From contig MGEI01000005.1 in assembly GCA_001791305.1 (NCBI GenBank), positions 404,208-468,207 of the forward strand: a stretch of 64,000 nucleotides of DNA, read 5' to 3'. The position numbers and the translations under genes were made by a program. Below the pieces are notes generated by a model that saw only the letters and a program-made list of their open reading frames with translations, did no database searches and was not told the DNA's origin. The DNA is from Candidatus Uhrbacteria bacterium RIFCSPLOWO2_01_FULL_47_17 (lineage in GTDB: Bacteria; Patescibacteriota; Patescibacteriia; UBA9934; GWF2-40-263). Shown one piece after another: positions 1-64,000 of the stretch. The first letter of the stretch is position 1; the number at the start of each line of letters is the position of its first letter.

Positions 1-221
1 TTCTCCGCCTCGGAGTGTATGAATTGAAGTTTGCCGATGCGATTCCCGCAAAGGTCGCCATCAATGAAGCAATCGAACTCGCCAAAGGATTCGGTGGACA
101 GTCGAGCGGAAGATTTGTGAACGGAGTTCTTGGAGCGGTGTATAAAGATATGGTGGCGAAGGGAGAAGTGAAGAAGGTGGATTTGGAGGTGAAGGAGGAA
201 AAAGTAACTAATATTGGCTGA
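1..221 (+). CDS. nusB: Transcription antitermination factor NusB, C-terminal part (5' end lies outside the window)
   Basis: The translation ...[33 protein letters not shown] matches the conserved NusB C-terminal motif FVNGVLG. It is immediately followed by rnc. Confidence 0.55.
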
Positions 222-282
222 GCTTGTCGAAGCCTCGAAAAACGCATCTGGGCCTTCGACAGGCTCAGGCAATAACTTTTGT

Positions 283-978
283 ATGCCTAAAACCGAACTA
301 GCTGATCTCGAACAAACTCTTGGTGTTACGTTTCAGAATAAAGACACGTTACAACAAGCGCTTGTTCATCGATCGTATTTAAATGAACACCCAGACTTTC
401 GTTTGGGTCATAATGAACGTCTCGAGTTTCTCGGTGACGCAGTTCTCGAACTGGTCGTTACAGAACACTTGTACTCGCATTTTGAAAATCCAGAAGGGGA
501 ACTCACAAACTGGCGCGCGGCTCTTGTGAATGCGGAAATGCTCGCGGAGCTTTGTAATAAATTGGAAATTGAACCGTACTTACATTTGTCGCGAGGGGAA
601 TCAAAGGATACGGGATCAAAGGCGCGCAAATATATTCTCGCCAATGCCTTCGAAGCCATCATCGGATCGATTTACCTCGACCAAGGTTGGGTCGGCGCCA
701 AAAAGTTTATCGATGAGCGCGTGCTCTCTCAGCTTGATCGTATTTTGAAAGACCAATTACACATCGATCCAAAAAGCCGTTTTCAAGAAGCGGCACAAGA
801 ACATGAGGGTGTGACGCCTTCGTATAAAGTCTTGTCGGAAACGGGTCCAGATCATGCAAAAGAATTTATTGTTGGCGTGTTTATCGGTAAGGAACAGATC
901 GCGACAGGAACCGGAATGTCCAAGCAAGAGGCACAAGTTTCAGCTGCGCAGGCGGGGATTGCGGCGAAGGAGTGGTAA
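283..978 (+). CDS. rnc: Ribonuclease III
   Basis: Carries the RNase III signature HRSYLNEH...NERLEFLGDAVLELVVTEHLY and a C-terminal dsRBD (GPDHAKEFIVGV...GTGMSKQEAQVSAAQAG). The start was taken at M24 of the ORF (ATG at 283); an alternative ATG lies at 214. Confidence 0.85.
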   Translation: MPKTELADLEQTLGVTFQNKDTLQQALVHRSYLNEHPDFRLGHNERLEFLGDAVLELVVTEHLYSHFENPEGELTNWRAALVNAEMLAELCNKLEIEPYLHLSRGESKDTGSKARKYILANAFEAIIGSIYLDQGWVGAKKFIDERVLSQLDRILKDQLHIDPKSRFQEAAQEHEGVTPSYKVLSETGPDHAKEFIVGVFIGKEQIATGTGMSKQEAQVSAAQAGIAAKEW

Positions 979-1028
979 TTTTTGCGTCATCCTGAAGGAG
1001 TCAGACGACTGAAGGATCTCTCATGAAA

Positions 1029-1058
1029 ATCAAAATCGGCTCGTGTGAGCCGATTTTA
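1029..1058. terminator. Bidirectional hairpin terminator between rnc (+) and the hydrolase gene (-)
   Basis: AATCGGCTC-gtgt-GAGCCGATT stem-loop with flanking T/A runs. Confidence 0.5.
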
Positions 1059-1064
1059 AATTTG

Positions 1065-1667
1065 TCATTGCGAGGAGTTCGACGACGCGACAAGCTTGAG
1101 TACTGCCTCAAGCGCACTCGGCAATTCTTTTGTCCCTCCGTCTTCGGTGAAGTGTCCCATTGCGTGTTCAACGACAATTTTTGATCCAAGTTCGTCTCTA
1201 AATCGATCTTGATTATCCATTGGCACGAACGGATCATTGTCGGAGAAAATCGCGACAGAGTTTGGAAGGTGTGATTTTATTTTTTCGAGATTGAGGGGAG
1301 TTTCGAGCCAGTGTTTTTCGATGTCTTGTGATTCTTCTCCCTCCTCCGCAATATTTGTGAGTCTCGTTAAGAATCCAGCGACAAACACCGCACCACCAAC
1401 GCGAACGTTCTCGGGCAATGTCTCGAGATAGCGTACAATCGCCTGACATCCCATTGAGTGCCCGACAAAGAATGTTTGTTCGTCAGCGGTTCCAACAATC
1501 TCGGAAATTTTTGGAATCCAATTAAAAATGCGAGGACGAGCCGCATCCGGCATGTGAGGAGTGACGACTTCGAATCCTTGTTTCTTGAGTTCAGTTTTCA
1601 ACCAAGGGAGCCAACCTTCCTCCGGTGTACCATCCCAACCATGAATAATGAAAGCGCGTTTGTGCAT
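1065..1667 (-). CDS. Alpha/beta-fold serine hydrolase (YdeN/RBBP9-like)
   Basis: Has a GHSMG nucleophile elbow (FFVGHSMGCQAI), begins AFIIHGW, and is about 200 aa, as typical for this family. Confidence 0.5.
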   Translation of the reverse strand: MHKRAFIIHGWDGTPEEGWLPWLKTELKKQGFEVVTPHMPDAARPRIFNWIPKISEIVGTADEQTFFVGHSMGCQAIVRYLETLPENVRVGGAVFVAGFLTRLTNIAEEGEESQDIEKHWLETPLNLEKIKSHLPNSVAIFSDNDPFVPMDNQDRFRDELGSKIVVEHAMGHFTEDGGTKELPSALEAVLKLVASSNSSQ

Positions 1668-1702
1668 ATGGAAACAGAATAACAGATTGTGTCATTCGTT
1701 TG

Positions 1703-1726
1703 TAGGGGAGGGTCGTGACCCTCCCA
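1703..1726. repeat. Family-C palindromic element GTAGGGGAGGGTCGYGACCCTCCC (second copy at 32163)
   Basis: A near-identical palindrome recurs at 32163..32192 with a similar 3' flank (AATGC). It sits intergenic, downstream of the minus-strand gene 1761..2108, and probably acts as its terminator. Confidence 0.6.
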
Positions 1727-1760
1727 CACAAATGCATAGCATAAAAAAACTCCGAACAGG

Positions 1761-2108
1761 TTAGTCGGAGTTGACGCAAATAGATGATTCGACCAGATCA
1801 TGGAATTTCATGTGGTGTGAGAATCGATGACCTTCGAAATGAACTTCGATAACATTGCTTGTTTTTCCGTTTGCGTATGGTCGATGAATCTTGATGACGA
1901 TTCCGCGTGCGCCCTCTTCGGCGCCAAACTTTCCGTTTGCAATCACCATCTGACCGCGTTCGGCGCGCGCACGATTGTTTCGAATCGAATAATAAACCCC
2001 ACCAGTTTCTCGTTCAAGAAAAAAACCATTGACTTCTTCTGTGGCGATCCCAAACTCAGGTCGAATCGGAACCGGATCTTCATGAGCGTTTACGGTCGGT
2101 TTTATCAT
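1761..2108 (-). CDS. Hypothetical protein (115 aa)
   Basis: The ORF is intact and followed by the palindromic terminator. No family was recognised; a dUTPase/dCTP-deaminase-like beta-rich composition is only a guess. Confidence 0.3.
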   Translation of the reverse strand: MIKPTVNAHEDPVPIRPEFGIATEEVNGFFLERETGGVYYSIRNNRARAERGQMVIANGKFGAEEGARGIVIKIHRPYANGKTSNVIEVHFEGHRFSHHMKFHDLVESSICVNSD

Positions 2109-2227
2109 TGTGGTTTGCCTTTTTGGTTGGGGGGAAAGAGCGAAACGTAAAGGAAACGTATCAGAAGAATTGGTTTACGTCAACTGTCCGAATCAAAAAA
2201 AATACACCACGAAAAGTGATGTATTTT

Positions 2228-2302
2228 TGGTGCACCGGGCGGGGATCGAACCCGCGACCAAGAGATTAAGAGTCTCCTGCTCTACCGCTGAGCTACCGAT
2301 GC
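2228..2302 (-). tRNA. tRNA-Lys (anticodon CUU)
   Basis: The reverse complement GCATCGGTAGCTCAGCGGTAGAGCAGGAGACTCTTAATCTCTTGGTCGCGGGTTCGATCCCCGCCCGGTGCACCA folds as a cloverleaf. It has a 7-bp acceptor stem, a GGAGA/TCTCT anticodon stem with loop CTCTTAA giving anticodon CTT, a TTCGATC T-loop and an encoded CCA. Confidence 0.85.
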
Positions 2303-2377
2303 ATGTGCGTCGAAATAATACTGAATTGATTGACGGACGTCAATATTTGCATTATGATTCCGCTGTTCGAGGAATAT

Positions 2378-2454
2378 GCGAGCGTAGCTCAGCTGGATAG
2401 AGCGCGTGGCTTCGAACCACGAGGTCGGGGGTTCGAGCCCCTCCGCTCGCACCA
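2378..2454 (+). tRNA. tRNA-Arg (anticodon UCG)
   Basis: GCGAGCGTAGCTCAGCTGGATAGAGCGCGTGGCTTCGAACCACGAGGTCGGGGGTTCGAGCCCCTCCGCTCGCACCA. The acceptor stem GCGAGCG/CGCTCGC pairs, the anticodon stem is CGTGG/CCACG with loop CTTCGAA giving TCG, the T-loop is TTCGAGC and CCA is encoded. Confidence 0.85.
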
Positions 2455-2566
2455 CAAAAGCACCACGATTAGTGGCGCTTTTTTGTTTCCTGGAATCTTG
2501 ACATTTTTGGAAAAATTTGATAGTTTCCATTCATCGTTCCTTTTGATTTCCACATGAAGGGAGGTT

Positions 2567-3094
2567 GTGATGGCCGCAGATAGAGATTGGAATCTCCAGT
2601 TTGTTCTTCCTCGAATCGTGTTTTTGGTCTTGTGTCTTGTTGGTGGATTCGGATTGTTTCACGCAAGTCGAGTGATCAAAATCCCTTCTTCGTTCATGGA
2701 ACCAACAGGTGATCCGATTTCACCACCTTCTTCCAATCCTCAACCGTCCGCTCTGCTCTCTATGCCCGTGCTTACGGAAGCGCAGATGAGGCAAGCGATT
2801 GCATCTGATTTGAAGATTCAAGCTGGTCCTTGCAGAGGGTACCCTGGAACCGAACAAATCATTGCGAACATTTGCGATGACGGAAACGGATCGTTCTTTG
2901 TCATGCTGAATCCAAACGCCCCACCAACGCTTCGGATCGCGCATCTCATGGAACGCGTTCGTTCCTACAAGCGCGATTTTCCTGATCGACGTATCCTTGG
3001 TGTGACACCGGTGACAGACACACTTTGCGAAGAGAATAATTGCGCGCATATCATGTACGGCGCGTACGGTCGGTACGAAGTTGTTCAAAAGTGA
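2567..3094 (+). CDS. Hypothetical membrane-anchored protein
   Basis: Has an N-terminal TM helix (IVFLVLCLVGGFGLF) followed by a Pro/Ser-rich linker. A hairpin plus T-run follows the stop (3101..3128). Confidence 0.4.
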   Translation: MMAADRDWNLQFVLPRIVFLVLCLVGGFGLFHASRVIKIPSSFMEPTGDPISPPSSNPQPSALLSMPVLTEAQMRQAIASDLKIQAGPCRGYPGTEQIIANICDDGNGSFFVMLNPNAPPTLRIAHLMERVRSYKRDFPDRRILGVTPVTDTLCEENNCAHIMYGAYGRYEVVQK

Positions 3095-3163
3095 TTTCTC
3101 AACAGTCTCCGCGTGAGGCTGTTTTTTATTTTTTGGACAAAGAAAAAAACGCACCGGGGTGCG

Positions 3164-3547
3164 TTAGAAGGTGGAAGGCCGAGGCGTCATGGAAGAGTTT
3201 GGAGCGGTGTATCCCGCTGCGGGTTCGTTCATGCGGCGTTCGGTGTACTTGACCGCGGAAGAACCTGACACGGCGCGATACGAACCGGACGGGCGACCAG
3301 AGCTCACGAACTTCGTGTTCGTGTCGAGCGTACGGGTTTCGATCTTGATGGTCGGGAAGCGACCCTTGAGCTTGTCATAGGCGCGTCGATGGCACGCAGG
3401 AATGAGATCTGCGCGTGCGGTCGACGGCGTCTTGTGGACGTGGCCGATCGGACGCGTACCGCCCAGGGCGAAAATCGGAACGATGTTTTCTTCGTACGCG
3501 TATTTTTCGCACCCGAGACACTTTTCAGCTTGACCCTGACTTGGCAT
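3164..3547 (-). CDS. Small Cys/His-rich zinc-ribbon protein (HNH-like?), 127 aa
   Basis: AAGGAAA SD before the ATG (MPSQGQAEKCLGCEKY...IGHVHKTP...IPACHRRAYDKLKG). It has its own TTGACA-N17-TATTCT promoter (3655..3683 on the minus strand) and a hairpin plus T7 terminator (3141..3165). The GC content is higher than in flanking DNA. Confidence 0.4.
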   Translation of the reverse strand: MPSQGQAEKCLGCEKYAYEENIVPIFALGGTRPIGHVHKTPSTARADLIPACHRRAYDKLKGRFPTIKIETRTLDTNTKFVSSGRPSGSYRAVSGSSAVKYTERRMNEPAAGYTAPNSSMTPRPSTF

Positions 3548-3654
3548 GAGGATTTCCTTGTGGAAGTCCACCAAAAGCAATTAATCTGCCACATGACAGA
3601 TGTCCGCCTTTGGCGGGGTGAGGGTTGAAAGAACCAGGCACTAGGGATTTCGAT

Positions 3655-3683
3655 AGAATACGTGCGCTAGATTATTTTGTCAA
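3655..3683 (-). promoter_or_regulatory. Sigma70-like promoter TTGACA-N17-TATTCT for the zinc-ribbon gene
   Basis: Minus-strand sequence TTGACAaaataatctagcgcacgTATTCT. The same consensus is seen at 27825, 29227, 39731..39759 and 52489. Confidence 0.45.
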
Positions 3684-3696
3684 AGCTTCCGGTGTG

Positions 3697-3718
3697 AATA
3701 AAAAAAGACCCGGGCAGG
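3697..3718 (-). terminator. Rho-independent terminator of the GNAT-like gene
   Basis: Minus-strand GACCCtgcccGGGTC followed by TTTTTTT. Confidence 0.5.
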
Positions 3719-3727
3719 GTCGAAGGG

Positions 3728-4441
3728 TCAGGAGGGTTTTGTGATGCGCGAATCGATAGATCGCTCCGGCTTGCCGACCCGTTGCCAGGTCGGGAACGGA
3801 ACGCGCACGCGGCAGGACTGATTCTTGAGCGGGCATTTCATGTTGTTGTGCGTCCCTGTTTTTTCAAACGGGCATACACAAGTCGCCTTATGCGTTTTCT
3901 TCGGCAGCGACGCGTACGAAATCATCTGCATGCCATGACGCATGCCAAGATGAATGGCGGCGAGGTTCGTCGTGGTCGCAAGAATGTTCTTGCTTTGGTT
4001 CTCTGAGAGGATGCGACGATAAAGCGCGTCTGCAATCGGCATATGACGACTGCCATGATAGCGATAGTCAGGATGAACCCAGAGCGTGCCGAGTTCGAAC
4101 CAGTCGCGATCCTGTTCGTCTCGACCAAGGTGCCAAAGCGCGATGCATCCGACGACGAGGTAGTTGAGTCGTGTATCAACAGCGATGATGATGTGATGCT
4201 GGTCCGCAACGGTCCGAAGTTCGAGACTCGTCTTTGTGAGCAGGTGTTCTTCATTTTGCGTTGCGTCAACGACTTGCGGAATCCACCAAGCAAAACGCTT
4301 GAGAGCTGATCCAGAGAGGTATTGAATTCCCGGTGTGCGAAACGTGTCGAACAGATTTGCGGGCGTGGTGCCAAGCGAGCTTGTTTGGAACACCGCGAGC
4401 AAATCTTTGCGTGTTTGCGGATTAAACAACGATGGGATCAT
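3728..4441 (-). CDS. GNAT-like acyltransferase with a Cys-rich C-terminal tail
   Basis: GNAT motif-A-like segment WVHPDYRYHGSRHMPIADALYRRIL and a C-terminal CVCPFEKTGTHNNMKCPLKNQSCRVRV. The start was chosen at the internal Met preceded by GGAGGA; the longer ORF reaches 4585 but would overlap the divergent gene. Confidence 0.4.
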   Translation of the reverse strand: MIPSLFNPQTRKDLLAVFQTSSLGTTPANLFDTFRTPGIQYLSGSALKRFAWWIPQVVDATQNEEHLLTKTSLELRTVADQHHIIIAVDTRLNYLVVGCIALWHLGRDEQDRDWFELGTLWVHPDYRYHGSRHMPIADALYRRILSENQSKNILATTTNLAAIHLGMRHGMQMISYASLPKKTHKATCVCPFEKTGTHNNMKCPLKNQSCRVRVPFPTWQRVGKPERSIDSRITKPS

Positions 4442-4527
4442 GATTCCTCCGTGCATGAGCCAAAGGAGAATATCGGAATCATTGGAAAGTTGCAAGACGC
4501 GTACCACTTCTTTATGATACAGAACAT

Positions 4528-5427
4528 ATGATCGAAGCCATCTCAGAATCCATTGCAAAAGTTGTTGGGGCGCAAAAAGGTCCAACGATTGTGGTGATGG
4601 GCGGAATTCACGGAAATGAACGTACAGGTGTTGAGGTCGTAAAAAAACTTGCGTATCAGTTTGAACATAGCGAAATCAATCTTGCGTCAGGAGTGTTGTA
4701 TTTGATTTTAGGAAATCCAAAAGCGATTGAGCGTGATACCCGGGGGAGTGAAGACCATGCGGATTTGAATCGTTGTTTTAAACGCGACGTTCTCGAATGC
4801 ATTCCCGAAACGTACGAACAGACGCGCGCTCAAGAGATCGCAAAGATTCTCGCCACAGCCGACATCTCAATCGACCTTCACGCCACAAACAAACCTTCCG
4901 TCCCGTTTCTTTGCTGCGCCGTCGACGAGGCACACGAAAAAATTTACCAATGGTTTGACTGCGACCGCGTCCTCGCTGATCCACGCTACATCCTCGGCGG
5001 CGAGCCTGTGACGACGGACGAGTTTATCGATCTCAACGGTGGAGTCGGAATTTGTTATGAGACTGGACAGTCGAAGGATTTGAGTCGCATTGACGAGGTG
5101 TTGAGTGATGTGAGGGATGTGTTGAGGGATCAGAACATGATCGCGGCTATGGCCCCCTCTCCCTTCGAGGGAGAGGGCGGGGGGAGAGGGGTCACACGAT
5201 CTGTTTATGAACTCGTCTCCGTCATCAATCTCACCGAAGCTGGATTTCGATACGAAGGAACTCTCGGTGGCGGGTCGTTCGAGGAATTCACTTCTGGCCA
5301 AACGATCGGCTACATCGGTGATAAACCCGTGGTTGCCGAGTTTGATGGCGTGATCGTGTTCCCAAAGATTCCGGAATTGCAGACCTTTGGGAAGCCGGTG
5401 GTGTATCTCGCAAAGAAAATCAAGTAA
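4528..5427 (+). CDS. Succinylglutamate desuccinylase/aspartoacylase (AstE/AspA) family zinc hydrolase
   Basis: VVMGGIHGNERTG signature and the HADLNRCF region. It carries an in-frame family-A repeat at 5152..5195 that encodes PSPFEGEGGGRGV. Confidence 0.6.
   Translation: MIEAISESIAKVVGAQKGPTIVVMGGIHGNERTGVEVVKKLAYQFEHSEINLASGVLYLILGNPKAIERDTRGSEDHADLNRCFKRDVLECIPETYEQTRAQEIAKILATADISIDLHATNKPSVPFLCCAVDEAHEKIYQWFDCDRVLADPRYILGGEPVTTDEFIDLNGGVGICYETGQSKDLSRIDEVLSDVRDVLRDQNMIAAMAPSPFEGEGGGRGVTRSVYELVSVINLTEAGFRYEGTLGGGSFEEFTSGQTIGYIGDKPVVAEFDGVIVFPKIPELQTFGKPVVYLAKKIK
5152..5195. repeat. Family-A palindromic/G-tract element (GCCCCCTCTCCCTTCGAGGGAGAGGGCGGGGGGAGAGGGGTCAC), in frame within a CDS
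   Basis: A near-identical copy lies at 24672..24715 inside the ComEC-like gene. Related copies lie at 29402..29445, 36916..36960 and 35402..35440. Confidence 0.75.
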
Positions 5428-5445
5428 TGTTACTATCTGTCTGTT

Positions 5446-6714
5446 ATGAAATATTCAAATTGTTTTGCGAAAACGTCTAAAATGGCGCCGGCGGATGCGG
5501 ATTCGGCGAATGCCAAATTCCTTGTTCAAGCCGGGTTTGTGGATCAGACCATGGCCGGGGTTTATACCTGGTTGCCGTTCGGATTGTCTGTGCTTCGTAA
5601 AGTTGAACAGATTGTCCGCGAAGAAATGAATGCGCTCGGAGCTCTTGAGATTTTTATGCCGTCCCTTCATCCAAAAGAATTTTGGGAGGCAACCAATCGT
5701 TGGGACAATGTAGGCTTTCATTTTAAAACTCATTCGCAAACAGACAAAGATTACGCGCTCGGCGCAAGTCATGAAGAAGTTGTGACGCCACTCGTGAAGA
5801 AATTTATTGAGTCGTATAAGAGTTTGCCGTTTGCAACATACCAGATCAACACAAAGTTTCGTGACGAGCTTCGAGCGAAGTCCGGCGTGCTTCGTGGTCG
5901 AGAATTCCGCATGAAAGACATGTACAGCTTTCACACGAACCAAGAAGATCTTTCCGCATTTTATCAGAAGACTCTCGAGGCATACGTTCGTGCGTACAAC
6001 CGATGTGGTCTCAACGTAAAAGTTGCTGAAGCAAGTGGAGGCGTTTTTACAAAGAACATGTCGCACGAGTTTCAAGCATTGACGGATGCGGGTGAAGATA
6101 CGATTCTTGCATGTTCGAAGTGTGAATTCGGACAGAACGTCGAAGTTGCAACGGTAAAGGATGGAGACGCGTGTCCAAAATGTGGAAGTTCGATTGTGAC
6201 CGTGAAGGGAATTGAGATCGGAAATATTTTTGATCTTGGAACAAAATACTCGGACGCCTTCGACCTGAACTTCACGGATGAAAATGGCGAGCGCAAAAAA
6301 GTTTTGATGGGATGTTATGGAATCGGAACTTCGAGATTGGTCGGCGCAATCGTTGAGGCGTGTCATGATGAAAAGGGAATGATCTGGCCAAAGTCTGTTG
6401 CGCCATTCCAGGTTCATCTTGTGACACTCAACAGCAAAGACGATGCGGTTCGCGAGAACATCATGGGAACGGCTGATGACCTTGTGCGAGATCTCGAAGC
6501 ACAAGGTGTTGAGGTTCTCTGGGATGATCGCGAGGATGTGTCTCCGGGCGCCAAGTTCGCGGACGCAGATTTGATCGGCGCGCCACTTCGTGTGATTGTT
6601 TCCGAGAAGTCATTGAAAGAAGAATCGGTTGAATGGAAAGAACGCGCAGGAACAGAAAGCCGATTGGTGAAATTGGCGGATGTATTGGAAGAAATAAAAG
6701 AATTCGTGAAATAA
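5446..6714 (+). CDS. proS: Prolyl-tRNA synthetase (short form without the INS editing domain)
   Basis: N-terminus SNCFAKTSKMAPADADSANAKFLVQAGFVDQ...YTWLPFGLSV, class II motifs (FRDELRAKSGVLRGREFRMKDMYSFH) and a CxxC...CxxC mini-insertion (CSKCEFG...CPKCGS) where bacterial INS domains normally sit. Confidence 0.85.
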   Translation: MKYSNCFAKTSKMAPADADSANAKFLVQAGFVDQTMAGVYTWLPFGLSVLRKVEQIVREEMNALGALEIFMPSLHPKEFWEATNRWDNVGFHFKTHSQTDKDYALGASHEEVVTPLVKKFIESYKSLPFATYQINTKFRDELRAKSGVLRGREFRMKDMYSFHTNQEDLSAFYQKTLEAYVRAYNRCGLNVKVAEASGGVFTKNMSHEFQALTDAGEDTILACSKCEFGQNVEVATVKDGDACPKCGSSIVTVKGIEIGNIFDLGTKYSDAFDLNFTDENGERKKVLMGCYGIGTSRLVGAIVEACHDEKGMIWPKSVAPFQVHLVTLNSKDDAVRENIMGTADDLVRDLEAQGVEVLWDDREDVSPGAKFADADLIGAPLRVIVSEKSLKEESVEWKERAGTESRLVKLADVLEEIKEFVK

Positions 6715-6721
6715 ACGGATA

Positions 6722-6750
6722 ATAGGCGGGGTCTCTGACCCCGCTTTTTG
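6722..6750. repeat. Family-B palindrome ATAGGCGGGGTCtctgACCCCGC plus T-run (terminator of proS)
   Basis: The same element recurs at 22715, 26057 and 34038. Here it is followed by TTTTTG right after the proS stop. Confidence 0.6.
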
Positions 6751-6824
6751 TATTGACAAAATGCCGAAAATCGGGTAGTATTCGACCTCGTCTAAAAACG
6801 ATTTGGCGAGCGGGAGGAAGGAAT

Positions 6825-8141
6825 ATGTACGACGTCATCGTAGTCGGCGGTGGAGTTTCTGGAACGGCTTTGCTCTGGGTTTTGTCTCATTACTCGAGCG
6901 CAAAGCGTATTTTGTTCATTGAACGACGCAAGGGCGTTGGAATGGTGAACTCGAACGTCACGAACAATTCGCAGACGCTTCACAAGGGCGACATCGAAAG
7001 CAACTATGCGCTCGACAAAGCGCTCCAAGTGAAGTGGGGTGCGGATCTGCTCAGCGCGTTTGTGGACGAGCATTTGCCGCACGGCAAGCTCGTGATTCCA
7101 AAGCAATTGATCGCCGTCGATCATGAAATCGACGAACTTACGACTCGGTTCCACGCGTTCAAGTCGCACTATCCGGACATCCAACTCCTTGATCGAGAAG
7201 GCATTGCCGCGCTCGAGCCGAAGGTGATGGAAGGTCGTGATCCGAATCAAAAGATCGCGTCGCTCTACAGTCCTCGCGGTCACGCCGTGAACTATCATCT
7301 GCTCGCGGAGAAGTTTCTCGAGCTCGCGCGCCAAGGCGGTGCCGAGATCGATGTGCTTTACAACACGTCCGTTCAAAGCATCGATCGCGCTGCGCATGGA
7401 TTCAATGTGAAAGCGGACGGCGTCATTCATTCGGCGAAGTTTGTGAACGTATCGGCAGGATCGGCGAGCCTCTTGTTCGCTCATGCTCTCGGTTACGAAC
7501 AGGATCTCGCACTTCTTCCCGTTGCCGGCAGTTTTTACACCAACAAGCGTGTTGGTGGATTGCTGCAAGGCAAGGTGTACACCATGCAGAATCCGAAGCT
7601 GCCGTTTGCGGCTGTGCACGGAGATCCAGCGGTGTACAACACGGACGAAACACGTTTCGGTCCGACCGCTCGGCCGCTTCCGCTCCTCGAGCGCGACTCG
7701 TGGCGGACGCTCGCCGAGTTTCTCGACATCGGCACCATAACGCCGCGCGGAATCTGGAGTCTTCTGAAGATCGTCTGCGATCCAACCATCGGCAAGTTCG
7801 CCGCCTGGAATATGGTGTTCGACCTCCCGTGGATCGGCACGCATGCATTCCTGCGCGACGCGCGCAAGATCGTGCCAAGCCTCGGTATCGACGACATCAT
7901 GCTCGACAAAGGCGCAGGCGGTGTGCGCGGTCAGCCGTTCAGTCTCGTCACCGGTCAGATCGTGAAAGGTCGCGATCGCTTCATTCCAAAGGACGCGCCC
8001 ATCGCGTTCACGCTCGCTCCTTCGCCAGGTGCATCGTACTGCCTCGGCAACGCGGTCGAACTCTCGCGCGCGATCGCAGAGCGCACGTCGATCCAGTTCG
8101 ACGAACGGCGTCTCCTTGCAGATCTCCATCCTGCGATGTAA
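6825..8141 (+). CDS. mqo: Malate:quinone oxidoreductase
   Basis: MYDVIVVGGGVSGTAL FAD motif, the Mqo-specific SNVTNNSQTLHKGDIESNY (cf. [21 protein letters not shown]), PKVMEGRDPNQKIA and C-terminal APSPGAS. GGAGGAAGG SD precedes the ATG at 6825. Confidence 0.8.
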   Translation: MYDVIVVGGGVSGTALLWVLSHYSSAKRILFIERRKGVGMVNSNVTNNSQTLHKGDIESNYALDKALQVKWGADLLSAFVDEHLPHGKLVIPKQLIAVDHEIDELTTRFHAFKSHYPDIQLLDREGIAALEPKVMEGRDPNQKIASLYSPRGHAVNYHLLAEKFLELARQGGAEIDVLYNTSVQSIDRAAHGFNVKADGVIHSAKFVNVSAGSASLLFAHALGYEQDLALLPVAGSFYTNKRVGGLLQGKVYTMQNPKLPFAAVHGDPAVYNTDETRFGPTARPLPLLERDSWRTLAEFLDIGTITPRGIWSLLKIVCDPTIGKFAAWNMVFDLPWIGTHAFLRDARKIVPSLGIDDIMLDKGAGGVRGQPFSLVTGQIVKGRDRFIPKDAPIAFTLAPSPGASYCLGNAVELSRAIAERTSIQFDERRLLADLHPAM

Positions 8142-8145
8142 TTCT

Positions 8146-8178
8146 CTTCTAAGAGTCTCTGATGAGACTCTTTTTTCT
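8146..8178 (+). terminator. Rho-independent terminator after mqo
   Basis: AGAGTCTCtgatgGAGACTCT followed by TTTTTT. Confidence 0.6.
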
Positions 8179-8431
8179 TTACGTTTGTGGTGCATGGACG
8201 GCTCGCGAACCGCCCCTACGTTGACAAACCTCTTTTTTTCTGCTTTACTAGAATTAGTATGAACTTATTTTTTGCTCACATCACAGGGAAACCAATGTTC
8301 GCCGATTACTCCGTCGAACGTACTTTTATTTTCCCGGTTTGTGATGCATTGATTTAAGGTATTTTCCTAGAATCAGTCCAAGATCAACCCGGGAAACCGG
8401 GTTGTTTTGTTTGTAGTGCATCGATGAACTG

Positions 8432-9700
8432 GTGAAAACTGGTTCTATCGATCGCGTTACTTTTTCGAAGAAAACGGGTGCAGATGTCCTGCAAACGGTT
8501 GCTTCGTGCTGCTCTTTGGAGGAATTCGTGCGCACTGAACACAAATATTATTTGTATGACGCGGTTGTTGATTTCGGACTCGCGATGACCGTTACGGCTT
8601 ACGCGCCGTTTCTTATTTCGATCGGACTCACACTCGGCGAAGTCTCGCTCATCAACGCGTTCTTCTGGCTCACAATCGTCCTTGCGGAAATTCCAACCGG
8701 GATGCTCGCGGACGGGAAGAGTCGGGCGTGGTCGCTCAAAATGGGATGTGTATTTTTCACTCTCGGTGCATTTGCTTATCTGTTTGCGAACGGATTTTGG
8801 AGCGCACTCGTTTGCGAGTGTGTAATCGGAATCGGCATGGCGTTTTTCTCGGGAGCCGAGCAGGCGTGGGTCACAGACGCGCTTCATCGCGAAGGTCGCG
8901 ATCATGAACGTCGCAAGGTCTTTGCGACCGCGGGTGTGATCCGTGGATTCGTGATGGTTGTTGGTGGATTTCTCGGATCGATCTTCGCCCTCTCGAACGC
9001 ACGACTCATCTGGCTTCCGATGATCATCACCTCGCCGCTTGCATGGCTCGTGGTTCACAAACTCATGAATGGACAAGGAGAGCCGATTCACAAGATGACC
9101 GAAGTCGAAGCGTTGCGCGCGAGTGTGTCGCTTCTGAAATCGAATCGATCGCTCAAGTGGGTGATTGGAATGATGTTCGTGTTTGGTGCCGTCATATCGT
9201 TCAATCACTTTTGGTCGCCGTATTTCCAACCGCTCGTTGGAACGATGGGGCTTTCCTGGGTGTGGGCGATCATGTATATCGGTCTCGCGCTTTCCGCCGT
9301 TATCGTTCGTCGTCTCTCGATTCCTCAAGGGCAAGAAGCGGCATGGATTGCGGCATCGGTTGTTGTGACCGGTATTGGTCTTGGGGGTGTAGGTCTTTCC
9401 TCCGGCCTTCTTCTTCCGCTCTTTATGGCGACCATGCATGAATGCGGCCGTGGAATGCTCGGTCCGCTCGTCGATTCGTTTGTGCAACATCGCGTTGAAA
9501 GCGGATACCGCGCAACGTTCGGCTCGCTTCAATCTCTTCTCGGAAAGATCAGCCTCGCGATTGTGCCGGCTCTCATCTGGCTCACAATTCGTCATGATCC
9601 AAACACGCCCGAGACGATCCGCTTCGTCTGGTTTGTGTGCGGACTCGTTCTGATCATTGGATCGCTCATGTTGTTTCTTGTGCGTCCACGAAACGCATAA
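8432..9700 (+). CDS. MFS transporter
   Basis: Hydrophobic TM helices throughout (~400 aa; a 12-TM topology was not counted). The first TM may begin near residue 40, so the true start may lie downstream of 8432 or use a non-ATG codon. Confidence 0.55.
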   Translation: MKTGSIDRVTFSKKTGADVLQTVASCCSLEEFVRTEHKYYLYDAVVDFGLAMTVTAYAPFLISIGLTLGEVSLINAFFWLTIVLAEIPTGMLADGKSRAWSLKMGCVFFTLGAFAYLFANGFWSALVCECVIGIGMAFFSGAEQAWVTDALHREGRDHERRKVFATAGVIRGFVMVVGGFLGSIFALSNARLIWLPMIITSPLAWLVVHKLMNGQGEPIHKMTEVEALRASVSLLKSNRSLKWVIGMMFVFGAVISFNHFWSPYFQPLVGTMGLSWVWAIMYIGLALSAVIVRRLSIPQGQEAAWIAASVVVTGIGLGGVGLSSGLLLPLFMATMHECGRGMLGPLVDSFVQHRVESGYRATFGSLQSLLGKISLAIVPALIWLTIRHDPNTPETIRFVWFVCGLVLIIGSLMLFLVRPRNA

Positions 9701-9705
9701 CTTAA

Positions 9706-9746
9706 AACCACCCGTCGCTAAAGCTTTGGGTGGTCTTTTTTTCTTG
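9706..9746. terminator. Bidirectional terminator between the MFS gene (+) and hup (-)
   Basis: ACCACCCgtcgctaaagctttGGGTGGT followed by T8. Confidence 0.55.
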
Positions 9747-10037
9747 CTAAACCGTTCGCTTGCCTTTCAACGTATCCTTCAGCGCTTTTCCTGCTTTAAA
9801 CTTTGGTACAACAACGCTTGGAATAGTGATCGGCTCGGATGGTTTTTGTGGATTCACACCAATGCGTCCTTTGCGTTCGCGTGCAGAGAAGGTTCCGAAT
9901 CCTGCGATGGTAACCTCGCCGCCGTTTGCGAGTTCGCGTGTAACGATCTCTTCAAACAAGGCGATGAAATCATCGGCGAGTTTTTTGGAGATCTGTAATT
10001 TTTCCGCGATCCGAGTCGCGAGATCAGCTTTATTCAT
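9747..10037 (-). CDS. hup: DNA-binding protein HU
   Basis: MNKADLATRIAEK...GFGTFSARERKGRIGVNPQKPSEPITIP; a 96-aa HU/IHF fold. Confidence 0.85.
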   Translation of the reverse strand: MNKADLATRIAEKLQISKKLADDFIALFEEIVTRELANGGEVTIAGFGTFSARERKGRIGVNPQKPSEPITIPSVVVPKFKAGKALKDTLKGKRTV

Positions 10038-10058
10038 ATTGGTCTTATTCTACACGAA

Positions 10059-11687
10059 TTACCTTGCGTATTCAATCACGCGTGTCTCGCGGATGATGGT
10101 GACTTTAATTTCTCCAGGATAGCTGAGTTCGGATTCAATCTTATTCGCAATATCTTTTGCAAGTTGGTAACTCGCCAAATCTGAGATTTTTTCTGGGTGG
10201 ATGAAGATACGAACCTCGCGTCCCGCTTGAATCGCATAAACTTTCTCAACGCCTTCGAAGGATCCCGCCGTGCGTTCCAATTCTTCCATGCGTTGAATGA
10301 AGTTCTCGAGAGACTGCTTGCGTGCTCCTGGGCGTGCTCCGCTAATCGCATCCGCCGCTTTTACGATCGCACCTTCAATCGTTCGAGGTCGGTCTTCATG
10401 GTGCGCGATCGATTGATAACAAATCTCTTCCGGGAATCCGAACTTCTTCATGATGTTGTATCCAATTTCTGGATGCGCACCTTGCATGTCGTGGTCTACT
10501 GCCTTGCCGATATCGTGGAAGAGTCCACCTTTTTTACAGATGAACACATCTGCACCAAGTTCTTCTGCCATCATTCCGGCGAGTGTTCCAACTTCAATCG
10601 AGTGTTGAAGCGCGTTTTGTCCGTAGCTGGTACGGAAGCGCATACGGCCAAGGATTGAAACAAGTTTTGGATCGATCGAAGAAACAGGAATTCCAAGTTG
10701 GTACAGTGCATCTTCTCCGTTCTTTTTCAATTCTTGCGCAAGAGATTTCTTTGCTTCCATGATGGATTCTTCGATACGTGCTGGTTGAATGCGTCCGTCT
10801 TTGATGAGCGCATCGAGCGCGCGCTTTGCGACTTGGCGACGAATAGGGGAGAATCCGCTGATCGTAATCATGTTTGGCGTGTCGTCGACAATGATTTCTG
10901 TTCCGGTTTGAAGTTCAATCGCTTTGATGTTGCGTCCTTCTTTTCCAATGATACGTCCTTTCATTTCGTCATTTGGAAGTTCGACGGCGGTGGTTGTTCC
11001 GTCAACAGAGACAGAGGATGCAAATCGGGTGATGGCGAGTGAAAGAAGTTTGCGAGATTTGATTTCGACTTCTTCTTCCGTAATCTCATCCATTTTGCGC
11101 AAACGACTCTGCAATGCTTCTTGTGAGTCGACCTCGATCTGCTTCAACAAACGCTCTTCTGCTTGTTCTTTTGTGAGTTTTGCAATCTCTTGCAGCTTTT
11201 CGTTTTGTTCAAGTTTGATGAGTTCAATACTCACCTTCACATCTTCGATCTGTTTTTTCTGATCTTCAAGTTTCGTTTTCTTGTCTTCGATCTCGATCAA
11301 TTTCTGATCAAACAATTCTTCACGTTTTTCCAAACGCTTTTGTTGTTCTTGGAGTTCGCGTCGGCGTGTTTGTTCTTCTTGCTTGGCTTCTTCAATCATC
11401 TTGATCGATTTTTCTTTTGCTTCGATCAGGTACTCTTGTTGTTTTGTCTTTGCCTCGTTTAACAGTTCTTGGTGTTTTGCTTTTGCCTCTGTAATAATTT
11501 TTTCTGCGCGATTTTCCGCATCATCGGCAAGGCGTGCAGCTTGGGCTTTGCGATAGGCATATCCCGCAGCTGCTCCGCCACCGAGTCCGATGAGGAGTAG
11601 AAGGATTGAAATAAACATATAATAAAACTTCTCAAATCTTGAGAAGTTCAAACCAGGCTCCGAGGATTCTCGAAGTGGAGTATTCAA
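10059..11687 (-). CDS. rny: Ribonuclease Y
   Basis: N-terminal TM helix followed by a long coiled coil (KEQAEERLLKQIE...), a KH domain (IIGKEGRNIKAIE) and an HD domain (LFHDIGKAVDHD), in a 542-aa protein. Confidence 0.85.
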   Translation of the reverse strand: MNTPLRESSEPGLNFSRFEKFYYMFISILLLLIGLGGGAAAGYAYRKAQAARLADDAENRAEKIITEAKAKHQELLNEAKTKQQEYLIEAKEKSIKMIEEAKQEEQTRRRELQEQQKRLEKREELFDQKLIEIEDKKTKLEDQKKQIEDVKVSIELIKLEQNEKLQEIAKLTKEQAEERLLKQIEVDSQEALQSRLRKMDEITEEEVEIKSRKLLSLAITRFASSVSVDGTTTAVELPNDEMKGRIIGKEGRNIKAIELQTGTEIIVDDTPNMITISGFSPIRRQVAKRALDALIKDGRIQPARIEESIMEAKKSLAQELKKNGEDALYQLGIPVSSIDPKLVSILGRMRFRTSYGQNALQHSIEVGTLAGMMAEELGADVFICKKGGLFHDIGKAVDHDMQGAHPEIGYNIMKKFGFPEEICYQSIAHHEDRPRTIEGAIVKAADAISGARPGARKQSLENFIQRMEELERTAGSFEGVEKVYAIQAGREVRIFIHPEKISDLASYQLAKDIANKIESELSYPGEIKVTIIRETRVIEYAR

Positions 11688-11853
11688 TGATTCTTGGAAT
11701 TATCGCAAAAACAATCTCGTTAGGTGTTGAGAGTCGGAAAAGAGAAGACGAAAATTGTTTGTGATAGAAAAACCCATAATCTGTTGAACAGCTTGAACTT
11801 CTGAAGAACTTTTTTCTCAAGAATTACACAAAAAGAGTACCAAAAAGCCGTTC

Positions 11854-12564
11854 CTACGTCAAACGGCTCAAAAACGATTCGATTTTTATGAGATGACTCT
11901 CGATGTTTGCGGAATCGAGCTGGTCGAAGGTCATGGCGTCCGCAATAACGAAGAGTCCAATGGATGTTCGACGAAGTTCCGAAACATATCCACCCACACT
12001 AAGTTTGGCGCCAAGATCCCGGGCGATCGATCGAATGTATGTTCCAGAAGAGCAATGAATCCGGAGGGAAATGTTTGAAAAGTCTGAAAGGTCGGAAAGG
12101 TTTGAAAGGCATTCGATCGAATAGATTTTAACCTTTCGAGGTTCCACAAGCGTTGGTGTTCCGGCCCGAGCTAGTTCGTACAGCTTTTTCCCTTGCACTT
12201 TAATAGCTGCATACGTAGGCGGAACCTGGTCGATTGTCCCTGTAACTGTTTTGAGAGCTTCTTCGATTACGGAAGGGGTTAGGGGCGAGGGGTTGGGGGT
12301 TAGGGTGATTTCCCCCTTTATATCATCTGTTGTCGAGGTTGCCCCCAAAATAAATGTCGCTTCATAACGTTTATCAAGTCCGACGAACTTCTGGAGTTCG
12401 CGTGTGGCCTCTCGAGAAACAGCAATCAAAAGCAAACCGGTTGCAAACGGATCGAGGGTTCCAGCGTGGCCGATGCGTTTTTCGCCCGTTAAACGACGAA
12501 GTCGCGCGACGACATCAAACGAGGTGATTCCTTCTGGTTTGTCGATGAGGATGAAACCTTTCAT
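11854..12564 (-). CDS. truB: tRNA pseudouridine(55) synthase TruB
   Basis: MKGFILIDKPEGITSFDVVARLRRL...GHAGTLDPFATGLL. The start was taken at the internal Met of the longer ORF. An in-frame G-tract repeat at 12272..12316 encodes LTPNPSPLTPS. Confidence 0.8.
   Translation of the reverse strand: MKGFILIDKPEGITSFDVVARLRRLTGEKRIGHAGTLDPFATGLLLIAVSREATRELQKFVGLDKRYEATFILGATSTTDDIKGEITLTPNPSPLTPSVIEEALKTVTGTIDQVPPTYAAIKVQGKKLYELARAGTPTLVEPRKVKIYSIECLSNLSDLSDFSNISLRIHCSSGTYIRSIARDLGAKLSVGGYVSELRRTSIGLFVIADAMTFDQLDSANIESHLIKIESFLSRLT
12272..12316. repeat. G-tract element GGGGTTAGGGGCGAGGGGTTGGGGGTTAGGG (G-quadruplex-capable) inside the truB coding region
   Basis: Five G3+ tracts sit on the plus strand; truB mRNA carries the C-rich complement, translated as TPNPSPLTP. 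A short related CCCTAACCCC lies at 14786..14797. Confidence 0.55.
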
Positions 12565-12733
12565 AATATTCGAATCATACTCGACCGATTGGGCTTTGAC
12601 AAAAGTTCGGGTGCACTTGATTTCATTGACCATTCCCCCCTTTTCTTATACACTCGTCGACAACTGCCAGATTTATTTTTATTTCATGCATGGGTACTCA
12701 TAAAGGGCACCCCTACGATCGTTTCGGCCCCAT

Positions 12734-14782
12734 TTGCCTATGAACATTACCGAACTTGCCCGTCGTCTTCGTGTCCGTCCGGATGAACTCTTGCAGAAAT
12801 TGCCAGAGCTTGGTTTTGCGGTTGGTGCACGCGCCATCAAAGTGGATGACCGCCAAGCGCAGAAAATTATGGAGGCGTGGGCGGAAATGTCTCGTAAAGA
12901 GCGTTTGGCGCGCAAAGTGGAAATGCAAAAGGCACATTCGGGCACGCGTCTTGAAATGCCGGAAGAAGATCGTAAGCCGGTAAAGATTCCGGCGATTACG
13001 ACGGTGCGTGATTTCGCATCGTTGTTGGATTTGTCTGTGCCACGCATCATGCAAGAGCTCATGAAGAACGGAATTCTTGCGAGTATCAACGAACGCATCG
13101 ACTTCGACACAGCTTCGATCATCGCGGAAGATCTTGGATTCCGCGCGGAGCTTGATACGGATACAAAAAATAATAACGAAGACACATCGGGAATTGATAA
13201 AATTCGCGAACGTTCGGATAGCGAAAAGAAAGAAGACTTGGTTACGCGTCCGCCGGTTGTGGTTGTCATGGGACACGTTGACCATGGAAAAACAAAATTG
13301 TTGGATGCCATCCGCACCACAAACGTGATGGCAACAGAAGCGGGTGGAATTACGCAGCACATTGGTGCATATCAAGTGGAACGCAACGGTCGTCATCTGA
13401 CATTTATCGACACGCCAGGTCACGAAGCGTTTACGGTTATGCGTTCGCGTGGTGCAAAGGTTGCGGACATTGCCATTCTTGTGGTCGCAGCTGATGATGG
13501 AGTGCAACCACAAACAAAAGAAGCGATTAACATTATCAAATCCGCAAACCTTCCATTCATTGTTGCGCTCAACAAGATCGATAAAGAAGGAGCAAACATT
13601 GATCGCGTGAAAGGTGAGCTTGCAGAATTGAACATCACCGCAGAAGATTGGGGTGGTTCGAGTATTATCGTTCCTGTGTCTGCGCGAGAAGGAAAAAACA
13701 TCGATCAACTCCTCGACATGTTGCTCCTCGTTACAGACATGGAGAAAGATCGTATTGTTGCAAATCCAAATGCACGCGCGATTGGAACCGTTGTCGAGTC
13801 TCATGTTGATACAGGAACGGGTCCTGTTGCAACCGTGCTCGTTCAAAGCGGAACCCTCAGTGTTGGCGACACATTGTCGATTCGCGACACACTTTATGGC
13901 CGCGTTCGCGCCATGAAAGATTGGAATGGAAAAACACTTTTGAAAGCAACGCCATCCACACCGGTTGAGATTGTTGGATTTAAAGTGGCGCCGGCTGTTG
14001 GGGATGTTATGGATGTTCCAAATCCATCCAAAGAATTGAAAAAAATGAAAGCCACAGACAGCTCGATGAAAGCCACGGAAGAAATGGCGTCTATTCATCG
14101 CACACAAGCGCAGTCCGAAGAATCAAAAACAGAAGAAGGGAAAAAGCATGTTTTGCCACTCATCATTCGTTCAGACGTTCTCGGGTCTCTCGAAGCGATT
14201 CTTGGAATGATCGACAAAATTAAACATGAAGATGTTTCTGTCAAAGTGATTAAGAAAGGTCTTGGAAACATTACCGACACGGACGTTCAAGATGCAGAAG
14301 CGGGTGGAGCCATCATCATGGCGTTTAACACACGTCCAAGTGGAACGGCAGAAATCCTTGCGCGCGACAAACACGTCTCTATTCGCAAGTACGACATTAT
14401 CTACAGACTATTTGATGATGTGATTGAAGAGTTGAAGAAGCTGCTTCCAGCAGAACTCATCATCACAGAACTTGGTGGATTTGAAGTGGTGAAAGTCTTC
14501 CGCAAAACAGATCATGGATTTATTGTGGGAGGAAAAGTAAAGAAATCAAAAATCTTGCCAAAAACAAAATTGCGTATTTCACGTAATGGAGAGTATGTTG
14601 GTGAAGGAGAAATTCTCGTGCTCCAACTTGGCCCCGGTGAAATCAAAGAAGGACAACCCGGACAAGAAATTGGATTGTCGTTCAAAGGAAAAGTAAAACC
14701 AGAAGAAGGGGATATCTTTGAAACGTACACAGAAGAGAAGATCACAAAATTATTTAAAATTGAAGGCATTGACGCGCGTTAA
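12734..14782 (+). CDS. infB: Translation initiation factor IF-2
   Basis: G-domain motifs [25 protein letters not shown] and NKID, within a 682-aa protein. Confidence 0.9.
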   Translation: MPMNITELARRLRVRPDELLQKLPELGFAVGARAIKVDDRQAQKIMEAWAEMSRKERLARKVEMQKAHSGTRLEMPEEDRKPVKIPAITTVRDFASLLDLSVPRIMQELMKNGILASINERIDFDTASIIAEDLGFRAELDTDTKNNNEDTSGIDKIRERSDSEKKEDLVTRPPVVVVMGHVDHGKTKLLDAIRTTNVMATEAGGITQHIGAYQVERNGRHLTFIDTPGHEAFTVMRSRGAKVADIAILVVAADDGVQPQTKEAINIIKSANLPFIVALNKIDKEGANIDRVKGELAELNITAEDWGGSSIIVPVSAREGKNIDQLLDMLLLVTDMEKDRIVANPNARAIGTVVESHVDTGTGPVATVLVQSGTLSVGDTLSIRDTLYGRVRAMKDWNGKTLLKATPSTPVEIVGFKVAPAVGDVMDVPNPSKELKKMKATDSSMKATEEMASIHRTQAQSEESKTEEGKKHVLPLIIRSDVLGSLEAILGMIDKIKHEDVSVKVIKKGLGNITDTDVQDAEAGGAIIMAFNTRPSGTAEILARDKHVSIRKYDIIYRLFDDVIEELKKLLPAELIITELGGFEVVKVFRKTDHGFIVGGKVKKSKILPKTKLRISRNGEYVGEGEILVLQLGPGEIKEGQPGQEIGLSFKGKVKPEEGDIFETYTEEKITKLFKIEGIDAR

Positions 14783-14799
14783 CCCTAACCCCTTTCTTT

Positions 14800-15120
14800 A
14801 TGTCCGAGCTTGTCCTCACAGAAGAAAATTTTGATCAATCCATTTTGCAGGCAGAAAAATTAGTGCTCGTGGATTTTTGGGCACCGTGGTGTGGTCCGTG
14901 CCGCATGATGGCTCCTGTCCTTGAAGAACTCGCGGCTGAAATGGATTCGGTGACGATCGGAAAGATTAACGTCGACGAACAATCCGCCCTCGCGCAACGG
15001 TTCAACATTCTCTCCATTCCAACATTCATCTTGTTCAAGAAGGGAGAAGTGATCGATCAGTTCTCCGGAGCGATGACGAAACAAGCGTTTAAGAGTCACA
15101 TCGAAAAACATTTAGTATGA
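14800..15120 (+). CDS. trxA: Thioredoxin
   Basis: WAPWCGPC active site in a 106-aa protein. Confidence 0.9.
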   Translation: MSELVLTEENFDQSILQAEKLVLVDFWAPWCGPCRMMAPVLEELAAEMDSVTIGKINVDEQSALAQRFNILSIPTFILFKKGEVIDQFSGAMTKQAFKSHIEKHLV

Positions 15121-16049
15121 CGCACAATCTCATCATCATTGGTTCAGGGCCCGCTGGATATACGGCGGCTATTTATGCCGCACGTGCAGAATTGAAACCA
15201 ATTTTGTTCGAGGGGCAAGTCGCGGGCGGACAACCTGGAGGACAACTCATGCTTACAACGGATGTTGAGAATTTTCCGGGATTCCCAACGGGAATCATGG
15301 GGCCTGACCTTATGGTGGAAATGAAAAAACAAGCAGAACGATTTGGAACCGAGATCGTCTCGAAGGATGTGACGTTTGTCGATTTTTCCTCTCGTCCATT
15401 CCTCGTAAAATCCGGAGACGATGAGTATCGCGCGAACAGTGTGATCATTTGCACAGGCGCGCAAGCAAAGTGGCTCGGGGTTCCAGGCGAACAACAATTT
15501 CAAGGTCATGGAGTTTCTGCATGTGCAACATGCGACGGATTTTTTTTCAAAGAAAAACACGTCGTGGTGGTTGGCGGGGGAGATGCGGCTATGGAAGAAG
15601 CAAACTTCCTCACACGCTTTGCGTCGAAGCTCACGCTTCTTGTTCGATCGGATGCGCTTCGTGCAAGTAAGATTATGCAAGAGCGCGTCAAGGCGAATCC
15701 GAAGATTACGATCATGTGGAATACAGAAGTTGTGGAAGTTGTTGGTGATTCCAAGATGACGGGTCTCAAATTAAAAAACAACAAGACAAACGAGATGATT
15801 GAAATACAAGCTGACGGACTCTTCGTCGCAATTGGTCACAAGCCGAACACAGAATTGTTTCAAGGCAAGCTCGAGCTCGACGAGGTTGGATATATCGTGA
15901 CAAAGGCACACTCGACCGCAACAAGCGTCGACGGCGTTTATGCGGGAGGAGATGTTGCGGATCATGTGTACCGTCAAGCGATTTCGGCTGCGGGAACTGG
16001 GTGTATGGCCGCACTTGATGCCGAACGATTCTTGAGCAAAAACCATTGA
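15117..16049 (+). CDS. trxB: Thioredoxin-disulfide reductase
   Basis: IIIGSGPAGYTAAIYAARA, the redox-active CATCDGFFF and the NADPH site VVGGGDAAMEEA. Confidence 0.9.
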   Translation: MTHNLIIIGSGPAGYTAAIYAARAELKPILFEGQVAGGQPGGQLMLTTDVENFPGFPTGIMGPDLMVEMKKQAERFGTEIVSKDVTFVDFSSRPFLVKSGDDEYRANSVIICTGAQAKWLGVPGEQQFQGHGVSACATCDGFFFKEKHVVVVGGGDAAMEEANFLTRFASKLTLLVRSDALRASKIMQERVKANPKITIMWNTEVVEVVGDSKMTGLKLKNNKTNEMIEIQADGLFVAIGHKPNTELFQGKLELDEVGYIVTKAHSTATSVDGVYAGGDVADHVYRQAISAAGTGCMAALDAERFLSKNH

Positions 16050-16066
16050 CATTTCAATGGTTTTTT
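16041..16066 (+). terminator. Terminator after trxB
   Basis: CCATTGAcatttcAATGG followed by TTTTTT. Confidence 0.5.
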
Positions 16067-16116
16067 GATACCTTATTTGCTTCGTGTGCAGCTCGTGCAC
16101 GCGATGTGGAGGTGTG

Positions 16117-18072
16117 ATGGAACCCGTTTTCGAAGCTCCTTCGCGCACGTCGCGTGTTTGGAAGTGGGTTGTTGGTCGGCCGCGGAGTCTCGCGGACAAT
16201 CAGATTTTTCATCAGCTGTCCCTGATTCCGTTTCTCGCTTGGGTCGGACTCGGTGCGGACGGACTTTCGTCCTCCGCGTACGGCCCACCCGAATCATTCG
16301 CTGCGCTCGGGACACATCGGTGGCTCGCGCTTGCGATGGCCGCGATGACCGCGATCACGGTTCTCATCATCTCGTTTGCCTACATGCGGATCATCGCTTC
16401 GTTCCCGAACGGAGGGGGCGGATACGTTGTCGCAACACGGTCGCTCGGCGCTGTTCCCGGACTCGTTTCCGGTTCCGCCCTTCTTGTCGACTATGTTCTC
16501 ACGGTCACGGTTTCGATCGCGGCTGCGGGTGACGCGCTCTTCAGCTTCATGCCAGAGACCGCCGTTCCATTCAAATTCGGGTTCGAGGTTTTCCTGCTTG
16601 CTGGAATGACCCTCCTCAACTTTCGCGGCGTCAAAGAAGCGATTCTTCCGCTCGTGCCGGTTTTTCTCCTGTTTATTCTGACACACATCATTTTGGTGGT
16701 GGCGGGGTTGATGGGATCTGAAACCGCCGTGCCAATCGCAACGCAGGTTCGTGAAGGTTGGCGCGCGAGTTCCTCACAACTTGGACTCATAGGCGTTCTC
16801 TTGCTTGCCGCACGCGCATGGTCGCTTGGCGGTGGTACGTACACCGGGATTGAAGCGGTTTCAAACGCGATGCCGATCTTGCGTGAACCGCGCGTGAAAA
16901 CCGCGCGCGTGACCATGATCTACATGGCGCTCTCACTTGCGATCATGGCATCCGGTTTGCTCATGGGGTACTTGCTTGTCGATATCCATCCGGTTTCTGG
17001 TCAAACGTTGAACGCGGTTCTCGCGTCGCGTGTGTCAGAGAATTGGATGGGTGGAAAGACCTTCATGATGATCACCCTTCTTGCAGAAGGCGCCCTCCTT
17101 GTGGTGGCCGCGCAAGCTGGCTTTCTTGGAGGCCCACGCGTTCTTGCTAACATGGCACTTGATGGATGGGTGCCGCGTCGTTTTGCCGCATTGTCCCAAC
17201 AGCTTACGGAGCGGAACGGCATTGTGCTTATCGGCGGAACCGCCCTCATCGCCCTTTGGTACACGAAGGGAGATGTGAGTCACTTGGTCGTCATGTACTC
17301 CATCAATGTGTTTCTCACGTTTTCGCTTTCCATGCTTGGCATGCTCAGAAAGTCGTGGGAGAAACGTTCGGCTTCGGACTTGTTCCTTTTCGCGATCGCG
17401 TTTCTATTGTGCGCGTCCATTCTGTGTGTCACCGCCATCGAAAAGTTTTCGCACGGCGGATGGGTCACACTTCTTGTGACCACGCTCCTTGTGGTTCTCT
17501 GTTACGTCATCCGTGCCCATTATCGTGCGGTGGCAAAACGACTGCCTTCGCTCGATGTGGATTTGCCACAGATTGAAATTCCAGAGGAACCGCATTCCTC
17601 CACTCTCAAACCGAATGCCCCGACCGCCGTGATTTTGGTGGGTGGATATAACGGTGTTGGTCATCAGACCCTGAATGTGGTTTTGCGGGCGTTCCCGGGC
17701 CACTACAAAAATGTCATCTTTGTTGCGGCAGGCGCCGTCGACTCTGCCACCATCAAAGACGAACACGAGCTCGAAGTGCTTCGTTCGCGCACAAAGGAAT
17801 CGGTTCATCGATACGTTCTGCTTGGGCAATCGCTCGGTTTGAACGCCGATGGAATGGATTGTGTTGGAACGGATGTCGTTCAAGAGCTCGAGTCGCTTTG
17901 TCTCATTGCGGCAACGGTTCACCCAAACATCACCTTCTTTGCCGGCAAGATCATGTTCGGCCGCGAAAAGTGGTGGCACAACATTCTCCACAACCAAACC
18001 GCGTTCGCCTTGCAAAAGCGCCTCCAATGGGACGGCCACACCATGGTGATCCTCCCCGTCCGTCTTCACTGA
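16117..18072 (+). CDS. Amino acid permease (APC superfamily) with a C-terminal cytoplasmic domain
   Basis: Many hydrophobic segments in the N-terminal ~430 aa (SFAYMRIIASFPNGGGGYVVATRSLG is APC-like) plus a ~200-aa hydrophilic C-terminal domain. The start was taken at MEPVFE. Confidence 0.55.
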   Translation: MEPVFEAPSRTSRVWKWVVGRPRSLADNQIFHQLSLIPFLAWVGLGADGLSSSAYGPPESFAALGTHRWLALAMAAMTAITVLIISFAYMRIIASFPNGGGGYVVATRSLGAVPGLVSGSALLVDYVLTVTVSIAAAGDALFSFMPETAVPFKFGFEVFLLAGMTLLNFRGVKEAILPLVPVFLLFILTHIILVVAGLMGSETAVPIATQVREGWRASSSQLGLIGVLLLAARAWSLGGGTYTGIEAVSNAMPILREPRVKTARVTMIYMALSLAIMASGLLMGYLLVDIHPVSGQTLNAVLASRVSENWMGGKTFMMITLLAEGALLVVAAQAGFLGGPRVLANMALDGWVPRRFAALSQQLTERNGIVLIGGTALIALWYTKGDVSHLVVMYSINVFLTFSLSMLGMLRKSWEKRSASDLFLFAIAFLLCASILCVTAIEKFSHGGWVTLLVTTLLVVLCYVIRAHYRAVAKRLPSLDVDLPQIEIPEEPHSSTLKPNAPTAVILVGGYNGVGHQTLNVVLRAFPGHYKNVIFVAAGAVDSATIKDEHELEVLRSRTKESVHRYVLLGQSLGLNADGMDCVGTDVVQELESLCLIAATVHPNITFFAGKIMFGREKWWHNILHNQTAFALQKRLQWDGHTMVILPVRLH

Positions 18073-18099
18073 ACTCTCGTATGAGAGTTCTTTTTTTGT
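18073..18099 (+). terminator. Terminator after the permease gene
   Basis: GAACTCTCgtatGAGAGTTC followed by T7. Confidence 0.6.
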
Positions 18100-18171
18100 T
18101 CGATCCATTGACACACCCCGCATTTTTTGGTTCACTTCCGGCATCGAGAGCGGTTTCTCGACGTACATTGC

Positions 18172-19305
18172 ATGGAGGTTTCCGTGTCTGACTATCCAAT
18201 CGAACGTGAGCGTCGATGGCTTGTGAAGGATTTCGATCGCGGCGTTCTCGAGAGCTTCGGCGTCATCCGCAAATACATTCGCCAAGGATACTTTGATGTT
18301 TTGGGCGAACGCAGTTTCCGTGTGCGTATTATCGATGGCAAGAAAGCTGTCGTGACGCTGAAAACTGGTTCGGGTGAATATCGCACAGAGCGTGAGCATG
18401 AGATCAATCTTGAAGCAGCGAACGTGATGTTTGACGCGACAACGTACGTCGTCGGAAAGACTCGTTACGTGATCGACGGATGGGAACTCGATCTTTTCGA
18501 TGGCTCTTTGCAAGGGATTGTCGTGCTTGAGTACGAAGCGCATGGCGATGAACCGATTCCTGAATTGCCGTCGTGGATTCACGACGCGATCGATGTGACG
18601 GACTCGCTCACAAACCTGCATCTCGCACGCATGGCAAAGGAGATCAGCGGCGATGTGAATGAACACGTCTCGCGTTACCTGGAACCAAAGCTGCCGAAGA
18701 TTGTGCTCACCGGCGGGCCATGTTCGGGCAAGAGCACGCTCATGCGTGAGATCATGGAAAAGTATGGCGATCGCGTGCACTGCGTGCCCGAGGTCGCGAC
18801 GATTCTCATCGCGCAAGTCGGCATTCTGCCGGATGCGAAAGACGAGGCGCACAACGCACGCTTTCAGAAAATCTTGTACCGCGTGCAACGGTCGTTCGAA
18901 GAAGCGGCGGAGTTGCAAGCGATCAAAGACGGGAAGCAGGTGATTATTCTGGATCGCGGCACGCTCGATGCGGTCGCGTATTTCGAGGGTGAAATCAACG
19001 AACAGCGACAGGCGTTGTTCAGTATCGCAACAGGTGTCAACGTGCGTGATGAGCTGAAGAGGTATGATCAGGTCATCTATCTTGCGCCGCCTTCGCGCGA
19101 GGTGTACGAAGCACAACGGACAAACAACGCCGCGCGTCTTGAGACGTTCGAACAGGCAATGAAACTCGCTGATCGCACGTGTGAGGCGTGGCTTGTCCGA
19201 GAAATTCCCGAGTGGTCGTATTTTCGTTTCAAGCATGTCGGTGGAAATACCTGGGAAGAAAAGCGCGACACTGCCTTCGATGCACTCAGAATGTTCTTTC
19301 TTTAG
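18172..19305 (+). CDS. CYTH (triphosphate tunnel) domain fused to a P-loop AAA_28/NadR-type (nicotinamide-riboside-kinase-like) domain
   Basis: N-terminal YPIERERRWLV...FRVRIIDGKKAVVTLKTG...EYRTEREHEI matches the CYTH beta-tunnel pattern. C-terminal KIVLTGGPCSGKSTLMREI ... IILDRGTLDAVAY resembles NadR-C/AAA_28 kinases. Confidence 0.5.
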   Translation: MEVSVSDYPIERERRWLVKDFDRGVLESFGVIRKYIRQGYFDVLGERSFRVRIIDGKKAVVTLKTGSGEYRTEREHEINLEAANVMFDATTYVVGKTRYVIDGWELDLFDGSLQGIVVLEYEAHGDEPIPELPSWIHDAIDVTDSLTNLHLARMAKEISGDVNEHVSRYLEPKLPKIVLTGGPCSGKSTLMREIMEKYGDRVHCVPEVATILIAQVGILPDAKDEAHNARFQKILYRVQRSFEEAAELQAIKDGKQVIILDRGTLDAVAYFEGEINEQRQALFSIATGVNVRDELKRYDQVIYLAPPSREVYEAQRTNNAARLETFEQAMKLADRTCEAWLVREIPEWSYFRFKHVGGNTWEEKRDTAFDALRMFFL

Positions 19306-19308
19306 AAC

Positions 19309-19331
19309 CCCAACGGGTTCTTTTTTTGTCC
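19309..19331 (+). terminator. Terminator after the CYTH-kinase gene
   Basis: GAACCCcaacGGGTTC followed by T7. Confidence 0.6.
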
Positions 19332-19348
19332 GAGAAAATAAAAAGACA

Positions 19349-19367
19349 CCTTCTTAAGGTGTCAGAT
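19349..19367 (-). terminator. Terminator of the minus-strand gene 19373..20257
   Basis: GACACCttaagaaGGTGTC with a T-run on the minus strand. Confidence 0.5.
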
Positions 19368-19372
19368 TTGCT

Positions 19373-20257
19373 TCAAGCCGCTTGCGCGTCTGTGTTTGCG
19401 GCACGTTGCGGCTTAAAGAGAAAAAAATTTCGGACTTGTTTCACCTCGTCATCGATCCGAAAGTCGAATGTGTAGGGAATCGTCATTTGACAAGGGTGAA
19501 ACACATATCCCGGATACTGCTCATGGATGCGGGCCATGCCTTCCTGAAGACGCCGTGTCCAATCATCTGCAGAATCTTGGGTGCTGACATTTTCCTGATG
19601 GCGAACACGTTCGATCTGAAACGTTTTGTCTGTTGGATTTGCTTGTTTCACTTGGAGACAAGTCACTGCTTCGTTTTTTTCGCTGAAGACGAACAGATCA
19701 ATTCCAAGCATATATGATTCATAGACGCTTGGTAAATACATCCAGCACTCGTCGAGTTCTGAAATGATTTCGATGGTCTGTGCGCATGCGTGCGCGTAGT
19801 CGCAGCTCATGTTCCAGATGTTCGATCGGATCCCGGGCAGGGCGCCGATTTTGAGCACGCTCGGAATATCTTTCGGATCAAGATCCAAAAAGAGTTCAAC
19901 GAGTTTCTGCTTACACATGGCAACAAGAACGCTGTGAGATCTACGTTCATTGTCCGAGAATTGCGGGTGCATGAAGTGGAACGTCATGCGGTGCAAGATG
20001 ATCGCTTCAAACAGACATTTTTCCACTTCCGACAGCTGCTTTCTGAACGCGATGTATGTGGAGTCGAGCACGCGCTGAAAGAATGCGTTGTGTGTTTGCA
20101 CATGTCGTGTTTTCGAAAGCTCGGGCGCTTCCGGGAGATAGACAGGTTTGTTTTGCAAAAAGTCTTCCACACGACGCAAAATATCTGGCGTGAACATTTT
20201 GCTTCCGCGCACAAGACAGATTTCGTGATGAGTACGCAAGAATGTGTCGAGCATCAC
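19373..20257 (-). CDS. Hypothetical protein (294 aa; the start may instead be the internal Met at 20197)
   Basis: A long intact ORF with its own terminator. No family was recognised; a ThyX-like RHR..S..S.RY motif was looked for and is absent. Confidence 0.35.
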   Translation of the reverse strand: MMLDTFLRTHHEICLVRGSKMFTPDILRRVEDFLQNKPVYLPEAPELSKTRHVQTHNAFFQRVLDSTYIAFRKQLSEVEKCLFEAIILHRMTFHFMHPQFSDNERRSHSVLVAMCKQKLVELFLDLDPKDIPSVLKIGALPGIRSNIWNMSCDYAHACAQTIEIISELDECWMYLPSVYESYMLGIDLFVFSEKNEAVTCLQVKQANPTDKTFQIERVRHQENVSTQDSADDWTRRLQEGMARIHEQYPGYVFHPCQMTIPYTFDFRIDDEVKQVRNFFLFKPQRAANTDAQAA

Positions 20258-20365
20258 CTACCTCATGGAGATGGATATCCCATCTCATCTAAAAAGGACG
20301 ATATGGAAGACTACCAACAGAATCCGGTTGCGTCAAGCCTTTTTGTTCGATATGATCCTTTTACT

Positions 20366-23209
20366 ATGAGCTATAACCATCAGGAAATTGAAAAGAAATG
20401 GCAGGCCAAATGGGCGGCCAATCGAGCGGGTCATGTTGACGAGGCCGCGTCGAGAGACAACGCGCTCTATTATTTGATCATGTTTCCGTACCCATCTGGA
20501 TCTGGTTTGCACGTGGGACACGTGGAATCGCAAGCCGCGATCGATATTTTGGCTCGCATGGAACGCATGCGTGGAAAAAATGTGTTGTGTCCGATCGGAT
20601 ACGATGCCTTCGGTTTGCCCGCCGAGAATTATGCGATCAAGACGGGAGTACACCCTGCCGAGACCACAAAAAAAGCGATCGAGAATTTTCATAACCAAAT
20701 GCAATCGCTTGGTCTTTCGTTTGATTGGTCACGCGAAATTTCGACGGCTGATCCGGAATATTACAAATGGACGCAATGGTTATTTTTGTTGTTCTACAAA
20801 AACGGATTGGCGTACAGAAAAAAATCTCCCGTGAACTGGTGCGAAGGATGCCATACGGTTCTTGCAAACGAGCAGGTTGTCGCGGGAGCTTGTGAGCGTT
20901 GCGGGACGGTTGTTGTGCAAAAAGAGTTGGAGCAATGGTTTTTTCATATCACAAAATATGCAGATCGACTTCTTGCGGGATTGGATTCGATCGACTGGCC
21001 AGAGAAGATTAAGTCGATGCAACGCAACTGGATTGGGAAGAGTGTGGGGGCAGAGATAAACTTTTTAGTGATGAGTGATGAGGGATCAGGGATCAGTGAT
21101 CAGGCGAAAGATTCCCTCAAGTTTACACCGGAGCTAACCGAGTTAATTTATTCAGGAAAAAAGACCAACACGATTCGTTTGGAGAAAAAGAATTTGCAAG
21201 TTGGTGACACGGTTCGACTCATGACTCGATTGAGTGCAACAGAAACGCATTCATTCGCGTTTGCGAAAATTACGGGTGTTGATTTGATAAAGCTGAACGA
21301 CATCTCACTTGATCTCAAAGGACACGAAAGATATGAATCACGAGAAGCCATGTTAAAAAGTTATCAAGATTTTTATGGTGCAACTGTTTCGTTAGAAACA
21401 GAATTTGTTCTTTATCACTTTGCGAACGTTACGCCGCTCATTACCGTCTTCACCACACGCCCAGACACACTCTTCGGCGCAACCTATCTCGTTCTCGCGC
21501 CCGAACACGCACTCGTCGATCAGATCGTCACAGACGAACATCGATCCGAGATCGACACGTATCGAATCGCTGCATCAAAAAAGTCTGTGCTTGAACGAAC
21601 GGAATTACAAAAAGAAAAGACGGGAGTCTTCACAGGTGCCTATGCAATCAATCCGGCAAATGGAGAACAGATTCCAGTCTGGATCGCGGATTATGTGATC
21701 ACAACTTACGGAACAGGAGCGATTATGGCGGTACCCGCACACGATGCGCGCGATTTTGAGTTTGCAAAGAAATATGAGTTGCCAATCAAAGTTGTCGTGA
21801 AGCCGGCCGTGCTGCAAACGCTCATGTCCGAGACTCTCGCAGTCTCTCACGGTGCACAGTCTTCCGTCGAGATCGTCTCGGATTGTTTTACAGAACAAGG
21901 AATTGCGATCAACTCCGCGTTTCTCGATGGCCTCTCGACTGCGGACGCAAAACAAAAGATGATTGCTTGGCTCGAAGAAAAACATATTGGAAATGCAAAA
22001 ACGACTTTTCGTCTCCGTGACTGGCTTGTTTCTCGCCAGCGATACTGGGGAGCGCCGATCCCGATTATTTGGTGTGAAAATTGCGGTGCGCAGCCGGTTG
22101 AGGAAGCACAGCTTCCTGTCGAACTTCCAACCGACGTCGATTTCTCCGCCATAGGCGGATCCGCCTCCGGCGGAAAACCAACAGGTGAATCACCGCTCGT
22201 CGATTCAAACACATTTCACAATGTGAAATGTCCGACGTGCGGAAAAGCCGCGCGTCGCGAATCCGACACGATGGACACGTTCGTCGATTCGTCCTGGTAC
22301 TATCTTCGCTACACAGATCCGCACAATACGAATGCGTTCGCGGACAAATCAAAAATTGATTATTGGTGCCCGGTCGACCTGTATCTCGGCGGTGCAGAAC
22401 ATGCTGTGATGCATTTGTTGTACGCGCGATTTTTTGCGTACGCGCTTCACGATCTGGGCTATCTTGGCTTCGAAGAGCCATTCTTGAAACTCAAAAATCA
22501 AGGTCTCATTCTTGGTCCGGACGGCGACAAGATGTCAAAATCAAAAGGGAACGTGGTGAACCCGGACGAGATGGTTTCCGAATATGGCGCGGACGCACTT
22601 CGTTTGTATGAAATGTTCATGGGCCCACTCGAAGACGCAAAGCCGTGGGATACGAAAGGCGTAGTCGGCGTTCGTCGTTTTCTCGATAAGGTTCACAATT
22701 TGTGCATTCGCGTTATAGGCGGGGTCCCCAGACCCCGCGACGATGCGCATACGAAATTGATTCATAAATCCATCAAAAAAATCACGTCCGATCTCGAAGA
22801 ATTAAAATTCAACACAGCCATCTCTCAGCTCATGATTGTTGTGAATGAATTCTCGAGCGCGTCTTCGATCAACAAAGAAACGTTCGAAACGTTTTTGAAA
22901 CTCCTCGCGCCTCTCGCACCACACCTCGCCGAGGAACTGTGGGAGAAGCTTGGACACACGACGTCGATCTTTGCAGAGTCATGGCCTGTGTTCGATTCAA
23001 CACTCATCGTCGACGATGTGGTCGACATGGGTGTTCAAGTAAATGGAAAAGTTCGCGGGACGATCTCGCTTGCACCAAGTGCGGACGAGGCCACGGCAAA
23101 AGAACTCGCGTTTGCAAATGTGAATGTGATGAAATGGATTGATGGCAAAGAGATTATGAAGATTGTGTATGTGCCAGGAAAGATTTTTAACATTGTTGTA
23201 AAGGAATAG
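20366..23209 (+). CDS. leuS: Leucyl-tRNA synthetase with an inserted ASCH-like domain
   Basis: Starts MSYNHQEIEKKWQ, with PYPSGSGLHVGHV (the HIGH motif), the TTRPDTLFGATYLVLAPEH editing domain and KMSKS. A ~115-aa insertion (21067..21420) sits between the catalytic and editing regions. A family-B repeat lies in frame at 22715..22742. Confidence 0.9.
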   Translation: MSYNHQEIEKKWQAKWAANRAGHVDEAASRDNALYYLIMFPYPSGSGLHVGHVESQAAIDILARMERMRGKNVLCPIGYDAFGLPAENYAIKTGVHPAETTKKAIENFHNQMQSLGLSFDWSREISTADPEYYKWTQWLFLLFYKNGLAYRKKSPVNWCEGCHTVLANEQVVAGACERCGTVVVQKELEQWFFHITKYADRLLAGLDSIDWPEKIKSMQRNWIGKSVGAEINFLVMSDEGSGISDQAKDSLKFTPELTELIYSGKKTNTIRLEKKNLQVGDTVRLMTRLSATETHSFAFAKITGVDLIKLNDISLDLKGHERYESREAMLKSYQDFYGATVSLETEFVLYHFANVTPLITVFTTRPDTLFGATYLVLAPEHALVDQIVTDEHRSEIDTYRIAASKKSVLERTELQKEKTGVFTGAYAINPANGEQIPVWIADYVITTYGTGAIMAVPAHDARDFEFAKKYELPIKVVVKPAVLQTLMSETLAVSHGAQSSVEIVSDCFTEQGIAINSAFLDGLSTADAKQKMIAWLEEKHIGNAKTTFRLRDWLVSRQRYWGAPIPIIWCENCGAQPVEEAQLPVELPTDVDFSAIGGSASGGKPTGESPLVDSNTFHNVKCPTCGKAARRESDTMDTFVDSSWYYLRYTDPHNTNAFADKSKIDYWCPVDLYLGGAEHAVMHLLYARFFAYALHDLGYLGFEEPFLKLKNQGLILGPDGDKMSKSKGNVVNPDEMVSEYGADALRLYEMFMGPLEDAKPWDTKGVVGVRRFLDKVHNLCIRVIGGVPRPRDDAHTKLIHKSIKKITSDLEELKFNTAISQLMIVVNEFSSASSINKETFETFLKLLAPLAPHLAEELWEKLGHTTSIFAESWPVFDSTLIVDDVVDMGVQVNGKVRGTISLAPSADEATAKELAFANVNVMKWIDGKEIMKIVYVPGKIFNIVVKE
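22715..22742. repeat. Family-B palindrome ATAGGCGGGGTCCCCAGACCCCGCGACGA inside leuS (in frame, encoding IGGVPRPRDD)
   Basis: 27 of 29 nt are identical to the intergenic copy at 34038..34069. The same core occurs at 6722 and 26057. Confidence 0.7.
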
Positions 23210-23212
23210 GGT

Positions 23213-24523
23213 ATGAACTTGGTGATCATCGGCACGGGCTATGTTGGCCTTACGTCTGCGCTCGGATATACACAACTCGGTCATCGTGTTGCGTGTGTTG
23301 ATGTGAATGCGGAAAAAATTGCGCAATTGGATCTGGGACATGTTCCGTTTTTTGAATCGGGTTTATCGGATGTTCTTCATACAGCGCAAGAAGCCGGTTC
23401 GATTATTTTTACGACAGACCTCGCATCTGTTTTGTCCGAAGCGGAACTTGTGTTGTTTGCCGTTGGAACACCGTCGGCCTCTACGGGCGAAGCGAACTTG
23501 TCGTTTTTATTGCATGCAGCGCGTGATGTTGGTCGTCATTTGGATCACGAAGTATTGCTCGTCGTGAAGAGTACGGTTCCGGTCGGAACAAATCGTCGTG
23601 TTCTTGAGGTCGCGCGCGAGGCGATGACCGTTGCCGGTCGAGGAGATCTCACAAGTTTGATTCAAATCGCGTCGCTCCCAGAATTTTTGCGAGAGGGAAG
23701 TGCCATTGCGGATTTTATGGCGCCGGAGCGAATCGTTGTTGGCGCGGATGATGACGTTGCCTATCGACTTGTGGAAGAACTCCATCGCGGCATTCAAACC
23801 ACATGGGTGAAGACAACGATCGAGACAGCAGAGCTTACGAAGTACGCGGCGAACGCAATGCTCGCAACAAAGATTTCGTTTATCAATGAGATCGCAAATA
23901 TCGCAGAGCGCACCGGAGCGAATGTGGTCGACATTGCGCATGCGATCGGACTCGACTCGAGAATCGGGCCGCATTTTTTGAACGCAGGCATCGGCTACGG
24001 TGGTTCATGCTTCCCGAAGGACGTCTCGGCGCTGCGACAAATTGCGGGCGCGAATGGATATGATTTTAAATTGTTGTCTGCTGTGATTGAGGTGAACAAT
24101 CATCAACGCGATCTTTTTTTGAAAAAAATTCAAGAGATGCTTGGAAACATGAAGGGCCGACGCATTGCGGTCTGGGGACTCGCGTTCAAACCGGGAACAG
24201 ATGATGTGCGTGAATCGGCGGCGATTGATCTTGTACGAAGACTCTACGCGATCGGTGCGGAAGTTTGCGCGTTTGATCCGCAAGCGATCGAGACGGCGCG
24301 AAAAATTTTGCCGGATGGAATTCAGTTCGCGGGAACCGCGATCGATGCAGCCGAAGGGGCAGAAGCACTCATCGTTCTTACCGAGTGGCCAGAGTTCCGC
24401 GATGTTTCATTCTCGACCCTCAAAGCACGCATGCTCGATCCGATTGTTTTTGATGGACGCAACTGCCTGAAAGATGCACACCTCGAAAAATTTGGATTCA
24501 CCTATGTTGGTGTCGGTATTTAA
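23213..24523 (+). CDS. ugd: UDP-glucose 6-dehydrogenase / nucleotide-sugar dehydrogenase
   Basis: MNLVIIGTGYVGLTSA NAD-binding motif and the catalytic GGSCFPKD. Confidence 0.85.
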   Translation: MNLVIIGTGYVGLTSALGYTQLGHRVACVDVNAEKIAQLDLGHVPFFESGLSDVLHTAQEAGSIIFTTDLASVLSEAELVLFAVGTPSASTGEANLSFLLHAARDVGRHLDHEVLLVVKSTVPVGTNRRVLEVAREAMTVAGRGDLTSLIQIASLPEFLREGSAIADFMAPERIVVGADDDVAYRLVEELHRGIQTTWVKTTIETAELTKYAANAMLATKISFINEIANIAERTGANVVDIAHAIGLDSRIGPHFLNAGIGYGGSCFPKDVSALRQIAGANGYDFKLLSAVIEVNNHQRDLFLKKIQEMLGNMKGRRIAVWGLAFKPGTDDVRESAAIDLVRRLYAIGAEVCAFDPQAIETARKILPDGIQFAGTAIDAAEGAEALIVLTEWPEFRDVSFSTLKARMLDPIVFDGRNCLKDAHLEKFGFTYVGVGI

Positions 24524-26036
24524 AAAGATCACAACATCGCCATCAAGAACATTCGCCCTTCTCGCGGCGATGTTTTGTTTCGGCATCCTCGTAGGTCCAC
24601 TCGCGATCGGCATCTCGACGTCGGTCTTCGGCGTGCTCCTCGCGATCTGTCTCCTGAGCTTCTCATTCATAGCCCCCTCTCCCTTCGAGGGAGAGGGCGG
24701 GGGGAGAGGGGTCACAAGTGCATCTTCTCGAAACACATTCCGCATCTTATGCCTTGCTCTCTTCTTCCTCGTCTTGGGATTATTTTGCTACCAACAAAGT
24801 GAAATTCCAAAAAACATTCCCACGGTTCGTGACTTCACCGGTTCTCAGATCCGCATCGAAGGTGATGTGATCGCCGAGTCATCCATCAAAACAAAATCAC
24901 AACAAGTGACAATTGGTCGCGTGAAAGTTGCTGACGTGCCCGTATTCGGAAACGTGCTCGTAACTGTCTTGAGGGAACAGTCGATCGCATACGGCGATCA
25001 CCTCGTCTTCTCTTGCTCCATGCAAATTCCACGACCATTCAGTGGATTCGCGTATGATCGCTTCCTCCAAGCAAAGGGAACCTTTGCGCTTTGTCGCTTT
25101 CCGCACGATCTCGAACGCGCGCCCTCGAATGCGTTCTCGCTTGTTGCTTCGATCCTCACATTCAAACGAGACGTTGTCTCAACCATGAAACACGTCTTTC
25201 CCGAACCGCATGCTTCGTTCCTCTTTGGTCTCGTCTTCGGAGGAAATGTTGGTCTTGAGCGAACGATCCAAGACGAGTTTCGAGAAACCGGCATGTCACA
25301 CATCCTCGCCGCCTCCGGTTTCAATGTCTCGCTTTTCACCTTCGTCTTCTTCGGCTGGATCGTTCAGCACCTCGGCCGTAAACGCGGCGCGATCGCAACC
25401 GCAATTTTGCTCGCTGTGTATGTGATCATGGCCGGCGCAACCGCCGCCGTGGTTCGCGCCGCAATCTTCGGAGGTGTTCTCCTTATCGGTTCCATGATCG
25501 GGCGACGCGCGTCGATCGTGAATACGCTTCTGCTCACCGCATCCGTCATGTTGTTTTACAATCCGCGTTGGCTCCTCGACGACGTTGGTTTTCAACTCTC
25601 GTTCGTCGCCTTCGCCGCAATCATTTTCATCGCGCCGCGTCTCGAAGAAAAACTCGAGTTCGTTCCCGAACACATCGGCATCCGCAACGCCCTCGCCGGT
25701 TCACTCTCTGCAATTTTTCTCACGCTTCCCATCATCCTCTGGCAGTTCGGCTCGATCTCGCTTGTCGCCCCATTCGCAAACGTTTTCGTGCTCCCACTCG
25801 TTCCATTCCTCATGTTCTACACAATCGCGATTCTGCCGATCGCCTGGCTTTCGACTTCCATCGGACAACTCATCGCTCTGCCGGCGCTCTTCGGATCGAA
25901 ATACATTCTCGCGATAGTCTCGATATTCGCCTCGCCAACATTCGCCTCCGTTTCCGTTCCGTTCGCGCAGACAGCCGCGGTCATCGTTGTGATTGGGCTC
26001 GCCATCGGATCCGTTGTCTTTTTTCGACGGGCGTGA
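24504..26036 (+). CDS. ComEC/Rec2-like membrane protein (DUF4131 plus competence domain)
   Basis: FGLVFGGNVGLERTIQDEFRETGMSHILAASGFNVSLF, the ComEC core, and multiple TM helices. An in-frame family-A repeat lies at 24672..24715. The start was taken at an internal Met because the long ORF overlaps the end of ugd. Confidence 0.6.
   Translation: MLVSVFKKITTSPSRTFALLAAMFCFGILVGPLAIGISTSVFGVLLAICLLSFSFIAPSPFEGEGGGRGVTSASSRNTFRILCLALFFLVLGLFCYQQSEIPKNIPTVRDFTGSQIRIEGDVIAESSIKTKSQQVTIGRVKVADVPVFGNVLVTVLREQSIAYGDHLVFSCSMQIPRPFSGFAYDRFLQAKGTFALCRFPHDLERAPSNAFSLVASILTFKRDVVSTMKHVFPEPHASFLFGLVFGGNVGLERTIQDEFRETGMSHILAASGFNVSLFTFVFFGWIVQHLGRKRGAIATAILLAVYVIMAGATAAVVRAAIFGGVLLIGSMIGRRASIVNTLLLTASVMLFYNPRWLLDDVGFQLSFVAFAAIIFIAPRLEEKLEFVPEHIGIRNALAGSLSAIFLTLPIILWQFGSISLVAPFANVFVLPLVPFLMFYTIAILPIAWLSTSIGQLIALPALFGSKYILAIVSIFASPTFASVSVPFAQTAAVIVVIGLAIGSVVFFRRA
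24672..24715. repeat. Family-A element in frame within the ComEC-like gene (encodes PSPFEGEGGGRGV)
   Basis: 43 of 44 nt are identical to the copy at 5152..5195. Confidence 0.75.
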
Positions 26037-26056
26037 TATCTTTGCGACAAATTCAT

Positions 26057-26080
26057 GCGGGGTCAGGGGACCCCGCCTAT
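26057..26080. repeat. Family-B palindrome (reverse orientation) GCGGGGTCaggGGACCCCGCCTAT between comEC and ndk
   Basis: Same core as 6722, 22715 and 34038. Confidence 0.6.
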
Positions 26081-26092
26081 AACATAAAATGT

Positions 26093-26551
26093 ATGGCCGA
26101 CATTCAACGCACCCTCGTTTTGCTTAAACCAGACGCGCTTCAGCGTGATTTGCTTGGGGAGATTCTTACGCGTTTTGAACGCAAAGGACTCAAAATCATC
26201 GGACTCAAGTTGTTCCAACTTTCAGACGAACAACTGAATGTGCACTACGCACACCTTGCGGAAAAATCCTTCTTCGCCGATTTGAAAAATTTTATGAAGC
26301 ACACACCGGTTGTCGGAATCGTGCTTGAAGGCATGGAAGCGGTTTCCGAAGTGCGCAAAATGATTGGTTCCACAAACCCATTGCAAGCGGATGCAGGAAC
26401 CGTGCGTGCAGATTTCTCGATGAACGTTTCATCGAACTTGGTGCATGCTTCCGACAGTCTCGAGAACGCCGCGGCAGAAGTTGCACGATTCTTTAAAGAA
26501 GAAGAATTGTTTACCTACGTAAAAATTACCGATCAATATATTTTCGGATAA
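26093..26551 (+). CDS. ndk: Nucleoside diphosphate kinase
   Basis: MADIQRTLVLLKPDALQR...NLVHASDS, with the catalytic His in NxxHxSD, in a 152-aa protein. Confidence 0.9.
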   Translation: MADIQRTLVLLKPDALQRDLLGEILTRFERKGLKIIGLKLFQLSDEQLNVHYAHLAEKSFFADLKNFMKHTPVVGIVLEGMEAVSEVRKMIGSTNPLQADAGTVRADFSMNVSSNLVHASDSLENAAAEVARFFKEEELFTYVKITDQYIFG

Positions 26552-26653
26552 TGCCATAAACAGCTCTGACGTCACGTCGGGGCTTTTTTGTTTGACAAAG
26601 CCCGTTCGTTTCTTTAAGGTCAAGCTATCGTTCTTTTACCAGTCGAGGGTCGC

Positions 26654-27802
26654 ATGATTGATTGGGCAACTCTGCAAGAATGGCAAACGGATTGGTTGCA
26701 TGTGGATCCGAGTCAGATCCAAAAACGTCGCAGGTTTTTGATCGATGCGCTCAGCCGCGAGCAAACACATGTCACGCGCGCGATGAATACGCTCAGAAAT
26801 GGTCGTCTGCGTTTGGTGCGTGAGTATGCGGATATTTTTACGGATCAGCTCGAGCTTGATTCGTCCGTTTCCACAACGCTCAATCCGCACCGATTACTCG
26901 AACTTGCCGAAAAGCCGTGGGCAGATCAAAAACCAGATGCGCAACGCTGGTTTGAGTCCATCAGTCGGTTTGATCAAGCGGTCGCGGTCGCAAAAATCGA
27001 AATGTCGGATTCGTACGAAATGCTCGCGCGCGACATCAACGATCTCATGGATTTTTTATGGGGACATTTGTTTGAACCTGTTTTTGAAAAGATCGAGGTC
27101 TATTGCTATCACGATCCGGCAACTGGGTACGCTGTTTCCGCCGAAGATGTCGGCATCGGTCATCATTTGTCACGACCGGGATTAAAACGCCGCAAATCGA
27201 ATTTGACCTGTCGAAAAACCATGAAGGGTGAACTCGCGTTTTTTCGCCATCGCATCAAAGACGCGTTTGACGCGTGGCTGAAATCGCAACGACAGGTTCA
27301 TGATCCGGAGAAAAAACATCCTTACACGGTGTATGATCGCTGCGGGCTCACATTCATTGTTCCGACCATGATGGAGTTGCATGACGTAGCTCTTCAAATC
27401 GTCGAGCTGTTGCTCGATCACGGAGGAACGGAGATTGAACCGCTCGATACGAATTTTGTTGCGGAACAGTCGATCGACGCAACGAATCGTCAATCTTCAC
27501 CTGCCTACAAAGCCGCAAAGACCCTGATTCAATTTCGCGGACGCGTGTACGAATTTCAGTTCCTGACATTTCATGATTACTTCACAAGTAAGCGTTCCTT
27601 GAATGATTCAAATCATGATTTGTATCGTTTGCGACAAACGCTCAAATACTTCTTGCCACTTCTGTGGCCAAAAGAAATTTACGCGGTCGATTGGGGGAAT
27701 CCTCACATCATCTCCTCGCTCCGCAAATGGAAAATCAATCAACTTGGTTTGCGTGTGAACGGAAAACACACATCCACACATGAGTCTTCTGAAGATCCTT
27801 GA
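26654..27802 (+). CDS. RelA/SpoT-like nucleotidyltransferase-fold protein (small alarmone synthetase / toxSAS-like)
   Basis: RHRIKDAFDAWLKS...VYDRCGLTFIV parallels RvKs..Si..Kl...iyDi.g.RiIV, and GRVYEFQFLTFHDY parallels vEvQIRT..mH. An unrecognised ~190-aa domain sits upstream of it. Confidence 0.4.
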   Translation: MIDWATLQEWQTDWLHVDPSQIQKRRRFLIDALSREQTHVTRAMNTLRNGRLRLVREYADIFTDQLELDSSVSTTLNPHRLLELAEKPWADQKPDAQRWFESISRFDQAVAVAKIEMSDSYEMLARDINDLMDFLWGHLFEPVFEKIEVYCYHDPATGYAVSAEDVGIGHHLSRPGLKRRKSNLTCRKTMKGELAFFRHRIKDAFDAWLKSQRQVHDPEKKHPYTVYDRCGLTFIVPTMMELHDVALQIVELLLDHGGTEIEPLDTNFVAEQSIDATNRQSSPAYKAAKTLIQFRGRVYEFQFLTFHDYFTSKRSLNDSNHDLYRLRQTLKYFLPLLWPKEIYAVDWGNPHIISSLRKWKINQLGLRVNGKHTSTHESSEDP

Positions 27803-27824
27803 ACGGGGATCTTTTTTTGATCGG

Positions 27825-27853
27825 TTGACAGGTATCACTCCATCACGTATTCT
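27825..27853 (+). promoter_or_regulatory. Promoter TTGACA-N17-TATTCT
   Basis: TTGACAggtatcactccatcacgTATTCT, 34 nt upstream of the 27887 ATG. Confidence 0.45.
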
Positions 27854-27886
27854 TTTGCTCGCGTGCGTGCACGCTTGGGGGTTCTC

Positions 27887-28357
27887 ATGATGACAGAATT
27901 CAAGCTCCGCTTCGGTCAGCTCACGAAAAAGGCCCGTGTGATGTTCATGGAAGGGAACATCACGTTCGGGCAGGCGCACCAGTTCTCGACGGCTCGGCAT
28001 CGGTTTCGGAAGGTGCAACTGAACGACCTCACTCGTCGTCACATCGATCATCACACCGAGATTCTCAAGTCCCTGCCGTTCATCACGTACTCGATCCAGT
28101 CGGTCGATGATTTGATGCATGAGATCTCGCGTCTTCCGCGTGCGATCCAGCATGCGATCATGAGCGGACAACTGACTCTCGTGCAAGCGCGCTACGCTCG
28201 CGAGCGCTCGCTCGGACGCAAAGACATCGCGGCGCTCACGTCGCGCAACGCAACCGATCTCATCACCGCACCCGTCACGCGCCCGGTTCGCAAAGCCCCG
28301 CGTGACCTCGTCCCGCTCCGCCGCCCGTCCTCGCCGCGCATCCCCACGCGTCGATAG
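27887..28357 (+). CDS. Hypothetical basic protein (156 aa), GC-rich
   Basis: Has its own promoter and a GGGG SD; the sequence is Arg-rich. The overlapping minus-strand ORF 27608..28186 was rejected. Confidence 0.3.
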   Translation: MMTEFKLRFGQLTKKARVMFMEGNITFGQAHQFSTARHRFRKVQLNDLTRRHIDHHTEILKSLPFITYSIQSVDDLMHEISRLPRAIQHAIMSGQLTLVQARYARERSLGRKDIAALTSRNATDLITAPVTRPVRKAPRDLVPLRRPSSPRIPTRR

Positions 28358-28707
28358 TCTCCTCGATCCTGATTCGTCAGGGTTTTTTTGTTGTGCATAA
28401 CCAGTTCATAACAAGTGCATAAGTTTGGTTGATTTTCCTTGAGCCTTTTTCATTTTCGAGATACAGTTAAATTGCCTCCCGGGCTAGCGGGTGCCCTCAA
28501 CTATGCCCTTCCAAGACGGTTTCGCGTTTTGCCTGCAAAACAAGAAACTCACGGATGTTTCTCATTTCGATGTTGGCGTCGTGGAGCGACCCCTCTACCT
28601 CAACCGCATCCAATGAGGAAGAGACGAATACTTCATCGCATTTTGTCTCTTCACCGATTTTCCTCATGGTCCTCGAGGAACACCCGTTTTCCCGCCAGGC
28701 GCCAAAA

Positions 28708-28737
28708 AATCCTCTTCCCTTCGGAGAGGATTTTTTG
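28708..28737 (+). terminator. Strong hairpin plus T-run in the long noncoding gap
   Basis: AATCCTCTtcccttcggAGAGGATT followed by TTTT. Confidence 0.5.
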
Positions 28738-28865
28738 ATTTTGATTGGATGATCCTTGGATTTTGGTAATCAACCAAGATTGTTTGACAAAAAGCCCAAA
28801 ACGCGATAGTCTTTTCTCTCGCGTTTTTGTTTTGCGAGACGTATTGTCATAACCACGGAGGAGAG

Positions 28866-29189
28866 ATGATCTACTGTCTCATGACGTCCATTGGTCTTAC
28901 CGAGGAGATTCGTTGGTGCTTGTTTGATCAAGCACGTGAATTGATCAGTCTTGGTCGGGAGCGGTGCAACATCGCCTCAGATTTTTTGGAAGGATATGTC
29001 GCGACAACTGGTAAGACCTGTGCACTTGGTGGAGTGATCGGCGTTCAGTTCGAGGCGTATGTGGAATCCAATCGCGGCAAAGGCTTGGTGCGATACCTCG
29101 TCCGTACGGGCGATCTTCCGGATCGCGAAAAACTCGCTTGGGCCTCACTTGATCCCGAACAGGGTACAGCCAAACAGGACGTGAACTAA
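28866..29189 (+). CDS. Hypothetical protein (107 aa)
   Basis: GGAGGAG SD before the ATG (MIYCLMTSIG...) and a terminator hairpin ACAGACGCatgaaGCGTCTGT plus T5 after the stop. Confidence 0.35.
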   Translation: MIYCLMTSIGLTEEIRWCLFDQARELISLGRERCNIASDFLEGYVATTGKTCALGGVIGVQFEAYVESNRGKGLVRYLVRTGDLPDREKLAWASLDPEQGTAKQDVN

Positions 29190-29226
29190 CCTTACAGACG
29201 CATGAATGCGTCTGTTTTTCTTTTGT

Positions 29227-29390
29227 TTGACATATGGTTTTGTATCGCGTATGTTGAATGTAACAAGTTTATGTTGAAACAAGTATTTCTCAATTCCGTT
29301 CACCATATTCGCCCTTCCGCCTGAAGGTCTGTGTTTCTGTTGTTTAAAAAAACAAAAACACCCTTCCAGGTCGGAAGGGTGTTTTTGTTT
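29227..29390 (+). ncRNA. Candidate small RNA: promoter TTGACA-N17-TATGTT (29227..29255) to a rho-independent terminator (29358..29390)
   Basis: There is no plausible ORF. The ~130-nt transcript ends at ACACCCTTCCaggtcGGAAGGGTGT followed by TTTTGTTTT. A family-A repeat and the GNAT start follow. Confidence 0.35.
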
Positions 29391-29401
29391 TGGGCGTCCC
29401 A

Positions 29402-29445
29402 GCCCCCTCTTCTCATCGAGGAGAGGGCGGGGGGAGAGGTGTCCC
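29402..29445. repeat. Family-A variant element immediately upstream of the GNAT start codon
   Basis: GCCCCCTCTTCTCATCGAGGAGAGGGCGGGGGGAGAGGTGTCCC, directly followed by the ATG. Confidence 0.65.
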
Positions 29446-30009
29446 ATGCGTATTCGTCGATTGAATTTCAGTGATCTTCGGCAAGTGGTTCTGTTGTATT
29501 GCGGGTGTTTCACAGAAGCTCCGTGGTTCGAATGCTTCGATCCGGAAGAAGTGTGGCAAGAGTTCGTGTTGCTGTTTGCGCAAGCGCTTCCAAAAAAGGT
29601 TCGTGCAAAACACAAAGAACGCGCAGAGTTTCTCGTATGTGAAAATGAGGGTCAAATCGTGGGCGCTGCGATCGGATTTCCAATGGCTCAGAAACCAGAT
29701 GTCGCCACCCTTGTGACGACAGACACGGAACACACATTTTATTTTTCCGAACTGTTCGTGAGTTCGATGTATCGCAAGCAAGGTGTCGCGAAAGCGCTGA
29801 TTCGTGCGCGTATGAAAAAAGCTCGCGCGCGCGGGTTCACACACGGCGTGGTGCGCACCTCGATTGCGCAGTCCGTCATTCAACATCTCTATGTCGACGA
29901 GCTCGGGTTTTCGATCGTTGCGACACAAGAGGTCACATCGACAAAAGTGATCGATGGCGTGAAACAGGACGTCCCTGACACGCGTGTGATCATGGCCGGA
30001 AAAATCTAG
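29446..30009 (+). CDS. GNAT family N-acetyltransferase
   Basis: Motif A VSSMYRKQGVAKALI in a 187-aa protein. Two hairpin terminators follow (30006..30030, 30041..30075). Confidence 0.6.
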   Translation: MRIRRLNFSDLRQVVLLYCGCFTEAPWFECFDPEEVWQEFVLLFAQALPKKVRAKHKERAEFLVCENEGQIVGAAIGFPMAQKPDVATLVTTDTEHTFYFSELFVSSMYRKQGVAKALIRARMKKARARGFTHGVVRTSIAQSVIQHLYVDELGFSIVATQEVTSTKVIDGVKQDVPDTRVIMAGKI

Positions 30010-30107
30010 GAGAGGGAGGGGCATGCCCCTCCCTTACGTAAACGTACAGGCGCACGACATGCGCCTGTTTTTTGTGTATGAAAAAACCATCTCGAGATTC
30101 GAGATGG

Positions 30108-32072
30108 TTAGAGGTTGACTTCTTCGATCCAAGCCGTGAGGACAACGTCCGCAGGAGCGCGCCAGTCACCGCGAGGCGAGAGCGACACGCTTGCGATCTT
30201 CGGGCAGTCCGGCAGGTTTTGCCGTTTGAATTGTGCGTTCGAGAATCGCTTCAGGAACGCGAGCAACCATTTCAGAATCGTGGCGCGATCGAATTCTCCC
30301 GCGAACGTGAGTTCGGCGAGCCAAGCAATTTTTCGCGGCGCGTATCCATTGCGGATCATGTGCCAGAGGAAAAAGTCGTGCAGGATGTACGGACCGATGA
30401 TGTCTTCGGTTAGTTGCTCGATTTCGCCAGCCTTCTTTGCTTTCACAAGTTCTGGCGAAACGGGCGTCGCGAGAACGTCGAGGATCGACGTGCGGATTTC
30501 CTTGAAGAGCTCGATGTCCGCCGCGTGGCGAACAAGGTATTTCACGAGCGTTTTCGGGATGTCGCCGTTTGGATTGTACATCGACTGTTGATCGCCGTTG
30601 TACGTGCACCAACCTTGCGCGATTTCCGAGAGATCGCCCGTGCCAATCACGAACCCGAGGTCCATGAGAATGTGCGTGCGTTCACGCGCTTGCGCGTTCT
30701 CACACTGCAGGCACGTCCAGCACGGCTCGTGGCCAATGCTGCGAAGATGAGTCGTCACATTCTTCACAATCGAAATGTCTTTCCAGGTGACGCCGGTTTG
30801 CTGAATGAGCTTCAGCGCATTTTTCTTTGTGCGCTTCGAAGTGCCAGCGCCCGGCATCGTCACCGCAAGGATGCCCTTGCGATCCCAACCGAGTTCGTCA
30901 AACGCGCGAAGTGTGAAGAGAAATGCGAGAAGCGAATCGAGTCCGCCCGAGATGCCGATGACAACCTGACGTTTCGTCACGTTTTCGACACTCAAGAGTT
31001 TTCGCTTGAGCGCGGTCACGGCGTGGGCGAAGATGTCTTCGCACCGTTCGGCGCGTAGCTTGTCATCCGACGGAACAAACGGGAGTTTGTTCAGGGGGAC
31101 GATCGGACGCACCGCGATCGCATCGTCGGACGATTTGATCGTGCACTCGATCCGATGGAACGTTTTCGGATCGACCATCGAGGTCTGACCGAAACTTCCG
31201 GACATGAATCGCTCGCGTTCGAGCTTCTCGACATCAATGTCTGTGATGAGGAGTTGCGATTCGAACTGAAACGGTTTGGAGCGAATCCGCAGATGGCCGT
31301 TTTCGGCAATCATCGCGTCGCCGTCAAAGATGACATCGCCGGACGATTCCCACGGACCAGACGAGACGTACAAGTACGCACTCATGCAGCGCGCCGACTG
31401 TTGCGTCACGAGGTCTTTGCGATACGCTCCCTTTCCAATCTCGCTGTTTGAAGCAGAGAGATTGGTGAGGATCGTCGCGCCCGCATTCGCCATGTGCGAA
31501 CTCGGAGGAATCGGCATCCAGACGTCTTCACAGATTTCCGTGCCGAGACAAAAGATGCGGTGCTTGCTCGAACCCGTGCCCACGAACACATCTATCACGT
31601 GATTCGTTCCAAACGGAACACGCTGTCCGCAGAGTTCCACTTCCGAAATAGTCGCTTCATACGATGGTCGAAACCATCGGCTTTCGTAGAAGTGCTTGTA
31701 GTTCGGAATGAACGTCTTTGGCGTCACACACAAGATCTTGCCCTTGTGGCAGGTCACTGCAACATTGAACAACTTTTGGTTCACGAGCAGTGGCATGCCG
31801 ACTTGGATGATCATGTCGATCGCGTCTGTTAGATTGAGAAACAACTGAAGTTCCTCGACGGCTTTCTTGTGGAGAAATGGTTGCAAGAACAAATCGCCGC
31901 AGGTGTAGCCGGTAAGCGAGAGTTCTGGAAACGTGAGCAACTGTACACGCTCATGTTCAGCATTCCCAACAAGTTTCATCATCTCAAACACATTCATACG
32001 TGGATTTGCAACGTGCACTCTCGGCACCGCAACCGCCACACGAACAAGACCAAACGTATTCTTGGGTTTCAT
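30108..32072 (-). CDS. nadE: Glutamine-dependent NAD+ synthetase (N-terminal CN-hydrolase domain plus C-terminal NAD synthetase)
   Basis: Nitrilase-type N-terminus (LLTFPELSLTGYTCGDLF), C-terminal PP-loop VIGISGGLDS and a GGAGG SD. The start was chosen at the internal Met, giving 654 aa. Confidence 0.85.
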   Translation of the reverse strand: MKPKNTFGLVRVAVAVPRVHVANPRMNVFEMMKLVGNAEHERVQLLTFPELSLTGYTCGDLFLQPFLHKKAVEELQLFLNLTDAIDMIIQVGMPLLVNQKLFNVAVTCHKGKILCVTPKTFIPNYKHFYESRWFRPSYEATISEVELCGQRVPFGTNHVIDVFVGTGSSKHRIFCLGTEICEDVWMPIPPSSHMANAGATILTNLSASNSEIGKGAYRKDLVTQQSARCMSAYLYVSSGPWESSGDVIFDGDAMIAENGHLRIRSKPFQFESQLLITDIDVEKLERERFMSGSFGQTSMVDPKTFHRIECTIKSSDDAIAVRPIVPLNKLPFVPSDDKLRAERCEDIFAHAVTALKRKLLSVENVTKRQVVIGISGGLDSLLAFLFTLRAFDELGWDRKGILAVTMPGAGTSKRTKKNALKLIQQTGVTWKDISIVKNVTTHLRSIGHEPCWTCLQCENAQARERTHILMDLGFVIGTGDLSEIAQGWCTYNGDQQSMYNPNGDIPKTLVKYLVRHAADIELFKEIRTSILDVLATPVSPELVKAKKAGEIEQLTEDIIGPYILHDFFLWHMIRNGYAPRKIAWLAELTFAGEFDRATILKWLLAFLKRFSNAQFKRQNLPDCPKIASVSLSPRGDWRAPADVVLTAWIEEVNL

Positions 32073-32162
32073 GTTGTCTCCTTCCTGATTTTCGCATACC
32101 GACACGATTGTCAGTGGGCGAAGAAAAGGGGCGATGTAAACATCGCCAGATCGTATCGTGTC

Positions 32163-32192
32163 CGTAGGGGAGGGTCGCGACCCTCCCCTACG
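32163..32192. repeat. Family-C palindrome CGTAGGGGAGGGTCGCGACCCTCCCCTACG between the radical SAM gene and nadE
   Basis: Paralog of 1703..1726 with the same AATGC flank. Confidence 0.6.
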
Positions 32193-32205
32193 AATGCGCA
32201 TCGCA

Positions 32206-33165
32206 TCAATACAGAATATCGCCGTTGTGATCCCAGTTGCGGTAACCGTGACCGTCGGGCTTGTGCACGATCGACTTCATGACCGTACCGCCGTTTGCTT
32301 CTTCGCAGCGCGCAAACGTGACGTTCACGCCATGCGACTGCTCGTCGAAAATCCCGCCGACCAGGAACACAGGCGTGCCCCACGGAAGCGGATTGCCGAT
32401 GCGGACGCCGTGTTCCTTGTTCATACCGAACTCGGTGAACGCGGTCTGGAGCGGCGCGATGTCGATCCAGTTCGTCGCATTCCAGTCGATCACTTCCTGC
32501 GTCGCGCGGCCAACCGATTCCGGTCGCCATACTTCGCGGATGACCACCATTTGCACGCCGAGGTTGCCGAGCACACGAATGTACTCGAGAATCCCAGCCG
32601 TATTTTTCACACCTGACTTGTTGATGACAAGCGACGCGCGAACCATGAGTCCAAAGCTTCGACAACGTTGAATCAACTCCGCCGGCGACTTCTTGATCAA
32701 CATGAGTTCACGATTCTGTTTGAAGTCGTGACTCGCGATCGAGAGCGTGATCATGGTGAGACCAGCATTGACGAGATCCGGAAGTAGATATTCTCTTGAA
32801 ATGGACGGTGGTAGATTGGGTTGGAACAAGTAACCGTTCGTATGCATGTCCACGAGCGGAAGATAACGACTGCATTCTTTCACAACACTCACGAGGTACT
32901 CAGCTTTTTCCTGACTTGGATCCGCACGCCCTGTGAGGATCGCGTGCGTTGCGCCCGTGCGTTCTGCAAATCGCAGACCGACACGAAGACGCTTCAAGCC
33001 ACAGAGCTTCACAAGCTTCTCGTCTTCAACCTCCGTCCCGGGCGTTGTGCGACTGATGCAAAACTTGCAACCAGCTGTGCAACGCTCGCGGGTAGAGAGC
33101 TGAATCGAAATGCTTTGTGCGCGCATCTGTCCAGAACCGTGAGCGATTTGCTGATGGTCTGCCAT
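32206..33165 (-). CDS. Radical SAM protein of unknown function
   Basis: CTAGCKFC (a Cx3Cx2C motif) near the N-terminus and an AAGGTGAAGGAG SD. Confidence 0.55.
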   Translation of the reverse strand: MADHQQIAHGSGQMRAQSISIQLSTRERCTAGCKFCISRTTPGTEVEDEKLVKLCGLKRLRVGLRFAERTGATHAILTGRADPSQEKAEYLVSVVKECSRYLPLVDMHTNGYLFQPNLPPSISREYLLPDLVNAGLTMITLSIASHDFKQNRELMLIKKSPAELIQRCRSFGLMVRASLVINKSGVKNTAGILEYIRVLGNLGVQMVVIREVWRPESVGRATQEVIDWNATNWIDIAPLQTAFTEFGMNKEHGVRIGNPLPWGTPVFLVGGIFDEQSHGVNVTFARCEEANGGTVMKSIVHKPDGHGYRNWDHNGDILY

Positions 33166-33248
33166 TGAATGAACTCCTTCACCTTCACACGTCGACGAAA
33201 TTGTCGGCGGGTGGAGAAAAGGATGATGCATGTGCATCATCAAGCCTG

Positions 33249-33962
33249 TTAATCCATTTCCACTCCATGTTCTTCGCCATCCATATCGTCATCACCGCGC
33301 TCATCTTCGAACGGATAGGCGGCATCGTCGCTAGAGACACCCTCGCAATCACAGGAGTGATCGATGACCTCGTTCAGACGAACGATCTTGCGTTCGAGGA
33401 GCTTCAAGCGAATGTATTGAATGAATGCGAGCACGCGCAGGTCGTCGCAGACGAACGTTTCGAGATCTTTTGTTGAGACCCAGTGACGGGTGATCCCTTC
33501 GTTCTCGCCTTCCGCGCTGCGAACGTCATCGTCCTTGCCCGTAAGTTGTTCGGGGCGTACCTCGGCATAGCAAAGGTATGCACGTTCGGTGAGGACACCA
33601 ATCGATAGCACCATGCTTTGGCCGAAGTTCAACATCTCGATGTCATCCTCCGTGAGGTCAACTCCGACTTCTTCCATCGCTTCTTTGATGAGAAGTTGTT
33701 TGGGCGAAAGTTTTACATCGAATCGACCCGCAAACGGCGTGACGAGCGTGCCGTGCGGATTCTCGTCTGACATCGCCGCAACGTGATCTTGCCTGATGAG
33801 CAAAATGCGTTCGTTGACGACATCGTGGAGAACTCCCGCAACAGAATCCGTTGTCCGGATGAATTCATTCAAGAATCGATTGCCGGGTTTTAGCCAGCGC
33901 TCCAGTATGACAAACCCTTTGTGAGGGATGTCGACCAGAACGGGAAGCGGTTTGTTTGCCAT
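33249..33962 (-). CDS. Nudix hydrolase (ADP-ribose/NAD-related pyrophosphatase candidate) with an acidic C-terminal tail
   Basis: Nudix box GRFDVKLSPKQLLIKEAMEEVGV. The SD is nearly identical to that of the radical SAM gene. Confidence 0.6.
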   Translation of the reverse strand: MANKPLPVLVDIPHKGFVILERWLKPGNRFLNEFIRTTDSVAGVLHDVVNERILLIRQDHVAAMSDENPHGTLVTPFAGRFDVKLSPKQLLIKEAMEEVGVDLTEDDIEMLNFGQSMVLSIGVLTERAYLCYAEVRPEQLTGKDDDVRSAEGENEGITRHWVSTKDLETFVCDDLRVLAFIQYIRLKLLERKIVRLNEVIDHSCDCEGVSSDDAAYPFEDERGDDDMDGEEHGVEMD

Positions 33963-34037
33963 CGTTGTTTCCTTCACCTTCACATGCCGACACAATTGTC
34001 AGCATGCGGAGAAAAGGGGTGATTGAATCACCCAGGT

Positions 34038-34069
34038 TATGGGCGGGGTCACCAGACCCCGCGACGAAT
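34038..34069. repeat. Family-B palindrome TATGGGCGGGGTCACCAGACCCCGCGACGAAT downstream of pncB
   Basis: Near-identical to the copy inside leuS. Confidence 0.65.
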
Positions 34070-35325
34070 CAGACCAAACACGTAACATTTACATGTTCGT
34101 ATCGATCGTAATTCGTCAGTCGTTTCACACGCAGTACAGCAGATGTGCGGCCGGTCAGTTTCTTTCGGTTGTCCGAGAGTTTGACGGTTGCGCGTCCCGA
34201 GATGTGAGTGAGCTTGCAGACAATCGAGAGTGCTTTCAGTCCGCGATTGTTTTCGTAATTCTGGAAACCCATGTTGTTGCCAAGGTTCGTGCCCCAGCCA
34301 AACGCGAGTTTGATGCGACCGCGGAAGTGCGCGTTCAATTGCACGATGAGTCGTGCGTCGAGACCGTCCGAGAAGACAATGAGTTTCGTCTTTGGATCGA
34401 TTCCGATCAACTCGTAAAACTTGATGATCTTTTCGCCGTATGCAAACGGGTCGCCGGAATCGTGACGTGTTCCGATCCACAGCTCGGCAAACGCCTTGAA
34501 GTGTTCGAGGAAGTAGTCCGAGCCGTACGTGTCCGAAAGCGCGATCGAAAGGATGGTGCCGTAGAGTGCAAACCATTGTTCGAGGAGCAGATCGTGCGAG
34601 TACATGTACCCGCGTGCGTCGTCCTCTTTGTGGTAAATGCCTTGATAGCCCATGTCCATTTCGTGGGCGATGGTGCCGATCGCTTCAATGCCGAGTTCAA
34701 GCGCGATCCAGATGTTGGATGTGCCCGCAAATTGTTTGCCCATTGTTGCAGCACAGGTTGCAACAACTTCGAACTGCCAATCATAGCTCCACCGACGACG
34801 CGTGCTGAAATCTGTGACGACGGCGTCCGATTCCATGACAATGTCGATGTTCTCGATGAGCTTGTCGCGGCCCGAGGCAATGACTTCTTCTTCCGTGAGC
34901 CCGAGCTCTTTGCACTTTGCGCGGAAGTAGATGCGATTGACCACGTTCATGATGAACGTTTCCCACATCGTGATTGCGGTCCACTTGCCCTGCGCGTAAA
35001 TGGCGAGCTTGCCTTTCACCACGCCGACATGAATGTCCGAGAGCTTGTAGCTGCGAAGCCACGTAAGGAACGCAGGCTGCAGTTGTTTGCCAAGGGTTGG
35101 ATGATTCCGAAGGCGTTCGATCATGCCCTGCGTCATCGTCATCTGCTTGATGTGGTCGAGTTCCGCTTGGACTTGTTCGACCGTCATGTAATTGAGCAGA
35201 TTCACATCTGTCCGATTTTTGAACGTGAAGCGTCCCTTGCGTTTGCGCTGATGGAGCCAGATGAACTGGAGCATCATCAGTTTGTACTTGTCTGTATCGA
35301 GTAAGTTCTTGACGATGTCGAACAT
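34069..35325 (-). CDS. pncB: Nicotinate phosphoribosyltransferase
   Basis: MFDIVKNLLDTDKYKLMMLQ (cf. pncB's DTDxYKLTM), ~418 aa, AGGAGG SD. Confidence 0.75.
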   Translation of the reverse strand: MFDIVKNLLDTDKYKLMMLQFIWLHQRKRKGRFTFKNRTDVNLLNYMTVEQVQAELDHIKQMTMTQGMIERLRNHPTLGKQLQPAFLTWLRSYKLSDIHVGVVKGKLAIYAQGKWTAITMWETFIMNVVNRIYFRAKCKELGLTEEEVIASGRDKLIENIDIVMESDAVVTDFSTRRRWSYDWQFEVVATCAATMGKQFAGTSNIWIALELGIEAIGTIAHEMDMGYQGIYHKEDDARGYMYSHDLLLEQWFALYGTILSIALSDTYGSDYFLEHFKAFAELWIGTRHDSGDPFAYGEKIIKFYELIGIDPKTKLIVFSDGLDARLIVQLNAHFRGRIKLAFGWGTNLGNNMGFQNYENNRGLKALSIVCKLTHISGRATVKLSDNRKKLTGRTSAVLRVKRLTNYDRYEHVNVTCLV

Positions 35326-35348
35326 CGTGCCTCCTGTTTCAACGCTTA

Positions 35349-35371
35349 CTCATGAACCCCGTGTTCATGAG
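35349..35371. promoter_or_regulatory. Inverted repeat CTCATGAAC-cccgt-GTTCATGAG in the pncB leader
   Basis: Perfect 9-bp arms, 24-46 nt upstream of the pncB start. Confidence 0.35.
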
Positions 35372-35506
35372 AGAAATGTGCCCCCGAATGCGTTCCACGA
35401 AGCCCCTCCTGCGAAGGAGGGGTTGGGGGAGGTTGCGCTCAGGAAAACGTTTCTTGAAGGAAAAATGTTCCCGGGGCTGAATGATTCAACCCCGAGACGA
35501 GATGAC

Positions 35507-36895
35507 TTACAATTCGCTGATGCGACGTTGCAAATCTGTTTCTGGAAAGAAGGCGAGTTCTGCGGTTGCGGTTGCGCTTCGACGAATATTCATCCAGTTT
35601 AGTTCGCCAAGCGCGACGCCGTCGCAGAAACCGCGCATAGGGCGCTTTTCTTGGTTCATGGCTTCGAATCGAATGCTTGTTTCGATCGGAAGCGGTTCGT
35701 TCTTCCAATGATGGGAGCACACGCAGCTTCCAACAAGTTGGAGCATTTGTGTGCCGGGGATGAGGCGTGATCCGCCCATGCGGTACGCATACCCCGTTGA
35801 TCCAGCCGCCGTTGAGACGAGCATGATGTCTGACATGATGGGATCGAATTTCACTTCGCCGTTCATGAGGACACGTGTCCAAATTGTTTGCCCGCTGAGG
35901 CGATCCACCCATGCATCGTTGAATGCGAGCATGTTGGATTGTGTGCCGTCAACAGATTCCGCCTCTATGTATAACAGCGATTCTGTGTACGTCTTGAGTT
36001 CGAGGTGTGATTGCAGTTGATCAACAATCTTCGTTTCGTCGAAGTCGTTGAGCAAGAATCCTTTCGTGCCGCGATTGAGTCCGAGGAAGGGAACATGGTC
36101 ACGCCACAGACGACGAATCGTATGAAGCATGAATCCATCGCCCCCAATCACGACAATGCAATTGTGTTCACCGATGGGTGTCTGAAACGCATCTGATAAT
36201 CTCTTGCCGATCGCAACCGTACTTTCATTGCGGTCGTTTGCGACAACAAGCGGTCGAAGTGTTTCTTGAAATTCCGCAGGACCTCGCATGATGCGTCCCG
36301 TGAATAACTGATGTCGTGCGATGTATTGACCAATCGCTGGTGACACAAGATCGTCGATTGACTGATGCCTGAAGATCCGTTCGCGAATTTCCGAACTGGA
36401 TCCACGGAGCGTCGGTTCGATGATCGTGTGGTGTGGCGGAAGATCTTCGGGCACGCATTCGATTCCATGGCGCATGTGCACGAGGAAGTGAAGTGTGTTC
36501 CAGACTTCCTGTCCGCAAAACCACGTTCGATGAATCTCGGACAATCCATGCGCGCCACCGGCAACGATGTCGGCGCCGATCACGTGACAGATTTCATGAT
36601 TCGGATACAGCGCACGATAGCGCTGATCTATGTCGAACGAACGCGTAAACACAGATTGCTCGAGATCTGTGAGATCAATTTCGACACGCGGGATGCGGCC
36701 GAACGCGAGGTCACAGAGTGCTGCACGAGACGCAAGTGAAAGATCGTTCGTCGTCTCTTTGTCCGGTCGCGGCCCGCACGGAAGAACGATGAGACGATCA
36801 TCCGGTCCGAGCTTACTCGCAAGTTTCTGAACAATCGCCTCATGATGCAATCCCGGAGGATTGAAACTGCCACCGTACAGAAAAATCTTTGGCAT
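35507..36895 (-). CDS. Bifunctional NaMN/NMN adenylyltransferase (NadD-like) - NAD kinase (NadK) fusion
   Basis: N-terminal IFLYGGSFNPPGLHHEAI and SSEIRERI; C-terminal VVIGGDGFMLHTIR (GGDG) and TAAGSTGYAYRMGG; 462 aa. Confidence 0.7.
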   Translation of the reverse strand: MPKIFLYGGSFNPPGLHHEAIVQKLASKLGPDDRLIVLPCGPRPDKETTNDLSLASRAALCDLAFGRIPRVEIDLTDLEQSVFTRSFDIDQRYRALYPNHEICHVIGADIVAGGAHGLSEIHRTWFCGQEVWNTLHFLVHMRHGIECVPEDLPPHHTIIEPTLRGSSSEIRERIFRHQSIDDLVSPAIGQYIARHQLFTGRIMRGPAEFQETLRPLVVANDRNESTVAIGKRLSDAFQTPIGEHNCIVVIGGDGFMLHTIRRLWRDHVPFLGLNRGTKGFLLNDFDETKIVDQLQSHLELKTYTESLLYIEAESVDGTQSNMLAFNDAWVDRLSGQTIWTRVLMNGEVKFDPIMSDIMLVSTAAGSTGYAYRMGGSRLIPGTQMLQLVGSCVCSHHWKNEPLPIETSIRFEAMNQEKRPMRGFCDGVALGELNWMNIRRSATATAELAFFPETDLQRRISEL

Positions 36896-36915
36896 CTTGT
36901 ACTCCTGTGTTCGAA

Positions 36916-36960
36916 GCCCCCTCTCCCTTCGAGGGAGAGGGCTGGGGAGAGGGTTTGTCC
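36916..36960. repeat. Family-A element upstream of the nadD-nadK start
   Basis: GCCCCCTCTCCCTTCGAGGGAGAGGGCTGGGGAGAGGGTTTGTCC. Confidence 0.65.
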
Positions 36961-37042
36961 TTGCATTAAGCGTCTCACCTCTTGAGGCGCTTAAGAAAAG
37001 GGCAGAGCTTTGGAAAACTCTGCAAGTTGGAAAAAGTTCGTG

Positions 37043-37813
37043 CTACTCTTGGATGAATCTTTCCGCGATCAGGAGTTTACGGAGGATATGCGGGCTCGAT
37101 TTGTCGACGACGTAGAGGTTCTCTCTTTTATCGGCGAACGTGCCAGCGACGAGTTCGGCGGCGATCTCGTCTGCCGCACGACCCGAGCCTTTCACCACAA
37201 TGGTGGGCCAACCTTTCTTGATCGAGCGCATGACTTCATCGCGCGTGATCGCACCGCCGTTCCAGGCAATGACGCCGGCGCGGTGGAAGCCGCCGTATTG
37301 CGTGAGCTGATCCATGAGTCCGAACGCGGCATCCAAGTCGCCATCCCAACCGAGCTTGCCTTCCGCCCCGTCTTGAACGAGGAGGATTGCGTTCATGCTC
37401 GGGTTTGGCGCGGTGCCGTAGTCGTCGAGTACGAGGCGAGACTCTTCGACGAGACGCAGAACGTCCGTGCGAGGAGTCGAACCGAGTGCGACACACTTTG
37501 GATTGCCCGCGGCAACAACGCCAGGAACATCTGTGACCATCGGATCGAGGTTGCCGTCTTTGTCGAATTGGCGCGTGCCACCCGACCAGATCATGCCCTC
37601 GAAACCCTTGAATGCGATCTGGAAAAAATCCATCATCGCTTTCTTATCATCGGCATTCATCCCTTTGCATCCGCCGCTGATGCGAATGCAGACTTTACGC
37701 GCCGCACGCGTTGCCATGAGGGCGAACGTTGCGGGGAGTTGAGCTCCCTTGTCTTGAATGATCAGAACAGTCCTGCCGTCCTGACCAGTTACCGTTTTTG
37801 CGGACATGAACAC
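37043..37813 (-). CDS. SLOG/LOG-like Rossmann-fold protein, paralog 1
   Basis: RISGGCKGM..., WSGGTRQFD..., WNGGAITRDEV... and VVKGSGRAADEI parallel the LOG motifs GGG.G.M / PGG.GT.EE. Confidence 0.4.
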   Translation of the reverse strand: MFMSAKTVTGQDGRTVLIIQDKGAQLPATFALMATRAARKVCIRISGGCKGMNADDKKAMMDFFQIAFKGFEGMIWSGGTRQFDKDGNLDPMVTDVPGVVAAGNPKCVALGSTPRTDVLRLVEESRLVLDDYGTAPNPSMNAILLVQDGAEGKLGWDGDLDAAFGLMDQLTQYGGFHRAGVIAWNGGAITRDEVMRSIKKGWPTIVVKGSGRAADEIAAELVAGTFADKRENLYVVDKSSPHILRKLLIAERFIQE

Positions 37814-37858
37814 CTTCGCACTTCCTAATTTTCCACACCCATGATTTCACGGACGCAG

Positions 37859-38605
37859 TTACTCCGGGGGAAGCATCCCGAAGGAAATGAGATGTTGGCG
37901 AATGTCGCGCGAATCTTTTTCGGCGACACGAACGTTTGGATGTGCTTCGAGAAACGCATTGTTGCTCGCGTACTCATCCGCCTTGCGACCACTTCTTCGT
38001 ATGAGGAGGACGGGCCAACCACGTTTTGCGGTTGCGAGGATTTCGCGTTCCGTCACGCCACCGCCGTTGTAGACGATGAGCAATGATTTGAATTCCGCGA
38101 ACTCGCGCAGGTCTTTCGTGATCTGCAAGCACTCTTCGAACTCCGCGTCCCAAATGGCCGGTTGATCCGGCGACACTTGAACGAGCAGGCACATATCTTG
38201 GTTCGGATGAATGATGGTGCGATAGGTATCCGCATCACTCTCCGAAACCACGAGTCCGTGTTCCGTGATTTTGATCTCCGACGTCCTCGGCACAACGCCG
38301 AGTGACACCATGTTTGGACACACGTCGCGAATGTGCGACGGAATCTCGGTGATCCCAGGCACAATCTGCGACACGTCTTGTTTCTGAATCATGCGCGTGC
38401 CACCAAAGAGCATGGCGCCTGCAAATCCAGCGAATGCATCTGCGAAGAGCGAAAGAAAATCCCGCGCATCCTCGGCGGACATGTATCCACATCCGCCCGT
38501 GAGTCGTACAACAACTCGATTGCGAGCGGTCGTGAGTCTCAGAGCGATCTTTACTGACCGGTCTCCTTGATTCTTCACGAACAAGGAGGGAATGATGTGT
38601 GACAT
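37859..38605 (-). CDS. SLOG/LOG-like Rossmann-fold protein, paralog 2
   Basis: RLTGGCGYMSAED, LFGGTRMIQ, YNGGGVTEREI and LLIRRSGRKADEY share their motif order with paralog 1 (37043..37813). Confidence 0.4.
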   Translation of the reverse strand: MSHIIPSLFVKNQGDRSVKIALRLTTARNRVVVRLTGGCGYMSAEDARDFLSLFADAFAGFAGAMLFGGTRMIQKQDVSQIVPGITEIPSHIRDVCPNMVSLGVVPRTSEIKITEHGLVVSESDADTYRTIIHPNQDMCLLVQVSPDQPAIWDAEFEECLQITKDLREFAEFKSLLIVYNGGGVTEREILATAKRGWPVLLIRRSGRKADEYASNNAFLEAHPNVRVAEKDSRDIRQHLISFGMLPPE

Positions 38606-38751
38606 CGTGTTCTCCTTGTGTTTGTGAACCTTCGATTTCAGAACCTCATGGTTGAGGTGCTGAAGAAAAGGGCTCTGTCATTTCTTTTTGCGGATCTGTA
38701 TGTGCAAGCGGAAATGGAGAGCAGGGGAGAGTTGAGAAAGAGCGAAGAGAC

Positions 38752-39510
38752 TTAGACGTGGATCTGATTCGAGTTGATGCACTCCACGCCGCGAGCGATG
38801 AGGCGCGCTTCCATGAAGGCAATCGAACCCGGGTAGTCGCCATCGGGAGGCAAGCCAACCGAACGCGTGCCGTCGCGGACGATGTAGGACTCGAAGCCTT
38901 CGAGTGCGGCGTCTTCGGCCGTGAAGCCAACGCAGAAGTCGAACGCGAGACCGACGATGAACACGCGCCTGATGCCGCGCTCCTTCAGAATGCGACCGAG
39001 TCCGGTCGGCATCCAAAGCGTATCGCGAAACGCGCTGTAGCTGTCGACACGCGGATCCGTTCCTTTCGGAAAGTGCAGAACGAACGCGCTCTCGAGATCA
39101 CGCAAGCCATCGAAGAGACGAATCTCGTTCGTGGTCATTTCGGCATGTTCGTCCCAGAGGAGCGTTTCGTGCCGATTCAGGCGCATGAGGTAAGCGATCA
39201 AGTCTTCATTGGTGAAGAGTGCATGTTTCGCGATCTTGACCTTGTGACCCAAAACTTCCGTGATCGTGAGCGGACCGCGAGCCCGCTTCACGTAGGAGGT
39301 TCGATAGTTGATGTGTCCTTTCGGATGCGCGTCAAAGACGTTGTATCGCTGATTGCGCTTGAATTTCAGAACGAGCTCTCGGATGACATCGACGATTTCA
39401 AGGGCGCCAGGCACGGGCAGTCCGCCATTTGGACCGAATGCATTTGTGACATCGACCACGATGACAGCATCGCCTTTGCCGATCTGAATCAAACCATCAA
39501 GGTTCCGCAT
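38752..39510 (-). CDS. pncA: Nicotinamidase (isochorismatase-like cysteine hydrolase)
   Basis: VIVVDVTNAF...VFDAHPKGHINY...VFIVGLAFDFCVGFTAEDA (catalytic Cys); GAGGAG SD. Confidence 0.7.
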   Translation of the reverse strand: MRNLDGLIQIGKGDAVIVVDVTNAFGPNGGLPVPGALEIVDVIRELVLKFKRNQRYNVFDAHPKGHINYRTSYVKRARGPLTITEVLGHKVKIAKHALFTNEDLIAYLMRLNRHETLLWDEHAEMTTNEIRLFDGLRDLESAFVLHFPKGTDPRVDSYSAFRDTLWMPTGLGRILKERGIRRVFIVGLAFDFCVGFTAEDAALEGFESYIVRDGTRSVGLPPDGDYPGSIAFMEARLIARGVECINSNQIHV

Positions 39511-39725
39511 GACTTCTCCTCATTCCCCACATGGGGGAGTTTAATGAACAGCAGCTGCGGGAAACCCTGTGTTTTCCGCATGTGAATTCATTGAAAAACG
39601 TATTTTTAGAACCCGAGAGAATACCAGTTTTTGGCGAAAATGTCAATGGTTTTTGGCCTGTTTACACGAACGGATCCTCGGGCGCCTCTTTCATGGATTT
39701 TTCGGTTGGAACGAACGTTAAATTA

Positions 39726-39760
39726 AAGTAAGTGTAGTACATACACTTACTTGTGTCAAG
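39726..39760 (-). promoter_or_regulatory. pncA promoter (minus strand TTGACA-N17-TACACT) overlapped by the perfect inverted repeat AAGTAAGTGTA-gtaca-TACACTTACTT
   Basis: The 11-bp palindrome arms span the -10 element and spacer, as expected for a repressor operator. Confidence 0.45.
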
Positions 39761-39818
39761 ACCCAATAAAAACGCACCAATCTTTCGATTTGGTGCGTTT
39801 TGTTCCGTTGACTTTTCG

Positions 39819-40487
39819 TTACATTATCTCTACATATTCCAGCTTCTTGTGCTTGAACTTATAGAGCTCCGCCGGGCGGTTTGCCTCGCCGCCTCGTTTC
39901 TTTCCAATCGGAACGATCAGATCAAGAGCCAAAATGCGCTTACGGAAGTTGCGTTTATCAACAGTTGTATCAAGAATAATCTCGTAAACACGCTGTAAAT
40001 CTGTGAGGGTGAACTCTTCGGAAAGCAGGCTCCAGGCGATGTTTGTGTACTGGAGTCGGCTTTTGAGCCGTGTAATTGCTTCTTTTGCGATGTGCTTATG
40101 ATCATAAGCCAATTCCGGGAGTTTTTTCACGGGCCACCACTTCACGTCTTGGTACTTATCGGTTGTTTTGAGCTCGACTTCCGATGAGGAAATAAGCGCA
40201 AACGACGCGACCGAGATCACACGCTCGAGTTGATCGCGTTCAATGGAATCAAACGTTTTGAGCTGTTCGAGGTAGACGTTCGAAACACCGGTTTGTTCTT
40301 TTAAGATCCGAACGGCCGTCTCTTCGGTTGTCTCTGTATTCTCGACGCGTCCGCCAGGGAAGGCCCAGAGTCCTGTATACGGCGACTTTTTCATTTGGAT
40401 GAGAAGGGCGCAGAGTTCGCCGTCTTTGACGGTGAAGATGACGGTATCAACCGCGACGATGATCGATTGCTTTGGGGGATTGGGCAT
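39819..40487 (-). CDS. nrtR: NrtR-like Nudix-related transcriptional regulator of NAD metabolism (Nudix plus C-terminal wHTH)
   Basis: Nudix box GGRVENTETTEETAVRILKEQTGV. The C-terminal ~90 aa (FTLTDLQRVYEIIL...RNFRKRILALDLIVPIGKKR...) fits the NrtR winged-helix domain. It heads an NAD-salvage gene array. Confidence 0.55.
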   Translation of the reverse strand: MPNPPKQSIIVAVDTVIFTVKDGELCALLIQMKKSPYTGLWAFPGGRVENTETTEETAVRILKEQTGVSNVYLEQLKTFDSIERDQLERVISVASFALISSSEVELKTTDKYQDVKWWPVKKLPELAYDHKHIAKEAITRLKSRLQYTNIAWSLLSEEFTLTDLQRVYEIILDTTVDKRNFRKRILALDLIVPIGKKRGGEANRPAELYKFKHKKLEYVEIM

Positions 40488-40494
40488 ATTTGTT

Positions 40495-40509
40495 TGTGTA
40501 AATTACACA
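40495..40509. promoter_or_regulatory. Perfect palindrome TGTGTAA-A-TTACACA immediately upstream of the nrtR start (candidate autoregulatory operator)
   Basis: Perfect 7-bp arms, sitting in the divergent nrtR / 40583 intergenic region. Confidence 0.4.
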
Positions 40510-40582
40510 CAAAGTACCAGAGAATGCGCGTTGCGTCAAGCGGGTGGAAAAAAGCGCGCGAGTCTCGTATACTATTCTCACT

Positions 40583-40885
40583 ATGTTTGATCGAGAAAAA
40601 TCACCATACATTCCACCCATGACCGGAGAAGAAGCGCTCGCCATGTTTGGCGATCGTTCACTCCTTACGCTTGAAGAGCAGCGTGATCGTCTTGGTTTGC
40701 TCACAAATGAAATGGCACAAGAACTTGCCGCACTTCGTGAAGATCCCGAAGCAGATTGGGAGGTTGTTTCAAGATTGGAATCTGATTTGGATGAGGTGCG
40801 TGAAACATTAAGCAGAACAAACAAAGAGATTCGAAAATTAGGACAAGATTTTGGAAAGAAGCGCGGTCCGCTTACGCTGCATTAA
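40583..40885 (+). CDS. Hypothetical coiled-coil protein (100 aa)
   Basis: A TATACT -10 element lies 10 nt upstream (near-leaderless). It is followed by murA. Confidence 0.35.
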   Translation: MFDREKSPYIPPMTGEEALAMFGDRSLLTLEEQRDRLGLLTNEMAQELAALREDPEADWEVVSRLESDLDEVRETLSRTNKEIRKLGQDFGKKRGPLTLH

Positions 40886-40888
40886 CTT

Positions 40889-42187
40889 ATGTCTGTTTTT
40901 CATGTCACCGGCGGGAAACCTCTCATTGGAGAAATTACTGTTTCTGGCGCAAAGAACGCTGCGTCCAAAATGTTGATCGCAACATTGCTCACTTCGGAAT
41001 CCGTTGTACTCAAAAATGTTCCGCGTCAACAAGAAACACAAATCACGCAAGAGATTCTCGAAGCCGTTGGGGCGAAGATCGACTGGCGCGCGCAGAATGA
41101 AGTGTGTGTAACAACAGCGTCGATCGCATCCACAAACGCTACATCACTCTCGCGAAAAAATCGCATTAGTATTTTGGCACTCGCGCCACTCTTGCATCGT
41201 GCGGGCGAAGCATTTGTTCCTCGGGTGGGTGGCGACGCGATTGGGCCGCGCCCCGTGAATTTTCATATTGATATTTTGACGAAGATGGGTGCGGAAATTT
41301 CCGAAACAGAAAACGGATATCACGCAAAAATCTTGAAACGATTAAAAGGAACACTCATTGAGCTCGCGTATCCATCCGTCGGCGCAACGGAAACCGCTAT
41401 TCTCGCCGGTGTACTTGCTGAAGGTCGCACCACGATCAGAAACGCGGCGGGAGAGCCGGAAGTAAAACAGTTGATCATGATGCTCCAAAACATGGGAGCG
41501 ATTATTCAGATCAATTCTGGACGTTGGATTGAAATTTTCGGCGTTGAAAAATTACGAGGAACAGAAGTCACAGTGATGCCGGACCGCATCGAGGCCGCAT
41601 CGTACGGATCGATGGCGATCGGAACGCGTGGCGAAATTCTCGTCCGCGGCGCAGAGCATGCGCATATGATGACGTTTCTCAATGCGGTGCGTAGAATCGG
41701 TGGGGAATATGAAGTGAAGCCGAACGGGATTTTGTTTCGCGGAACGCGGCCGCTGAAAGGTATTGAGCTCGAGACCGACACACATCCAGGCTTTATGACC
41801 GACTGGCAGCAACCGTTCGTCACTGTTCTTACACAGGCCGAAGGAACTTCGGTCGTGCACGAAACGGTTTACGAAGAACGCTTCGGCTACACAGACGCAC
41901 TCAAAAAAATGGGGGCGGACATCACGCTCTTCTCGAATTGTCTTGGTGAAAGTCCGTGTCGATTTAAAGGCATGAATTACAAACACTCGGCGGTGATCAA
42001 CGGACCATCGAAATTGCACGCCGCCGAAGTTGAAGTCCCAGACATTCGCGCCGGCCTCGCGTTCGTTGTTGCAGCACTCATTGCAGACGGCACATCGACC
42101 CTTACAGGAATCGAACATCTTGATCGTGGGTATGAGAACCTCGAAGAGAAACTGCGGGGAGTTGGCGCGGATATAAAAAGAGAGTGA
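40889..42187 (+). CDS. murA: UDP-N-acetylglucosamine 1-carboxyvinyltransferase
   Basis: MSVFHVTGGKPLIGEITVSGAKNAASKMLIATLL, 432 aa. Confidence 0.9.
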   Translation: MSVFHVTGGKPLIGEITVSGAKNAASKMLIATLLTSESVVLKNVPRQQETQITQEILEAVGAKIDWRAQNEVCVTTASIASTNATSLSRKNRISILALAPLLHRAGEAFVPRVGGDAIGPRPVNFHIDILTKMGAEISETENGYHAKILKRLKGTLIELAYPSVGATETAILAGVLAEGRTTIRNAAGEPEVKQLIMMLQNMGAIIQINSGRWIEIFGVEKLRGTEVTVMPDRIEAASYGSMAIGTRGEILVRGAEHAHMMTFLNAVRRIGGEYEVKPNGILFRGTRPLKGIELETDTHPGFMTDWQQPFVTVLTQAEGTSVVHETVYEERFGYTDALKKMGADITLFSNCLGESPCRFKGMNYKHSAVINGPSKLHAAEVEVPDIRAGLAFVVAALIADGTSTLTGIEHLDRGYENLEEKLRGVGADIKRE

Positions 42188-42321
42188 ATAAGTGATGGAG
42201 TGGAAGAGTGAAGGAAGAAAACAATTTTTGTTTTTGTAATGCCTCTTCTGCCGATTTACTAAATAGAAAAATTGCCCCCCTCGATCACTCCTCCACTCCA
42301 TCACTCATTCACTTTGTCTCT

Positions 42322-43002
42322 ATGTTTCTCACCCTCTTATTTTCCTCCCCACCTCTCGCCCTCGCCTGGATCCTCGCGATTCTTTTTTCGCTCACCATTC
42401 ACGAATTTTCGCACGCTCTCGTCGGCAAGCTGAAGGGCGATCACACGGCCGAGCGCGAAGGTCGACTCACACTTAATCCAATGGCACACTTAGATTTATT
42501 TGGATTTATTCCGCTTTTGCTGTTTGGATTTGGTTGGGCAAAACCCGTTCCGTTTAATCCGTACAATTTAAAAAATCCAAAATGGGATTCTGTGCTCATT
42601 GCGCTTGCTGGACCTGGATCAAACTTGATCATCGCGGCTGTGTGCTCCGTCGCATTTCGTGTGCTTCTCGAAGGGGGATTGTCACCTTATAGTTTGCTCA
42701 CTGCGTTTCTCTTTTTTCTCATCCTCCTCAATTTGTTTTTAGCGCTTTTCAATGTCATTCCAATCGCGCCACTCGATGGATCCAAATTATTTTTCGCGCT
42801 TTTCGATGCGCCAAAGTATGAACAGCTCAGGAACTTCGTCGCGTTTCGCGGCCCACAAATCTTGATGTTCGCTGTACTCATTTCGCTTTTTACAAATTTT
42901 AACATCTTCTTTTTTATCTCCACGCCAGCATACGCGATTTGTGACACACTTACCGGTGCAAGTTGTGCGGCGTATCAAGGGATGTTGTTTGGATCGTTGT
43001 AA
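42322..43002 (+). CDS. Site-2 protease family (M50) membrane metalloprotease
   Basis: HEFSHAL (the HExxH motif) in the first TM region and a second motif region NLFLALFNVIPIAPLDGSKL. Confidence 0.55.
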   Translation: MFLTLLFSSPPLALAWILAILFSLTIHEFSHALVGKLKGDHTAEREGRLTLNPMAHLDLFGFIPLLLFGFGWAKPVPFNPYNLKNPKWDSVLIALAGPGSNLIIAAVCSVAFRVLLEGGLSPYSLLTAFLFFLILLNLFLALFNVIPIAPLDGSKLFFALFDAPKYEQLRNFVAFRGPQILMFAVLISLFTNFNIFFFISTPAYAICDTLTGASCAAYQGMLFGSL

Positions 43003-43071
43003 AACGGTTCACGCTTTGACTTTTTTCCTCTTCGACTTTATGCTGCCTCCAGCTCTTTCCTGGAGGATTTC

Positions 43072-43788
43072 ATGTTTTTAAGATTTGGGGAGCAGTTTTA
43101 TCCCGTGATCCACGTTGTGGATGATGTACAAGCGCTCCGCAATGTCCGCATTGCGTTTGAAAACGGTGCGCATGGGGTGTTTCTCATCAATCACGAATGT
43201 TCTGCGCAAACCCTGCTCGGTGTTTACCAAGCTGTGCGTTCGGTGTTTCCGAATCGTTGGATCGGTCTCAATTTTCTTGATCTTGATCCGCTTCAAGCGC
43301 TGACAGTTGTACCACAAGACGCAAACGCTCTTTGGGTTGATTCCGTACGAATCAATCTTGCGGCAGAAGATCCGGTGCAACACGCGCGTCGTTACGATCT
43401 GTTTCGTCGCTCGACCGGTATACGCTGGCGCGGCGAGTTGTTTGGAGGCGTTGCTTTCAAGTACCAACCGCAAAACGGCGATCCTGCACGCGAAGCCGAA
43501 CTCGCTGCTCCGTTTGTGGACGTGATTACCACAAGCGGTTCCGGAACGGGTTCCGCGCCGGACATCGAGAAAATCCATCTCATGAGGTTCGCCACACCCC
43601 TCAAACCACTCGCGATTGCAAGCGGCATGACCCCGGAAAACGTCCGTGATTTCATCCCGCTCGCAAGCAAGTTCCTGGTCGCAACCGGCATCAGCGATTC
43701 CCACACCGAACTGAATCCCGCCCGCGTCCGCGCCTTCGCAGACGCCGTCACCGCGTACACCCTCGAACTCTACGACCTTCAATCCTGA
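43072..43788 (+). CDS. BtpA/SgcQ-family TIM-barrel protein
   Basis: PVIHVVDD...ENGAHGVFLINH and VITTSGSGTGSAPDIEKI...ASGMTPENV resemble the BtpA family. A hairpin that sequesters the GGAGG SD precedes the start. Confidence 0.45.
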   Translation: MFLRFGEQFYPVIHVVDDVQALRNVRIAFENGAHGVFLINHECSAQTLLGVYQAVRSVFPNRWIGLNFLDLDPLQALTVVPQDANALWVDSVRINLAAEDPVQHARRYDLFRRSTGIRWRGELFGGVAFKYQPQNGDPAREAELAAPFVDVITTSGSGTGSAPDIEKIHLMRFATPLKPLAIASGMTPENVRDFIPLASKFLVATGISDSHTELNPARVRAFADAVTAYTLELYDLQS

Positions 43789-43959
43789 GACACCTCTCAG
43801 GTTTTTTGTTTGAAAAACCCACAAAAACCCCACAAACCATTGACAAAATCGCATTTTTGTGGTATATTTATCCGTCAAAAATTGGGCGAAGTGCGCCCTC
43901 TTTTTGCACGATTGTTCGCTAAAATCGAACCTTTATTGTTTCAGCCAAAGAGGTGACAC

Positions 43960-46900
43960 GTGTCGAATCAAGAGAAAAAAGGTGCATTCGGGTTCATTGT
44001 GAATGAAGCGGTTGGAAAAGTGGAACCTGTTCTTGTCGTAGTTGATAAGAATGGGGATGCAGAAGTGTTCGATGTTCTGAGTGTTCGTCAACAAGCATCA
44101 AAAAGTCTTCCGTTCGACGATTACGAGGCTCAGTTCCTCGATCTTGTGCGACAGAATCAGGTCGTCATCCTCGCGGCCGAAACCGGCGCGGGGAAGTCGA
44201 CCAAGGGTCCGCTCGCGCTCCTGCGTGCAGGGCTCGGTGGCAGCAAGTTGATCGGGGTTTCCGAACCTCGTCGACCGGCTGCAACCTTGCTTGCAAAGTG
44301 GGTGGCGGAACTTTACGGAACTAAACTTGGTGACGAGGTTGGTTATCAGATTGGTCAGGATCGCACGCTTGGATCCTCGACGAAGCTCGTGTATCTGACC
44401 GAAGGCGTCCTTCTGAACCAGCTCCACTCGGATCCGCTTCTCTCGCGCTACAGCGTCATCGTCCTCGACGAGGTGCATGAGCGTGGGGTGAATCAGGATT
44501 TGTTGATGGCGCTCGTGAAGAACGTGCTTCCGAAGCGGCCTGACCTCAAAGTTGTGGTCATGTCGGCCACGATCGATACGGACAAGTTTTCAAAGTACTT
44601 CGGCAATGCTCCTGTGCTCACGGTTCCCGGTCGGGTTTTCCCGGTTGAGATCCGTTATGCAAAGGAGACTCCGGAGAATGGCAACATGGTCAAGGCTGCG
44701 ATCGAAAAGGTTCTCGAGATTTTGCATAGCAACGAGCCGGGCGACATCCTCGTTTTCCTCCCGGATCAGTCCACCATCATGCAAGTTGTGAGCGCGCTCG
44801 AAAAAGAAATGGAGCGCGAACTCTCGCGTTACCGGTTCCTGCCGCTTTACGGCTCGCAGGCACCGGATGATCAAGCCGAAGTCTTCGTGGTCGATCATCG
44901 TCGTCGCGTCATTGTGGCGACGAACATCGCGGAAACCTCGCTCACGATTGATCCTCTTGGACACACCGTCGATTCTGGGCTCATCAAGGCGACGGTCTAC
45001 GTCGATGCCAACATGTCCGCGCTGCAAGTGACCGAGCATTCGAAAGCTGGTTGCAATCAACGCGCAGGACGAGTTGGTCGAACCAAAGGTGGTATCTGCC
45101 ACCGTCTGTATACGAGAGAAGATTTCGAAAGCCGCGTGGAATTCACGAAGCCCGAGATCTTGCGCATGTCGCTCGATCAAGTGCTTCTGGACCTGCGTTG
45201 CATGAAGCATTCGCTTGCGGAAATCCTCGCTCTCGACCTCATGGATGCTCCGAAGCCCGAACAGTGGAAGGACGCCGAAACGCGTCTGAAGCTGCTTGGT
45301 GCGCTCGGCGCGGACGGGGAGGTCACGAAGGATGGGTTCAGGATGAAGAAGTTCCATGTGGAGCCGATGATCGGCCGCATGATCCTTGAGGGCGAAAAGC
45401 ACGGATGTCTGGAAGAAGTGATCGTGATCGCTGCGTGCCTTGCAAGTACGCGCCCGATCTTCGTCGCTCCGAAAGACAAGCGTGAAGAAGCTCGCAGGGC
45501 AAAGAAGGCCTTCGACGATCCGAACTCGGACTTGCTCACCTTTCTCAAGGTGTGGAGGATCTGGGATCAGTCCGAAGGAGATCATCGTTGGGCGAGGGAA
45601 AATTTCCTCTCGTCTCGTGCGCTCAGTCAGGTGGATCGCATGCGCGACCAGCTGATCGATACGCTCGAGCGTGAAGGGGTTGAATACTCGTCTTCGAATA
45701 ACGAGCTCGCGCTCCGTAAGGCGGTTGCCGCGGGACTCATCGTGAATATTGCGCAGAGGACAGGCGAATACAATTACGCATGGAACGGTCGCGGAACGTT
45801 CATCTCTCCAGGCTCCGCGCTGTTTGGAGATGATCCGCCGCGACTGCTCGTGTGCACCAAAGTCATGGAATCCACTTCGACCCGTACGAATAATCGAACG
45901 GGACGTCCGGAACAGGTGACACGTGCATACATGCACAACTGTCACGCGATTGAACTTGCGTGGCTGAATGAACTCGTGCCCGCGGAAGCGTGCGTGGTTG
46001 ATGTGACTTTTGAGACGGATTATGAAACGAAGAAGGATCAGTTGGTGTATCGACGTTCGTGGAACGGAATCGAACTCGAGCGTAAAACCTTGGAGACGAT
46101 TCCGGAATCACTCATTCCGTTCATTGCCGCTTGGGTGACCAAGCAGCTTGCAGACGGGTATGGATTTTTCTGTGATAGCGCGCCGCAGCTCGTGAAGATA
46201 AAGAAGCGGATCGCTCCAGCGATTCCGTTGTATGTCTTTGGTGACGAACGGCGTCAGCTCATGCAGCCGACCATGGAATTGTTTACGAAAGCGATTGCGA
46301 AGAAGATCGCGGGGAAGCCCACGATCGAACTCGTTCTCGCGGCAGTGAACGCAATCACCGCGGAAGACATTTTGATCGGTGACGCACTCAAGGTTTACCA
46401 AGCGCAACACGCGGCAGAGATGCAACGTGAGCGTGAGGAAACCGAGGCGCGTGCTCGTCGTGAACAAAACCTGCGCGAACAACAGGAACGCATGTTGGAA
46501 CAGCAGCGAAAGTCTCGCGAAAAGGCCGCGCAAGAGCGAGCCGAACGTGAGCGGATTGAAGCTGAGCGGTGCGTGACGGTTCGTTCGAACGTGGTTCGTC
46601 TTCCGGAGTCGCTTGTGGATCAACGCGAGTTGATTCTCCTGTGGCTCTCGGAGCTCGAAGAGGCAAAGACCGCGCTTCAAGCCGAACTCGCATGGGTGGA
46701 AACACTCAAGCGTGGTGTGGTGAAAGGTGAGATCATTGCTCTCACGTTTCGTGATCGGGGTGACGGGTTCATGGTTGCGGATTGGAAACGTGAGTTGGTC
46801 ATGGCTCCGGCAAACGACCTCGCTCATTATCCGAAAAGCAACGAATCTTGGTGGTGCCACGTGATTCCTAGGAACGGTCCGACGCAAATTTTGCTCTGCC

Positions 46901-46992
46901 GCAAGGTAGGCAAGAAGCGGGCAGACATCGAGAAAATCCTTCAAGATGGTCTCGAAATGTTCCCCGGCCTCCCGAGTCAGCTCCTTCAGTAG
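43960..46992 (+). CDS. hrpA: ATP-dependent DEAH-box RNA helicase HrpA-like
   Basis: AAETGAGKST (motif I), LDEVHER (DEVH), MSATID and QRAGRVGR, plus HA2/OB-like regions and a coiled-coil C-terminal extension. GTG start with an AAAGAGGTG SD. Confidence 0.75.
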   Translation: MSNQEKKGAFGFIVNEAVGKVEPVLVVVDKNGDAEVFDVLSVRQQASKSLPFDDYEAQFLDLVRQNQVVILAAETGAGKSTKGPLALLRAGLGGSKLIGVSEPRRPAATLLAKWVAELYGTKLGDEVGYQIGQDRTLGSSTKLVYLTEGVLLNQLHSDPLLSRYSVIVLDEVHERGVNQDLLMALVKNVLPKRPDLKVVVMSATIDTDKFSKYFGNAPVLTVPGRVFPVEIRYAKETPENGNMVKAAIEKVLEILHSNEPGDILVFLPDQSTIMQVVSALEKEMERELSRYRFLPLYGSQAPDDQAEVFVVDHRRRVIVATNIAETSLTIDPLGHTVDSGLIKATVYVDANMSALQVTEHSKAGCNQRAGRVGRTKGGICHRLYTREDFESRVEFTKPEILRMSLDQVLLDLRCMKHSLAEILALDLMDAPKPEQWKDAETRLKLLGALGADGEVTKDGFRMKKFHVEPMIGRMILEGEKHGCLEEVIVIAACLASTRPIFVAPKDKREEARRAKKAFDDPNSDLLTFLKVWRIWDQSEGDHRWARENFLSSRALSQVDRMRDQLIDTLEREGVEYSSSNNELALRKAVAAGLIVNIAQRTGEYNYAWNGRGTFISPGSALFGDDPPRLLVCTKVMESTSTRTNNRTGRPEQVTRAYMHNCHAIELAWLNELVPAEACVVDVTFETDYETKKDQLVYRRSWNGIELERKTLETIPESLIPFIAAWVTKQLADGYGFFCDSAPQLVKIKKRIAPAIPLYVFGDERRQLMQPTMELFTKAIAKKIAGKPTIELVLAAVNAITAEDILIGDALKVYQAQHAAEMQREREETEARARREQNLREQQERMLEQQRKSREKAAQERAERERIEAERCVTVRSNVVRLPESLVDQRELILLWLSELEEAKTALQAELAWVETLKRGVVKGEIIALTFRDRGDGFMVADWKRELVMAPANDLAHYPKSNESWWCHVIPRNGPTQILLCRKVGKKRADIEKILQDGLEMFPGLPSQLLQ

Positions 46993-47205
46993 AAGGTTTC
47001 TTACCCCAGATGTTCACTGAACACCTGGGGTTTTTCTTTTCCCCAATATTCTTGACGCTTTTCCCCCTCCGTGATATCTTTTGGCCACATAAAACGCTGC
47101 TGAAATTCAGAAATTCGTCGACCTCAATTTATTTGAGTTTTATTTTTCTTATAACGTCTTTATTGGCCCAACGGGTCGTCTGGCTTTTCCGAGCCTTCCA
47201 CAATT

Positions 47206-47634
47206 ATGCCAACAGTCAATCAACTTATTCGTAAAGGCCGACATCCAAAAGGATCCAAGACAAAATCTCCAGCCATGCAATACACCTTCGATTCTTTGCA
47301 CCGCAAAAAAACAACCCTCACAAAGGGAAGTCCATTTAAGCGCGGTGTTTGTGTAAAGGTTGCAACCATGACTCCAAAGAAGCCAAACTCTGCTATTCGT
47401 AAAATTGCGCGCGTGCGTCTTTCAAACGGAACAGAAGTAAACGCTTACATCCCAGGAGAAGGACACAACTTGCAAGAGCACTCAATCGTCATGATTCGTG
47501 GTGGTCGTGTAAAAGATCTTCCGGGTGTTCGTTATCACATCGTTCGCGGTGTGTATGACGCCCAAGGAGTAAAGGGTCGTATGCAAGGTCGTTCAAAATA
47601 CGGCGCACAACGTCCTAAAGTCAAAAAAGCTTAA
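47206..47634 (+). CDS. rpsL: 30S ribosomal protein S12 (with a ~18-aa internal insertion)
   Basis: [12 protein letters not shown]...KRGVCVKV...[10 protein letters not shown]...[10 protein letters not shown]...[14 protein letters not shown]. Confidence 0.9.
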
Positions 47635-47705
47635 CATTTATTCATGAGTGGAGTACCTGATTATTGAGTCAGGGAATAAATTCCATTCGATTATTTCATA
47701 ACATT

Positions 47706-48173
47706 ATGCGCGGAAAAAAAGCTACTCGACGTGAGATTACTCCAGACCCAAAGTTTGGAAATGTTGTTGTTGCAAAACTCATCAACACCATCATGCAAAA
47801 CGGAAAGAAAACCGTTGCACAAGGAATTGTGTATGACGCGTTTGAACTCATGAACAAAAAAACAAACGAAGATCCTATTGAAACATTTGAAAAAGCTTTG
47901 AAGAACGTCATGCCTTCGCTTGAAGTGAAGTCAAAGCGTGTTGGTGGTGCTAACTATCAAGTTCCGATGTCTGTTCGTGGTGATCGTCGTTATCTTTTGA
48001 CATTTCGCTGGATTATTACAGCCGCTCGCGCAAAGAAAGGTCGCCGTATGGCAGAAAAACTTTCAGACGAATTGCTCGCAGCTGCAGCAGGAGAAGGGGA
48101 CGCCGTAAAAAAGAAATTGGATGTTCAACGCATGGCAGAGGCAAACCGCGCGTTTGCTCACTTTGCGAAATAA
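47706..48173 (+). CDS. rpsG: 30S ribosomal protein S7
   Basis: MRGKKATRREITPDPKFGN...; start taken at the internal Met. Confidence 0.85.
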   Translation: MRGKKATRREITPDPKFGNVVVAKLINTIMQNGKKTVAQGIVYDAFELMNKKTNEDPIETFEKALKNVMPSLEVKSKRVGGANYQVPMSVRGDRRYLLTFRWIITAARAKKGRRMAEKLSDELLAAAAGEGDAVKKKLDVQRMAEANRAFAHFAK

Positions 48174-48236
48174 TTTTTTCCATTCTTCTATTCTATTTCT
48201 GTACGGGCGACTCGTGAGTCGCCCCTACGATCATTT

Positions 48237-50336
48237 ATGCCTCGTGAATACCCACTGCAGGACGTTCGTAACTTCGGAATTTTCGCTCACATCGATGCAG
48301 GAAAAACAACCGTTTCTGAACGCGTGCTTTTTTACACAGGAAAGAAACACAAAATTGGTGAAGTGCATGAAGGTGCTGCAACCATGGACTGGATGGAACA
48401 AGAAAAGGAACGTGGAATTACCATCACAGCCGCTGCAACAACGTGTTTTTGGAAAGATCACCAATTGAACTTGATTGATACTCCAGGACACATCGACTTT
48501 ACCGTTGAGGTGAAGCGCTCGATGCGTGTTTTGGATGGAGGAGTTGCTGTGTTTGATGGTGTTGCCGGAGTGGAACCACAATCCGAAACTAACTGGCGCT
48601 ATGCGGATGATTTTAAAGTGCCTCGTATTGTTTTTATTAACAAACTTGATCGCACAGGAGCAGATTTTTACAAGGATGTTGCGTCTGTTCACAACCGTCT
48701 CACAAAGCGCGCATACTGCATTCAACTTCCAATCGGAACAGAAGGTGGATTCAATGGAATCATCGATCTTTTGAAAATGCGTGCGTTCATGTACCGAGAT
48801 GAAACCGGACGTGAAATTGAAGAGACGGATATTCCAGAAGATTACAAAGCGAAAGCAGATGTATATCGCACCATCCTCGTTGAAGCTGTTTGTGAAAATG
48901 ACGAGAAGCTCATGGAAAAATATTTGGCCGGTGAATTTATTACCGAGGCTGAAATGAATCCTGTGATTCGTCGCACAACCATCTCAAACGAATTCATTCC
49001 AATCATGTGTGGTTCCGCGCTGAAAAACAAAGGTGTTCAACTTTTGTTGGATGCGGTTGTTGCGTATCTTCCAAGCCCACTCGATGTTCCAGCCTTTCAC
49101 GGAACAGATCCAGATGATCATGAAATCATCATTGATCGTCACTCCTCTGATTCTGAACCATTTGCCGCCCTCGCGTTTAAGATCGCAGCGGATCCATTTG
49201 TTGGAAAGCTCGCCTTTTTCCGCGTGTACTCCGGTTCGGTAAAAGCAGGAACATACATTTTGAACTCTTCAAACGGGGCAAAGGAACGTGTCGGACGTAT
49301 CGTCCGCTTGCACGCAAACACCCGTGAAGAAATTCAAGAAGTGTTTGCGGGAGAAATCGCCGCAATGGTAGGACTCAAAGAAACATTTACTGGTCACACA
49401 CTTTGTGATCCTGAAAACCCAATTTTGCTCGAGGCGATTGTGTTCCCAGAACCAGTTATCTCGATTGCGATTGAACCAAAAACAAAAGGAGACCAAGAAA
49501 AAATGGGAGTTGCTCTTCAAAAATTGGCTGAAGAAGACCCAACCTTCCGCGTTCGTACGGACGAGGAAACAAACCAAGTCATTATTTCCGGAATGGGAGA
49601 ACTTCACCTCGACATTATTGTCGATCGTATGAAGCGCGAGTTCTCCGTTGACTGTAACGTTGGAACTCCACAGGTTTCTTACCGCGAAACCATTAAAGGA
49701 AACGCGGAAGGAGAAGGAAAATACGTTCGTCAAACCGGTGGAAAGGGACAATACGGACACGCAGTTGTGCGTATCGAAAAATTGCCACCAGGATCTGGAT
49801 TCGAGTTTGAAGAAGAAATTAAAGGTGGATCCGTTCCAAAAGAATTCTTTAATCCAATCGAAAAAGGTGCACACGAAGCCGCAGATCGCGGAGTTATCGC
49901 TGGATATCCTCTTCTCGACGTTAAGGTTATCTTGACTGATGGAAGTTTCCACGATGTCGACTCTTCCGAAGCCGCCTTTAAAATCGCAGGATCGATGGCG
50001 TTCCAAGACGCAGCAAAGAAAGCTGGCGTGGAACTCATGGAGCCAATCATGAAAGTTGAAACAGTTACACCAGAAGACTTCATGGGATCTGTTGTTGGAG
50101 ACATGAACGCAAAGCGCGGACAAATTCAAAGCATGGAAGACCGCTCAGGAGCAAAAGTCATCCTCGCGTTTATTCCACTCGCAGAAATGTTCGGCTACGC
50201 AACAACGCTTCGCAGCATGACCCAGGGCCGCGCAAGTTACTCCATGGAATTTGATCACTACGATTCCGTTCCAAGTAACGTGTCAAAGGAAATTATTGAG
50301 AAACGTGGAGGACAGAACAGACGTGTTGGAGGTTAA
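48237..50336 (+). CDS. fusA: Elongation factor G
   Basis: [22 protein letters not shown], 699 aa. Confidence 0.9.
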
Positions 50337-50351
50337 ACGATTAGAAAAAGA

Positions 50352-50384
50352 AAAAACCGAGCCTCACACGAGGCTCGGTTTTAG
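50352..50384. terminator. Bidirectional terminator after fusA
   Basis: AACCGAGCCTCacacGAGGCTCGGTT flanked by A and T runs. Confidence 0.6.
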
Positions 50385-50923
50385 GTTTTGATATATAATC
50401 TCACATTCTCAATTGTCTTCTCCTCTTTCCATTTCGGAAACTTAAATCCATTTGCTACCACTCTCGCACCAACCGGCAATTCTTTTTGTAACTTTTCTTC
50501 AATTCCTTTCATGGCGTAAGAGATCTGGTAGAGCAACACGAGATTTGTGTTTGAAACATCAACATGCCAAAATGATTCAGGACGTATTTCGATTTTGTCG
50601 GAAAGATGTTCGTTCTCGACCAACTCGCGAGACTGCTTCACAAGCCAATGTTGAATTTCATACCCGATCGATTTTTTCGCTCCAGCTTTTGCGGCCGCAA
50701 TGAGCAATCGACCATCGCCGCTTCCGAGATCCATGACGATATCGTTCGGCTGGATATTCGCAAGTTCAAGCATGGCAGGAATAGCTTCGACGGGAGTGCC
50801 AACATAAATTCCGCCGCCGGCGAATGTTGGAATCATGACGCAAATCAAATCGCGTGTGGCGAAGAAGAGGTAAAAAAGCGCACCAATTCCAATGATACCC
50901 AAGAGAAGATAAAGAAAAACCAT
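50381..50923 (-). CDS. Class I SAM-dependent methyltransferase with an N-terminal TM anchor
   Basis: VMDLGSGDGRLLIAAA (motif I); inserted between fusA and tuf on the opposite strand. Confidence 0.55.
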   Translation of the reverse strand: MVFLYLLLGIIGIGALFYLFFATRDLICVMIPTFAGGGIYVGTPVEAIPAMLELANIQPNDIVMDLGSGDGRLLIAAAKAGAKKSIGYEIQHWLVKQSRELVENEHLSDKIEIRPESFWHVDVSNTNLVLLYQISYAMKGIEEKLQKELPVGARVVANGFKFPKWKEEKTIENVRLYIKT

Positions 50924-51940
50924 ATGATTCCAAAAAAAGTGTTAGTTGCGTTTGGGTTTACGAGAGTCACTTCGACAAAACAACTCGCAAGCGGACTCAT
51001 TCACCAAACATATCGCATCAAGAATGATCGGAAGCAGTATATCATCCAACGTTTACACCCGGTACTTGCGTCGAAAGAAATCGCGAACGATTTTTTGGTT
51101 GTCACAAAATATTTGAAGGAAGAAAAGTTCCTCGCACCCGAGTGTCTTCTTTCAAAAAAGGGCGAAGTGCTCGTCGATGATGGGGAATGGAAGTGGCGCG
51201 TACAGACATTTGTTCCTGGAAAAACCGTCTCCTTATTAAAGGATGCGAAGATGGCGACGGAAGCGGGGAAGATTTATGCGCGGTTCCACGAAACAGTCGC
51301 ATTGATGCCGTATAAATTTCAATCGAAGAAAATTTTGCATGATACAGAGGCGCTTTTCGAAAAGTTTCGCCACACGGTTGATGCGTATCGCGACTCTGAA
51401 CTTATGCTCGATGTTATTCATGATGTTGTGTTTCTTCTCGAGCAAACACCAAGATTTTTTTTACCTAACACATTGCCACTTCGCGTGATTCACGGTGATC
51501 CAAAAATTTCGAACATTCTTTTCGATAAAGTTGGAAAAGCAAAAGCGCTTGTGGATCTCGACACAGTGAATCGCCGACCTGTGCTCGTTGAGCTTGGGGA
51601 TGCGTTTCGTTCTTGGTGTGGTGGAAGGGAAGATGACCCGAAGAGTGTGTTTTCGATCCCAATGTTCCGCGCAGCTTGGAAGGGATATGCCTCGAACGCA
51701 ACATTTTTAACGAAAACAGAGCGTAAATACGTCGGAAAAGCAATTGGAACGATCACGCTCGAGCTTGCTTGCCGATTCATGACGGATTACTTTGTTGACG
51801 ATTACTTTGGTTGGGATGCGTCTCGATATGCATCTCGACGCGCTCATAATCTTGCTCGCGCGCGGGGACAAATTGTCGAATTCAAAGATTACCTAAAAAA
51901 GCGCGAAATCATTGAGAAAATCATTCAAAAATCTGCTTGA
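50924..51940 (+). CDS. Aminoglycoside/choline-kinase-like phosphotransferase (APH family)
   Basis: Brenner motif VIHGDPKISNILFD and LVDLDTV. Its ATG abuts the divergent MTase start (CATATG). Confidence 0.55.
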   Translation: MIPKKVLVAFGFTRVTSTKQLASGLIHQTYRIKNDRKQYIIQRLHPVLASKEIANDFLVVTKYLKEEKFLAPECLLSKKGEVLVDDGEWKWRVQTFVPGKTVSLLKDAKMATEAGKIYARFHETVALMPYKFQSKKILHDTEALFEKFRHTVDAYRDSELMLDVIHDVVFLLEQTPRFFLPNTLPLRVIHGDPKISNILFDKVGKAKALVDLDTVNRRPVLVELGDAFRSWCGGREDDPKSVFSIPMFRAAWKGYASNATFLTKTERKYVGKAIGTITLELACRFMTDYFVDDYFGWDASRYASRRAHNLARARGQIVEFKDYLKKREIIEKIIQKSA

Positions 51941-51972
51941 CAGGGGGCTCGAATCGACTAAAATGCGGACAT

Positions 51973-52485
51973 ATGAAAGATCAGCTCAAACGCATCTTGA
52001 ATCTGGTTCGTAAAACCGGTGACACTATGATTGTTACGGATCCGGATGGGGAAGATGTTTATGTTGTGATGGGGCTCGATCGGTATGAAGATCTTCGCAA
52101 TGAGACGGGTTTTGATGAAGAAATGGCTGAAGATGAGTGGAATCGGTTTGAAGAAGAGCAAAAACGTCTGGGTGATTGGGATGCAAACAGTGACTTTTTG
52201 TCCAAGAATGAGGAGCCTGAGGAGTCCGTCGTTGAAAACACTCCAGACATCTGGAACACGATGAAGCCGGCGGGAGAGGTGGGTGAAACCTGGGATTTGG
52301 CTCAATTATCTGAGGAGGAGGCGGTAAATCTTGAGGAACAGTATAAAAAGTATACACAGGAGTTCGTCATGGGTTCCGTTCCTGAATCTATTTTAGAGAC
52401 AAAAATTGAAGAAATTCCACCAAAATTAGCAGAAAATGAGGAGGATTTTGGTGAAGAACAGTTTTATCTCGAACCGATTGAGTAA
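51973..52485 (+). CDS. Phd/YefM-like N-terminal domain followed by a long acidic tail
   Basis: MKDQLKRILNLVRKTGDTMIVTDPDGEDVYVVMGLDRYEDL resembles the YefM antitoxin fold; it is followed by ~130 aa rich in Glu/Asp. Confidence 0.35.
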   Translation: MKDQLKRILNLVRKTGDTMIVTDPDGEDVYVVMGLDRYEDLRNETGFDEEMAEDEWNRFEEEQKRLGDWDANSDFLSKNEEPEESVVENTPDIWNTMKPAGEVGETWDLAQLSEEEAVNLEEQYKKYTQEFVMGSVPESILETKIEEIPPKLAENEEDFGEEQFYLEPIE

Positions 52486-52488
52486 GAC

Positions 52489-52517
52489 TTGCGCGATTTA
52501 AAAGGGTTTGCTATACT
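52489..52517 (+). promoter_or_regulatory. tuf promoter TTGCGC-N17-TATACT
   Basis: Lies between the acidic-protein gene and the tuf start. Confidence 0.4.
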
Positions 52518-52596
52518 TTCGCCTGTCTCGAAAGGTCAACTCTTTTCGATAAATAAGCAAAAATTAATTTTGGGCGTTAAGCCCTTTCTCATCTTT

Positions 52597-53790
52597 ATGG
52601 CAGAAGTATTTGCGCGCACCAAGCCGCACGTTAACGTTGGAACCATTGGTCACGTTGACCACGGTAAGACAACAACAACAGCTGCCCTCCTCGCCGTTTT
52701 GGGTGCGAGAGGACTTGCTGCACAATCAAAGGGAATGGACGATTTGGACAAAGCTCCAGAGTCAAAAGCTCGTGGAATCACGATCGCAACCGCTCACTGT
52801 GAATATGAGTCTGAAAAGCGTCACTACGCTCATGTGGACTGTCCAGGACACGCTGACTACATCAAAAACATGATCACAGGTGCTGCTCAAATGGACGGCG
52901 CAATCTTGGTTGTTTCTGCTGCAGACGGCCCAATGCCACAAACACGTGAGCACATTTTGCTCGCGCACCAAGTTGGAGTTCCAGCCATGGTGGTCTTCTT
53001 GAACAAAGTAGACATGGTTGACGACCCAGAACTTATTGATCTTGTTGAAGAAGAAGTTCGTGATCTTTTGAAAAAATACAAATTCCCAGGCGACGAAGTA
53101 CCTGTTATTCGCGGATCTGCATTGAAAGCCCTTCAAAACCCAACAGACGAAGCTGCTTCAAAATGCATCATGGATATCGTGAATGCGCTCGACACCTACA
53201 TCCCAGAGCCAGTTCGTGAAACAGACAAGCCACTCCTCATGCCAATTGAAGACGTCTTCTCTATTGAAGGACGTGGAACAGTGGTAACAGGACGCATTGA
53301 GCGCGGAACTATCAACTTGAACGATGAAGTTCAATTGGTCGGAATCCACGAAGAACCACAAAAAACAATCGTTACTGGAATCGAAATGTTTAACAAGTCT
53401 TTGGCTCAAGGACTTGCTGGTGACAACGCTGGAATTTTGCTTCGCGGAATCAAGAAAGAAGATGTTGAGCGCGGAATGGTCCTTGCAAAACCAGGATCCA
53501 TCACCCCTCACACAGAATTCGAAGCAGAAATTTACGCCCTCACAAAAGAAGAAGGTGGACGCCACAAACCATTCTTTAAAGGATACAAGCCTCAGTTCTA
53601 CGTCCGTACAACAGACGTAACAGGTGAAGTTATTCTTCCAGAAGGAACAGAGATGGTTATGCCTGGAGACACTGTTAGCGCAACCGTTAAACTCATCCAC
53701 CCAGTTGCTTTGGAAGAAAAGATGAACTTCGCTATTCGCGAAGGTGGAAAAACAGTTGGAGCCGGAATCGTTGTAAAAATTATCAAGTAA
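52597..53790 (+). CDS. tuf: Elongation factor Tu
   Basis: [26 protein letters not shown], 397 aa. Confidence 0.9.
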
Positions 53791-53846
53791 TTTAACGTGT
53801 AAGGGGCGCTTCCCGCTCCTTACACATCGTTCTTTCTTTCATAATT

Positions 53847-54185
53847 GTGAGCAATACAACTACAAAAAAAGAACAAGAGGACAAGCCACGCTTGCGCATC
53901 AAAATTCGTGCATATGATAGCAAGATCATTGATCAAGCTACAGAAACGATTTTGAAAACAGTTGAGCGTTCCGGAGCAAAAGTGATTGGCCCAATTCCTC
54001 TTCCAACAGAGAAGAAGAAATATACCGTTAACCGCTCTACGTTCGTCCACAAAGATTCTCGTGATCAGTTTGAAATGCGTATTCATAAGCGCATTATTGA
54101 CATCACAGAAACAACAGACAAAACTATTGATGCCTTGATGAGTTTAAACCTCCCAGCTGGTGTTGATGTCGAAATCAAAACATAA
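53847..54185 (+). CDS. rpsJ: 30S ribosomal protein S10 (GTG start)
   Basis: [21 protein letters not shown]... Confidence 0.85.
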
Positions 54186-54476
54186 CCCTGACTTCGGTCA
54201 GGTTTCAGAGAAAAGAACTTTTCTTTCTTCTGAAGCCTGACTGAATCAAGCAATCAATTAAACAAGGAAGAAAGATCTTACGCATCTGGTACGTACTTGC
54301 AAGAAAACCTTCCTGAGCTTTGAGCGATTGTCCCGGAGATTATTACATTGTAAGCAACAATTCCTTCGTACAAACGGTATTCCTCCAGAATTTTGGAGAT
54401 CTTGTATTAGGGGCTAGAAGCCGAACGTTATTTGTAAAAATGACTTTCGACTTCTAGCTTTTGTGCTAGTAAGCAT

Positions 54477-55121
54477 TTGAAAACACGTATGCCATTTATC
54501 ATCGGACGCAAAGTCGAAATGACACAACAATTTAAGGATGACGGTACCGTCGTTCCGGTTACGCTTATTAAAGCCGAGCCAAATATTGTTACCCAAATCC
54601 GCGAAGAATCACGCGACGGTTACGTTGCGGTTCAAGTTGGATCTGAGGTTACAACCAAATCACTCGTTAAGAGTGAGGCGGGGCACCTCACAGACCTTCC
54701 GCAAGTGAAAACATTGCGTGAGTTTCGTGTGGCGCGTGTTCCAGAAAATTACGTTCGTGGAGCAAAGATTCGCGTAAGTGATTTTGTTCCTGGTACAAAA
54801 GTTGATATCGTCGGTGTTTCAAAAGGACGTGGATTTGCTGGTGTGATGAAACGCCATCACTTCTCAGGAAGTAAAGCAACACACGGTAACAAAGATCAAC
54901 AACGTATGGGAGGTTCCATTGGTTCTCAACGCCAAGGAAAAGTTATCAAGGGTCAACGCATGGGTGGACATATGGGTGATGTGCGTGTGACCGTTAAAAA
55001 TCTTGAAGTTGTCTCCTTTGATGCAGATAAAAACTTACTTGCAGTAAAAGGTGCGATTCCAGGTGCACGTGGAGGACTTATCTTGGTTCGTTCACATGAA
55101 AGAAAACAATTATGGCAGTAG
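54477..55121 (+). CDS. rplC: 50S ribosomal protein L3
   Basis: GRKVEMTQQF...; 214 aa. Confidence 0.85.
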   Translation: MKTRMPFIIGRKVEMTQQFKDDGTVVPVTLIKAEPNIVTQIREESRDGYVAVQVGSEVTTKSLVKSEAGHLTDLPQVKTLREFRVARVPENYVRGAKIRVSDFVPGTKVDIVGVSKGRGFAGVMKRHHFSGSKATHGNKDQQRMGGSIGSQRQGKVIKGQRMGGHMGDVRVTVKNLEVVSFDADKNLLAVKGAIPGARGGLILVRSHERKQLWQ

Positions 55122-55747
55122 TATCCCTCCTCAATACAAAAGGTGAACAAGTCGGATCGCTTACTTTGGAAGCGAGTTTGTTTGACGTAAAAATGAACCC
55201 CGCACTCATTCACGAAGCTGTTGTTGCTCAACAAGCAAACTCTCGTGAGGCAATTGCGCACACAAAAACACGTGGTGAAGTTGCTGGTTCAAGCAAAAAA
55301 CCATGGAAACAAAAGGGAACAGGACGTGCTCGTCATGGTTCCACAAAGTCCCCAATTTGGGTTGGTGGTGGAATCACTTTTGGTCCACGTAATGAACGAA
55401 ATTTTTCTCTGAAGATCAACAAACGTGCAAAGCGAAAAGCGCTTGCTATGATCTTGTCTGAAAAGGTTTCATCAGAACGTTTTGTTGCCGTTGATGTTTT
55501 GGATCTTAAAGATGGCAAAACAAAAGAATTGGCAATGATTCTTAAAAATTTGCCAATTTCAAAAAAGAAAACACTCATCGTTCTTCCGCCAGCACAAAAG
55601 GATGTTGCGATTGCCGCAAAGAACATGAAGGGTATTGAGACAATGCCGTCAAATACATTAAACGTTGTCGATCTCTTAAAGGCAGACGTTGTGTTGATCT
55701 CAAAAGAAGCGATTGACATGATCACTCAAACTTACAAGCGAGCGTAA
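55112..55747 (+). CDS. rplD: 50S ribosomal protein L4
   Basis: Position within the S10 operon and sequence. Confidence 0.85.
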   Translation: MAVVSLLNTKGEQVGSLTLEASLFDVKMNPALIHEAVVAQQANSREAIAHTKTRGEVAGSSKKPWKQKGTGRARHGSTKSPIWVGGGITFGPRNERNFSLKINKRAKRKALAMILSEKVSSERFVAVDVLDLKDGKTKELAMILKNLPISKKKTLIVLPPAQKDVAIAAKNMKGIETMPSNTLNVVDLLKADVVLISKEAIDMITQTYKRA

Positions 55748-55751
55748 CGGT

Positions 55752-56132
55752 ATGGGAATTTTCAAAAAAAACAATTCAACAACGAAAGTGCCAAAAGTGG
55801 CAAAAGAAAAGAAAGAGGCTTCTGTTTCTGAAACAAAGAAACTTTTGCCATTTATTTCTTCTGTGCTTATTCGGCCGATCGTTACGGAAAAAAGTGCGAT
55901 TCTCGCTTCAAAAAATTCGTATGTCTTTGCTGTAGCAAAGACTGCAAATAAAATCGAGATCGCGTCTGCTGTTCGTAAAATGTACGGTCTTTCACCTGAA
56001 TCCGTAAACATTCAGAATGTACGCGGAAAATACGTACGTCGCGGAAAAGTTGACGGACATCGCAAAGCTTGGAAAAAAGCTATCGTTACATTGCCTAAAG
56101 GAAAAACTTTGAATATTTACGAAGGGGTCTAA
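55752..56132 (+). CDS. rplW: 50S ribosomal protein L23 (with an N-terminal Lys-rich extension)
   Basis: ...LIRPIVTEKSAILASKNSYVFAV... Confidence 0.85.
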   Translation: MGIFKKNNSTTKVPKVAKEKKEASVSETKKLLPFISSVLIRPIVTEKSAILASKNSYVFAVAKTANKIEIASAVRKMYGLSPESVNIQNVRGKYVRRGKVDGHRKAWKKAIVTLPKGKTLNIYEGV

Positions 56133-56162
56133 TCAGGGCTGCAACGAGAATTAACAACACTT

Positions 56163-57011
56163 ATGCCAGTTAAACGCTACAAACCAACGACTGCAGGACG
56201 CCGCAATTCAAGTGTGGATACTTTTGAAGATCTCACAGCATTTAAGCCGTTGAAATCTTTGACCATTCACAAAAAGAAATTCGCTGGTCGTTCCAATGGA
56301 AAAATCACGGTCCGTCATCAAGGTGGTGGGGTAAAGCAACGCATCCGTCTCGTTGATGCGAAGCGTGATAAATTTGATGTCCCTGCTAAAGTGGCAACCA
56401 TTGAATATGATCCAAACCGTGGTGCGCGTATCGCCCTCCTCTTTTATAAGGATGGAGAAAAGCGCTACATCGTAGCTCCAATTGGTTTGAACGTAGGAGA
56501 CACAGTCGTTTCTTCAAAACAAAAAGGTGAAATTCAGACGGGAAATCGATTCTCACTTGAACACATTCCTATTGGAATTCAAGTGTATGATATCGAACTT
56601 CAACCTGGAAAAGGTGGACAATTGGTTCGTGGAGCAGGTTCTACCGCTCAGCTCATGGCCGTTGAAGGCCCTTACGCAACCGTGAAGTTACCATCCGGAG
56701 AAATTCGCATGGTCTTCAAACAGTGTATGGCGACCATTGGTCAAACCTCAAATCCAGATCGCCGATTGATTCGTTGGGGAAAAGCAGGTCGAACACGCCA
56801 TCGCGGTATCCGTCCAACCGTTCGTGGAAAAGCCATGAACCCAGTGGATCACCCACATGGTGGAGGAGAAGCTCGAAACTCAATTGGTCTCAAGCATCCA
56901 AAGACACCTTCTGGGAAACCAGCCCTTGGTGTGAAGACGCGTCGTAAACAAGCGTCTGATAAATTAATCATTCAACGTCGTAAGAAGGGCCGATTCGTCG
57001 GCGGTAAGTAA
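56163..57011 (+). CDS. rplB: 50S ribosomal protein L2
   Basis: ...[13 protein letters not shown]..., 282 aa. Confidence 0.9.
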
Positions 57012-57015
57012 TCCT

Positions 57016-57354
57016 ATGTCACGCAGTTTGAAAAAAGGTCCCTACGTTCATCCGAAGCTGATCAAAAAGATCGGTAAGTTGAAAGCGGGTGATCAAACAC
57101 CAATCAAAACATGGGCACGCTCTTCCACAATTACGCCAGAGATGCTCGGTTTCACCTTTGCTGTGCATAACGGAAAAGATTTCATTAAAGTTCGTGTCGT
57201 AGAAAACATGGTTGGACACAAACTTGGAGAATTTTCTGCAACACGTAAATTTGTTCGCCATGGCGGTAAGCTTCAAAAAGAGGCTGAAGCAGGTGCCGGT
57301 GCTCCAAAAGCAGCTCCAAAAACAGCAGCAAAACCAGCTGCAAAGAAAAAATAG
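57016..57354 (+). CDS. rpsS: 30S ribosomal protein S19 (with a C-terminal Ala/Lys-rich extension)
   Basis: [15 protein letters not shown]... Confidence 0.9.
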
Positions 57355-57367
57355 TGATTGAACATGT

Positions 57368-57787
57368 ATGCAAGTGAAAGCTCACGCTCGCCATATTCGC
57401 ATGTCATCTCGTAAGGTCCGTCTCGTGATTGACCTCATTCGCGGTGCTCGTGTGGAAAAAGCGCAAACACAACTTCGTTTTGCCAACAAACTCGCCGCTG
57501 AACCGGTGCTGAAACTTTTGAATTCGGCTATCGCAAACGCGGTGAATAATTTTCAACTCAATAAAGATGATTTGAAAATTACTTCCATTACCGCAGACGA
57601 AGGTCCTATTTTGGATCGTTGGCAGCCTCGCGCACATGGACGTGCCATGCCAATCCGTAAGCGCAGTACACACATTTCCATTATTCTGGAAGCAATTCCA
57701 CAAAAGGAAAATGGGGAAACATCTGCTGAAAAGCCTGTGTCAAAAAAGCGTGTTTTAAAAAAGTCCGTAACCACTAAGACTGAATAA
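57368..57787 (+). CDS. rplV: 50S ribosomal protein L22
   Basis: MQVKAHARHIRMSSRKVRLVIDLIRG... Confidence 0.85.
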   Translation: MQVKAHARHIRMSSRKVRLVIDLIRGARVEKAQTQLRFANKLAAEPVLKLLNSAIANAVNNFQLNKDDLKITSITADEGPILDRWQPRAHGRAMPIRKRSTHISIILEAIPQKENGETSAEKPVSKKRVLKKSVTTKTE

Positions 57788-57795
57788 TCACTTCT

Positions 57796-58446
57796 ATGGG
57801 AAATAAGGTACATCCAAGAGGGTTCAGAATCGGCGTCACACAAGGGTGGGACAGTCTTTGGTTCGCAGATTCAAAAAACTACGTCAAACTTTTGCAAGAA
57901 GATGTCATGATTCGAGCTCATCTCATGAAGACATTGAAAGATGCATTGATTGACAAGGTGGAAATTGAACGCACACGCCAAGAAATCAAAATTACGATTT
58001 ACTCCGCAAAGCCTGGAATTATCATTGGTCGAGGCGGAACAGGAATCGAAGATCTTTCCAAAAAAATCAAAACAAAATTTTTCGCTGGAAAGCGTGTAAA
58101 ATTGTCCATCAATGTAAAAGAGGTTCAAAATGCCTCTCTTTCATCTCAAGTGGTTGGTCAACAGATTGCCGCGGACATTGAAAAGCGTATGCCATTTCGT
58201 CGTGTGATGAAAGGAACGCTTGAGCGCGTCACGAAGGCTGGAGCAAAAGGGGTAAAAGTTGTCATCAGCGGACGTTTAAATGGTTCTGAAATCGCACGTC
58301 GCGAAATGCTTGCGCAAGGAAAAATTCCTTTGCACACCCTTCGTTCAGATATTGACTACGCTTCCGTAACAGCTCGAACCATCTGGGGAGCAATCGGAAT
58401 CAAAGTATGGATTAACCGCGGAGAAGTTTTTGATAAGAAAGCTTAG
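57796..58446 (+). CDS. rpsC: 30S ribosomal protein S3
   Basis: [18 protein letters not shown]... Confidence 0.9.
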
Positions 58447-58457
58447 GATCGAAATTT

Positions 58458-58877
58458 ATGTTAATGCCGAAGAAGGTAAAACATCGCAAATCCCACAAAG
58501 GACGCGCTCGCGGAAAACGTCTTGCAACTCGCATGACAACTGTTGCGTTCGGAGATTTTGCGATCAAAGCAACATCAGAAGCATGGGTCACCTCACGTCA
58601 GATTGAAGCTGCTCGTCGCGCGATGACACGTGCCATCAAGCGCGGAGGAAAGATCTGGATCCGTATTTTCCCAGACAAGCCCGTCACCTCAAAGGGTTCA
58701 GAAATGCCTATGGGTAAAGGAAAAGGTGCGGTTGACCACTACGTCGCCGTTATCCGTCCAGGAACCGTCATGTTTGAAATGGGTGGAATTTCTGAAGACC
58801 TTGCTCGTCACGCGCTTACGCTCGCGGCAAGTAAGCTCCCGCTCAAGACCAAAATCATCTCTCGTGAAATTGCTTAA
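58458..58877 (+). CDS. rplP: 50S ribosomal protein L16
   Basis: [19 protein letters not shown]... Confidence 0.9.
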
Positions 58878-58882
58878 TCTGT

Positions 58883-59077
58883 ATGGATGCAAAAACTCTT
58901 CGACAAAAAACTCCGGATGCGCTTTTGCATGATATTCATAATGCAGGAGAAAAGCTAAAATCTCTCGAGTTTAGATTGTCTTCAAACCAAGTAAAAAATG
59001 TGCGCGAAATTCGTTTGATTAAAAAACAAATGGCACGTATGCGCACACTCGTCCACGAATCTCAAAAGAATACATAA
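58883..59077 (+). CDS. rpmC: 50S ribosomal protein L29
   Basis: 64 aa, in the expected position. Confidence 0.8.
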   Translation: MDAKTLRQKTPDALLHDIHNAGEKLKSLEFRLSSNQVKNVREIRLIKKQMARMRTLVHESQKNT

Positions 59078-59080
59078 CGT

Positions 59081-59326
59081 ATGAACACAAAGATTAGCAC
59101 AATTCGACGCGCATTTACTGGAGTTGTCACATCCAACAAAATGGAGAAGACGATTGTGGTTCGTGTTGACCGAACACTCGTGCATCCAAAATATGGAAAG
59201 CGTTATGTGCGCAGTGAAAAGTTTCACGTGCATGCCCCAACGGGAACATACGAAATCGGACAAACGGTTTCCTTTAAGGAGTGCCGTCCACTTTCAAAAA
59301 CAAAACGTTGGACCGTTGTTGCGTAA
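59081..59326 (+). CDS. rpsQ: 30S ribosomal protein S17
   Basis: ...GVVTSNKMEKTIVVRVDRTLVHPKYGK... Confidence 0.85.
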   Translation: MNTKISTIRRAFTGVVTSNKMEKTIVVRVDRTLVHPKYGKRYVRSEKFHVHAPTGTYEIGQTVSFKECRPLSKTKRWTVVA

Positions 59327-59407
59327 AACAAACAGTTCGTCGTTCGGCCTGAGAAAATGAATCTTCGTTTTCTGAATCGAACGACCAACGACAAATCATT
59401 CAATTCT

Positions 59408-59779
59408 ATGGTACAAGAACTCTCAGTGATCAAAGTTGCAGATAATACAGGAGCAAAAAAGCTCATGGTTATTCGCGTACTCGGAGGTTTTCAAAAGCGT
59501 TATGCACACTTGGGCGAACTTGTTGTTTGTTCCGTCAAAGAAGCTGTTCCACATGCAGCCGTCAAAAAGTCTGATGTTGTGACAGCAGTCATGGTGCGTA
59601 CACGTAAAGAGACGCGTCGTAAAGATGGAACTTATATCCGTTTCGATGAAAATGCTGCGGTGATCATTGATAAAAAGACCAAAGATCCAAAAGGAACACG
59701 TATTTTTGGACCGGTTGCTCGTGAATTGCGTGCAGGTGGATACAATAAAATTATTTCTCTTGCACCAGAAGTGCTTTAA
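59408..59779 (+). CDS. rplN: 50S ribosomal protein L14
   Basis: [18 protein letters not shown]...; start taken at the internal Met. Confidence 0.85.
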
Positions 59780-59791
59780 CTCACCCATCTT

Positions 59792-60115
59792 ATGAAAATC
59801 AAATCTGGCGACAAAGTCCGGGTTTTGACCGGCAAAGATCGAAACAAAGAAGGGAAAGTGCTTCAGGTATTTCCTGTGCTCGAGCGTGTGGTTGTGGAGG
59901 GTGTGAACATCCTTACAAAGCACATGAAAGGCCGCGGAGAACATGCGGGCCAAAAGATTCAGTTTCCCTCTCCCATTCATGTATCGAATGTGCAGCTCAT
60001 TTCTGAAAAAACAGGGGCACATGGTCGTATTGGATATAAGATGATTGATGCAGAAGGTGCCAAAAAGAAGATTCGCATCCTTCGTAAAAAAGGAGCTGTC
60101 GAGGATATTGAATAA
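59792..60115 (+). CDS. rplX: 50S ribosomal protein L24
   Basis: MKIKSGDKVRVLTGKDRNKEGKV... Confidence 0.85.
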   Translation: MKIKSGDKVRVLTGKDRNKEGKVLQVFPVLERVVVEGVNILTKHMKGRGEHAGQKIQFPSPIHVSNVQLISEKTGAHGRIGYKMIDAEGAKKKIRILRKKGAVEDIE

Positions 60116-60120
60116 ACATT

Positions 60121-60663
60121 ATGTCACTCAAAGATTCATACAAAACATCTGTCGTCCCTGAACTCATGAAAGAGTTTGGGTACAAAAATGTGAATGCGGT
60201 GCCTGTGGTCAACACGGTGACACTGAATATTGGAGTTGGGCCTGGCATGAAAGATGCAAAATTCCTTGAAACCGCACAAAATACGTTAAAGCGAATTACC
60301 GGACAAAAGCCGGTTACCACAAAAGCACGTAAGTCCATTGCAGGATTTAAAATCCGCGAAGGAAGTGTGGTGGGTGTCATGGTGACGCTTCGTGGAAAGC
60401 GTATGTGGGACTTTTTAGAAAAATTGATCAATGTCTCTTTGCCTCGCGTACGTGACTTCCGTGGTCTTTCAAAAAAATCTTTTGATGGAAACGGAAATTA
60501 CTCAATCGGGTTTAAAGAGCACATGGCTTTTCCAGAAATTTCAACAGAAGAAATTGAAATCACGCACGGAATTCAGGTTACAATCGCAACATCCGCAAAA
60601 ACAGATAAAGAAGCAGAAGCTTTGCTCAAACACTTGAGACTTCCTCTCAAACAAGACGCATAA
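60121..60663 (+). CDS. rplE: 50S ribosomal protein L5
   Basis: Position and sequence. Confidence 0.85.
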
Positions 60664-60665
60664 AT

Positions 60666-60851
60666 ATGGCAACAGAAAATCAAATTGCGAAATCTAAAAT
60701 GAAACCAAAGTTTTCGACCCGCATTCACCGACGTTGTTGGAAGTGTGGAAGAAATCGTGGGTTTATGCGTGCCTTTCAGTTGTGCCGTATTTGTTTTCGA
60801 GAATTGGCTAACAAAGGAGAAATTCCAGGTGTAAGAAAATCAAGTTGGTAA
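60666..60851 (+). CDS. rpsN: 30S ribosomal protein S14 type Z (zinc-binding)
   Basis: 61 aa with CWKCGR...CRIC. Confidence 0.85.
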
Positions 60852-60852
60852 T

Positions 60853-61245
60853 ATGATCACAGACCCAATCTCAGACATGCTCACACGCATCCGTAACGCG
60901 CAGGCTGTTAAAAAAGCCTCGCTTGCTTTGCCGTACTCGAACATCAAGTTCGCGATTGCAAAAATTCTTGAAAAAGAAGGATTCATTGTAAAAGCTGTGA
61001 TGACAACGGAATCAAAATTTCCGATGATTCAAATCGATTTGAAATATACAAATCACATCCCTGCTATTCAGTCTATCCAACGCGTGAGCAAACCAGGACG
61101 TCGCGTCTATACCAAGTCAGAAGACTTGCGTTCGATTTTGTCTGGACTCGGTATCTCCATCGTATCCACGTCAAACGGACTCATGACCAATAAAGAAGCA
61201 CATGCTCGCCATCTTGGGGGAGAAGTGCTCTGTGAAGTTTATTAG
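60853..61245 (+). CDS. rpsH: 30S ribosomal protein S8
   Basis: MITDPISDMLTRIRNA... Confidence 0.9.
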   Translation: MITDPISDMLTRIRNAQAVKKASLALPYSNIKFAIAKILEKEGFIVKAVMTTESKFPMIQIDLKYTNHIPAIQSIQRVSKPGRRVYTKSEDLRSILSGLGISIVSTSNGLMTNKEAHARHLGGEVLCEVY

Positions 61246-61256
61246 AAAACAATCAT

Positions 61257-61814
61257 ATGTCACGTGTTGGAAAAAAACCTATTCTTATCCCTCAAGGCGT
61301 CGATGTAACCGTTGATGACAAGTTCGTCACGGTGAAAGGACCAAAAGGATCATTGTCACGGACTGTTCATCCGCTTGTTTCGCTTGCTCTGAGTGACGAT
61401 GCAGAAGGAAAACGTCTGATCGTTTCTGTGGAAGATGAAACAGAAAAGGTGAATCGATCTCAATGGGGAACCGCACGTACATTGATTTCTAACATGATTA
61501 TGGGCGTTACGGTTGGATTCAGTAAAAAATTAGAAGTAAACGGAGTTGGTTATCGCGTAAATCTTCAGGGACGCACATTGAATCTTGTTGTTGGGTATTC
61601 TCATGAGGTTCCATTTCTTCTTCCGGAAGGCATCACGGCAACAGTTGATGGAAACGTCATTACGATTATTGGAAGCGATAACGAATTAGTTGGAGAAATC
61701 GCCGCACGTATTCGTAAGGTGCGTAAACCAGAACCGTATAAAGGAAAAGGAATTAAATATACAGATGAAGTAGTTCGTCGCAAGGCTGGTAAGTCACAAA
61801 AGGCTGCCGCTTAA
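61257..61814 (+). CDS. rplF: 50S ribosomal protein L6
   Basis: MSRVGKKPILIPQGVDVT... Confidence 0.9.
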   Translation: MSRVGKKPILIPQGVDVTVDDKFVTVKGPKGSLSRTVHPLVSLALSDDAEGKRLIVSVEDETEKVNRSQWGTARTLISNMIMGVTVGFSKKLEVNGVGYRVNLQGRTLNLVVGYSHEVPFLLPEGITATVDGNVITIIGSDNELVGEIAARIRKVRKPEPYKGKGIKYTDEVVRRKAGKSQKAAA

Positions 61815-61823
61815 TATAAACGT

Positions 61824-62174
61824 ATGAACGGATTGAAAAAACAACTTGGTCGCGCACGACGTGCACATCGTACACGTATCGTGATGCACGGAACGGAACT
61901 CAAACCTCGTTTGAGTGTTTCGCGCAGCTTGAAGCATATTTACGCTCAACTTATCAATGATGATAAGGGTGTAACCATTGCTTCTGCATCAGACATGGAA
62001 GTGAAATCAGATGCACTTCCCATTCAGGTTGCAAAAGCGGTTGGTGAAATCATTGCAAAGAAGGCAACAGCTGCCGGAGTTGAAACTGTTGTGTTTGATC
62101 GAGGTTCATTTCGTTATCATGGCCGTGTGGCCGCTTTGGCAGAGGGAGCACGTTCAGCAGGTTTGAAGTTCTAA
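61824..62174 (+). CDS. rplR: 50S ribosomal protein L18
   Basis: Position and sequence. Confidence 0.85.
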   Translation: MNGLKKQLGRARRAHRTRIVMHGTELKPRLSVSRSLKHIYAQLINDDKGVTIASASDMEVKSDALPIQVAKAVGEIIAKKATAAGVETVVFDRGSFRYHGRVAALAEGARSAGLKF

Positions 62175-62181
62175 TTTTGAT

Positions 62182-62769
62182 ATGACAAACGCACAAACAA
62201 CTTCACGACCAAAAACATCTTTTTCTTCAAAACCCGGCGGAGCCGGATCCACTTCAGGTGGAAAATCTTTTGGTGGAAAAGGTGATACTCGCGGAAAAGG
62301 CGGAAAACGCCCGGACCGTGAAAAAAAAGAACCACGAGAATTTGATCAAAAAATTCTTGATCTTGCACGTGTTACACGTGTGACCGCCGGTGGAAAACGC
62401 ATGTCTTTTCGTTGTGCCCTTGTGATTGGTGACCGAAAAGGACGCGTTGGATTTGGTGTCGCAAAGGGTGCAGACGTTCAAATTGCGGTTGATAAAGCGT
62501 ATCGCCAAGCCAAAAAGAATTTAATTACCGTGCCATTGGTCCAAGAAACATTGCCACATGCGGTAACCGTCAAGCTTGGTTCCGCAATGATCATGTTGAA
62601 ACCAGCTCCAAAAGGTTCTGGACTAAAAGCAGGTGGGGCTATTCGTGTGATCTTGGAATACGCCGGAGTTCCAAACGCGGTTTCAAAAATTTTGAACTCG
62701 AACAATAAAATTAACATTGCTCACGCAACGTTTCTCGCCATTCAATCATTGAATGATTCCAAAAAATAA
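62182..62769 (+). CDS. rpsE: 30S ribosomal protein S5 (with an N-terminal Gly/Lys-rich extension)
   Basis: ...RVTRVTAGGKRMSFRCALVIGD... Confidence 0.9.
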   Translation: MTNAQTTSRPKTSFSSKPGGAGSTSGGKSFGGKGDTRGKGGKRPDREKKEPREFDQKILDLARVTRVTAGGKRMSFRCALVIGDRKGRVGFGVAKGADVQIAVDKAYRQAKKNLITVPLVQETLPHAVTVKLGSAMIMLKPAPKGSGLKAGGAIRVILEYAGVPNAVSKILNSNNKINIAHATFLAIQSLNDSKK

Positions 62770-62773
62770 TTGT

Positions 62774-63208
62774 ATGTCACTTTCACTTCACACATTGAAA
62801 CCAAGCCCACATTCAAAAAAGGATCGAAAATACATCGGTCGTGGTTTGGGTTCAAAAGGAACTTACTCCGGTCGTGGAGTTAAAGGGCAAGGGGCACGTT
62901 CTGGTGTTTCTGGATTGAAGTTGAAAGGAATGCGTAAGATCATTCTCTCTACACCAAAGTTGCGTGGATTTAAATCGAAGAATCCAAAAGCTCAAGTCTT
63001 GAATCTTGACGTTCTCTCGAAAGCTTTCCCAGAAGGAGGTAAAATTACCCCAAAGCAATTGGTTGCAAAGAAATTGATTTTGGATGCAATGGCCGTGACC
63101 AAAATTCTTGGAAACGGAACCGTTACCGCAAAGTTTATCCTCAAAGGATGTCTTGTTTCTGCGTCAGCAAAAGAAAAAATTGAACAAGCAGGCGGCTCCG
63201 TCGTGTAA
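62774..63208 (+). CDS. rplO: 50S ribosomal protein L15 (directly follows S5; no L30 gene between)
   Basis: MSLSLHTLKP...GRGLGSKGTYSGRGVKGQGARSG. Confidence 0.85.
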   Translation: MSLSLHTLKPSPHSKKDRKYIGRGLGSKGTYSGRGVKGQGARSGVSGLKLKGMRKIILSTPKLRGFKSKNPKAQVLNLDVLSKAFPEGGKITPKQLVAKKLILDAMAVTKILGNGTVTAKFILKGCLVSASAKEKIEQAGGSVV

Positions 63209-63250
63209 TATTTCGAGGGCACCCACAAGGGGAGCCCCTACAAATTTTCT

Positions 63251-64000
63251 ATGAACACTCTTCTTCGCATCTGGAAAACAAAAGAGCTTCGCTCAAGCTT
63301 GCTCTTTGTTCTCCTCATGCTCGTGATTTTTCGTATTGCAGCGCACATTCCAGCTCCTGGAATTGATGCAGCGGCTCTTGCGCAGGTGTTCGCAAAAAAT
63401 CAGTTTTTGGGACTCCTGAATATTTTTTCTGGAGGTACCCTGCAAAATTTTTCGATCGTCGCAATGGGAGTAATGCCTTACATCACAGCCTCTATTATTT
63501 TCCAGCTTCTCGGCATGATTGTTCCTGCATTTGAAGAAATGCAAAAGGAAGAATCCGGAAAACAAAAAATTAACCAATGGACACGATGGCTCACGGTTCC
63601 ACTCAGCTTTATTCAGGCATACAGTTTAATCCTTCTTCTTTCTCGACAAGGTCAATTTTTCACAGGAGCACAATCTACCACCATTCTATTTGCGGTGATT
63701 AGTATGACTGCCGGAACGGTGTTTCTCATGTGGCTTGGTGAATTGATTTCGGAAAAGAATATTGGAAACGGAGTTTCTATTTTGATCCTTGCCGGAATCG
63801 TGGCTGGACTTCCAACGCTTTTGAGTCAATCACTTGCGGTGTATGACAAGAGCCAGCTCGTGACACTCATTTTGTTTATCGTCGTTGTGATTGTAACCGT
63901 GATCGGAATCGTTATCATGAATGAAGCTCAGCGCAACATTCCTGTGCAATATGCTCGTCATATTCAAGGGTCGCGACTTGCGGGTGGATCCAGTTCACAC
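63251..64000 (+). CDS. secY: Preprotein translocase SecY (5' part; continues past the window end)
   Basis: MNTLLRIWKTKELRSSLLFVLLMLVIFRIAAHIPAPGID... Confidence 0.85.
   Translation, partial: MNTLLRIWKTKELRSSLLFVLLMLVIFRIAAHIPAPGIDAAALAQVFAKNQFLGLLNIFSGGTLQNFSIVAMGVMPYITASIIFQLLGMIVPAFEEMQKEESGKQKINQWTRWLTVPLSFIQAYSLILLLSRQGQFFTGAQSTTILFAVISMTAGTVFLMWLGELISEKNIGNGVSILILAGIVAGLPTLLSQSLAVYDKSQLVTLILFIVVVIVTVIGIVIMNEAQRNIPVQYARHIQGSRLAGGSSSH

Follow-up and report, generated by a model that had tools for sequence, protein, structure and literature searches.

An intrastrand-triplex repeat of the BoxC/PIT/TMECO family carried in frame by protein-coding genes of a Candidatus Uhrbacteria genome

The DNA analyzed here is a stretch of 64,000 nucleotides, called the window throughout, from a genome of Candidatus Uhrbacteria (CPR/Patescibacteria), a lineage with tiny genomes, with 49% GC. 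A short GC-rich repeat is present in it in five copies, two of which are found within genes and three between genes (Table 1). The first host gene encodes an AstE-like protein, in which the repeat occupies a variable interdomain linker, while the second encodes a ComEC/Rec2-family protein, the true start of which is probably the methionine of the MLVS motif, a few codons downstream of the called position. The third copy, placed directly in front of a GNAT acetyltransferase gene, is located downstream of a terminator-like hairpin. A search of the window against Rfam returned two tRNAs only, with no other family reaching threshold.

Table 1. Copies of the repeat in the window, the parts of copy 1, and the genes that host or adjoin copies 1 to 3.
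Feature	Position	Strand	Description
Host gene 1	4528..5427	+	Pfam AstE_AspA_cat; succinylglutamate desuccinylase/aspartoacylase-family (AstE-like) protein, 299 aa
Copy 1, variant A	5152..5196	+	within the AstE-like gene; APSPFEGEGGGRGVT = aa 209-223
Copy 1, C-arm	5155-5163		
Copy 1, loop	5164-5168		TTCGA
Copy 1, G-arm	5169-5177		
Copy 1, spacer	5178-5181		CGGG
Copy 1, mirror third arm	5182-5190		
Host gene 2	24474..26036	+	Pfam DUF4131 and Competence; ComEC/Rec2-family protein
Copy 2, variant A	24672..24716	+	same as copy 1; ComEC loop past the N-terminal transmembrane helices
Copy 3, diverged variant A	29402..29445	+	intergenic; abuts the ATG of the GNAT gene
GNAT acetyltransferase gene	29446..30009	+	start codon adjoins copy 3
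Copy 5, variant B	35402..35440	+	intergenic; flanked by two minus-strand NAD-cluster genes
Copy 4	36916..36960	+	intergenic; minus-strand genes 35507-36895 and 37043-37813 on either side

The two genic copies contain an exact 44-mer, GCCCCCTCTCCCTTCGAGGGAGAGGGCGGGGGGAGAGGGGTCAC, on the plus strand at 5152-5195 and 24672-24715, for which no match is expected according to dinucleotide-preserving shuffles (n=100). When the flanks are included, identity extends to 47 of 48 nt (5149-5196 vs. 24669-24716), and the unit shared by the two copies is 45 nt, i.e., 15 codons, long. Both copies are in frame, are read in the same phase and are translated as APSPFEGEGGGRGVT. A previous inspection of these data by eye of a model, without database searches (the sequence-only reading), had described a nearly identical 44-mer that preserves the frame and adds a peptide in the AstE-like and ComEC genes, as well as diverged intergenic copies at 29402..29445, 36916..36960 and 35402..35440. 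The 44-mer proved to be exact at both loci, and the three diverged copies were recovered at those same positions.

Each copy consists of a C-rich arm, a loop of 3-5 nt, a complementary G-rich arm, 0-4 further nt and a second G-rich arm, the mirror repeat of the first one. The arms of variant A are CCCTCTCCC and GGGAGAGGG, while variant B, represented by copy 5, is composed of CCCCTCCT gcga AGGAGGGG ttg GGGGAGGT; the two variants thus coexist in the window. A custom finder of the C-arm/G-arm/mirror-arm arrangement located exactly five sites in the window, all on the plus strand and with stems of 8-11 and at most one mismatch per arm, and zero sites in 20 dinucleotide shuffles. When the motif was relaxed so as to detect decayed copies, nothing in the window exceeded shuffle noise. 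The hairpin CCCTCTCCC-TTCGA-GGGAGAGGG is exact in three copies, and a G-quadruplex pattern of four G-tracts matches at 5169-5191, 24689-24711 and 36933-36953, in line with the hairpin and quadruplex potential that had been read from the sequence. RNA and DNA folding energies, computed with tools that model hairpins only, are strong, yet not beyond dinucleotide shuffles (z = -1.0 and -1.5); since they are no better than those of composition-matched shuffles, folding energy alone is no evidence. With regard to coding capacity, none of the six frames has a stop in the GC-rich core. Five frames are open across the 45-nt unit, the sole stop of which derives from the TCAC tail and not from the core, and the encoded peptide is rich in Gly, Pro, Ser, Glu and Arg whatever the frame.

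The BoxC repeat of E. coli has been re-described as PIT (Hoyne and Maher, 2000, 2002) and as TMECO (Holder et al., 2015), and 3610 TMECO have been counted in 262 proteobacterial genomes (PMC4666352). The published TMECO pattern is CCCTCNCCC N3-6 GGGNGAGGG N3 GGGNGAGGG (PMC4666352). Copy 4 fits it exactly at 36919-36953, while 5155-5190 and 24675-24710 fit only if the second loop is 4 nt and not 3. A blastn search with 36913-36960 (48 nt) matched 4252 of 5426 complete E. coli genomes, mostly at 90-95% identity, with a query coverage of at least 80% in 2863 of the matched genomes and a median of 5 places per genome; for the 8 matches listed with their annotation, no annotated feature lay underneath. 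Furthermore, a pyrimidine arm, a complementary purine arm and a mirror third purine arm are present in all five window copies, the mirror arrangement reflecting the purine-motif triplets G.G:C, A.A:T and T.A:T. Among asymmetric variants with a third arm matching at 8/9 or more, the mirror arrangement was observed 14 times and the direct repeat 4 times in other phyla, and 2 times vs. 0 in Uhrbacteria. Because the third arm obeys the mirror rule, the arrangement would represent the signature of a purine-motif intrastrand triplex rather than of an alternative hairpin. As judged from the sequence, an element built in this way can fold into a hairpin, an intrastrand triplex of the purine motif, or a G-quadruplex.

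Architecture, published pattern and direct BLAST identity to E. coli copies identify the element, at the level of sequence, as a member of the BoxC/PIT/TMECO intrastrand-triplex motif family. The sequence-only reading had not recognized it as a described family, and on this point it was mistaken (PMC4666352). The G-quadruplex/hairpin potential of such sequences had also been published already (Kaplan et al., 2016, PMC5100583). TMECO form a stable triplex in vitro and are associated with local genomic variability, and BoxC has never been connected with a transposase (PMC4666352). The 23 copies of E. coli K-12 are all intergenic, and the repeat has been called "always located intergenically" (PMC4666352), whereas copies 1 and 2 are genic and in frame. 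Intergenic location is what the E. coli members habitually show; it is not part of the structural definition.

The AlphaFold model of the AstE-like protein, obtained with the ortholog alignment as input, has a mean pLDDT of 91.7. Values below 50 are confined to aa 211-221, inside the insert at aa 209-223, which is flanked by a helix (188-201) and a strand (225-234). The model supports a disordered surface linker, in which the peptide would be accommodated as a floppy loop. The view that the peptide is an insertion in a surface loop is therefore borne out by the ortholog alignments and, for AstE, by the predicted disordered linker. The same two lines of evidence place the element next to the Rickettsia palindromic elements (RPEs) in behavior, as it enters conserved genes in frame and contributes a peptide at the surface. 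A protein search with a 43-aa concatenate of the three sense-frame peptides yielded no candidate further hosts.

Comparison with relatives revealed lineage-specific presence and turnover at both genic sites. The AstE orthologs are mostly about 292 aa long, vs. 299 aa here. Ortholog L001 (84% aa identity) is without the element, L004 (87%) carries a different three-arm variant at the same linker in the opposite orientation, and L005 (81%) has an apparent decayed remnant at the linker along with an additional, different in-frame element at another loop. Concerning ComEC, orthologs at 61-68% identity have no insert after the N-terminal transmembrane helices. In the four closest relatives the site holds variant B (as in L244 and L245) or a decaying form of it (as in L246), while it is empty in L247; the variant at this site in L244, L245 and L246 is the same variant B that copy 5 represents in the window. 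L244 and L245 also have one further in-frame element each at another ComEC loop. Finally, at the GNAT site L244 has a different variant (16477-16507). Among close relatives, related copies are polymorphic in position.

These observations sustain the RPE-like behavior proposed in the sequence-only reading, the insert being in frame, absent from the distant ComEC orthologs and from one AstE ortholog, and polymorphic among relatives. Its expectation that orthologs would not already contain the segment held in part: the distant orthologs and L001 lack the insert, but the closest relatives hold a different variant at the same sites, the AstE one inverted. Since relatives have other variants at the same loops, we infer that the window copies are replacements or re-insertions at loops that were already permissive, and not first insertions into a virgin site. 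Empty-site comparisons of the triplex-type element are unclean, as neighboring codons differ and both insertion boundaries and target duplication are ambiguous. No direct repeats flank copies 1 or 2. A MITE with target duplication was considered and rejected, because there is one hairpin plus a tail and not two terminal repeats; an intein or bypass element was likewise dismissed, the unit being in frame and stop-free.

Of the 16 three-arm elements counted in the fetched Uhrbacteria-type loci, 11 are within called genes, and both orientations are represented among them. In 13 of 15 elements the G arms occupy the window-syntenic plus strand; this orientation bias becomes weak if each set of orthologous copies is counted a single time. 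The window has a positive GC skew throughout.

The exact 23-nt hairpin with the TTCGA loop was found in GTDB genomes in at least 118 stretches from many phyla. The matches listed include Planctomycetota, Chloroflexota, Proteobacteria, Nitrospira, Rokubacteria and others, and nearly all of them have a third arm at one of their two sides; the Uhrbacteria genome is absent among these listed matches. The arm pattern is also present in viral contigs among the matches listed. In-frame copies flanked by Pfam domain matches, again among the GTDB matches listed, were found in chorismate synthase, methionyl-tRNA synthetase, DnaE and a PyrK-like protein. The copy in methionyl-tRNA synthetase is in the linker preceding the tRNA-binding domain, and that in DnaE is inside HHH_6. 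In these proteins of other phyla the opposite strand is read, giving SLEGRG and PSPSKGEG. In addition, another low-GC genome (L151) carries variant A with the identical loop within its YebC gene, where another frame is used, giving LPPLPSRERAGGEGF. A JGI metagenome scan with the variant-A G arms gave 93 loci, all of other lineages and with other loops, and none of them from the source organism. RPE-like behavior is thus real and extends beyond CPR. The frame used for variant A in YebC and the opposite-strand readings argue for an absence of peptide constraint. A conserved functional peptide was rejected on the grounds that several frames and orientations are used.

We believe, with a probability of roughly 0.7, that the element is selfish DNA of a known family, a unit of 45 nt (15 codons) without stops that is copied to new places and, within the genes of a gene-dense genome, is kept only where loops are permissive. 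Since coding sequence makes up about 91% of the window, most landing sites would be genic. Three of the five window copies are nevertheless intergenic, which is what one would expect from the purging of most genic insertions. A genic insertion would survive when its net length is a multiple of three (as in the 45 nt of variant A), when its sequence holds no stop codon, and when the Gly/Pro/Ser/Glu/Arg-rich peptide lands in a disordered loop or linker. Such a selection filter would suffice to account for the reuse of sites, given that the AstE-like protein has no low-confidence stretch besides the linker. The two identical window copies are probably recent products of the copy process, having replaced older variants or re-occupied the loops that held them; recent copying is suggested by the identical 44-mer at two loci and the near-identity that includes their flanks.

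As for the copying step, our preferred guess is that a folded single strand, either hairpin or triplex, would be recognized on the lagging-strand template. An HUH/Y1-type enzyme that acts in trans could be the agent, as in the REP/RAYT and IS200/IS605 systems, or the step could consist of template switching at a stalled fork, and no target duplication would be expected from it. The lagging-strand template would be the strand that has the G arms and the positive GC skew. A Pfam search of the 64-kb window, several ORFs of which have no Pfam match, detected no transposase, integrase or Y1/HUH gene.

A second repeat family was observed in the LeuRS gene, where a 30-nt double-hairpin palindrome, TCCGCCATAGGCGGATCCGCCTCCGGCGGA, is found at 22145-22174. 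Relatives have the exact empty site, with GATTTC joined to AAACC. The same 30-mer is present in L246 at another LeuRS site, between AATTTC and GAAGAG, and others show exact empty sites there. This palindrome was inserted precisely and without target duplication, and its precise empty sites support a precise, duplication-free mechanism in this lineage.

Spread could also be explained with no transposition at all, through ectopic gene conversion or template switching between resident copies, so that mainly existing sites are homogenized. We consider this unlikely, even though both genic window copies are at sites occupied in relatives (ComEC in L244-L246; AstE in L004 and L005) and variants A and B coexist in the window. 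Conversion cannot give the opposite orientation of the AstE copy with respect to that of L004, and the homology that the variants share is limited to C and G runs of about 8-10 nt. Moreover, new sites do arise that are empty in all other genomes compared, namely the second AstE loop of L005 and the extra ComEC loops of L244 and L245. A convergent origin de novo, for instance by template-switch mutations at stalled forks that generate a hairpin with a mirror repeat, would attribute the likeness across phyla to the tiny sequence space of G-rich mirror arms, rather than to common descent or mobility. It would be consistent with lineage-specific arm sequences on a common architecture and with the occurrence of the same arms with many different loops in unrelated metagenomic contigs (GC 0.43-0.76), and perfect hairpins are known products of template switching (PMC10710096). 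However, two loci share 44-48 identical nt including the loop and the non-structural TCAC tail, the full variant A with its loop recurs in the YebC gene of L151, and dinucleotide shuffles predict no sites by chance, all of which renders convergence quite improbable.

A recruited function has been weighed as well, be it as a nucleic-acid switch based on a hairpin, G-quadruplex or triplex and acting on transcription, translation pausing or ribosome binding, or as a selected flexible linker peptide. The position of the third arm of copy 3, GGAGAGG, 6 nt before the GNAT ATG, and of the L244 variant 4 nt before the orthologous ATG, would suit such a role, as would the inserts at domain boundaries and the G-quadruplex/hairpin switch proposed for E. 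coli members (PMC5100583). On the other hand, E. coli PIT elements acted neither as promoters nor as terminators and left no triplex footprint in vivo (PMC4666352), RNA does not form triplexes of the purine motif, the genic copies use several frames and both orientations, and presence among close relatives is patchy, with copies decaying in L246 and L005. As a general explanation, a selected function seems to us slightly less probable even than convergence, although individual copies may have one. Finally, given the metagenomic source and the shortness of the repeat, an assembly or binning artifact, with the repeat collapsed into genes of a metagenome-assembled genome, might be suspected. This is hardly credible, since the same in-frame inserts are encoded in independent assemblies, P0001 (a 9.4-kb ENA contig) and P0121 (an NCBI Candidatus Uhrbacteria RIFCSPHIGHO2_12_FULL genome), orthologs are collinear with the sequence to either side of the insert, and analogous in-frame copies are present in many other assemblies.

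Beyond selfish copying within a gene-dense genome, which remains our preferred reading, a broader proposal can be put forward tentatively, and we rather doubt it at present. The BoxC/PIT-type repeats may be an active cross-phylum mobile family that needs a folded single strand, colonizes coding sequence in gene-dense genomes (CPR, Dehalococcoidia, others), re-occupies permissive loops and varies the linkers of essential proteins. If this were true, the family would regularly supply aminoacyl-tRNA synthetases, DnaE and ComEC with variation in loop length and linkers, and the filled, empty and replaced sites would provide a first handle on the movement of BoxC, a question dating from the 1990s.

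Neither the repeat family nor its triplex architecture or G-quadruplex potential is new, and in-frame palindromic repeats are known in Rickettsia. Within the literature that could be searched, the occurrence of BoxC/PIT-type repeats in CPR, their predicted mostly genic and translated state, and their turnover at the same permissive loops appear to be new; no literature was found on the encoded peptides or on in-frame repeats of CPR. The family, which is among the most widely conserved short repeats of bacteria, is hereby extended to coding DNA, with near-identical elements in frame within housekeeping genes of a CPR bacterium and of several other phyla. This explains odd Gly/Pro-rich inserts that inflate or confuse protein alignments and annotation in metagenome-assembled genomes, and the natural insertion polymorphisms offer a possible basis for inferring the mobilization mechanism.

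A number of known systems resemble the element to a different extent. The GC clusters of yeast mitochondria and the small dispersed repeats of cyanobacteria are tiny GC-rich palindromic mobile sequences tolerated in coding regions, and differ in being other families of other hosts for which a mirror third arm is not required. The REP/REPIN-RAYT and IS200/IS605 systems have in common with it short GC-rich hairpin repeats, no terminal inverted repeats and no visible target duplication, and there may also be a strand bias of the kind that folding on the lagging-strand template would give. However, the element lacks the conserved GTAG head, no RAYT or Y1 gene was found in the window, and REPs are extragenic by definition.

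RPEs are palindromic repeats found in frame in conserved protein genes, tolerated at the surface and polymorphic among relatives; they are about 100-150 bp long, AT-richer, restricted to Rickettsia and probably unrelated in sequence to the present element. The in-frame palindromic insertion is a likeness of behavior and not of family, since the present element is 38-45 nt long, has a third mirror arm and is found across phyla. Membership in the RPE family was rejected on account of this length and of the Uhrbacteria host, the element being set apart by description from RPE-1 to RPE-8. The HPG1/HPG2 motifs of E. coli, described as G-quadruplex/hairpin/duplex switches, share the sequences GGGAGAGGG..GGGGTGAGGG, but have been reported only from intergenic positions near the 3' ends of operons, with no coding copies described (PMC5100583).

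The closest correspondence is to BoxC/PIT/TMECO, with which the element shares the three-arm build and the arm sequences CCCTCTCCC / GGGAGAGGG / GGGAGAGGG, and which is likewise dispersed, multi-copy, variable between close relatives and without an associated transposase. The differences are that the K-12 copies are intergenic, whereas two of five copies in the window and 11 of 16 at related loci are genic, that the host is a CPR bacterium and not one of the proteobacterial genomes of the published census, and that the second loop of variant A has 4 nt instead of 3. The element is not of a new kind; what is new is the host and the genic context of a known family.

The 30-nt double hairpin TCCGCCATAGGCGGATCCGCCTCCGGCGGA, translated as SAIGGSASGG in the window LeuRS, is a second tiny mobile family alongside the triplex-type (BoxC-type, three-arm) element. 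Comparison with empty sites in relatives (loci L244-L247, which carry ComEC and LeuRS) revealed that its insertion is precise and without target duplication, the empty site of the window copy reading GATTTC/AAACC in L245 and L247. The same 30-mer occurs at another position within the L246 LeuRS (7858-7887), a site that is empty in the window, L244, L245 and L247, and TTTC lies directly 5' of both insertions. The hairpin GGCGGGGTCNCCAGACCCCGC is a third repeat family in the window, its two copies sharing the flanks GTTATRGG...GCGACGA. The LeuRS copy encodes VIGGVPRPRD and is also found in L245; L244 and L247 lack it.

Among close relatives, the length of LeuRS itself varies between 800 and 1046 aa owing to the insertion of entire domains ahead of the editing domain: an ASCH domain in the window and L247, a Ham1p-like domain in L246 and none in L244 and L245. 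The window ORF listed as 19790-23209 (1139 aa) is overextended at its 5' end; the gene actually begins with MSYNHQ at 20366. In Uhrbacteria and Chloroflexota, further recurrent in-frame repeat peptides share genes with the triplex-type element, and peptides like the three named in the table suggest several additional coding-tolerant repeat families.

Coordinates of the LeuRS genes and repeat features
Feature	Location	Strand	Context
LeuRS gene	window 20366-23209; L244 6221-8623; L245 6265-8685; L246 5539-8679; L247 5806-8592
Double hairpin TCCGCCATAGGCGGATCCGCCTCCGGCGGA, 30 nt	window 22145-22174	+	inside LeuRS
Hairpin GGCGGGGTCNCCAGACCCCGC	window 22712-22743		LeuRS, in frame
Hairpin GGCGGGGTCNCCAGACCCCGC	window 34036-34067		intergenic, just beyond NAPRTase stop
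GTAG-headed perfect palindromes GTAGGGGAGGGTCGYGACCCTCCCCTAC	window 1702-1735, 30010-30043, 32164-32197
48-nt motif with internal palindrome CGACNNAATTGTCG, three copies	window 32082-32129, 33175-33222, 33970-34017
G-tract-rich stretch GGAAGGGGTTAGGGGCGAGGGGTTGGGGGTTAGGGTGA	window 12271-12305	+	inside minus-strand TruB gene 11854-12633
In-frame repeat peptides, e.g. SRAQRSEAEGS, IASEAKQSQ, LRAKRSNL	L246 8146-8229 (LeuRS), L233, L229

An old, decayed copy of the three-arm element may persist in the window TruB gene, where GGAAGGGGTTAGGGGCGAGGGGTTGGGGGTTAGGGTGA reads TPNPSPLTPS on the gene strand. This stretch is conserved in L005, a relative's locus with the AstE-like gene, and a full three-arm element lies within the L246 TruB gene (199-232). 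In L001, another AstE-like locus, the core of a diversity-generating retroelement (reverse transcriptase plus bAvd accessory protein, 2999-4432) lies upstream of the AstE-like gene at a distance of 5-7 kb; window coverage of the corresponding stretch starts only at the RNase III gene.

The BoxC-type arm pattern was also found in at least 120 stretches of IMG/VR viral contigs (L006-L125), often several per contig among the matches listed, and a BLAST search of E. coli with a window triplex-type copy additionally hit seven plasmid places. Holder et al. (2015; PMC4666352) reported no association of BoxC/TMECO with phages or plasmids. The viral stretches could represent host DNA flanking prophages, or phages could act as vectors of the family.

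The three CGACNNAATTGTCG copies lie at the 5' ends of NAD-cluster genes on the minus strand, one each at the genes for NadE and a radical-SAM protein and at an unknown gene. Since the window also encodes an NrtR-type Nudix regulator (39819-40487), these copies may be its operators. Finally, one GTAG-headed palindrome directly follows the stop codon of the GNAT gene. No RAYT gene was seen within the window; in their GTAG/CTAC foot, as recognised by RAYT transposases, the GTAGGGGAGGGTCGYGACCCTCCCCTAC palindromes resemble REP elements.

Follow-up and report, generated by a model that had tools for sequence, protein, structure and literature searches.

Why does the gene for a conserved enzyme contain a run of G-tracts, and what has this run done to the protein? 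The truB gene of a Candidatus Uhrbacteria genome, which encodes tRNA pseudouridine-55 synthase, contains such a run. The original prediction, made from the sequence, described it as a telomere-like, G-quadruplex-type (G4) repeat that had been inserted in frame. We analyzed the 64,000 nucleotides of DNA around truB ("the window") and compared the gene to its orthologs. The main features are listed in Table 1.

Table 1. Features of the window, with positions numbered from its first nucleotide.
Feature	Position	Strand	Description
truB, tRNA pseudouridine-55 synthase	11854..12564	-	236 aa if counted from MKGF; the longest ORF reaches 12633
G-tract array	12275..12305	+	GGGG TTA GGGG CGA GGGG TT GGGGG TTA GGG; degenerate heptamer repeat and canonical G4 motif
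truB codons 87-98 (T L T P N P S P L T P S)	12271..12306	-	36-nt patch relative to the ancestral-type loop, of equal length
Second in-frame repeat in truB	12068-12109	-	9-nt period, 4.7 copies
Promoter-like TTGTCA-17-TATGAT	12602-12574		upstream of the 12564 start of truB, within the 12564-12633 extension
infB	12734-14782	+	stop codon at 14780-14782
Third exact occurrence of GGGGTTAGGG (the + strand reads CCCTAACCCC)	14783..14792	-	in the 17-nt infB-trx spacer; thioredoxin starts at 14800
Exact 13-mer GAGGGGTTGGGGG	12287-12299, 35417-35429		in the truB array and in the intergenic element
Intergenic hairpin with G-tract tail	35403..35432	+	CCCCTCC TGCGAA GGAGGGG, then TT GGGGG AGG
Family A	5149-5196, 24669-24716, 29399-29446, 36913-36960		GCCCCCTCTCCC-TTCG-AGGGAGAGGG-C-GGGGGGAGAGGGG; four copies, one orientation
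REP-like palindromes starting with GTAG	1702-1735, 30010-30043, 32164-32197		GTAGGGGAGGGTCGTGACCCTCCC
Third small hairpin family	22712-22743, 34036-34067, 26057-26083		GTTATAGGCGGGGTCCCCAGACCCCGC; two copies in direct and one in inverted orientation
Longest inverted repeat in the window	42173-42235 / 42261-42323		63-nt arms, 76% complementary, 25 nt apart

The G-tract array and its gene

The product of the truB ORF is firmly identified as TruB. It matches the Pfam families TruB_N (4.3e-46) and TruB_C_2 (1.2e-9), and its matches in the PDB are solved TruB structures, of which the best is 1sgv from M. tuberculosis (5e-50). The same protein is present in NCBI entries from several Rifle MAGs, and at least 24 contigs encode it, the longest of which is 569 kb. 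The neighbors of truB are rny and infB, and infB is divergently transcribed.

The annotated TruB protein has 259 amino acids and starts at 12633, while its orthologs start at the MKGF that corresponds to 12564, so the annotated start is probably too early. The promoter-like site lies upstream of the 12564 start, which implies that the truB mRNA would be leaderless or would have a very short leader.

On the + strand, the array has five G-tracts of 3–5 G, separated by loops of 2–3 nt; the original prediction of five plus-strand G-tracts within truB was accurate. We used a regular expression to scan for canonical G4 motifs (at least four runs of at least three G on one strand, with loops of 1–7 nt). 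The array is such a motif, and it is the only one in the window with five tracts. No other site in the window scores as high with G4Hunter (2.72, computed over 25 nt). In 100 first-order Markov simulations, the mean of the maximum score was 1.69 and the largest was 2.08. Tandem Repeats Finder (TRF) reports a period of 7 with 4.6 copies, 76% matches, and the consensus AGGGGTT, so the units are arranged head-to-tail. The array is real and is far beyond what is expected by chance. The DNA of the tract is unchanged across six contigs that were assembled independently, from NCBI, ENA, and JGI samples, which rules out an artefact.

The tract is predicted to have a high potential to form a G4. With G-quadruplex energies, the ViennaRNA prediction is a four-layer G4 of -34.7 kcal/mol. 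If these terms are left out, the predicted energy is -6.5 kcal/mol, and composition-matched shuffles also average -6.5 kcal/mol. As an oligonucleotide, the G strand of the tract is d(GGGGTTAGGGGCGAGGGGTTGGGGGTTAGGG).

We looked for other features at the tract. There is no complementary C-tract arm beside the array, and no inverted repeat or target-site duplication. Nor did we find a promoter or a terminator at the tract. At the gathering threshold, Rfam identified just two tRNAs in the entire window and no family at the tract, and a permissive Rfam scan of 12100-12500 gave one match at chance level (E = 1). The 64-kb window contains no second full copy of the array, no other array of the heptamer unit, and no array that could have been the donor.

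A TruB loop of constant length

In truB, the C-rich strand of the array is translated as TLTPNPSPLTPS. With its flanking residues, the segment reads I-T-L-T-P-N-P-S-P-L-T-P-S-V-I, so the original prediction was right that the complement of the G-tracts is read as a Pro/Ser-rich peptide (L-T-P-N-P-S-P-L-T-P-S) within a conserved enzyme. In orthologs that are 77–83% identical overall, the loop is I-S-E-P-V-S-T-x-H-L-T-K-E-Q-I. The part of this ancestral-type loop that corresponds to the patch is S E P V S T x H L T K E (peptide SEPVSTTHLTKE). The patch encodes the end of a beta-strand, a coil of 8 residues, and two residues that open a helix. In an AlphaFold2 model of the window's TruB, whose mean pLDDT is 91.3 (82 for the block from 91 to 100), these correspond to the end of strand 86–88, coil 89–96, and the start of helix 97–105. 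Based on the complex of E. coli TruB with RNA, we take this region to be non-catalytic and to precede the RNA-binding thumb loop.

The claim of an in-frame insertion did not survive alignment to orthologs. The GEITLTPNPSPLTPSVIEEALK peptide aligns without a gap to TruB from M. tuberculosis (1sgv) and with a one-residue difference to TruB from E. coli. Of 50 orthologs from Uhrbacteria or other Patescibacteria, 39, including the window's TruB, have a distance of 39 residues between the motifs TTDD and QVPP. The tract adds no residues relative to the orthologs. The prediction had proposed that it would be refuted by finding the same segment in unrelated taxa, and these do have a segment there, of the same length and with a different sequence. 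An insertion into TruB is ruled out by the alignments to the PDB and to the orthologs. About 12 codons of a variable surface loop, which leads from a strand to a helix, were overwritten while the length of TruB stayed the same.

TruB has a second variable loop, and the second in-frame repeat in the window's truB lies there. It encodes (S-[ND]-[LF])n, as SNLSDLSDFSN. Relatives have similar repeats or long insertions in this second loop, for example P0017 and P0027, with RAERSNLPGEVESAGKIASSSMTPPRND.

Did the loop change because of its DNA or because of its peptide? Across the ORFs of the window, CCC is the rarest proline codon (13% of Pro), and CTA accounts for just 1.4% of Leu (23 codons among about 18,000). 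The 12 codons of the patch include three CCC, two CTA (of the 23 in all of the window's ORFs), and three ACC. When we resampled synonymous codons for the patch's peptide using the window's codon usage, at least four runs of C4 arose in 0.15% of trials (P = 0.0015). Also, two orthologs have Pro-rich loops at the same site, P0037 (LCPPSEPLTQ) and P0040 (PCPPTEPLTPS), and these are encoded with CCA and CCG codons and are free of tracts. The rare codons and these tract-free loops imply that the cause lies at the level of the DNA and not in a need for prolines.

These data bear on the idea that selection acted on the protein: a rigid, Pro-rich (PxxP-like) loop would be favored, and the G-tracts would be a by-product of codons for Pro and Thr. 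Proline is found in many of the ortholog loops (P0037 and P0040, and also SVPAKHLT in M. tuberculosis), and the window shares all four of its prolines with P0002, the only other protein in the database with the patch loop (see below). But the patch uses the genome's rarest codons, similar peptides arise without tracts in P0037 and P0040, the DNA of P0002 has a perfect 7-nt periodicity, and most close orthologs have loops that are not Pro-rich. We consider selection for the peptide to be quite unlikely.

Reading a 7-nt repeat across three frames gives T-P-H-P-S-P-L-T-P, and the TPxPSPLTPS peptide is the three-frame translation of a heptamer DNA repeat, rather than the repeat being a consequence of the peptide. 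On the G strand, it can be seen in the sequence that the TAG and TGA triplets in consecutive 7-nt units leave no frame open, so the orientation in truB, with the C-rich strand as sense, is forced.

P0002 (from locus L007) is 86% identical to the window's TruB. Its loop is I-T-P-T-P-H-P-S-P-L-T-P-S-D-I, and according to TRF, the loop's DNA is a perfect heptamer, (ACCCCTC)x3.9, which reads ACCCCTC ACCCCTC ACCCCTC ACCCCTT. The units are head-to-tail, as in the window, and the opposite strand is GGGG TGA GGGG TGA GGGG TGA GGGG. Most close orthologs lack the tract. A protein search with a 49-aa fragment around the loop found no further candidates for TruB with the array, and the loci that we found in the species representatives of GTDB included neither the window's own species nor further array-bearing relatives.

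A repeat whose period is not a multiple of 3, and which is perfect in P0002, might be a phase-variable contingency repeat, with the number of heptamers switching truB on or off by frameshifting. However, there are about 4 units, the window's copy is degenerate (76%), and truB is a housekeeping gene. We also found no polymorphism in copy number: the tract is identical in the six independent assemblies and in four proteins from NCBI MAGs, and the variant in the same cluster has an identical loop. We find phase variation hardly credible.

The two truB genes with the patch have diverged considerably, with 79% nucleotide identity, and 43% of the codons that encode the same amino acid differ. Within the patch, 4 of the 10 such codons differ, which matches the gene as a whole. 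In contrast, if we consider third codon positions, 0 of 5 have changed within the four shared G4 tracts and 4 of 6 have changed within the loops (P about 0.05–0.06). This contrast, from two lineages, gives a weak hint that there might be a constraint on the tracts.

The same loop of TruB contains other G/C-tract repeats in other Uhrbacteria. The loop has a CCCTCCCC/GGGGAGGG hairpin in L014 and three tandem copies of the 11-nt unit CCGCAGGGGTA in L016. In P0035, it has a hairpin with a G tail, similar to family A (TCCCCCACCCCTTTCGAAGGGGAGGGTCGGGGCGGGG), which adds 9 amino acids; and in P0028 and P0029 it has one or two hairpins, which add 12 and 20 amino acids. The G-rich side of these repeats is on the sense strand in some Uhrbacteria and on the antisense strand in others (P0035 and L016 are opposite to the window), so opportunistic repeat DNA is a better fit than a function that is specific to one strand. 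The loop is a recurrent landing site for G/C-tract repeats in Uhrbacteria.

Similar DNA is also found nearby in two related Uhrbacteria: just 3' of truB, the spacer between truB and rny has hairpin elements made of C-tracts and G-tracts (L013 3843-3870 and L015 3825-3854).

The hairpins of P0035, P0028, and P0029 are real insertions, and the window's tract shares its 13-mer with a hairpin element of the same genome. These observations would suit a mobile low-complexity element that inserted in frame and lengthened TruB, in the manner ascribed to family A at other sites. But the window's TruB has no net insertion and the tract has neither an inverted repeat nor a target-site duplication. A deletion that compensates exactly would be needed, which is possible, but we view the insertion of a mobile element as very unlikely.

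Another potential explanation is that the G4 itself is selected. Four or five G-tracts would be kept on the template strand, where a G4 in the DNA would modulate the transcription of truB, the passage of replication forks, or recombination. The predicted propensity is certainly very high (as measured by either G4Hunter or ViennaRNA), the window and P0002 still have the same four tracts although their nucleotides have diverged by about 20%, with the changes falling only in the loops, and every canonical G4 motif in the window is on the + strand. On the other hand, the statistics are weak (P about 0.06, from two lineages), the tract is absent from most close orthologs, and the G-rich repeats in the same loop of P0035 and L016 are on the opposite strand. 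Furthermore, stop codons on the G strand already account for the orientation of the array, and the bias of G4 motifs towards the + strand parallels the positive GC skew. We think that selection for a G4 is unlikely, and that the high predicted G4 potential of the template strand is most likely incidental.

How did two lineages come to have the patch? The ancestral loop's CAC CTC ACA codons (H-L-T) are one step from the CCC CTC ACC unit, in a register that matches the arrays. In a neighbor-joining tree of the gene, built without the two variable loops, P0002 groups with P0003 and P0004, which lack the array (88% bootstrap), and the window's truB groups weakly with P0006, which also lacks it; each of these groupings rests on 2–5 informative sites. 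The flanks directly 3' of the patch agree with this tree. A single neutral origin can be squared with where P0002 falls only by invoking recombination, unless the tree is wrong. The patch may have had a single origin within an unresolved radiation, it may have been transferred as a short patch, or it may have had two origins from the same seed.

Related repeats in the window and in metagenomes

The original prediction viewed the array as a feature of the DNA that is akin to the other G-tract elements of the genome, and shared words bear this out. The 13-mer GAGGGGTTGGGGG matches exactly at two sites, as compared to 0.00 expected. The 10-mer GGGGTTAGGG has two copies in the truB array and one inverted copy in the spacer between infB and trx, or three copies in the window as compared to 0.01 expected, and all three lie within 2.5 kb. 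A short related sequence after the stop codon of infB had been predicted as well. That sequence, CCCTAACCCC, does exist, but at 14783-14792 instead of 14786-14797.

In relatives, the infB-trx spacer is also 17 nt and has an unrelated, A/T-rich sequence. In the window's lineage, the A/T-rich sequence was exchanged for CCCTAACCCCTTTCTTT (14783-14799), with the length kept. We found no Shine-Dalgarno-like sequence in the 17-nt spacer, either in the window or in the relatives. By comparison with the relatives, the spacer is a second length-neutral replacement, 2.5 kb away from the truB tract.

If GGGGTTAGGG were a recognition motif, bound by a protein or used for DNA uptake, it might spread by replacing coding and spacer DNA alike without a change in length. 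This would fit with three exact copies in 2.5 kb (against the 0.01 expected) and with both sites being replacements of equal length relative to the relatives. However, there are just three exact copies in 64 kb, all in a single neighborhood, and the loops in P0002 are TGA, not TTA. A sequence-specific motif strikes us as highly improbable.

The window has several families of small hairpin repeats with G-tracts and C-tracts. Family A elements begin with a hairpin (CCCTCTCCC TTCG AGGGAGAGGG), which is followed by a G-tract tail (C GGGGGGAGAGGGG), and the intergenic element at 35403-35432 has the same architecture. Two of the four copies of family A are within long ORFs, and the copy in the ORF that starts at 24474 is read as APSPFEGEGGGRGVT. 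All four copies are G4 motifs or G4Hunter peaks. For the putative insertion of family A in the AstE/AspA-like ORF, the alignment to the PDB spans residues 12–121 only.

GTAG followed by a hairpin is the hallmark of REP sequences that are recognized by RAYT transposases, and the window has three palindromes of this type. A similar GTAG-type palindrome, GTAGGGGACGGTTGTGACCGTCCC, is found in the infB-trx spacer of the related genome L014. A third family of small hairpins is listed in Table 1. The longest inverted repeat in the window lies within or beside the ORF at 42208-43002, with C-rich G4Hunter peaks at 42275 and 42342. The + strand is the G-rich one for all 5 canonical G4 motifs in the window; the same holds for 7 of the 9 G4Hunter peaks with scores of at least 1.5. 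This bias parallels a positive GC skew across most of the window.

To look beyond the window, we scanned metagenomes with GGAAGGGGTNAGGGGNGAGGGGT and found 68 loci. None of these are in truB; they are unrelated arrays from other organisms, mostly with high GC content. More broadly, arrays of the form (GGGGTGA/TAA/TTA/CGA)n are common in the metagenome scan, in many bacteria with many different GC contents. Arrays of (GGGGTGA)n or (GGGGTTA)n reach about 10 units in L138, L149, L114/L151, and L153, mostly on high-GC contigs. In L138 and L149, the arrays come directly after a CCCCTCTCC...GGAGAGGGG hairpin, which is the family-A-like layout of a hairpin plus a G tail. The open reading frames at these array loci are uninformative, because a high GC content yields long spurious ORFs and the search pattern itself determines the peptide.

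Interpretation and comparison with known repeats

On balance, and with modest confidence, we favor the view that the tract is repeat DNA that is tolerated within a permissive and naturally variable loop of TruB. The tract would be a short, decaying heptamer repeat, (TCACCCC)n in the sense of truB or (GGGGTGA/GGGGTTA)n on the template strand, and would belong to the G/C-tract repeat DNA that is scattered throughout this Candidatus Uhrbacteria genome. The permissive loop lies between a beta-strand and the helix ahead of the thumb region. The replacement was probably templated or of a slippage type, and was probably seeded on the ancestral H-L-T codons. Template switching or ectopic conversion, together with selection for a constant loop length, could have produced it: if the length of the loop is constrained, then only outcomes that preserve it would survive, and the enzyme presumably tolerates the altered loop. 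Several points speak against tolerated repeat DNA: a length-neutral replacement of 36 nt is hard to obtain by simple slippage, the 64-kb window has no donor array, the third positions within the shared G4 tracts are unchanged, and the gene tree places P0002 with lineages that lack the array.

A bolder proposal is that in Uhrbacteria, which belong to the Candidate Phyla Radiation (CPR), small G/C-tract elements repeatedly overwrite or enter the permissive loops of essential enzymes such as TruB. These elements would be either hairpins with a C-arm, a G-arm, and a G-tract tail, or heptamer arrays that resemble the tails. On this view, two lineages that are apparently not sisters would share the truB array as a length-neutral "patch conversion". 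This would imply either templated mutagenesis or gene conversion that is seeded by microhomology (CACCTCAC), or else selection to keep four G-tracts on the template strand as a G4. We consider this proposal rather doubtful. If it is true, then a directed process or selection for G4s rewrites permissive loops of housekeeping proteins in the ultra-small genomes of the CPR. In the library that we searched, we found no paper that names G-quadruplexes together with the Candidate Phyla Radiation.

If the tract is tolerated repeat DNA, then it is a clean case of repeat DNA shaping the sequence of a protein at constant length. It also suggests caution in annotation, as what looks like a "Pro/Ser low-complexity insert" can be the footprint, at the level of codons, of a DNA repeat.

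The closest known kinds of sequence are bacterial G4 motifs, the heptamers of STRR type (short tandemly repeated repetitive sequences), and, as translated repeat DNA in conserved genes, the Rickettsia palindromic elements (RPEs). The original prediction also called the array telomere-like. The resemblance of the unit to eukaryotic telomere repeats stands: it is similar to TTAGGG(G) and TTGGGG. The rest of the comparison fails. Telomeric repeats are long arrays in which linear replicons end, whereas the tract consists of 4.6 degenerate units inside a bacterial housekeeping gene, between infB and rny, with no telomerase context.

Like the canonical G4 motifs of bacteria, (G3+ N1-7)4, the truB tract has at least four G-tracts, short loops of 2–3 nt, and a high G4Hunter score. 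It differs in being intragenic, on the template strand, and specific to a lineage, and its folding is a prediction. The G4 of Neisseria pilE is associated with a promoter, an sRNA, and a recombination system, while the truB tract has none of these.

The STRRs are heptanucleotide repeats of heterocystous cyanobacteria, such as CCCCAGT, and were reportedly described by Mazel and colleagues in 1990. They share with the truB array a tandem unit of 7 nt with a C4/G4 tract. However, they have a different unit, belong to another phylum, and are found in many copies, mostly as longer arrays, while truB has a single array of 4.6 units within a gene. STRR sequences have been used for fingerprinting (PMC5088731), and our literature search on STRRs turned up uses in fingerprinting only.

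RPEs are selfish DNA that is read in frame as part of conserved genes (Ogata et al. 2000, 2002; reviewed in PMC10969869). We rejected the identification of the tract as an RPE-like insertion, as well as its identification as a telomeric repeat, because it lacks their defining features: it adds no residues, is not palindromic, and is internal. RPEs are about 100–150 bp, form palindromes (hairpins), and add residues, while the truB tract is 31–36 nt, non-palindromic, and adds none. The RPEs are alike in that repeat DNA is read within a conserved enzyme, at a tolerant site on the surface, and the loop of TruB has been hit repeatedly in the relatives.

What the first reader, a model, noticed from the sequence alone, without database searches (positions are those of the whole stretch)
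22715..22742. Family-B palindrome (ATAGGCGGGGTC-N4-GACCCCGC) present both intergenically and in frame inside leuS
Copies lie at 6722 (proS terminator), 26057 (upstream of ndk, reverse orientation), 34038 (after pncB) and 22715 inside leuS, where it encodes IGGVPRPRDD. The leuS and pncB copies share 27 of 29 nt including the 3' tail CGCGACGA. One element therefore serves as a terminator-like hairpin between genes and also invades a coding region.
Basis: seen in the sequence. Interest (0 to 1): 0.6.

Follow-up and report, generated by a model that had tools for sequence, protein, structure and literature searches.

The report
REP hairpin translated inside leuS
A 24-base GC-rich hairpin repeat of an ultra-small groundwater bacterium (Candidatus Uhrbacteria) sits between genes and also in frame inside the essential leucyl-tRNA synthetase gene; in related genomes the same repeat flanks a REP-associated transposase gene, so it is a mobile "extragenic" palindrome that has also colonised coding DNA.

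Summary
AT[A/G]G-GCGGGGTC-loop-GACCCCGC occurs four times in the window, with none expected by chance, and the 8-mer arm never occurs alone. The copies lie 8 nt after proS (followed by a T-run, terminator-like), between comEC and ndk, 6 nt after pncB, and in frame in leuS as IGGVPRPR.

The leuS copy is exactly 8 codons replacing 4 ancestral codons. It lies in a hypervariable loop between two helices of the anticodon-binding domain. It is fixed in this species and shared by two other Uhrbacteria lineages. Their synonymous sites are near saturation, yet the stem is unchanged.

The family is a REP of a REP/RAYT system. In three related genomes fetched only by the palindrome pattern, a REP-associated tyrosine transposase gene lies within about 25 nt of a copy. 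No RAYT was found in this window.

The same REP is also in frame in ligA, pheT, comEC, a clp ATPase gene, truB and the RAYT genes themselves. Other hairpin families occupy the same LeuRS loop in other lineages.

It is closest to E. coli REP/RAYT in mechanism and to Rickettsia palindromic elements in behaviour. I found no description for CPR bacteria. I rate it a moderately interesting new variant of a known kind.

The parts
22715..22738 (+). Family-B REP inside leuS: head ATAG, stem GCGGGGTC, loop CCCA, stem GACCCCGC. It is 8 codons reading IGGVPRPR, with the tail GACGA at 22739-22743 shared with the pncB copy.
   Evidence: The hairpin with its flanks folds at -23.6 kcal/mol, z = -4.1. Orthologous copies are in L001 and L002 and absent from L003 and L006.
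20303..23209 (+). leuS (leucyl-tRNA synthetase). The start follows the NCBI protein P0122 (MEDYQQ...). The open frame extends upstream to 19790, and one gene caller took that as the start.
22694..22762 (+). Hypervariable LeuRS linker between RRFLDKV and HKSIKK. In the model it spans the C-terminal end of helix 763-782, the loop, and the N-terminal start of helix 794-811 of the anticodon-binding domain. The REP peptide is residues 784-791.
   Evidence: Linker length distribution, codon alignment, AlphaFold2 model secondary structure, alignment to T. thermophilus LeuRS 1H3N.
6722..6749 (+). Family-B REP 8 nt after the proS stop codon: ATAGGCGGGGTC-TCT-GACCCCGC followed by TTTTT. It is intrinsic-terminator-like, and a promoter-like site follows at 6753-6781.
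   Evidence: (-20 kcal/mol, z = -4.9). The copy is conserved in other assemblies of the species, L151 and L152.
26054..26080 (-). Family-B REP between comEC (ends 26036) and ndk (starts 26093), with its head on the - strand. It is a 27-nt insert relative to empty orthologous spacers.
   Evidence: The empty sites in L002, L003 and L006 read CAAATT^AAC.
34039..34067 (+). Family-B REP (ATGGGCGGGGTC-ACCA-GACCCCGC-GACGA) 6 nt downstream of the stop codon of pncB, which is on the - strand at 34069-35325. No T-run follows on either strand.

Best explanation
Family B is a REP (repetitive extragenic palindrome) family of a REP/RAYT system in Candidatus Uhrbacteria. Each copy has a 4-nt head, AT[A/G]G, at the foot of an 8-bp GC-rich hairpin.

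**Inferred mechanism.** By analogy with E. coli TnpA_REP, a HUH/tyrosine (Y1) transposase recognises the folded single-stranded hairpin plus its head, and cuts and rejoins DNA. This disperses copies without target-site duplication.

**Fate of copies.** Most land between genes. There they behave as stable hairpins and, when a T-run follows, as intrinsic terminators, as at proS. Five of the six reading frames of the element are open. Its GC-rich codons give Gly, Pro, Arg and Ala, which favour loops. A copy that lands in frame in a surface loop can therefore be tolerated.

**The leuS copy.** It is such a case. Eight element codons replaced four codons of the loop between two helices of the anticodon-binding domain. 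The protein is made with IGGVPRPR in that loop.

**Shown:**
- The repeat family is real.
- The leuS copy is in frame, and leuS orthologs without it exist.
- The ndk copy has empty orthologous sites.
- The insertion lies in a loop of the model.
- RAYT genes sit next to the same REP in related genomes.
- The same REP lies in frame in five other housekeeping genes.

**Inferred:** RAYT-mediated movement, that the leuS copy is merely tolerated rather than useful, and that a RAYT exists or once existed in this genome.
For: **The family is real.**
- 4 copies against 0 expected.
- The 8-mer arm never occurs outside the palindrome.
- 64 loci were found in genome contigs. At least 12 copies, counted from the listed hits, are in Uhrbacteria MAG JACPHX01. 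Several more are in other Uhrbacteria/Patescibacteria MAGs.

**Link to RAYT.** The loci were fetched by the palindrome pattern alone.
- ORFs in L063 and L060 match NCBIfam NF047646 'REP-associated tyrosine transposase' at 99 and 110 bits (cut-off 80). The ORF in L050 is truncated and scores 62 bits.
- They also match Pfam Y1_Tnp and, best in the PDB, 4ER8 TnpA_REP.
- Each lies within about 25 nt of a Family-B copy.
- In L063 the gene is bracketed by inverted copies.
- P0125 is annotated 'transposase [Candidatus Uhrbacteria bacterium]'.

**Other REP features.**
- A REPIN-like inverted doublet lies in L005 (z = -9.2).
- The conserved head parallels the GTAG of E. coli REPs, which is needed for binding and cleavage (PMC3479197).

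**The leuS copy is an insertion.**
- The modal linker is 18 aa and here it is 22.
- P0010, P0012 and P0002 keep the ancestral-type linker.
- It lies in a loop between helices 763-782 and 794-811.

**The ndk copy is an insertion:** empty sites exist in three relatives.

**The same REP lies in frame in other genes:** LigA, PheT, ComEC, a Clp ATPase and TruB, and inside RAYT ORFs.
Against: - **No RAYT in this genome's sampled DNA.** None is present in the 64-kb window or in 10 kb beyond its left end, so the link rests on related genomes.
- **Only single copies here.** All four window copies are singlets. In the REPIN model singlets are thought to be immobile remnants.
- **Variant head.** The head is ATAG/ATGG rather than GTAG.
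- **Possible function.** The leuS stem is unchanged in three lineages whose four-fold sites are near saturation (P about 0.004). That is more than a neutral relic should show. It could mean function, gene conversion from other copies, or recent transfer.
- **Phylogeny does not group the carriers.** The three hairpin-bearing LeuRS never form a clade (0 of 300 NJ bootstraps).
- **No biochemistry.** No transposition has been observed.
Confidence: 0.78

Rival explanations
1. The leuS hairpin is kept by selection for a function at the DNA or RNA level, not merely tolerated. Candidate functions are a translational pause between the catalytic and anticodon-binding domains, an RNase III or RNase Y processing site, a RAYT or gyrase binding site, or an internal transcription pause.
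For: - The stem is identical in window, L001 and L002, although only 0.33 of four-fold sites are identical in all three. This gives P(5 of 5 stem sites) of about 0.004. The 21-nt segment falls in the top 1.3% most conserved windows of the gene, yet lies in its most variable protein region.
- The only change between the orthologs is in the loop, CCCA to CCTA.
- The copy is fixed in all four LeuRS variants of the species.
- RNase III and RNase Y genes are in the window.
Against: - Close orthologs (P0002, P0010, P0012) do without it.
- Other lineages carry unrelated hairpins or a decayed one at the same place (L004, L005).
- No T-run follows, so it is not an intrinsic terminator.
- One variant, P0124, has a change that breaks a stem pair.
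- Conservation could equally come from gene conversion by other copies or from recombination between lineages.
Confidence: 0.15
2. The family spreads without a dedicated transposase. It moves by hairpin-mediated template switching or gene conversion, as proposed for Rickettsia palindromic elements and organellar GC-rich palindromes. On this view the RAYT adjacency in relatives is incidental or applies only to those genomes.
For: - No RAYT was found in about 74 kb of this genome.
- Several unrelated hairpin families (A, C, GTCAT...ATGAC, TCCGCC-N3-GGCGGA) show the same intergenic-plus-in-frame behaviour.
- The leuS event is a replacement, 24 nt in and 12 nt out, rather than a clean insertion.
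Against: - Three RAYT genes lie directly beside the same REP in loci that were retrieved by the REP pattern alone.
- One of them shows the classical inverted-REP bracket.
- The conserved asymmetric head matches what a RAYT-type enzyme needs.
Confidence: 0.15
3. The resemblance is chance or convergence. GC-rich terminator hairpins and a Gly/Pro/Arg-rich loop happen to share sequence.
For: Similar stems (GGCGGGGTC...GACCCCGCC) also turn up singly in unrelated high-GC genomes.
Against: - Zero matches are expected in shuffles.
- The leuS and pncB copies share 30 of 32 nt including non-palindromic flanks.
- Copies cluster in particular MAGs.
- Empty orthologous sites exist.
Confidence: 0.01
4. The motif is a DNA-uptake-sequence-like signal. 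Such signals, as in Neisseria DUS or Haemophilus USS, often occur as inverted pairs forming terminators and also inside genes. This would fit the competence genes of these bacteria.
For: comEC lies next to one copy. DUS/USS are known to occur both as terminator pairs and in coding regions (own knowledge).
Against: The 8-mer half-site never occurs alone in 64 kb on either strand. Uptake sequences occur mostly as single copies. The RAYT association also points elsewhere.
Confidence: 0.02

Closest known systems
REP / REPIN sequences with RAYT (TnpA_REP) transposases of Escherichia coli and Pseudomonas (Nunvar 2010; Bertels & Rainey 2011, PMC3116915; Messing 2012, PMC3479197, PDB 4ER8)
   Same: - Short GC-rich hairpin with a conserved 4-nt head at its foot, present in many copies per genome.
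- Mostly located between genes and often close to stop codons.
- A Y1/HUH transposase of the RAYT family lies beside or is bracketed by the same hairpins in related genomes.
- An inverted doublet (REPIN-like) exists in L005.
   Different: - The host is a CPR/Patescibacteria bacterium with a very small genome.
- The head is ATAG/ATGG rather than GTAG, and the stem is perfect and only 8 bp.
- Copies are repeatedly found in frame inside essential genes and inside the RAYT gene itself, which contradicts 'extragenic'.
- No RAYT has been seen in this genome's sampled 74 kb.
Rickettsia palindromic elements, RPE (Ogata 2000 Science; Ogata 2002 Genome Res; summarised in PMC10969869)
   Same: Palindromic repeats inserted in frame into unrelated housekeeping genes, including aminoacyl-tRNA synthetases. 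They are translated and sit where the protein fold tolerates them. The hosts are reduced genomes of host-dependent bacteria.
   Different: RPEs are about 100-150 bp, encode 35-50 residues and have no known transposase. This element is 24 nt and 8 residues, and it belongs to a RAYT-linked family. There is no sequence relationship.
Terminator-like repeat families such as SPRITE of Streptococcus pneumoniae (listed in PMC10969869)
   Same: A dispersed repeat whose copies look like rho-independent terminators downstream of genes. The proS copy fits, as do many copies in other MAGs that are followed by TTTT.
   Different: Only one of the four window copies has a T-run. SPRITE is not reported with a RAYT or in frame in genes.
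GC-rich palindromic clusters of yeast and other organellar genomes (own knowledge)
   Same: Short GC-rich hairpins spread through an AT-richer small genome and occasionally sit in frame in coding regions, as in var1.
   Different: Those are organellar and have no transposase. Their spread is attributed to recombination or gene conversion.

Membership tests
REP / REPIN-RAYT system | Short palindromic hairpin repeated many times in a genome | tested here: met
   4 copies in 64 kb with 0 expected. At least 12 copies, counted from the listed hits, in MAG JACPHX01, and 9 loci in CAYHDY01. Hairpins fold at -17 to -24 kcal/mol.
REP / REPIN-RAYT system | Conserved asymmetric tetranucleotide at the 5' foot of the hairpin (GTAG in E. 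coli) | tested here: met
   AT[A/G]G precedes the stem in all four window copies. The genome contigs pattern itself required ATRG before the stem, so those loci cannot test head conservation. This is a variant of GTAG; Family A in the same window has GTAG. The requirement in E. coli is described in PMC3479197.
REP / REPIN-RAYT system | A RAYT (Y1/HUH transposase) gene flanked by the same REPs | tested here: met
   Met in related genomes. L063 has a REP upstream and two inverted REPs at the 3' end. L060 and L050 have a REP 14-22 nt upstream. NF047646 scores 99 and 110 bits against a cut-off of 80, and the best PDB hit is 4ER8.
REP / REPIN-RAYT system | A RAYT present in this very genome | not testable with these tools
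   None in the window or in L151/L152. The rest of the genome could not be fetched, and the species is not among the genome-contig hits.
REP / REPIN-RAYT system | Extragenic location | tested here: not met
   One of the four window copies is inside leuS. Further in-frame copies are in LigA, PheT, ComEC, Clp, TruB and RAYT ORFs.
REP / REPIN-RAYT system | Inverted doublets (REPINs) as the mobile unit | tested here: inconclusive
   One doublet in L005 folds into a long hairpin. All four window copies are singlets.
REP / REPIN-RAYT system | RAYT binds and cleaves its REP | not testable with these tools
   This needs biochemistry.
Rickettsia palindromic elements (RPE) | In-frame insertion in housekeeping genes at structurally permissive sites | tested here: met
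   The leuS loop lies between two helices. The LigA insert lies in a loop and adds 7 aa relative to E. coli LigA. TruB inserts were compared with orthologs.
Rickettsia palindromic elements (RPE) | Element of about 100-150 bp encoding a conserved 35-50 residue peptide | tested here: not met
   The element is 24 nt and 8 residues, and it is read in three different frames in different genes.
Intrinsic (rho-independent) terminator | GC-rich stem-loop followed directly by a T-run | tested here: inconclusive
   Met for the proS copy. Not met for the leuS, ndk and pncB copies.
MITE | Terminal inverted repeats with target-site duplication | tested here: not met
   No duplication appears when the filled ndk site is compared with the empty sites. 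The leuS event is a replacement.
DNA uptake sequence (DUS/USS) | A single oriented motif over-represented on its own | tested here: not met
   The half-site never occurs alone.

The most novel reading that the evidence does not exclude
In CPR bacteria, REP-type hairpins are not only tolerated in genes but recurrently target the same few coding sites. Two observations point this way.

- At least four different hairpin families occupy the same inter-helix loop of LeuRS in different lineages.
- A second LeuRS site (DVDF|KPTG) carries a similar 10-residue hairpin-encoded insert in two distant orthologs.

The leuS REP keeps a perfect stem across lineages with saturated synonymous sites. It is shared by LeuRS sequences that do not form a clade. 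Together this would mean site-specific insertion or exchange, and possibly selection for an intragenic hairpin. REP/RAYT systems would then be a regular source of protein-loop evolution in the smallest bacterial genomes.
Probability: 0.2. Interest if true: 0.75.

Novelty: new variant of a known kind. Interest (0 to 1): 0.55.

Why it matters
REP/RAYT systems have been studied mainly in Proteobacteria. REPs are 'extragenic' by name, and RAYTs are viewed as domesticated single-copy transposases.

Here the same kind of system appears in an ultra-small, streamlined CPR genome. Its hairpins are translated inside essential genes, including leuS, ligA, pheT, truB and the transposase gene itself.

This links two phenomena that have been treated separately: REPs, and the protein-coding palindromes of Rickettsia.

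It also has practical consequences:
- It explains odd Gly/Pro/Arg-rich loop insertions in CPR proteins.
- It gives a concrete DNA substrate (ATAGGCGGGGTCCCCAGACCCCGC) and enzyme (P0125) for testing.
- It warns annotators that such peptides are repeat-derived.

I found no description of this in the searched literature. That is weak evidence of absence.

Tried and rejected
**Searches that gave little.**
- A protein search with the 61-aa linker segment, meant to find more hairpin-bearing LeuRS, returned only 2 candidates.
- A protein search with the Uhrbacteria RAYT returned only itself. Both results reflect word-index limits.
It gave no close orthologs. It served only to show another hairpin-like insert at the linker, in L078.
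- A look-up to extend the right end of the window failed because there was no exact product match.
- P0008 has no retrievable DNA.
- Rfam shows nothing at the copies, only two tRNAs in the window.
- Six literature searches for CPR plus palindromic, REPIN, RAYT or RPE terms found nothing relevant (REP/RAYT background).

**Ideas tested and rejected.**
- The DUS-like idea was rejected because half-sites never occur alone.
- A single ancestral insertion with a clean clade is not supported: monophyly appears in 0 of 300 bootstraps. However, the carriers share a derived downstream motif, H(T/V)KL(I/V)HK. The history therefore stays unresolved between a poorly resolved tree, recombination and repeated insertion.
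- My first Biopython bootstrap timed out.

**Caveats on methods.**
- The RAYT query came from my memory of E. coli YafM. It failed against Pfam at E <= 0.001. It was later validated by its match to the 4ER8 sequence and by the NCBIfam hits of its targets.
- MAGs titled 'uncultured Gammaproteobacteria' carry the same REP. I could not verify that label. One ComEC from them is 39% identical to Uhrbacteria ComEC.
Full report
**1. The observation**

The window comes from a CPR/Patescibacteria bacterium. Its LeuRS is identical to proteins named Candidatus Uhrbacteria bacterium RIFCSPHIGHO2_02_FULL_47_44 and relatives.

GCGGGGTC-N(0-12)-GACCCCGC occurs four times, with 0.00 expected in shuffles. Three copies have a 4-nt loop. 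The proS copy has a 3-nt loop. All four carry the head AT[A/G]G directly 5' of the stem.

| Copy | Coordinates | Position |
|---|---|---|
| proS | 6722-6744 (+) | 8 nt after the proS stop, followed by TTTTTG |
| leuS | 22715-22738 (+) | inside leuS, in frame |
| ndk | 26054-26080 (head on the - strand) | between comEC and ndk |
| pncB | 34039-34062 (+) | 6 nt after the stop of pncB, which is on the - strand |

- The flanking genes were confirmed by Pfam.
- The leuS and pncB copies share 27 of 29 nt, or 30 of 32 with the preceding GTT, including the non-palindromic tail GACGA.
- The 8-mer arm never occurs outside these palindromes on either strand. The hairpin is therefore the unit.
- The hairpins fold at -17 to -24 kcal/mol, with z between -3.2 and -4.9.
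- Only the proS copy scores as an intrinsic-terminator-like site.
- Nothing in Rfam overlaps the copies.

**2. The leuS copy is an insertion in a permissive loop**

The copy reads ATA GGC GGG GTC CCC AGA CCC CGC, which is IGGVPRPR.

- Among the closest 120 LeuRS, the stretch between RRFLDKx and xHKxIKK has a modal length of 18 residues. Here it is 22.
- Codon alignment shows that the eight element codons take the place of four ancestral codons. Those four read QGAP in P0010, and the position follows a G/A-D-x-x pattern in more distant relatives.
- In an AlphaFold2 model (mean pLDDT 83), the peptide is residues 784-791. It sits in the loop between helices 763-782 and 794-811 of the anticodon-binding domain.
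- The site aligns with a variable, longer stretch of T. thermophilus LeuRS (1H3N).
- The copy is present in all four sequence variants of the species' LeuRS cluster. One variant has Arg changed to Ser, which breaks a stem pair.

**3. Orthologs**

The same hairpin, in the same place, frame and orientation, is in two other lineages: L001 (P0005) and L002 (P0009). It is absent from L003 (P0002) and L006 (P0010).

- Four-fold sites between these genomes are only 42-52% identical, which is near saturation.
- Only 33% of four-fold sites are identical in all three carriers. Yet all five stem four-fold sites are identical, giving P of about 0.004.
- The only difference between the copies is in the loop, CCCA against CCTA.
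- The three carriers also share a derived downstream motif, H(T/V)KL(I/V)HK. Despite this they never form a clade (0 of 300 NJ bootstraps).

The history is therefore unresolved. It could be one insertion on a poorly resolved tree, a short recombination tract, or repeated insertion. The stem conservation is suggestive but not strong. It could reflect function, gene conversion from other copies, or recency.

**4. The ndk copy is also an insertion**

Orthologous comEC-ndk spacers in L002, L003 and L006 read CAAATT^AAC without the element. The window has 27 extra nucleotides at that point and no target duplication.

**5. What the family is**

An exact-pattern scan of one genome per species found 64 loci.

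- They are concentrated in a few MAGs. Uhrbacteria JACPHX01 has at least 12 copies, counted from the listed hits. Further copies are in CALRHL01, JAPLZK01, MGFD01 and JACPHT01.
- Patescibacteria JBBTZZ01 also carries copies, as do several MAGs titled 'uncultured Gammaproteobacteria'. I could not verify that label.
- Single, probably chance, hits occur in high-GC genomes.
- Many copies are followed by TTTT(G).

I then searched all fetched DNA with a RAYT query. This gave three strong hits, all in loci that had been fetched only because they contain the palindrome.

| Locus | RAYT ORF | Position of Family-B copies |
|---|---|---|
| L063 | 3660-4214 (-) | one copy just upstream; two inverted copies at its 3' end, read in frame as ...AGSGDPAYK |
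| L060 | 1826-2392 (-) | one copy 22 nt upstream |
| L050 | from 7524 (+) | one copy upstream; two further copies in frame inside the ORF |

- The anatomy is shown.
- The ORFs match NCBIfam NF047646 'REP-associated tyrosine transposase' above its cut-off: 99 and 110 bits against 80.
- They also match Pfam Y1_Tnp, and their best PDB hit is 4ER8, E. coli TnpA_REP.
- L005 holds an inverted doublet that folds into a long hairpin, like a REPIN.
- In E. coli the 5' GTAG head is required for RAYT binding and cleavage (PMC3479197). RAYTs are typically single-copy genes associated with REPs (PMC5581495).

Family B is therefore a REP family of a REP/RAYT system. No RAYT lies in the window or in 10 kb beyond its left end. 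For this genome the link is by homology of the repeat only.

**6. Coding invasion is general**

The same REP lies inside confirmed coding sequences in other genomes:

- NAD-dependent DNA ligase (L025). The insert adds 7 residues relative to E. coli LigA, in the loop before the EVRGEV motif.
- PheRS beta subunit (L031).
- ComEC (L032).
- A Clp ATPase (L067).
- TruB (L064). This gene also carries a second, unrelated 66-nt hairpin. Both inserts are absent from three Uhrbacteria TruB orthologs.

The element is read in three frames: IGGVPRPR, RRGPLTPP and, on the other strand, AGSGDPAY. Only one of the six frames contains a stop (TAG in the head).

The LeuRS linker itself carries other elements in other lineages:
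- An 85-nt GTCAT...ATGAC hairpin in L004.
- A decayed palindrome in L005.
- A palindromic AATTTCGAAATT run in L078.
- Peptides typical of further hairpin families in P0008, P0015, P0016, P0036, P0052 and P0055. These were judged by eye from protein sequence only.

These are shown. The GTCAT...ATGAC family is likewise both intergenic and intragenic.

**7. How it most likely works**

*Shown:*
- The family is a RAYT-linked REP.
- Copies appear at sites that are empty in relatives.
- The leuS copy is translated sequence in a surface loop.

*Inferred:*
- A RAYT recognises the folded single-stranded hairpin with its head and moves it without target duplication.
- Intergenic copies act as stable RNA/DNA hairpins, and as terminators where a T-run follows.
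- In-frame copies survive because the GC-rich codons give Gly, Pro, Arg and Ala, which suit loops.

The main rival is that the leuS hairpin is itself under selection; I give it about 0.15. A transposase-free spread by template switching or gene conversion cannot be excluded for this genome; I also give that about 0.15. Chance and uptake-signal readings are rejected.

**8. Comparison and novelty**

In mechanism the family matches REP/RAYT. It fails the 'extragenic' criterion. In behaviour it matches the Rickettsia palindromic elements (PMC10969869), but it is six times shorter and has a candidate transposase.

I found no paper linking REP, RAYT or RPE-like elements with CPR bacteria in the held library. 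That is weak evidence.

I rate it a new variant of a known kind, of moderate interest (0.55).

Noticed in passing
window 5153-5195 and 24673-24715; degenerate copy about 29405-29445: A third repeat family (C): two 100% identical 43-nt copies, CCCCCTCTCCCTTCGAGGGAGAGGGCGGGGGGAGAGGGGTCAC. Both are in frame in coding sequence, reading APSPFEGEGGGRGVT. One is in an AstE/AspA-like gene (4528-5427) and one is in comEC. A decayed copy is intergenic. ComEC orthologs have remnants (PPAKEGKGEV, PPSQGGVGGG) or nothing at that site.
   Followed up: partly
window 22145-22174 (inside leuS): A second clean in-frame insertion in leuS. It is 30 nt, TCCGCCATAGGCGGA TCCGCCTCCGGCGGA, formed of two tandem mini-hairpins, and reads SAIGGSASGG between DVDF and KPTGESPL. 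It is absent from 51 of 53 aligned orthologs. The distant P0031 has SGKAGSASGG at the same site.
   Followed up: partly
window 1700-1731 and 32163-32192: Family A palindrome with a GTAG head (GTAGGGGAGGGTC..GACCCTCCCCTAC). It resembles Family B in the TAGG-N-G-N-GGGTC core. The 32163 copy is a perfect 30-nt palindrome lying between a gene end and the probable nadE start.
   Followed up: partly
window about 21074-21434 (LeuRS residues about 237-356): This LeuRS carries an inserted ASCH domain (PF04266). P0002, P0003, P0004 and P0007 share it, while the hairpin-bearing P0005 and P0009 lack it. Part of it has low confidence in the model.
   Followed up: no
L004 12250-12334; L005 9796-9889; L011 1572-1665; L064 1917-1982: A long-hairpin family, GTCAT...ATGAC (66-94 nt). 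It lies in frame in leuS (L004) and truB (L064) and is intergenic in L005 and L011.
   Followed up: partly
L050 7840-7945; L060 2040-2095; L072 1335-1522: RAYT genes themselves carry REP-like hairpins in frame between the HUH motif and the catalytic tyrosine region.
   Followed up: partly
L151 12839-14240 (about 2-4 kb beyond the left end of the window, same species): A reverse transcriptase (RVT_1) next to a bAvd gene, which is the signature of a diversity-generating retroelement.
   Followed up: no
L012, L014, L015, L019, L021, L022, L024, L032, L036-L038, L040, L051-L053, L057, L060, L065, L067, L070: MAGs titled 'uncultured Gammaproteobacteria' carry the same REP family and a RAYT. Their ComEC is 39% identical to Uhrbacteria ComEC. 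Either the label is doubtful or the system crosses phyla.
   Followed up: partly
window 30108-40487: A NAD salvage and regulation cluster. It holds nadE (CN_hydrolase + NAD_synthase), pncB, a cytidylyltransferase/NAD-kinase fusion, two SLOG (LSDAT_prok) proteins, an isochorismatase-type gene (pncA-like) and NrtR.
   Followed up: no
window 19790-20302: The leuS reading frame stays open for 171 codons upstream of the NCBI start. One gene caller therefore produced a 1139-aa product (P0001, P0123) where others produced 968 aa.
   Followed up: no
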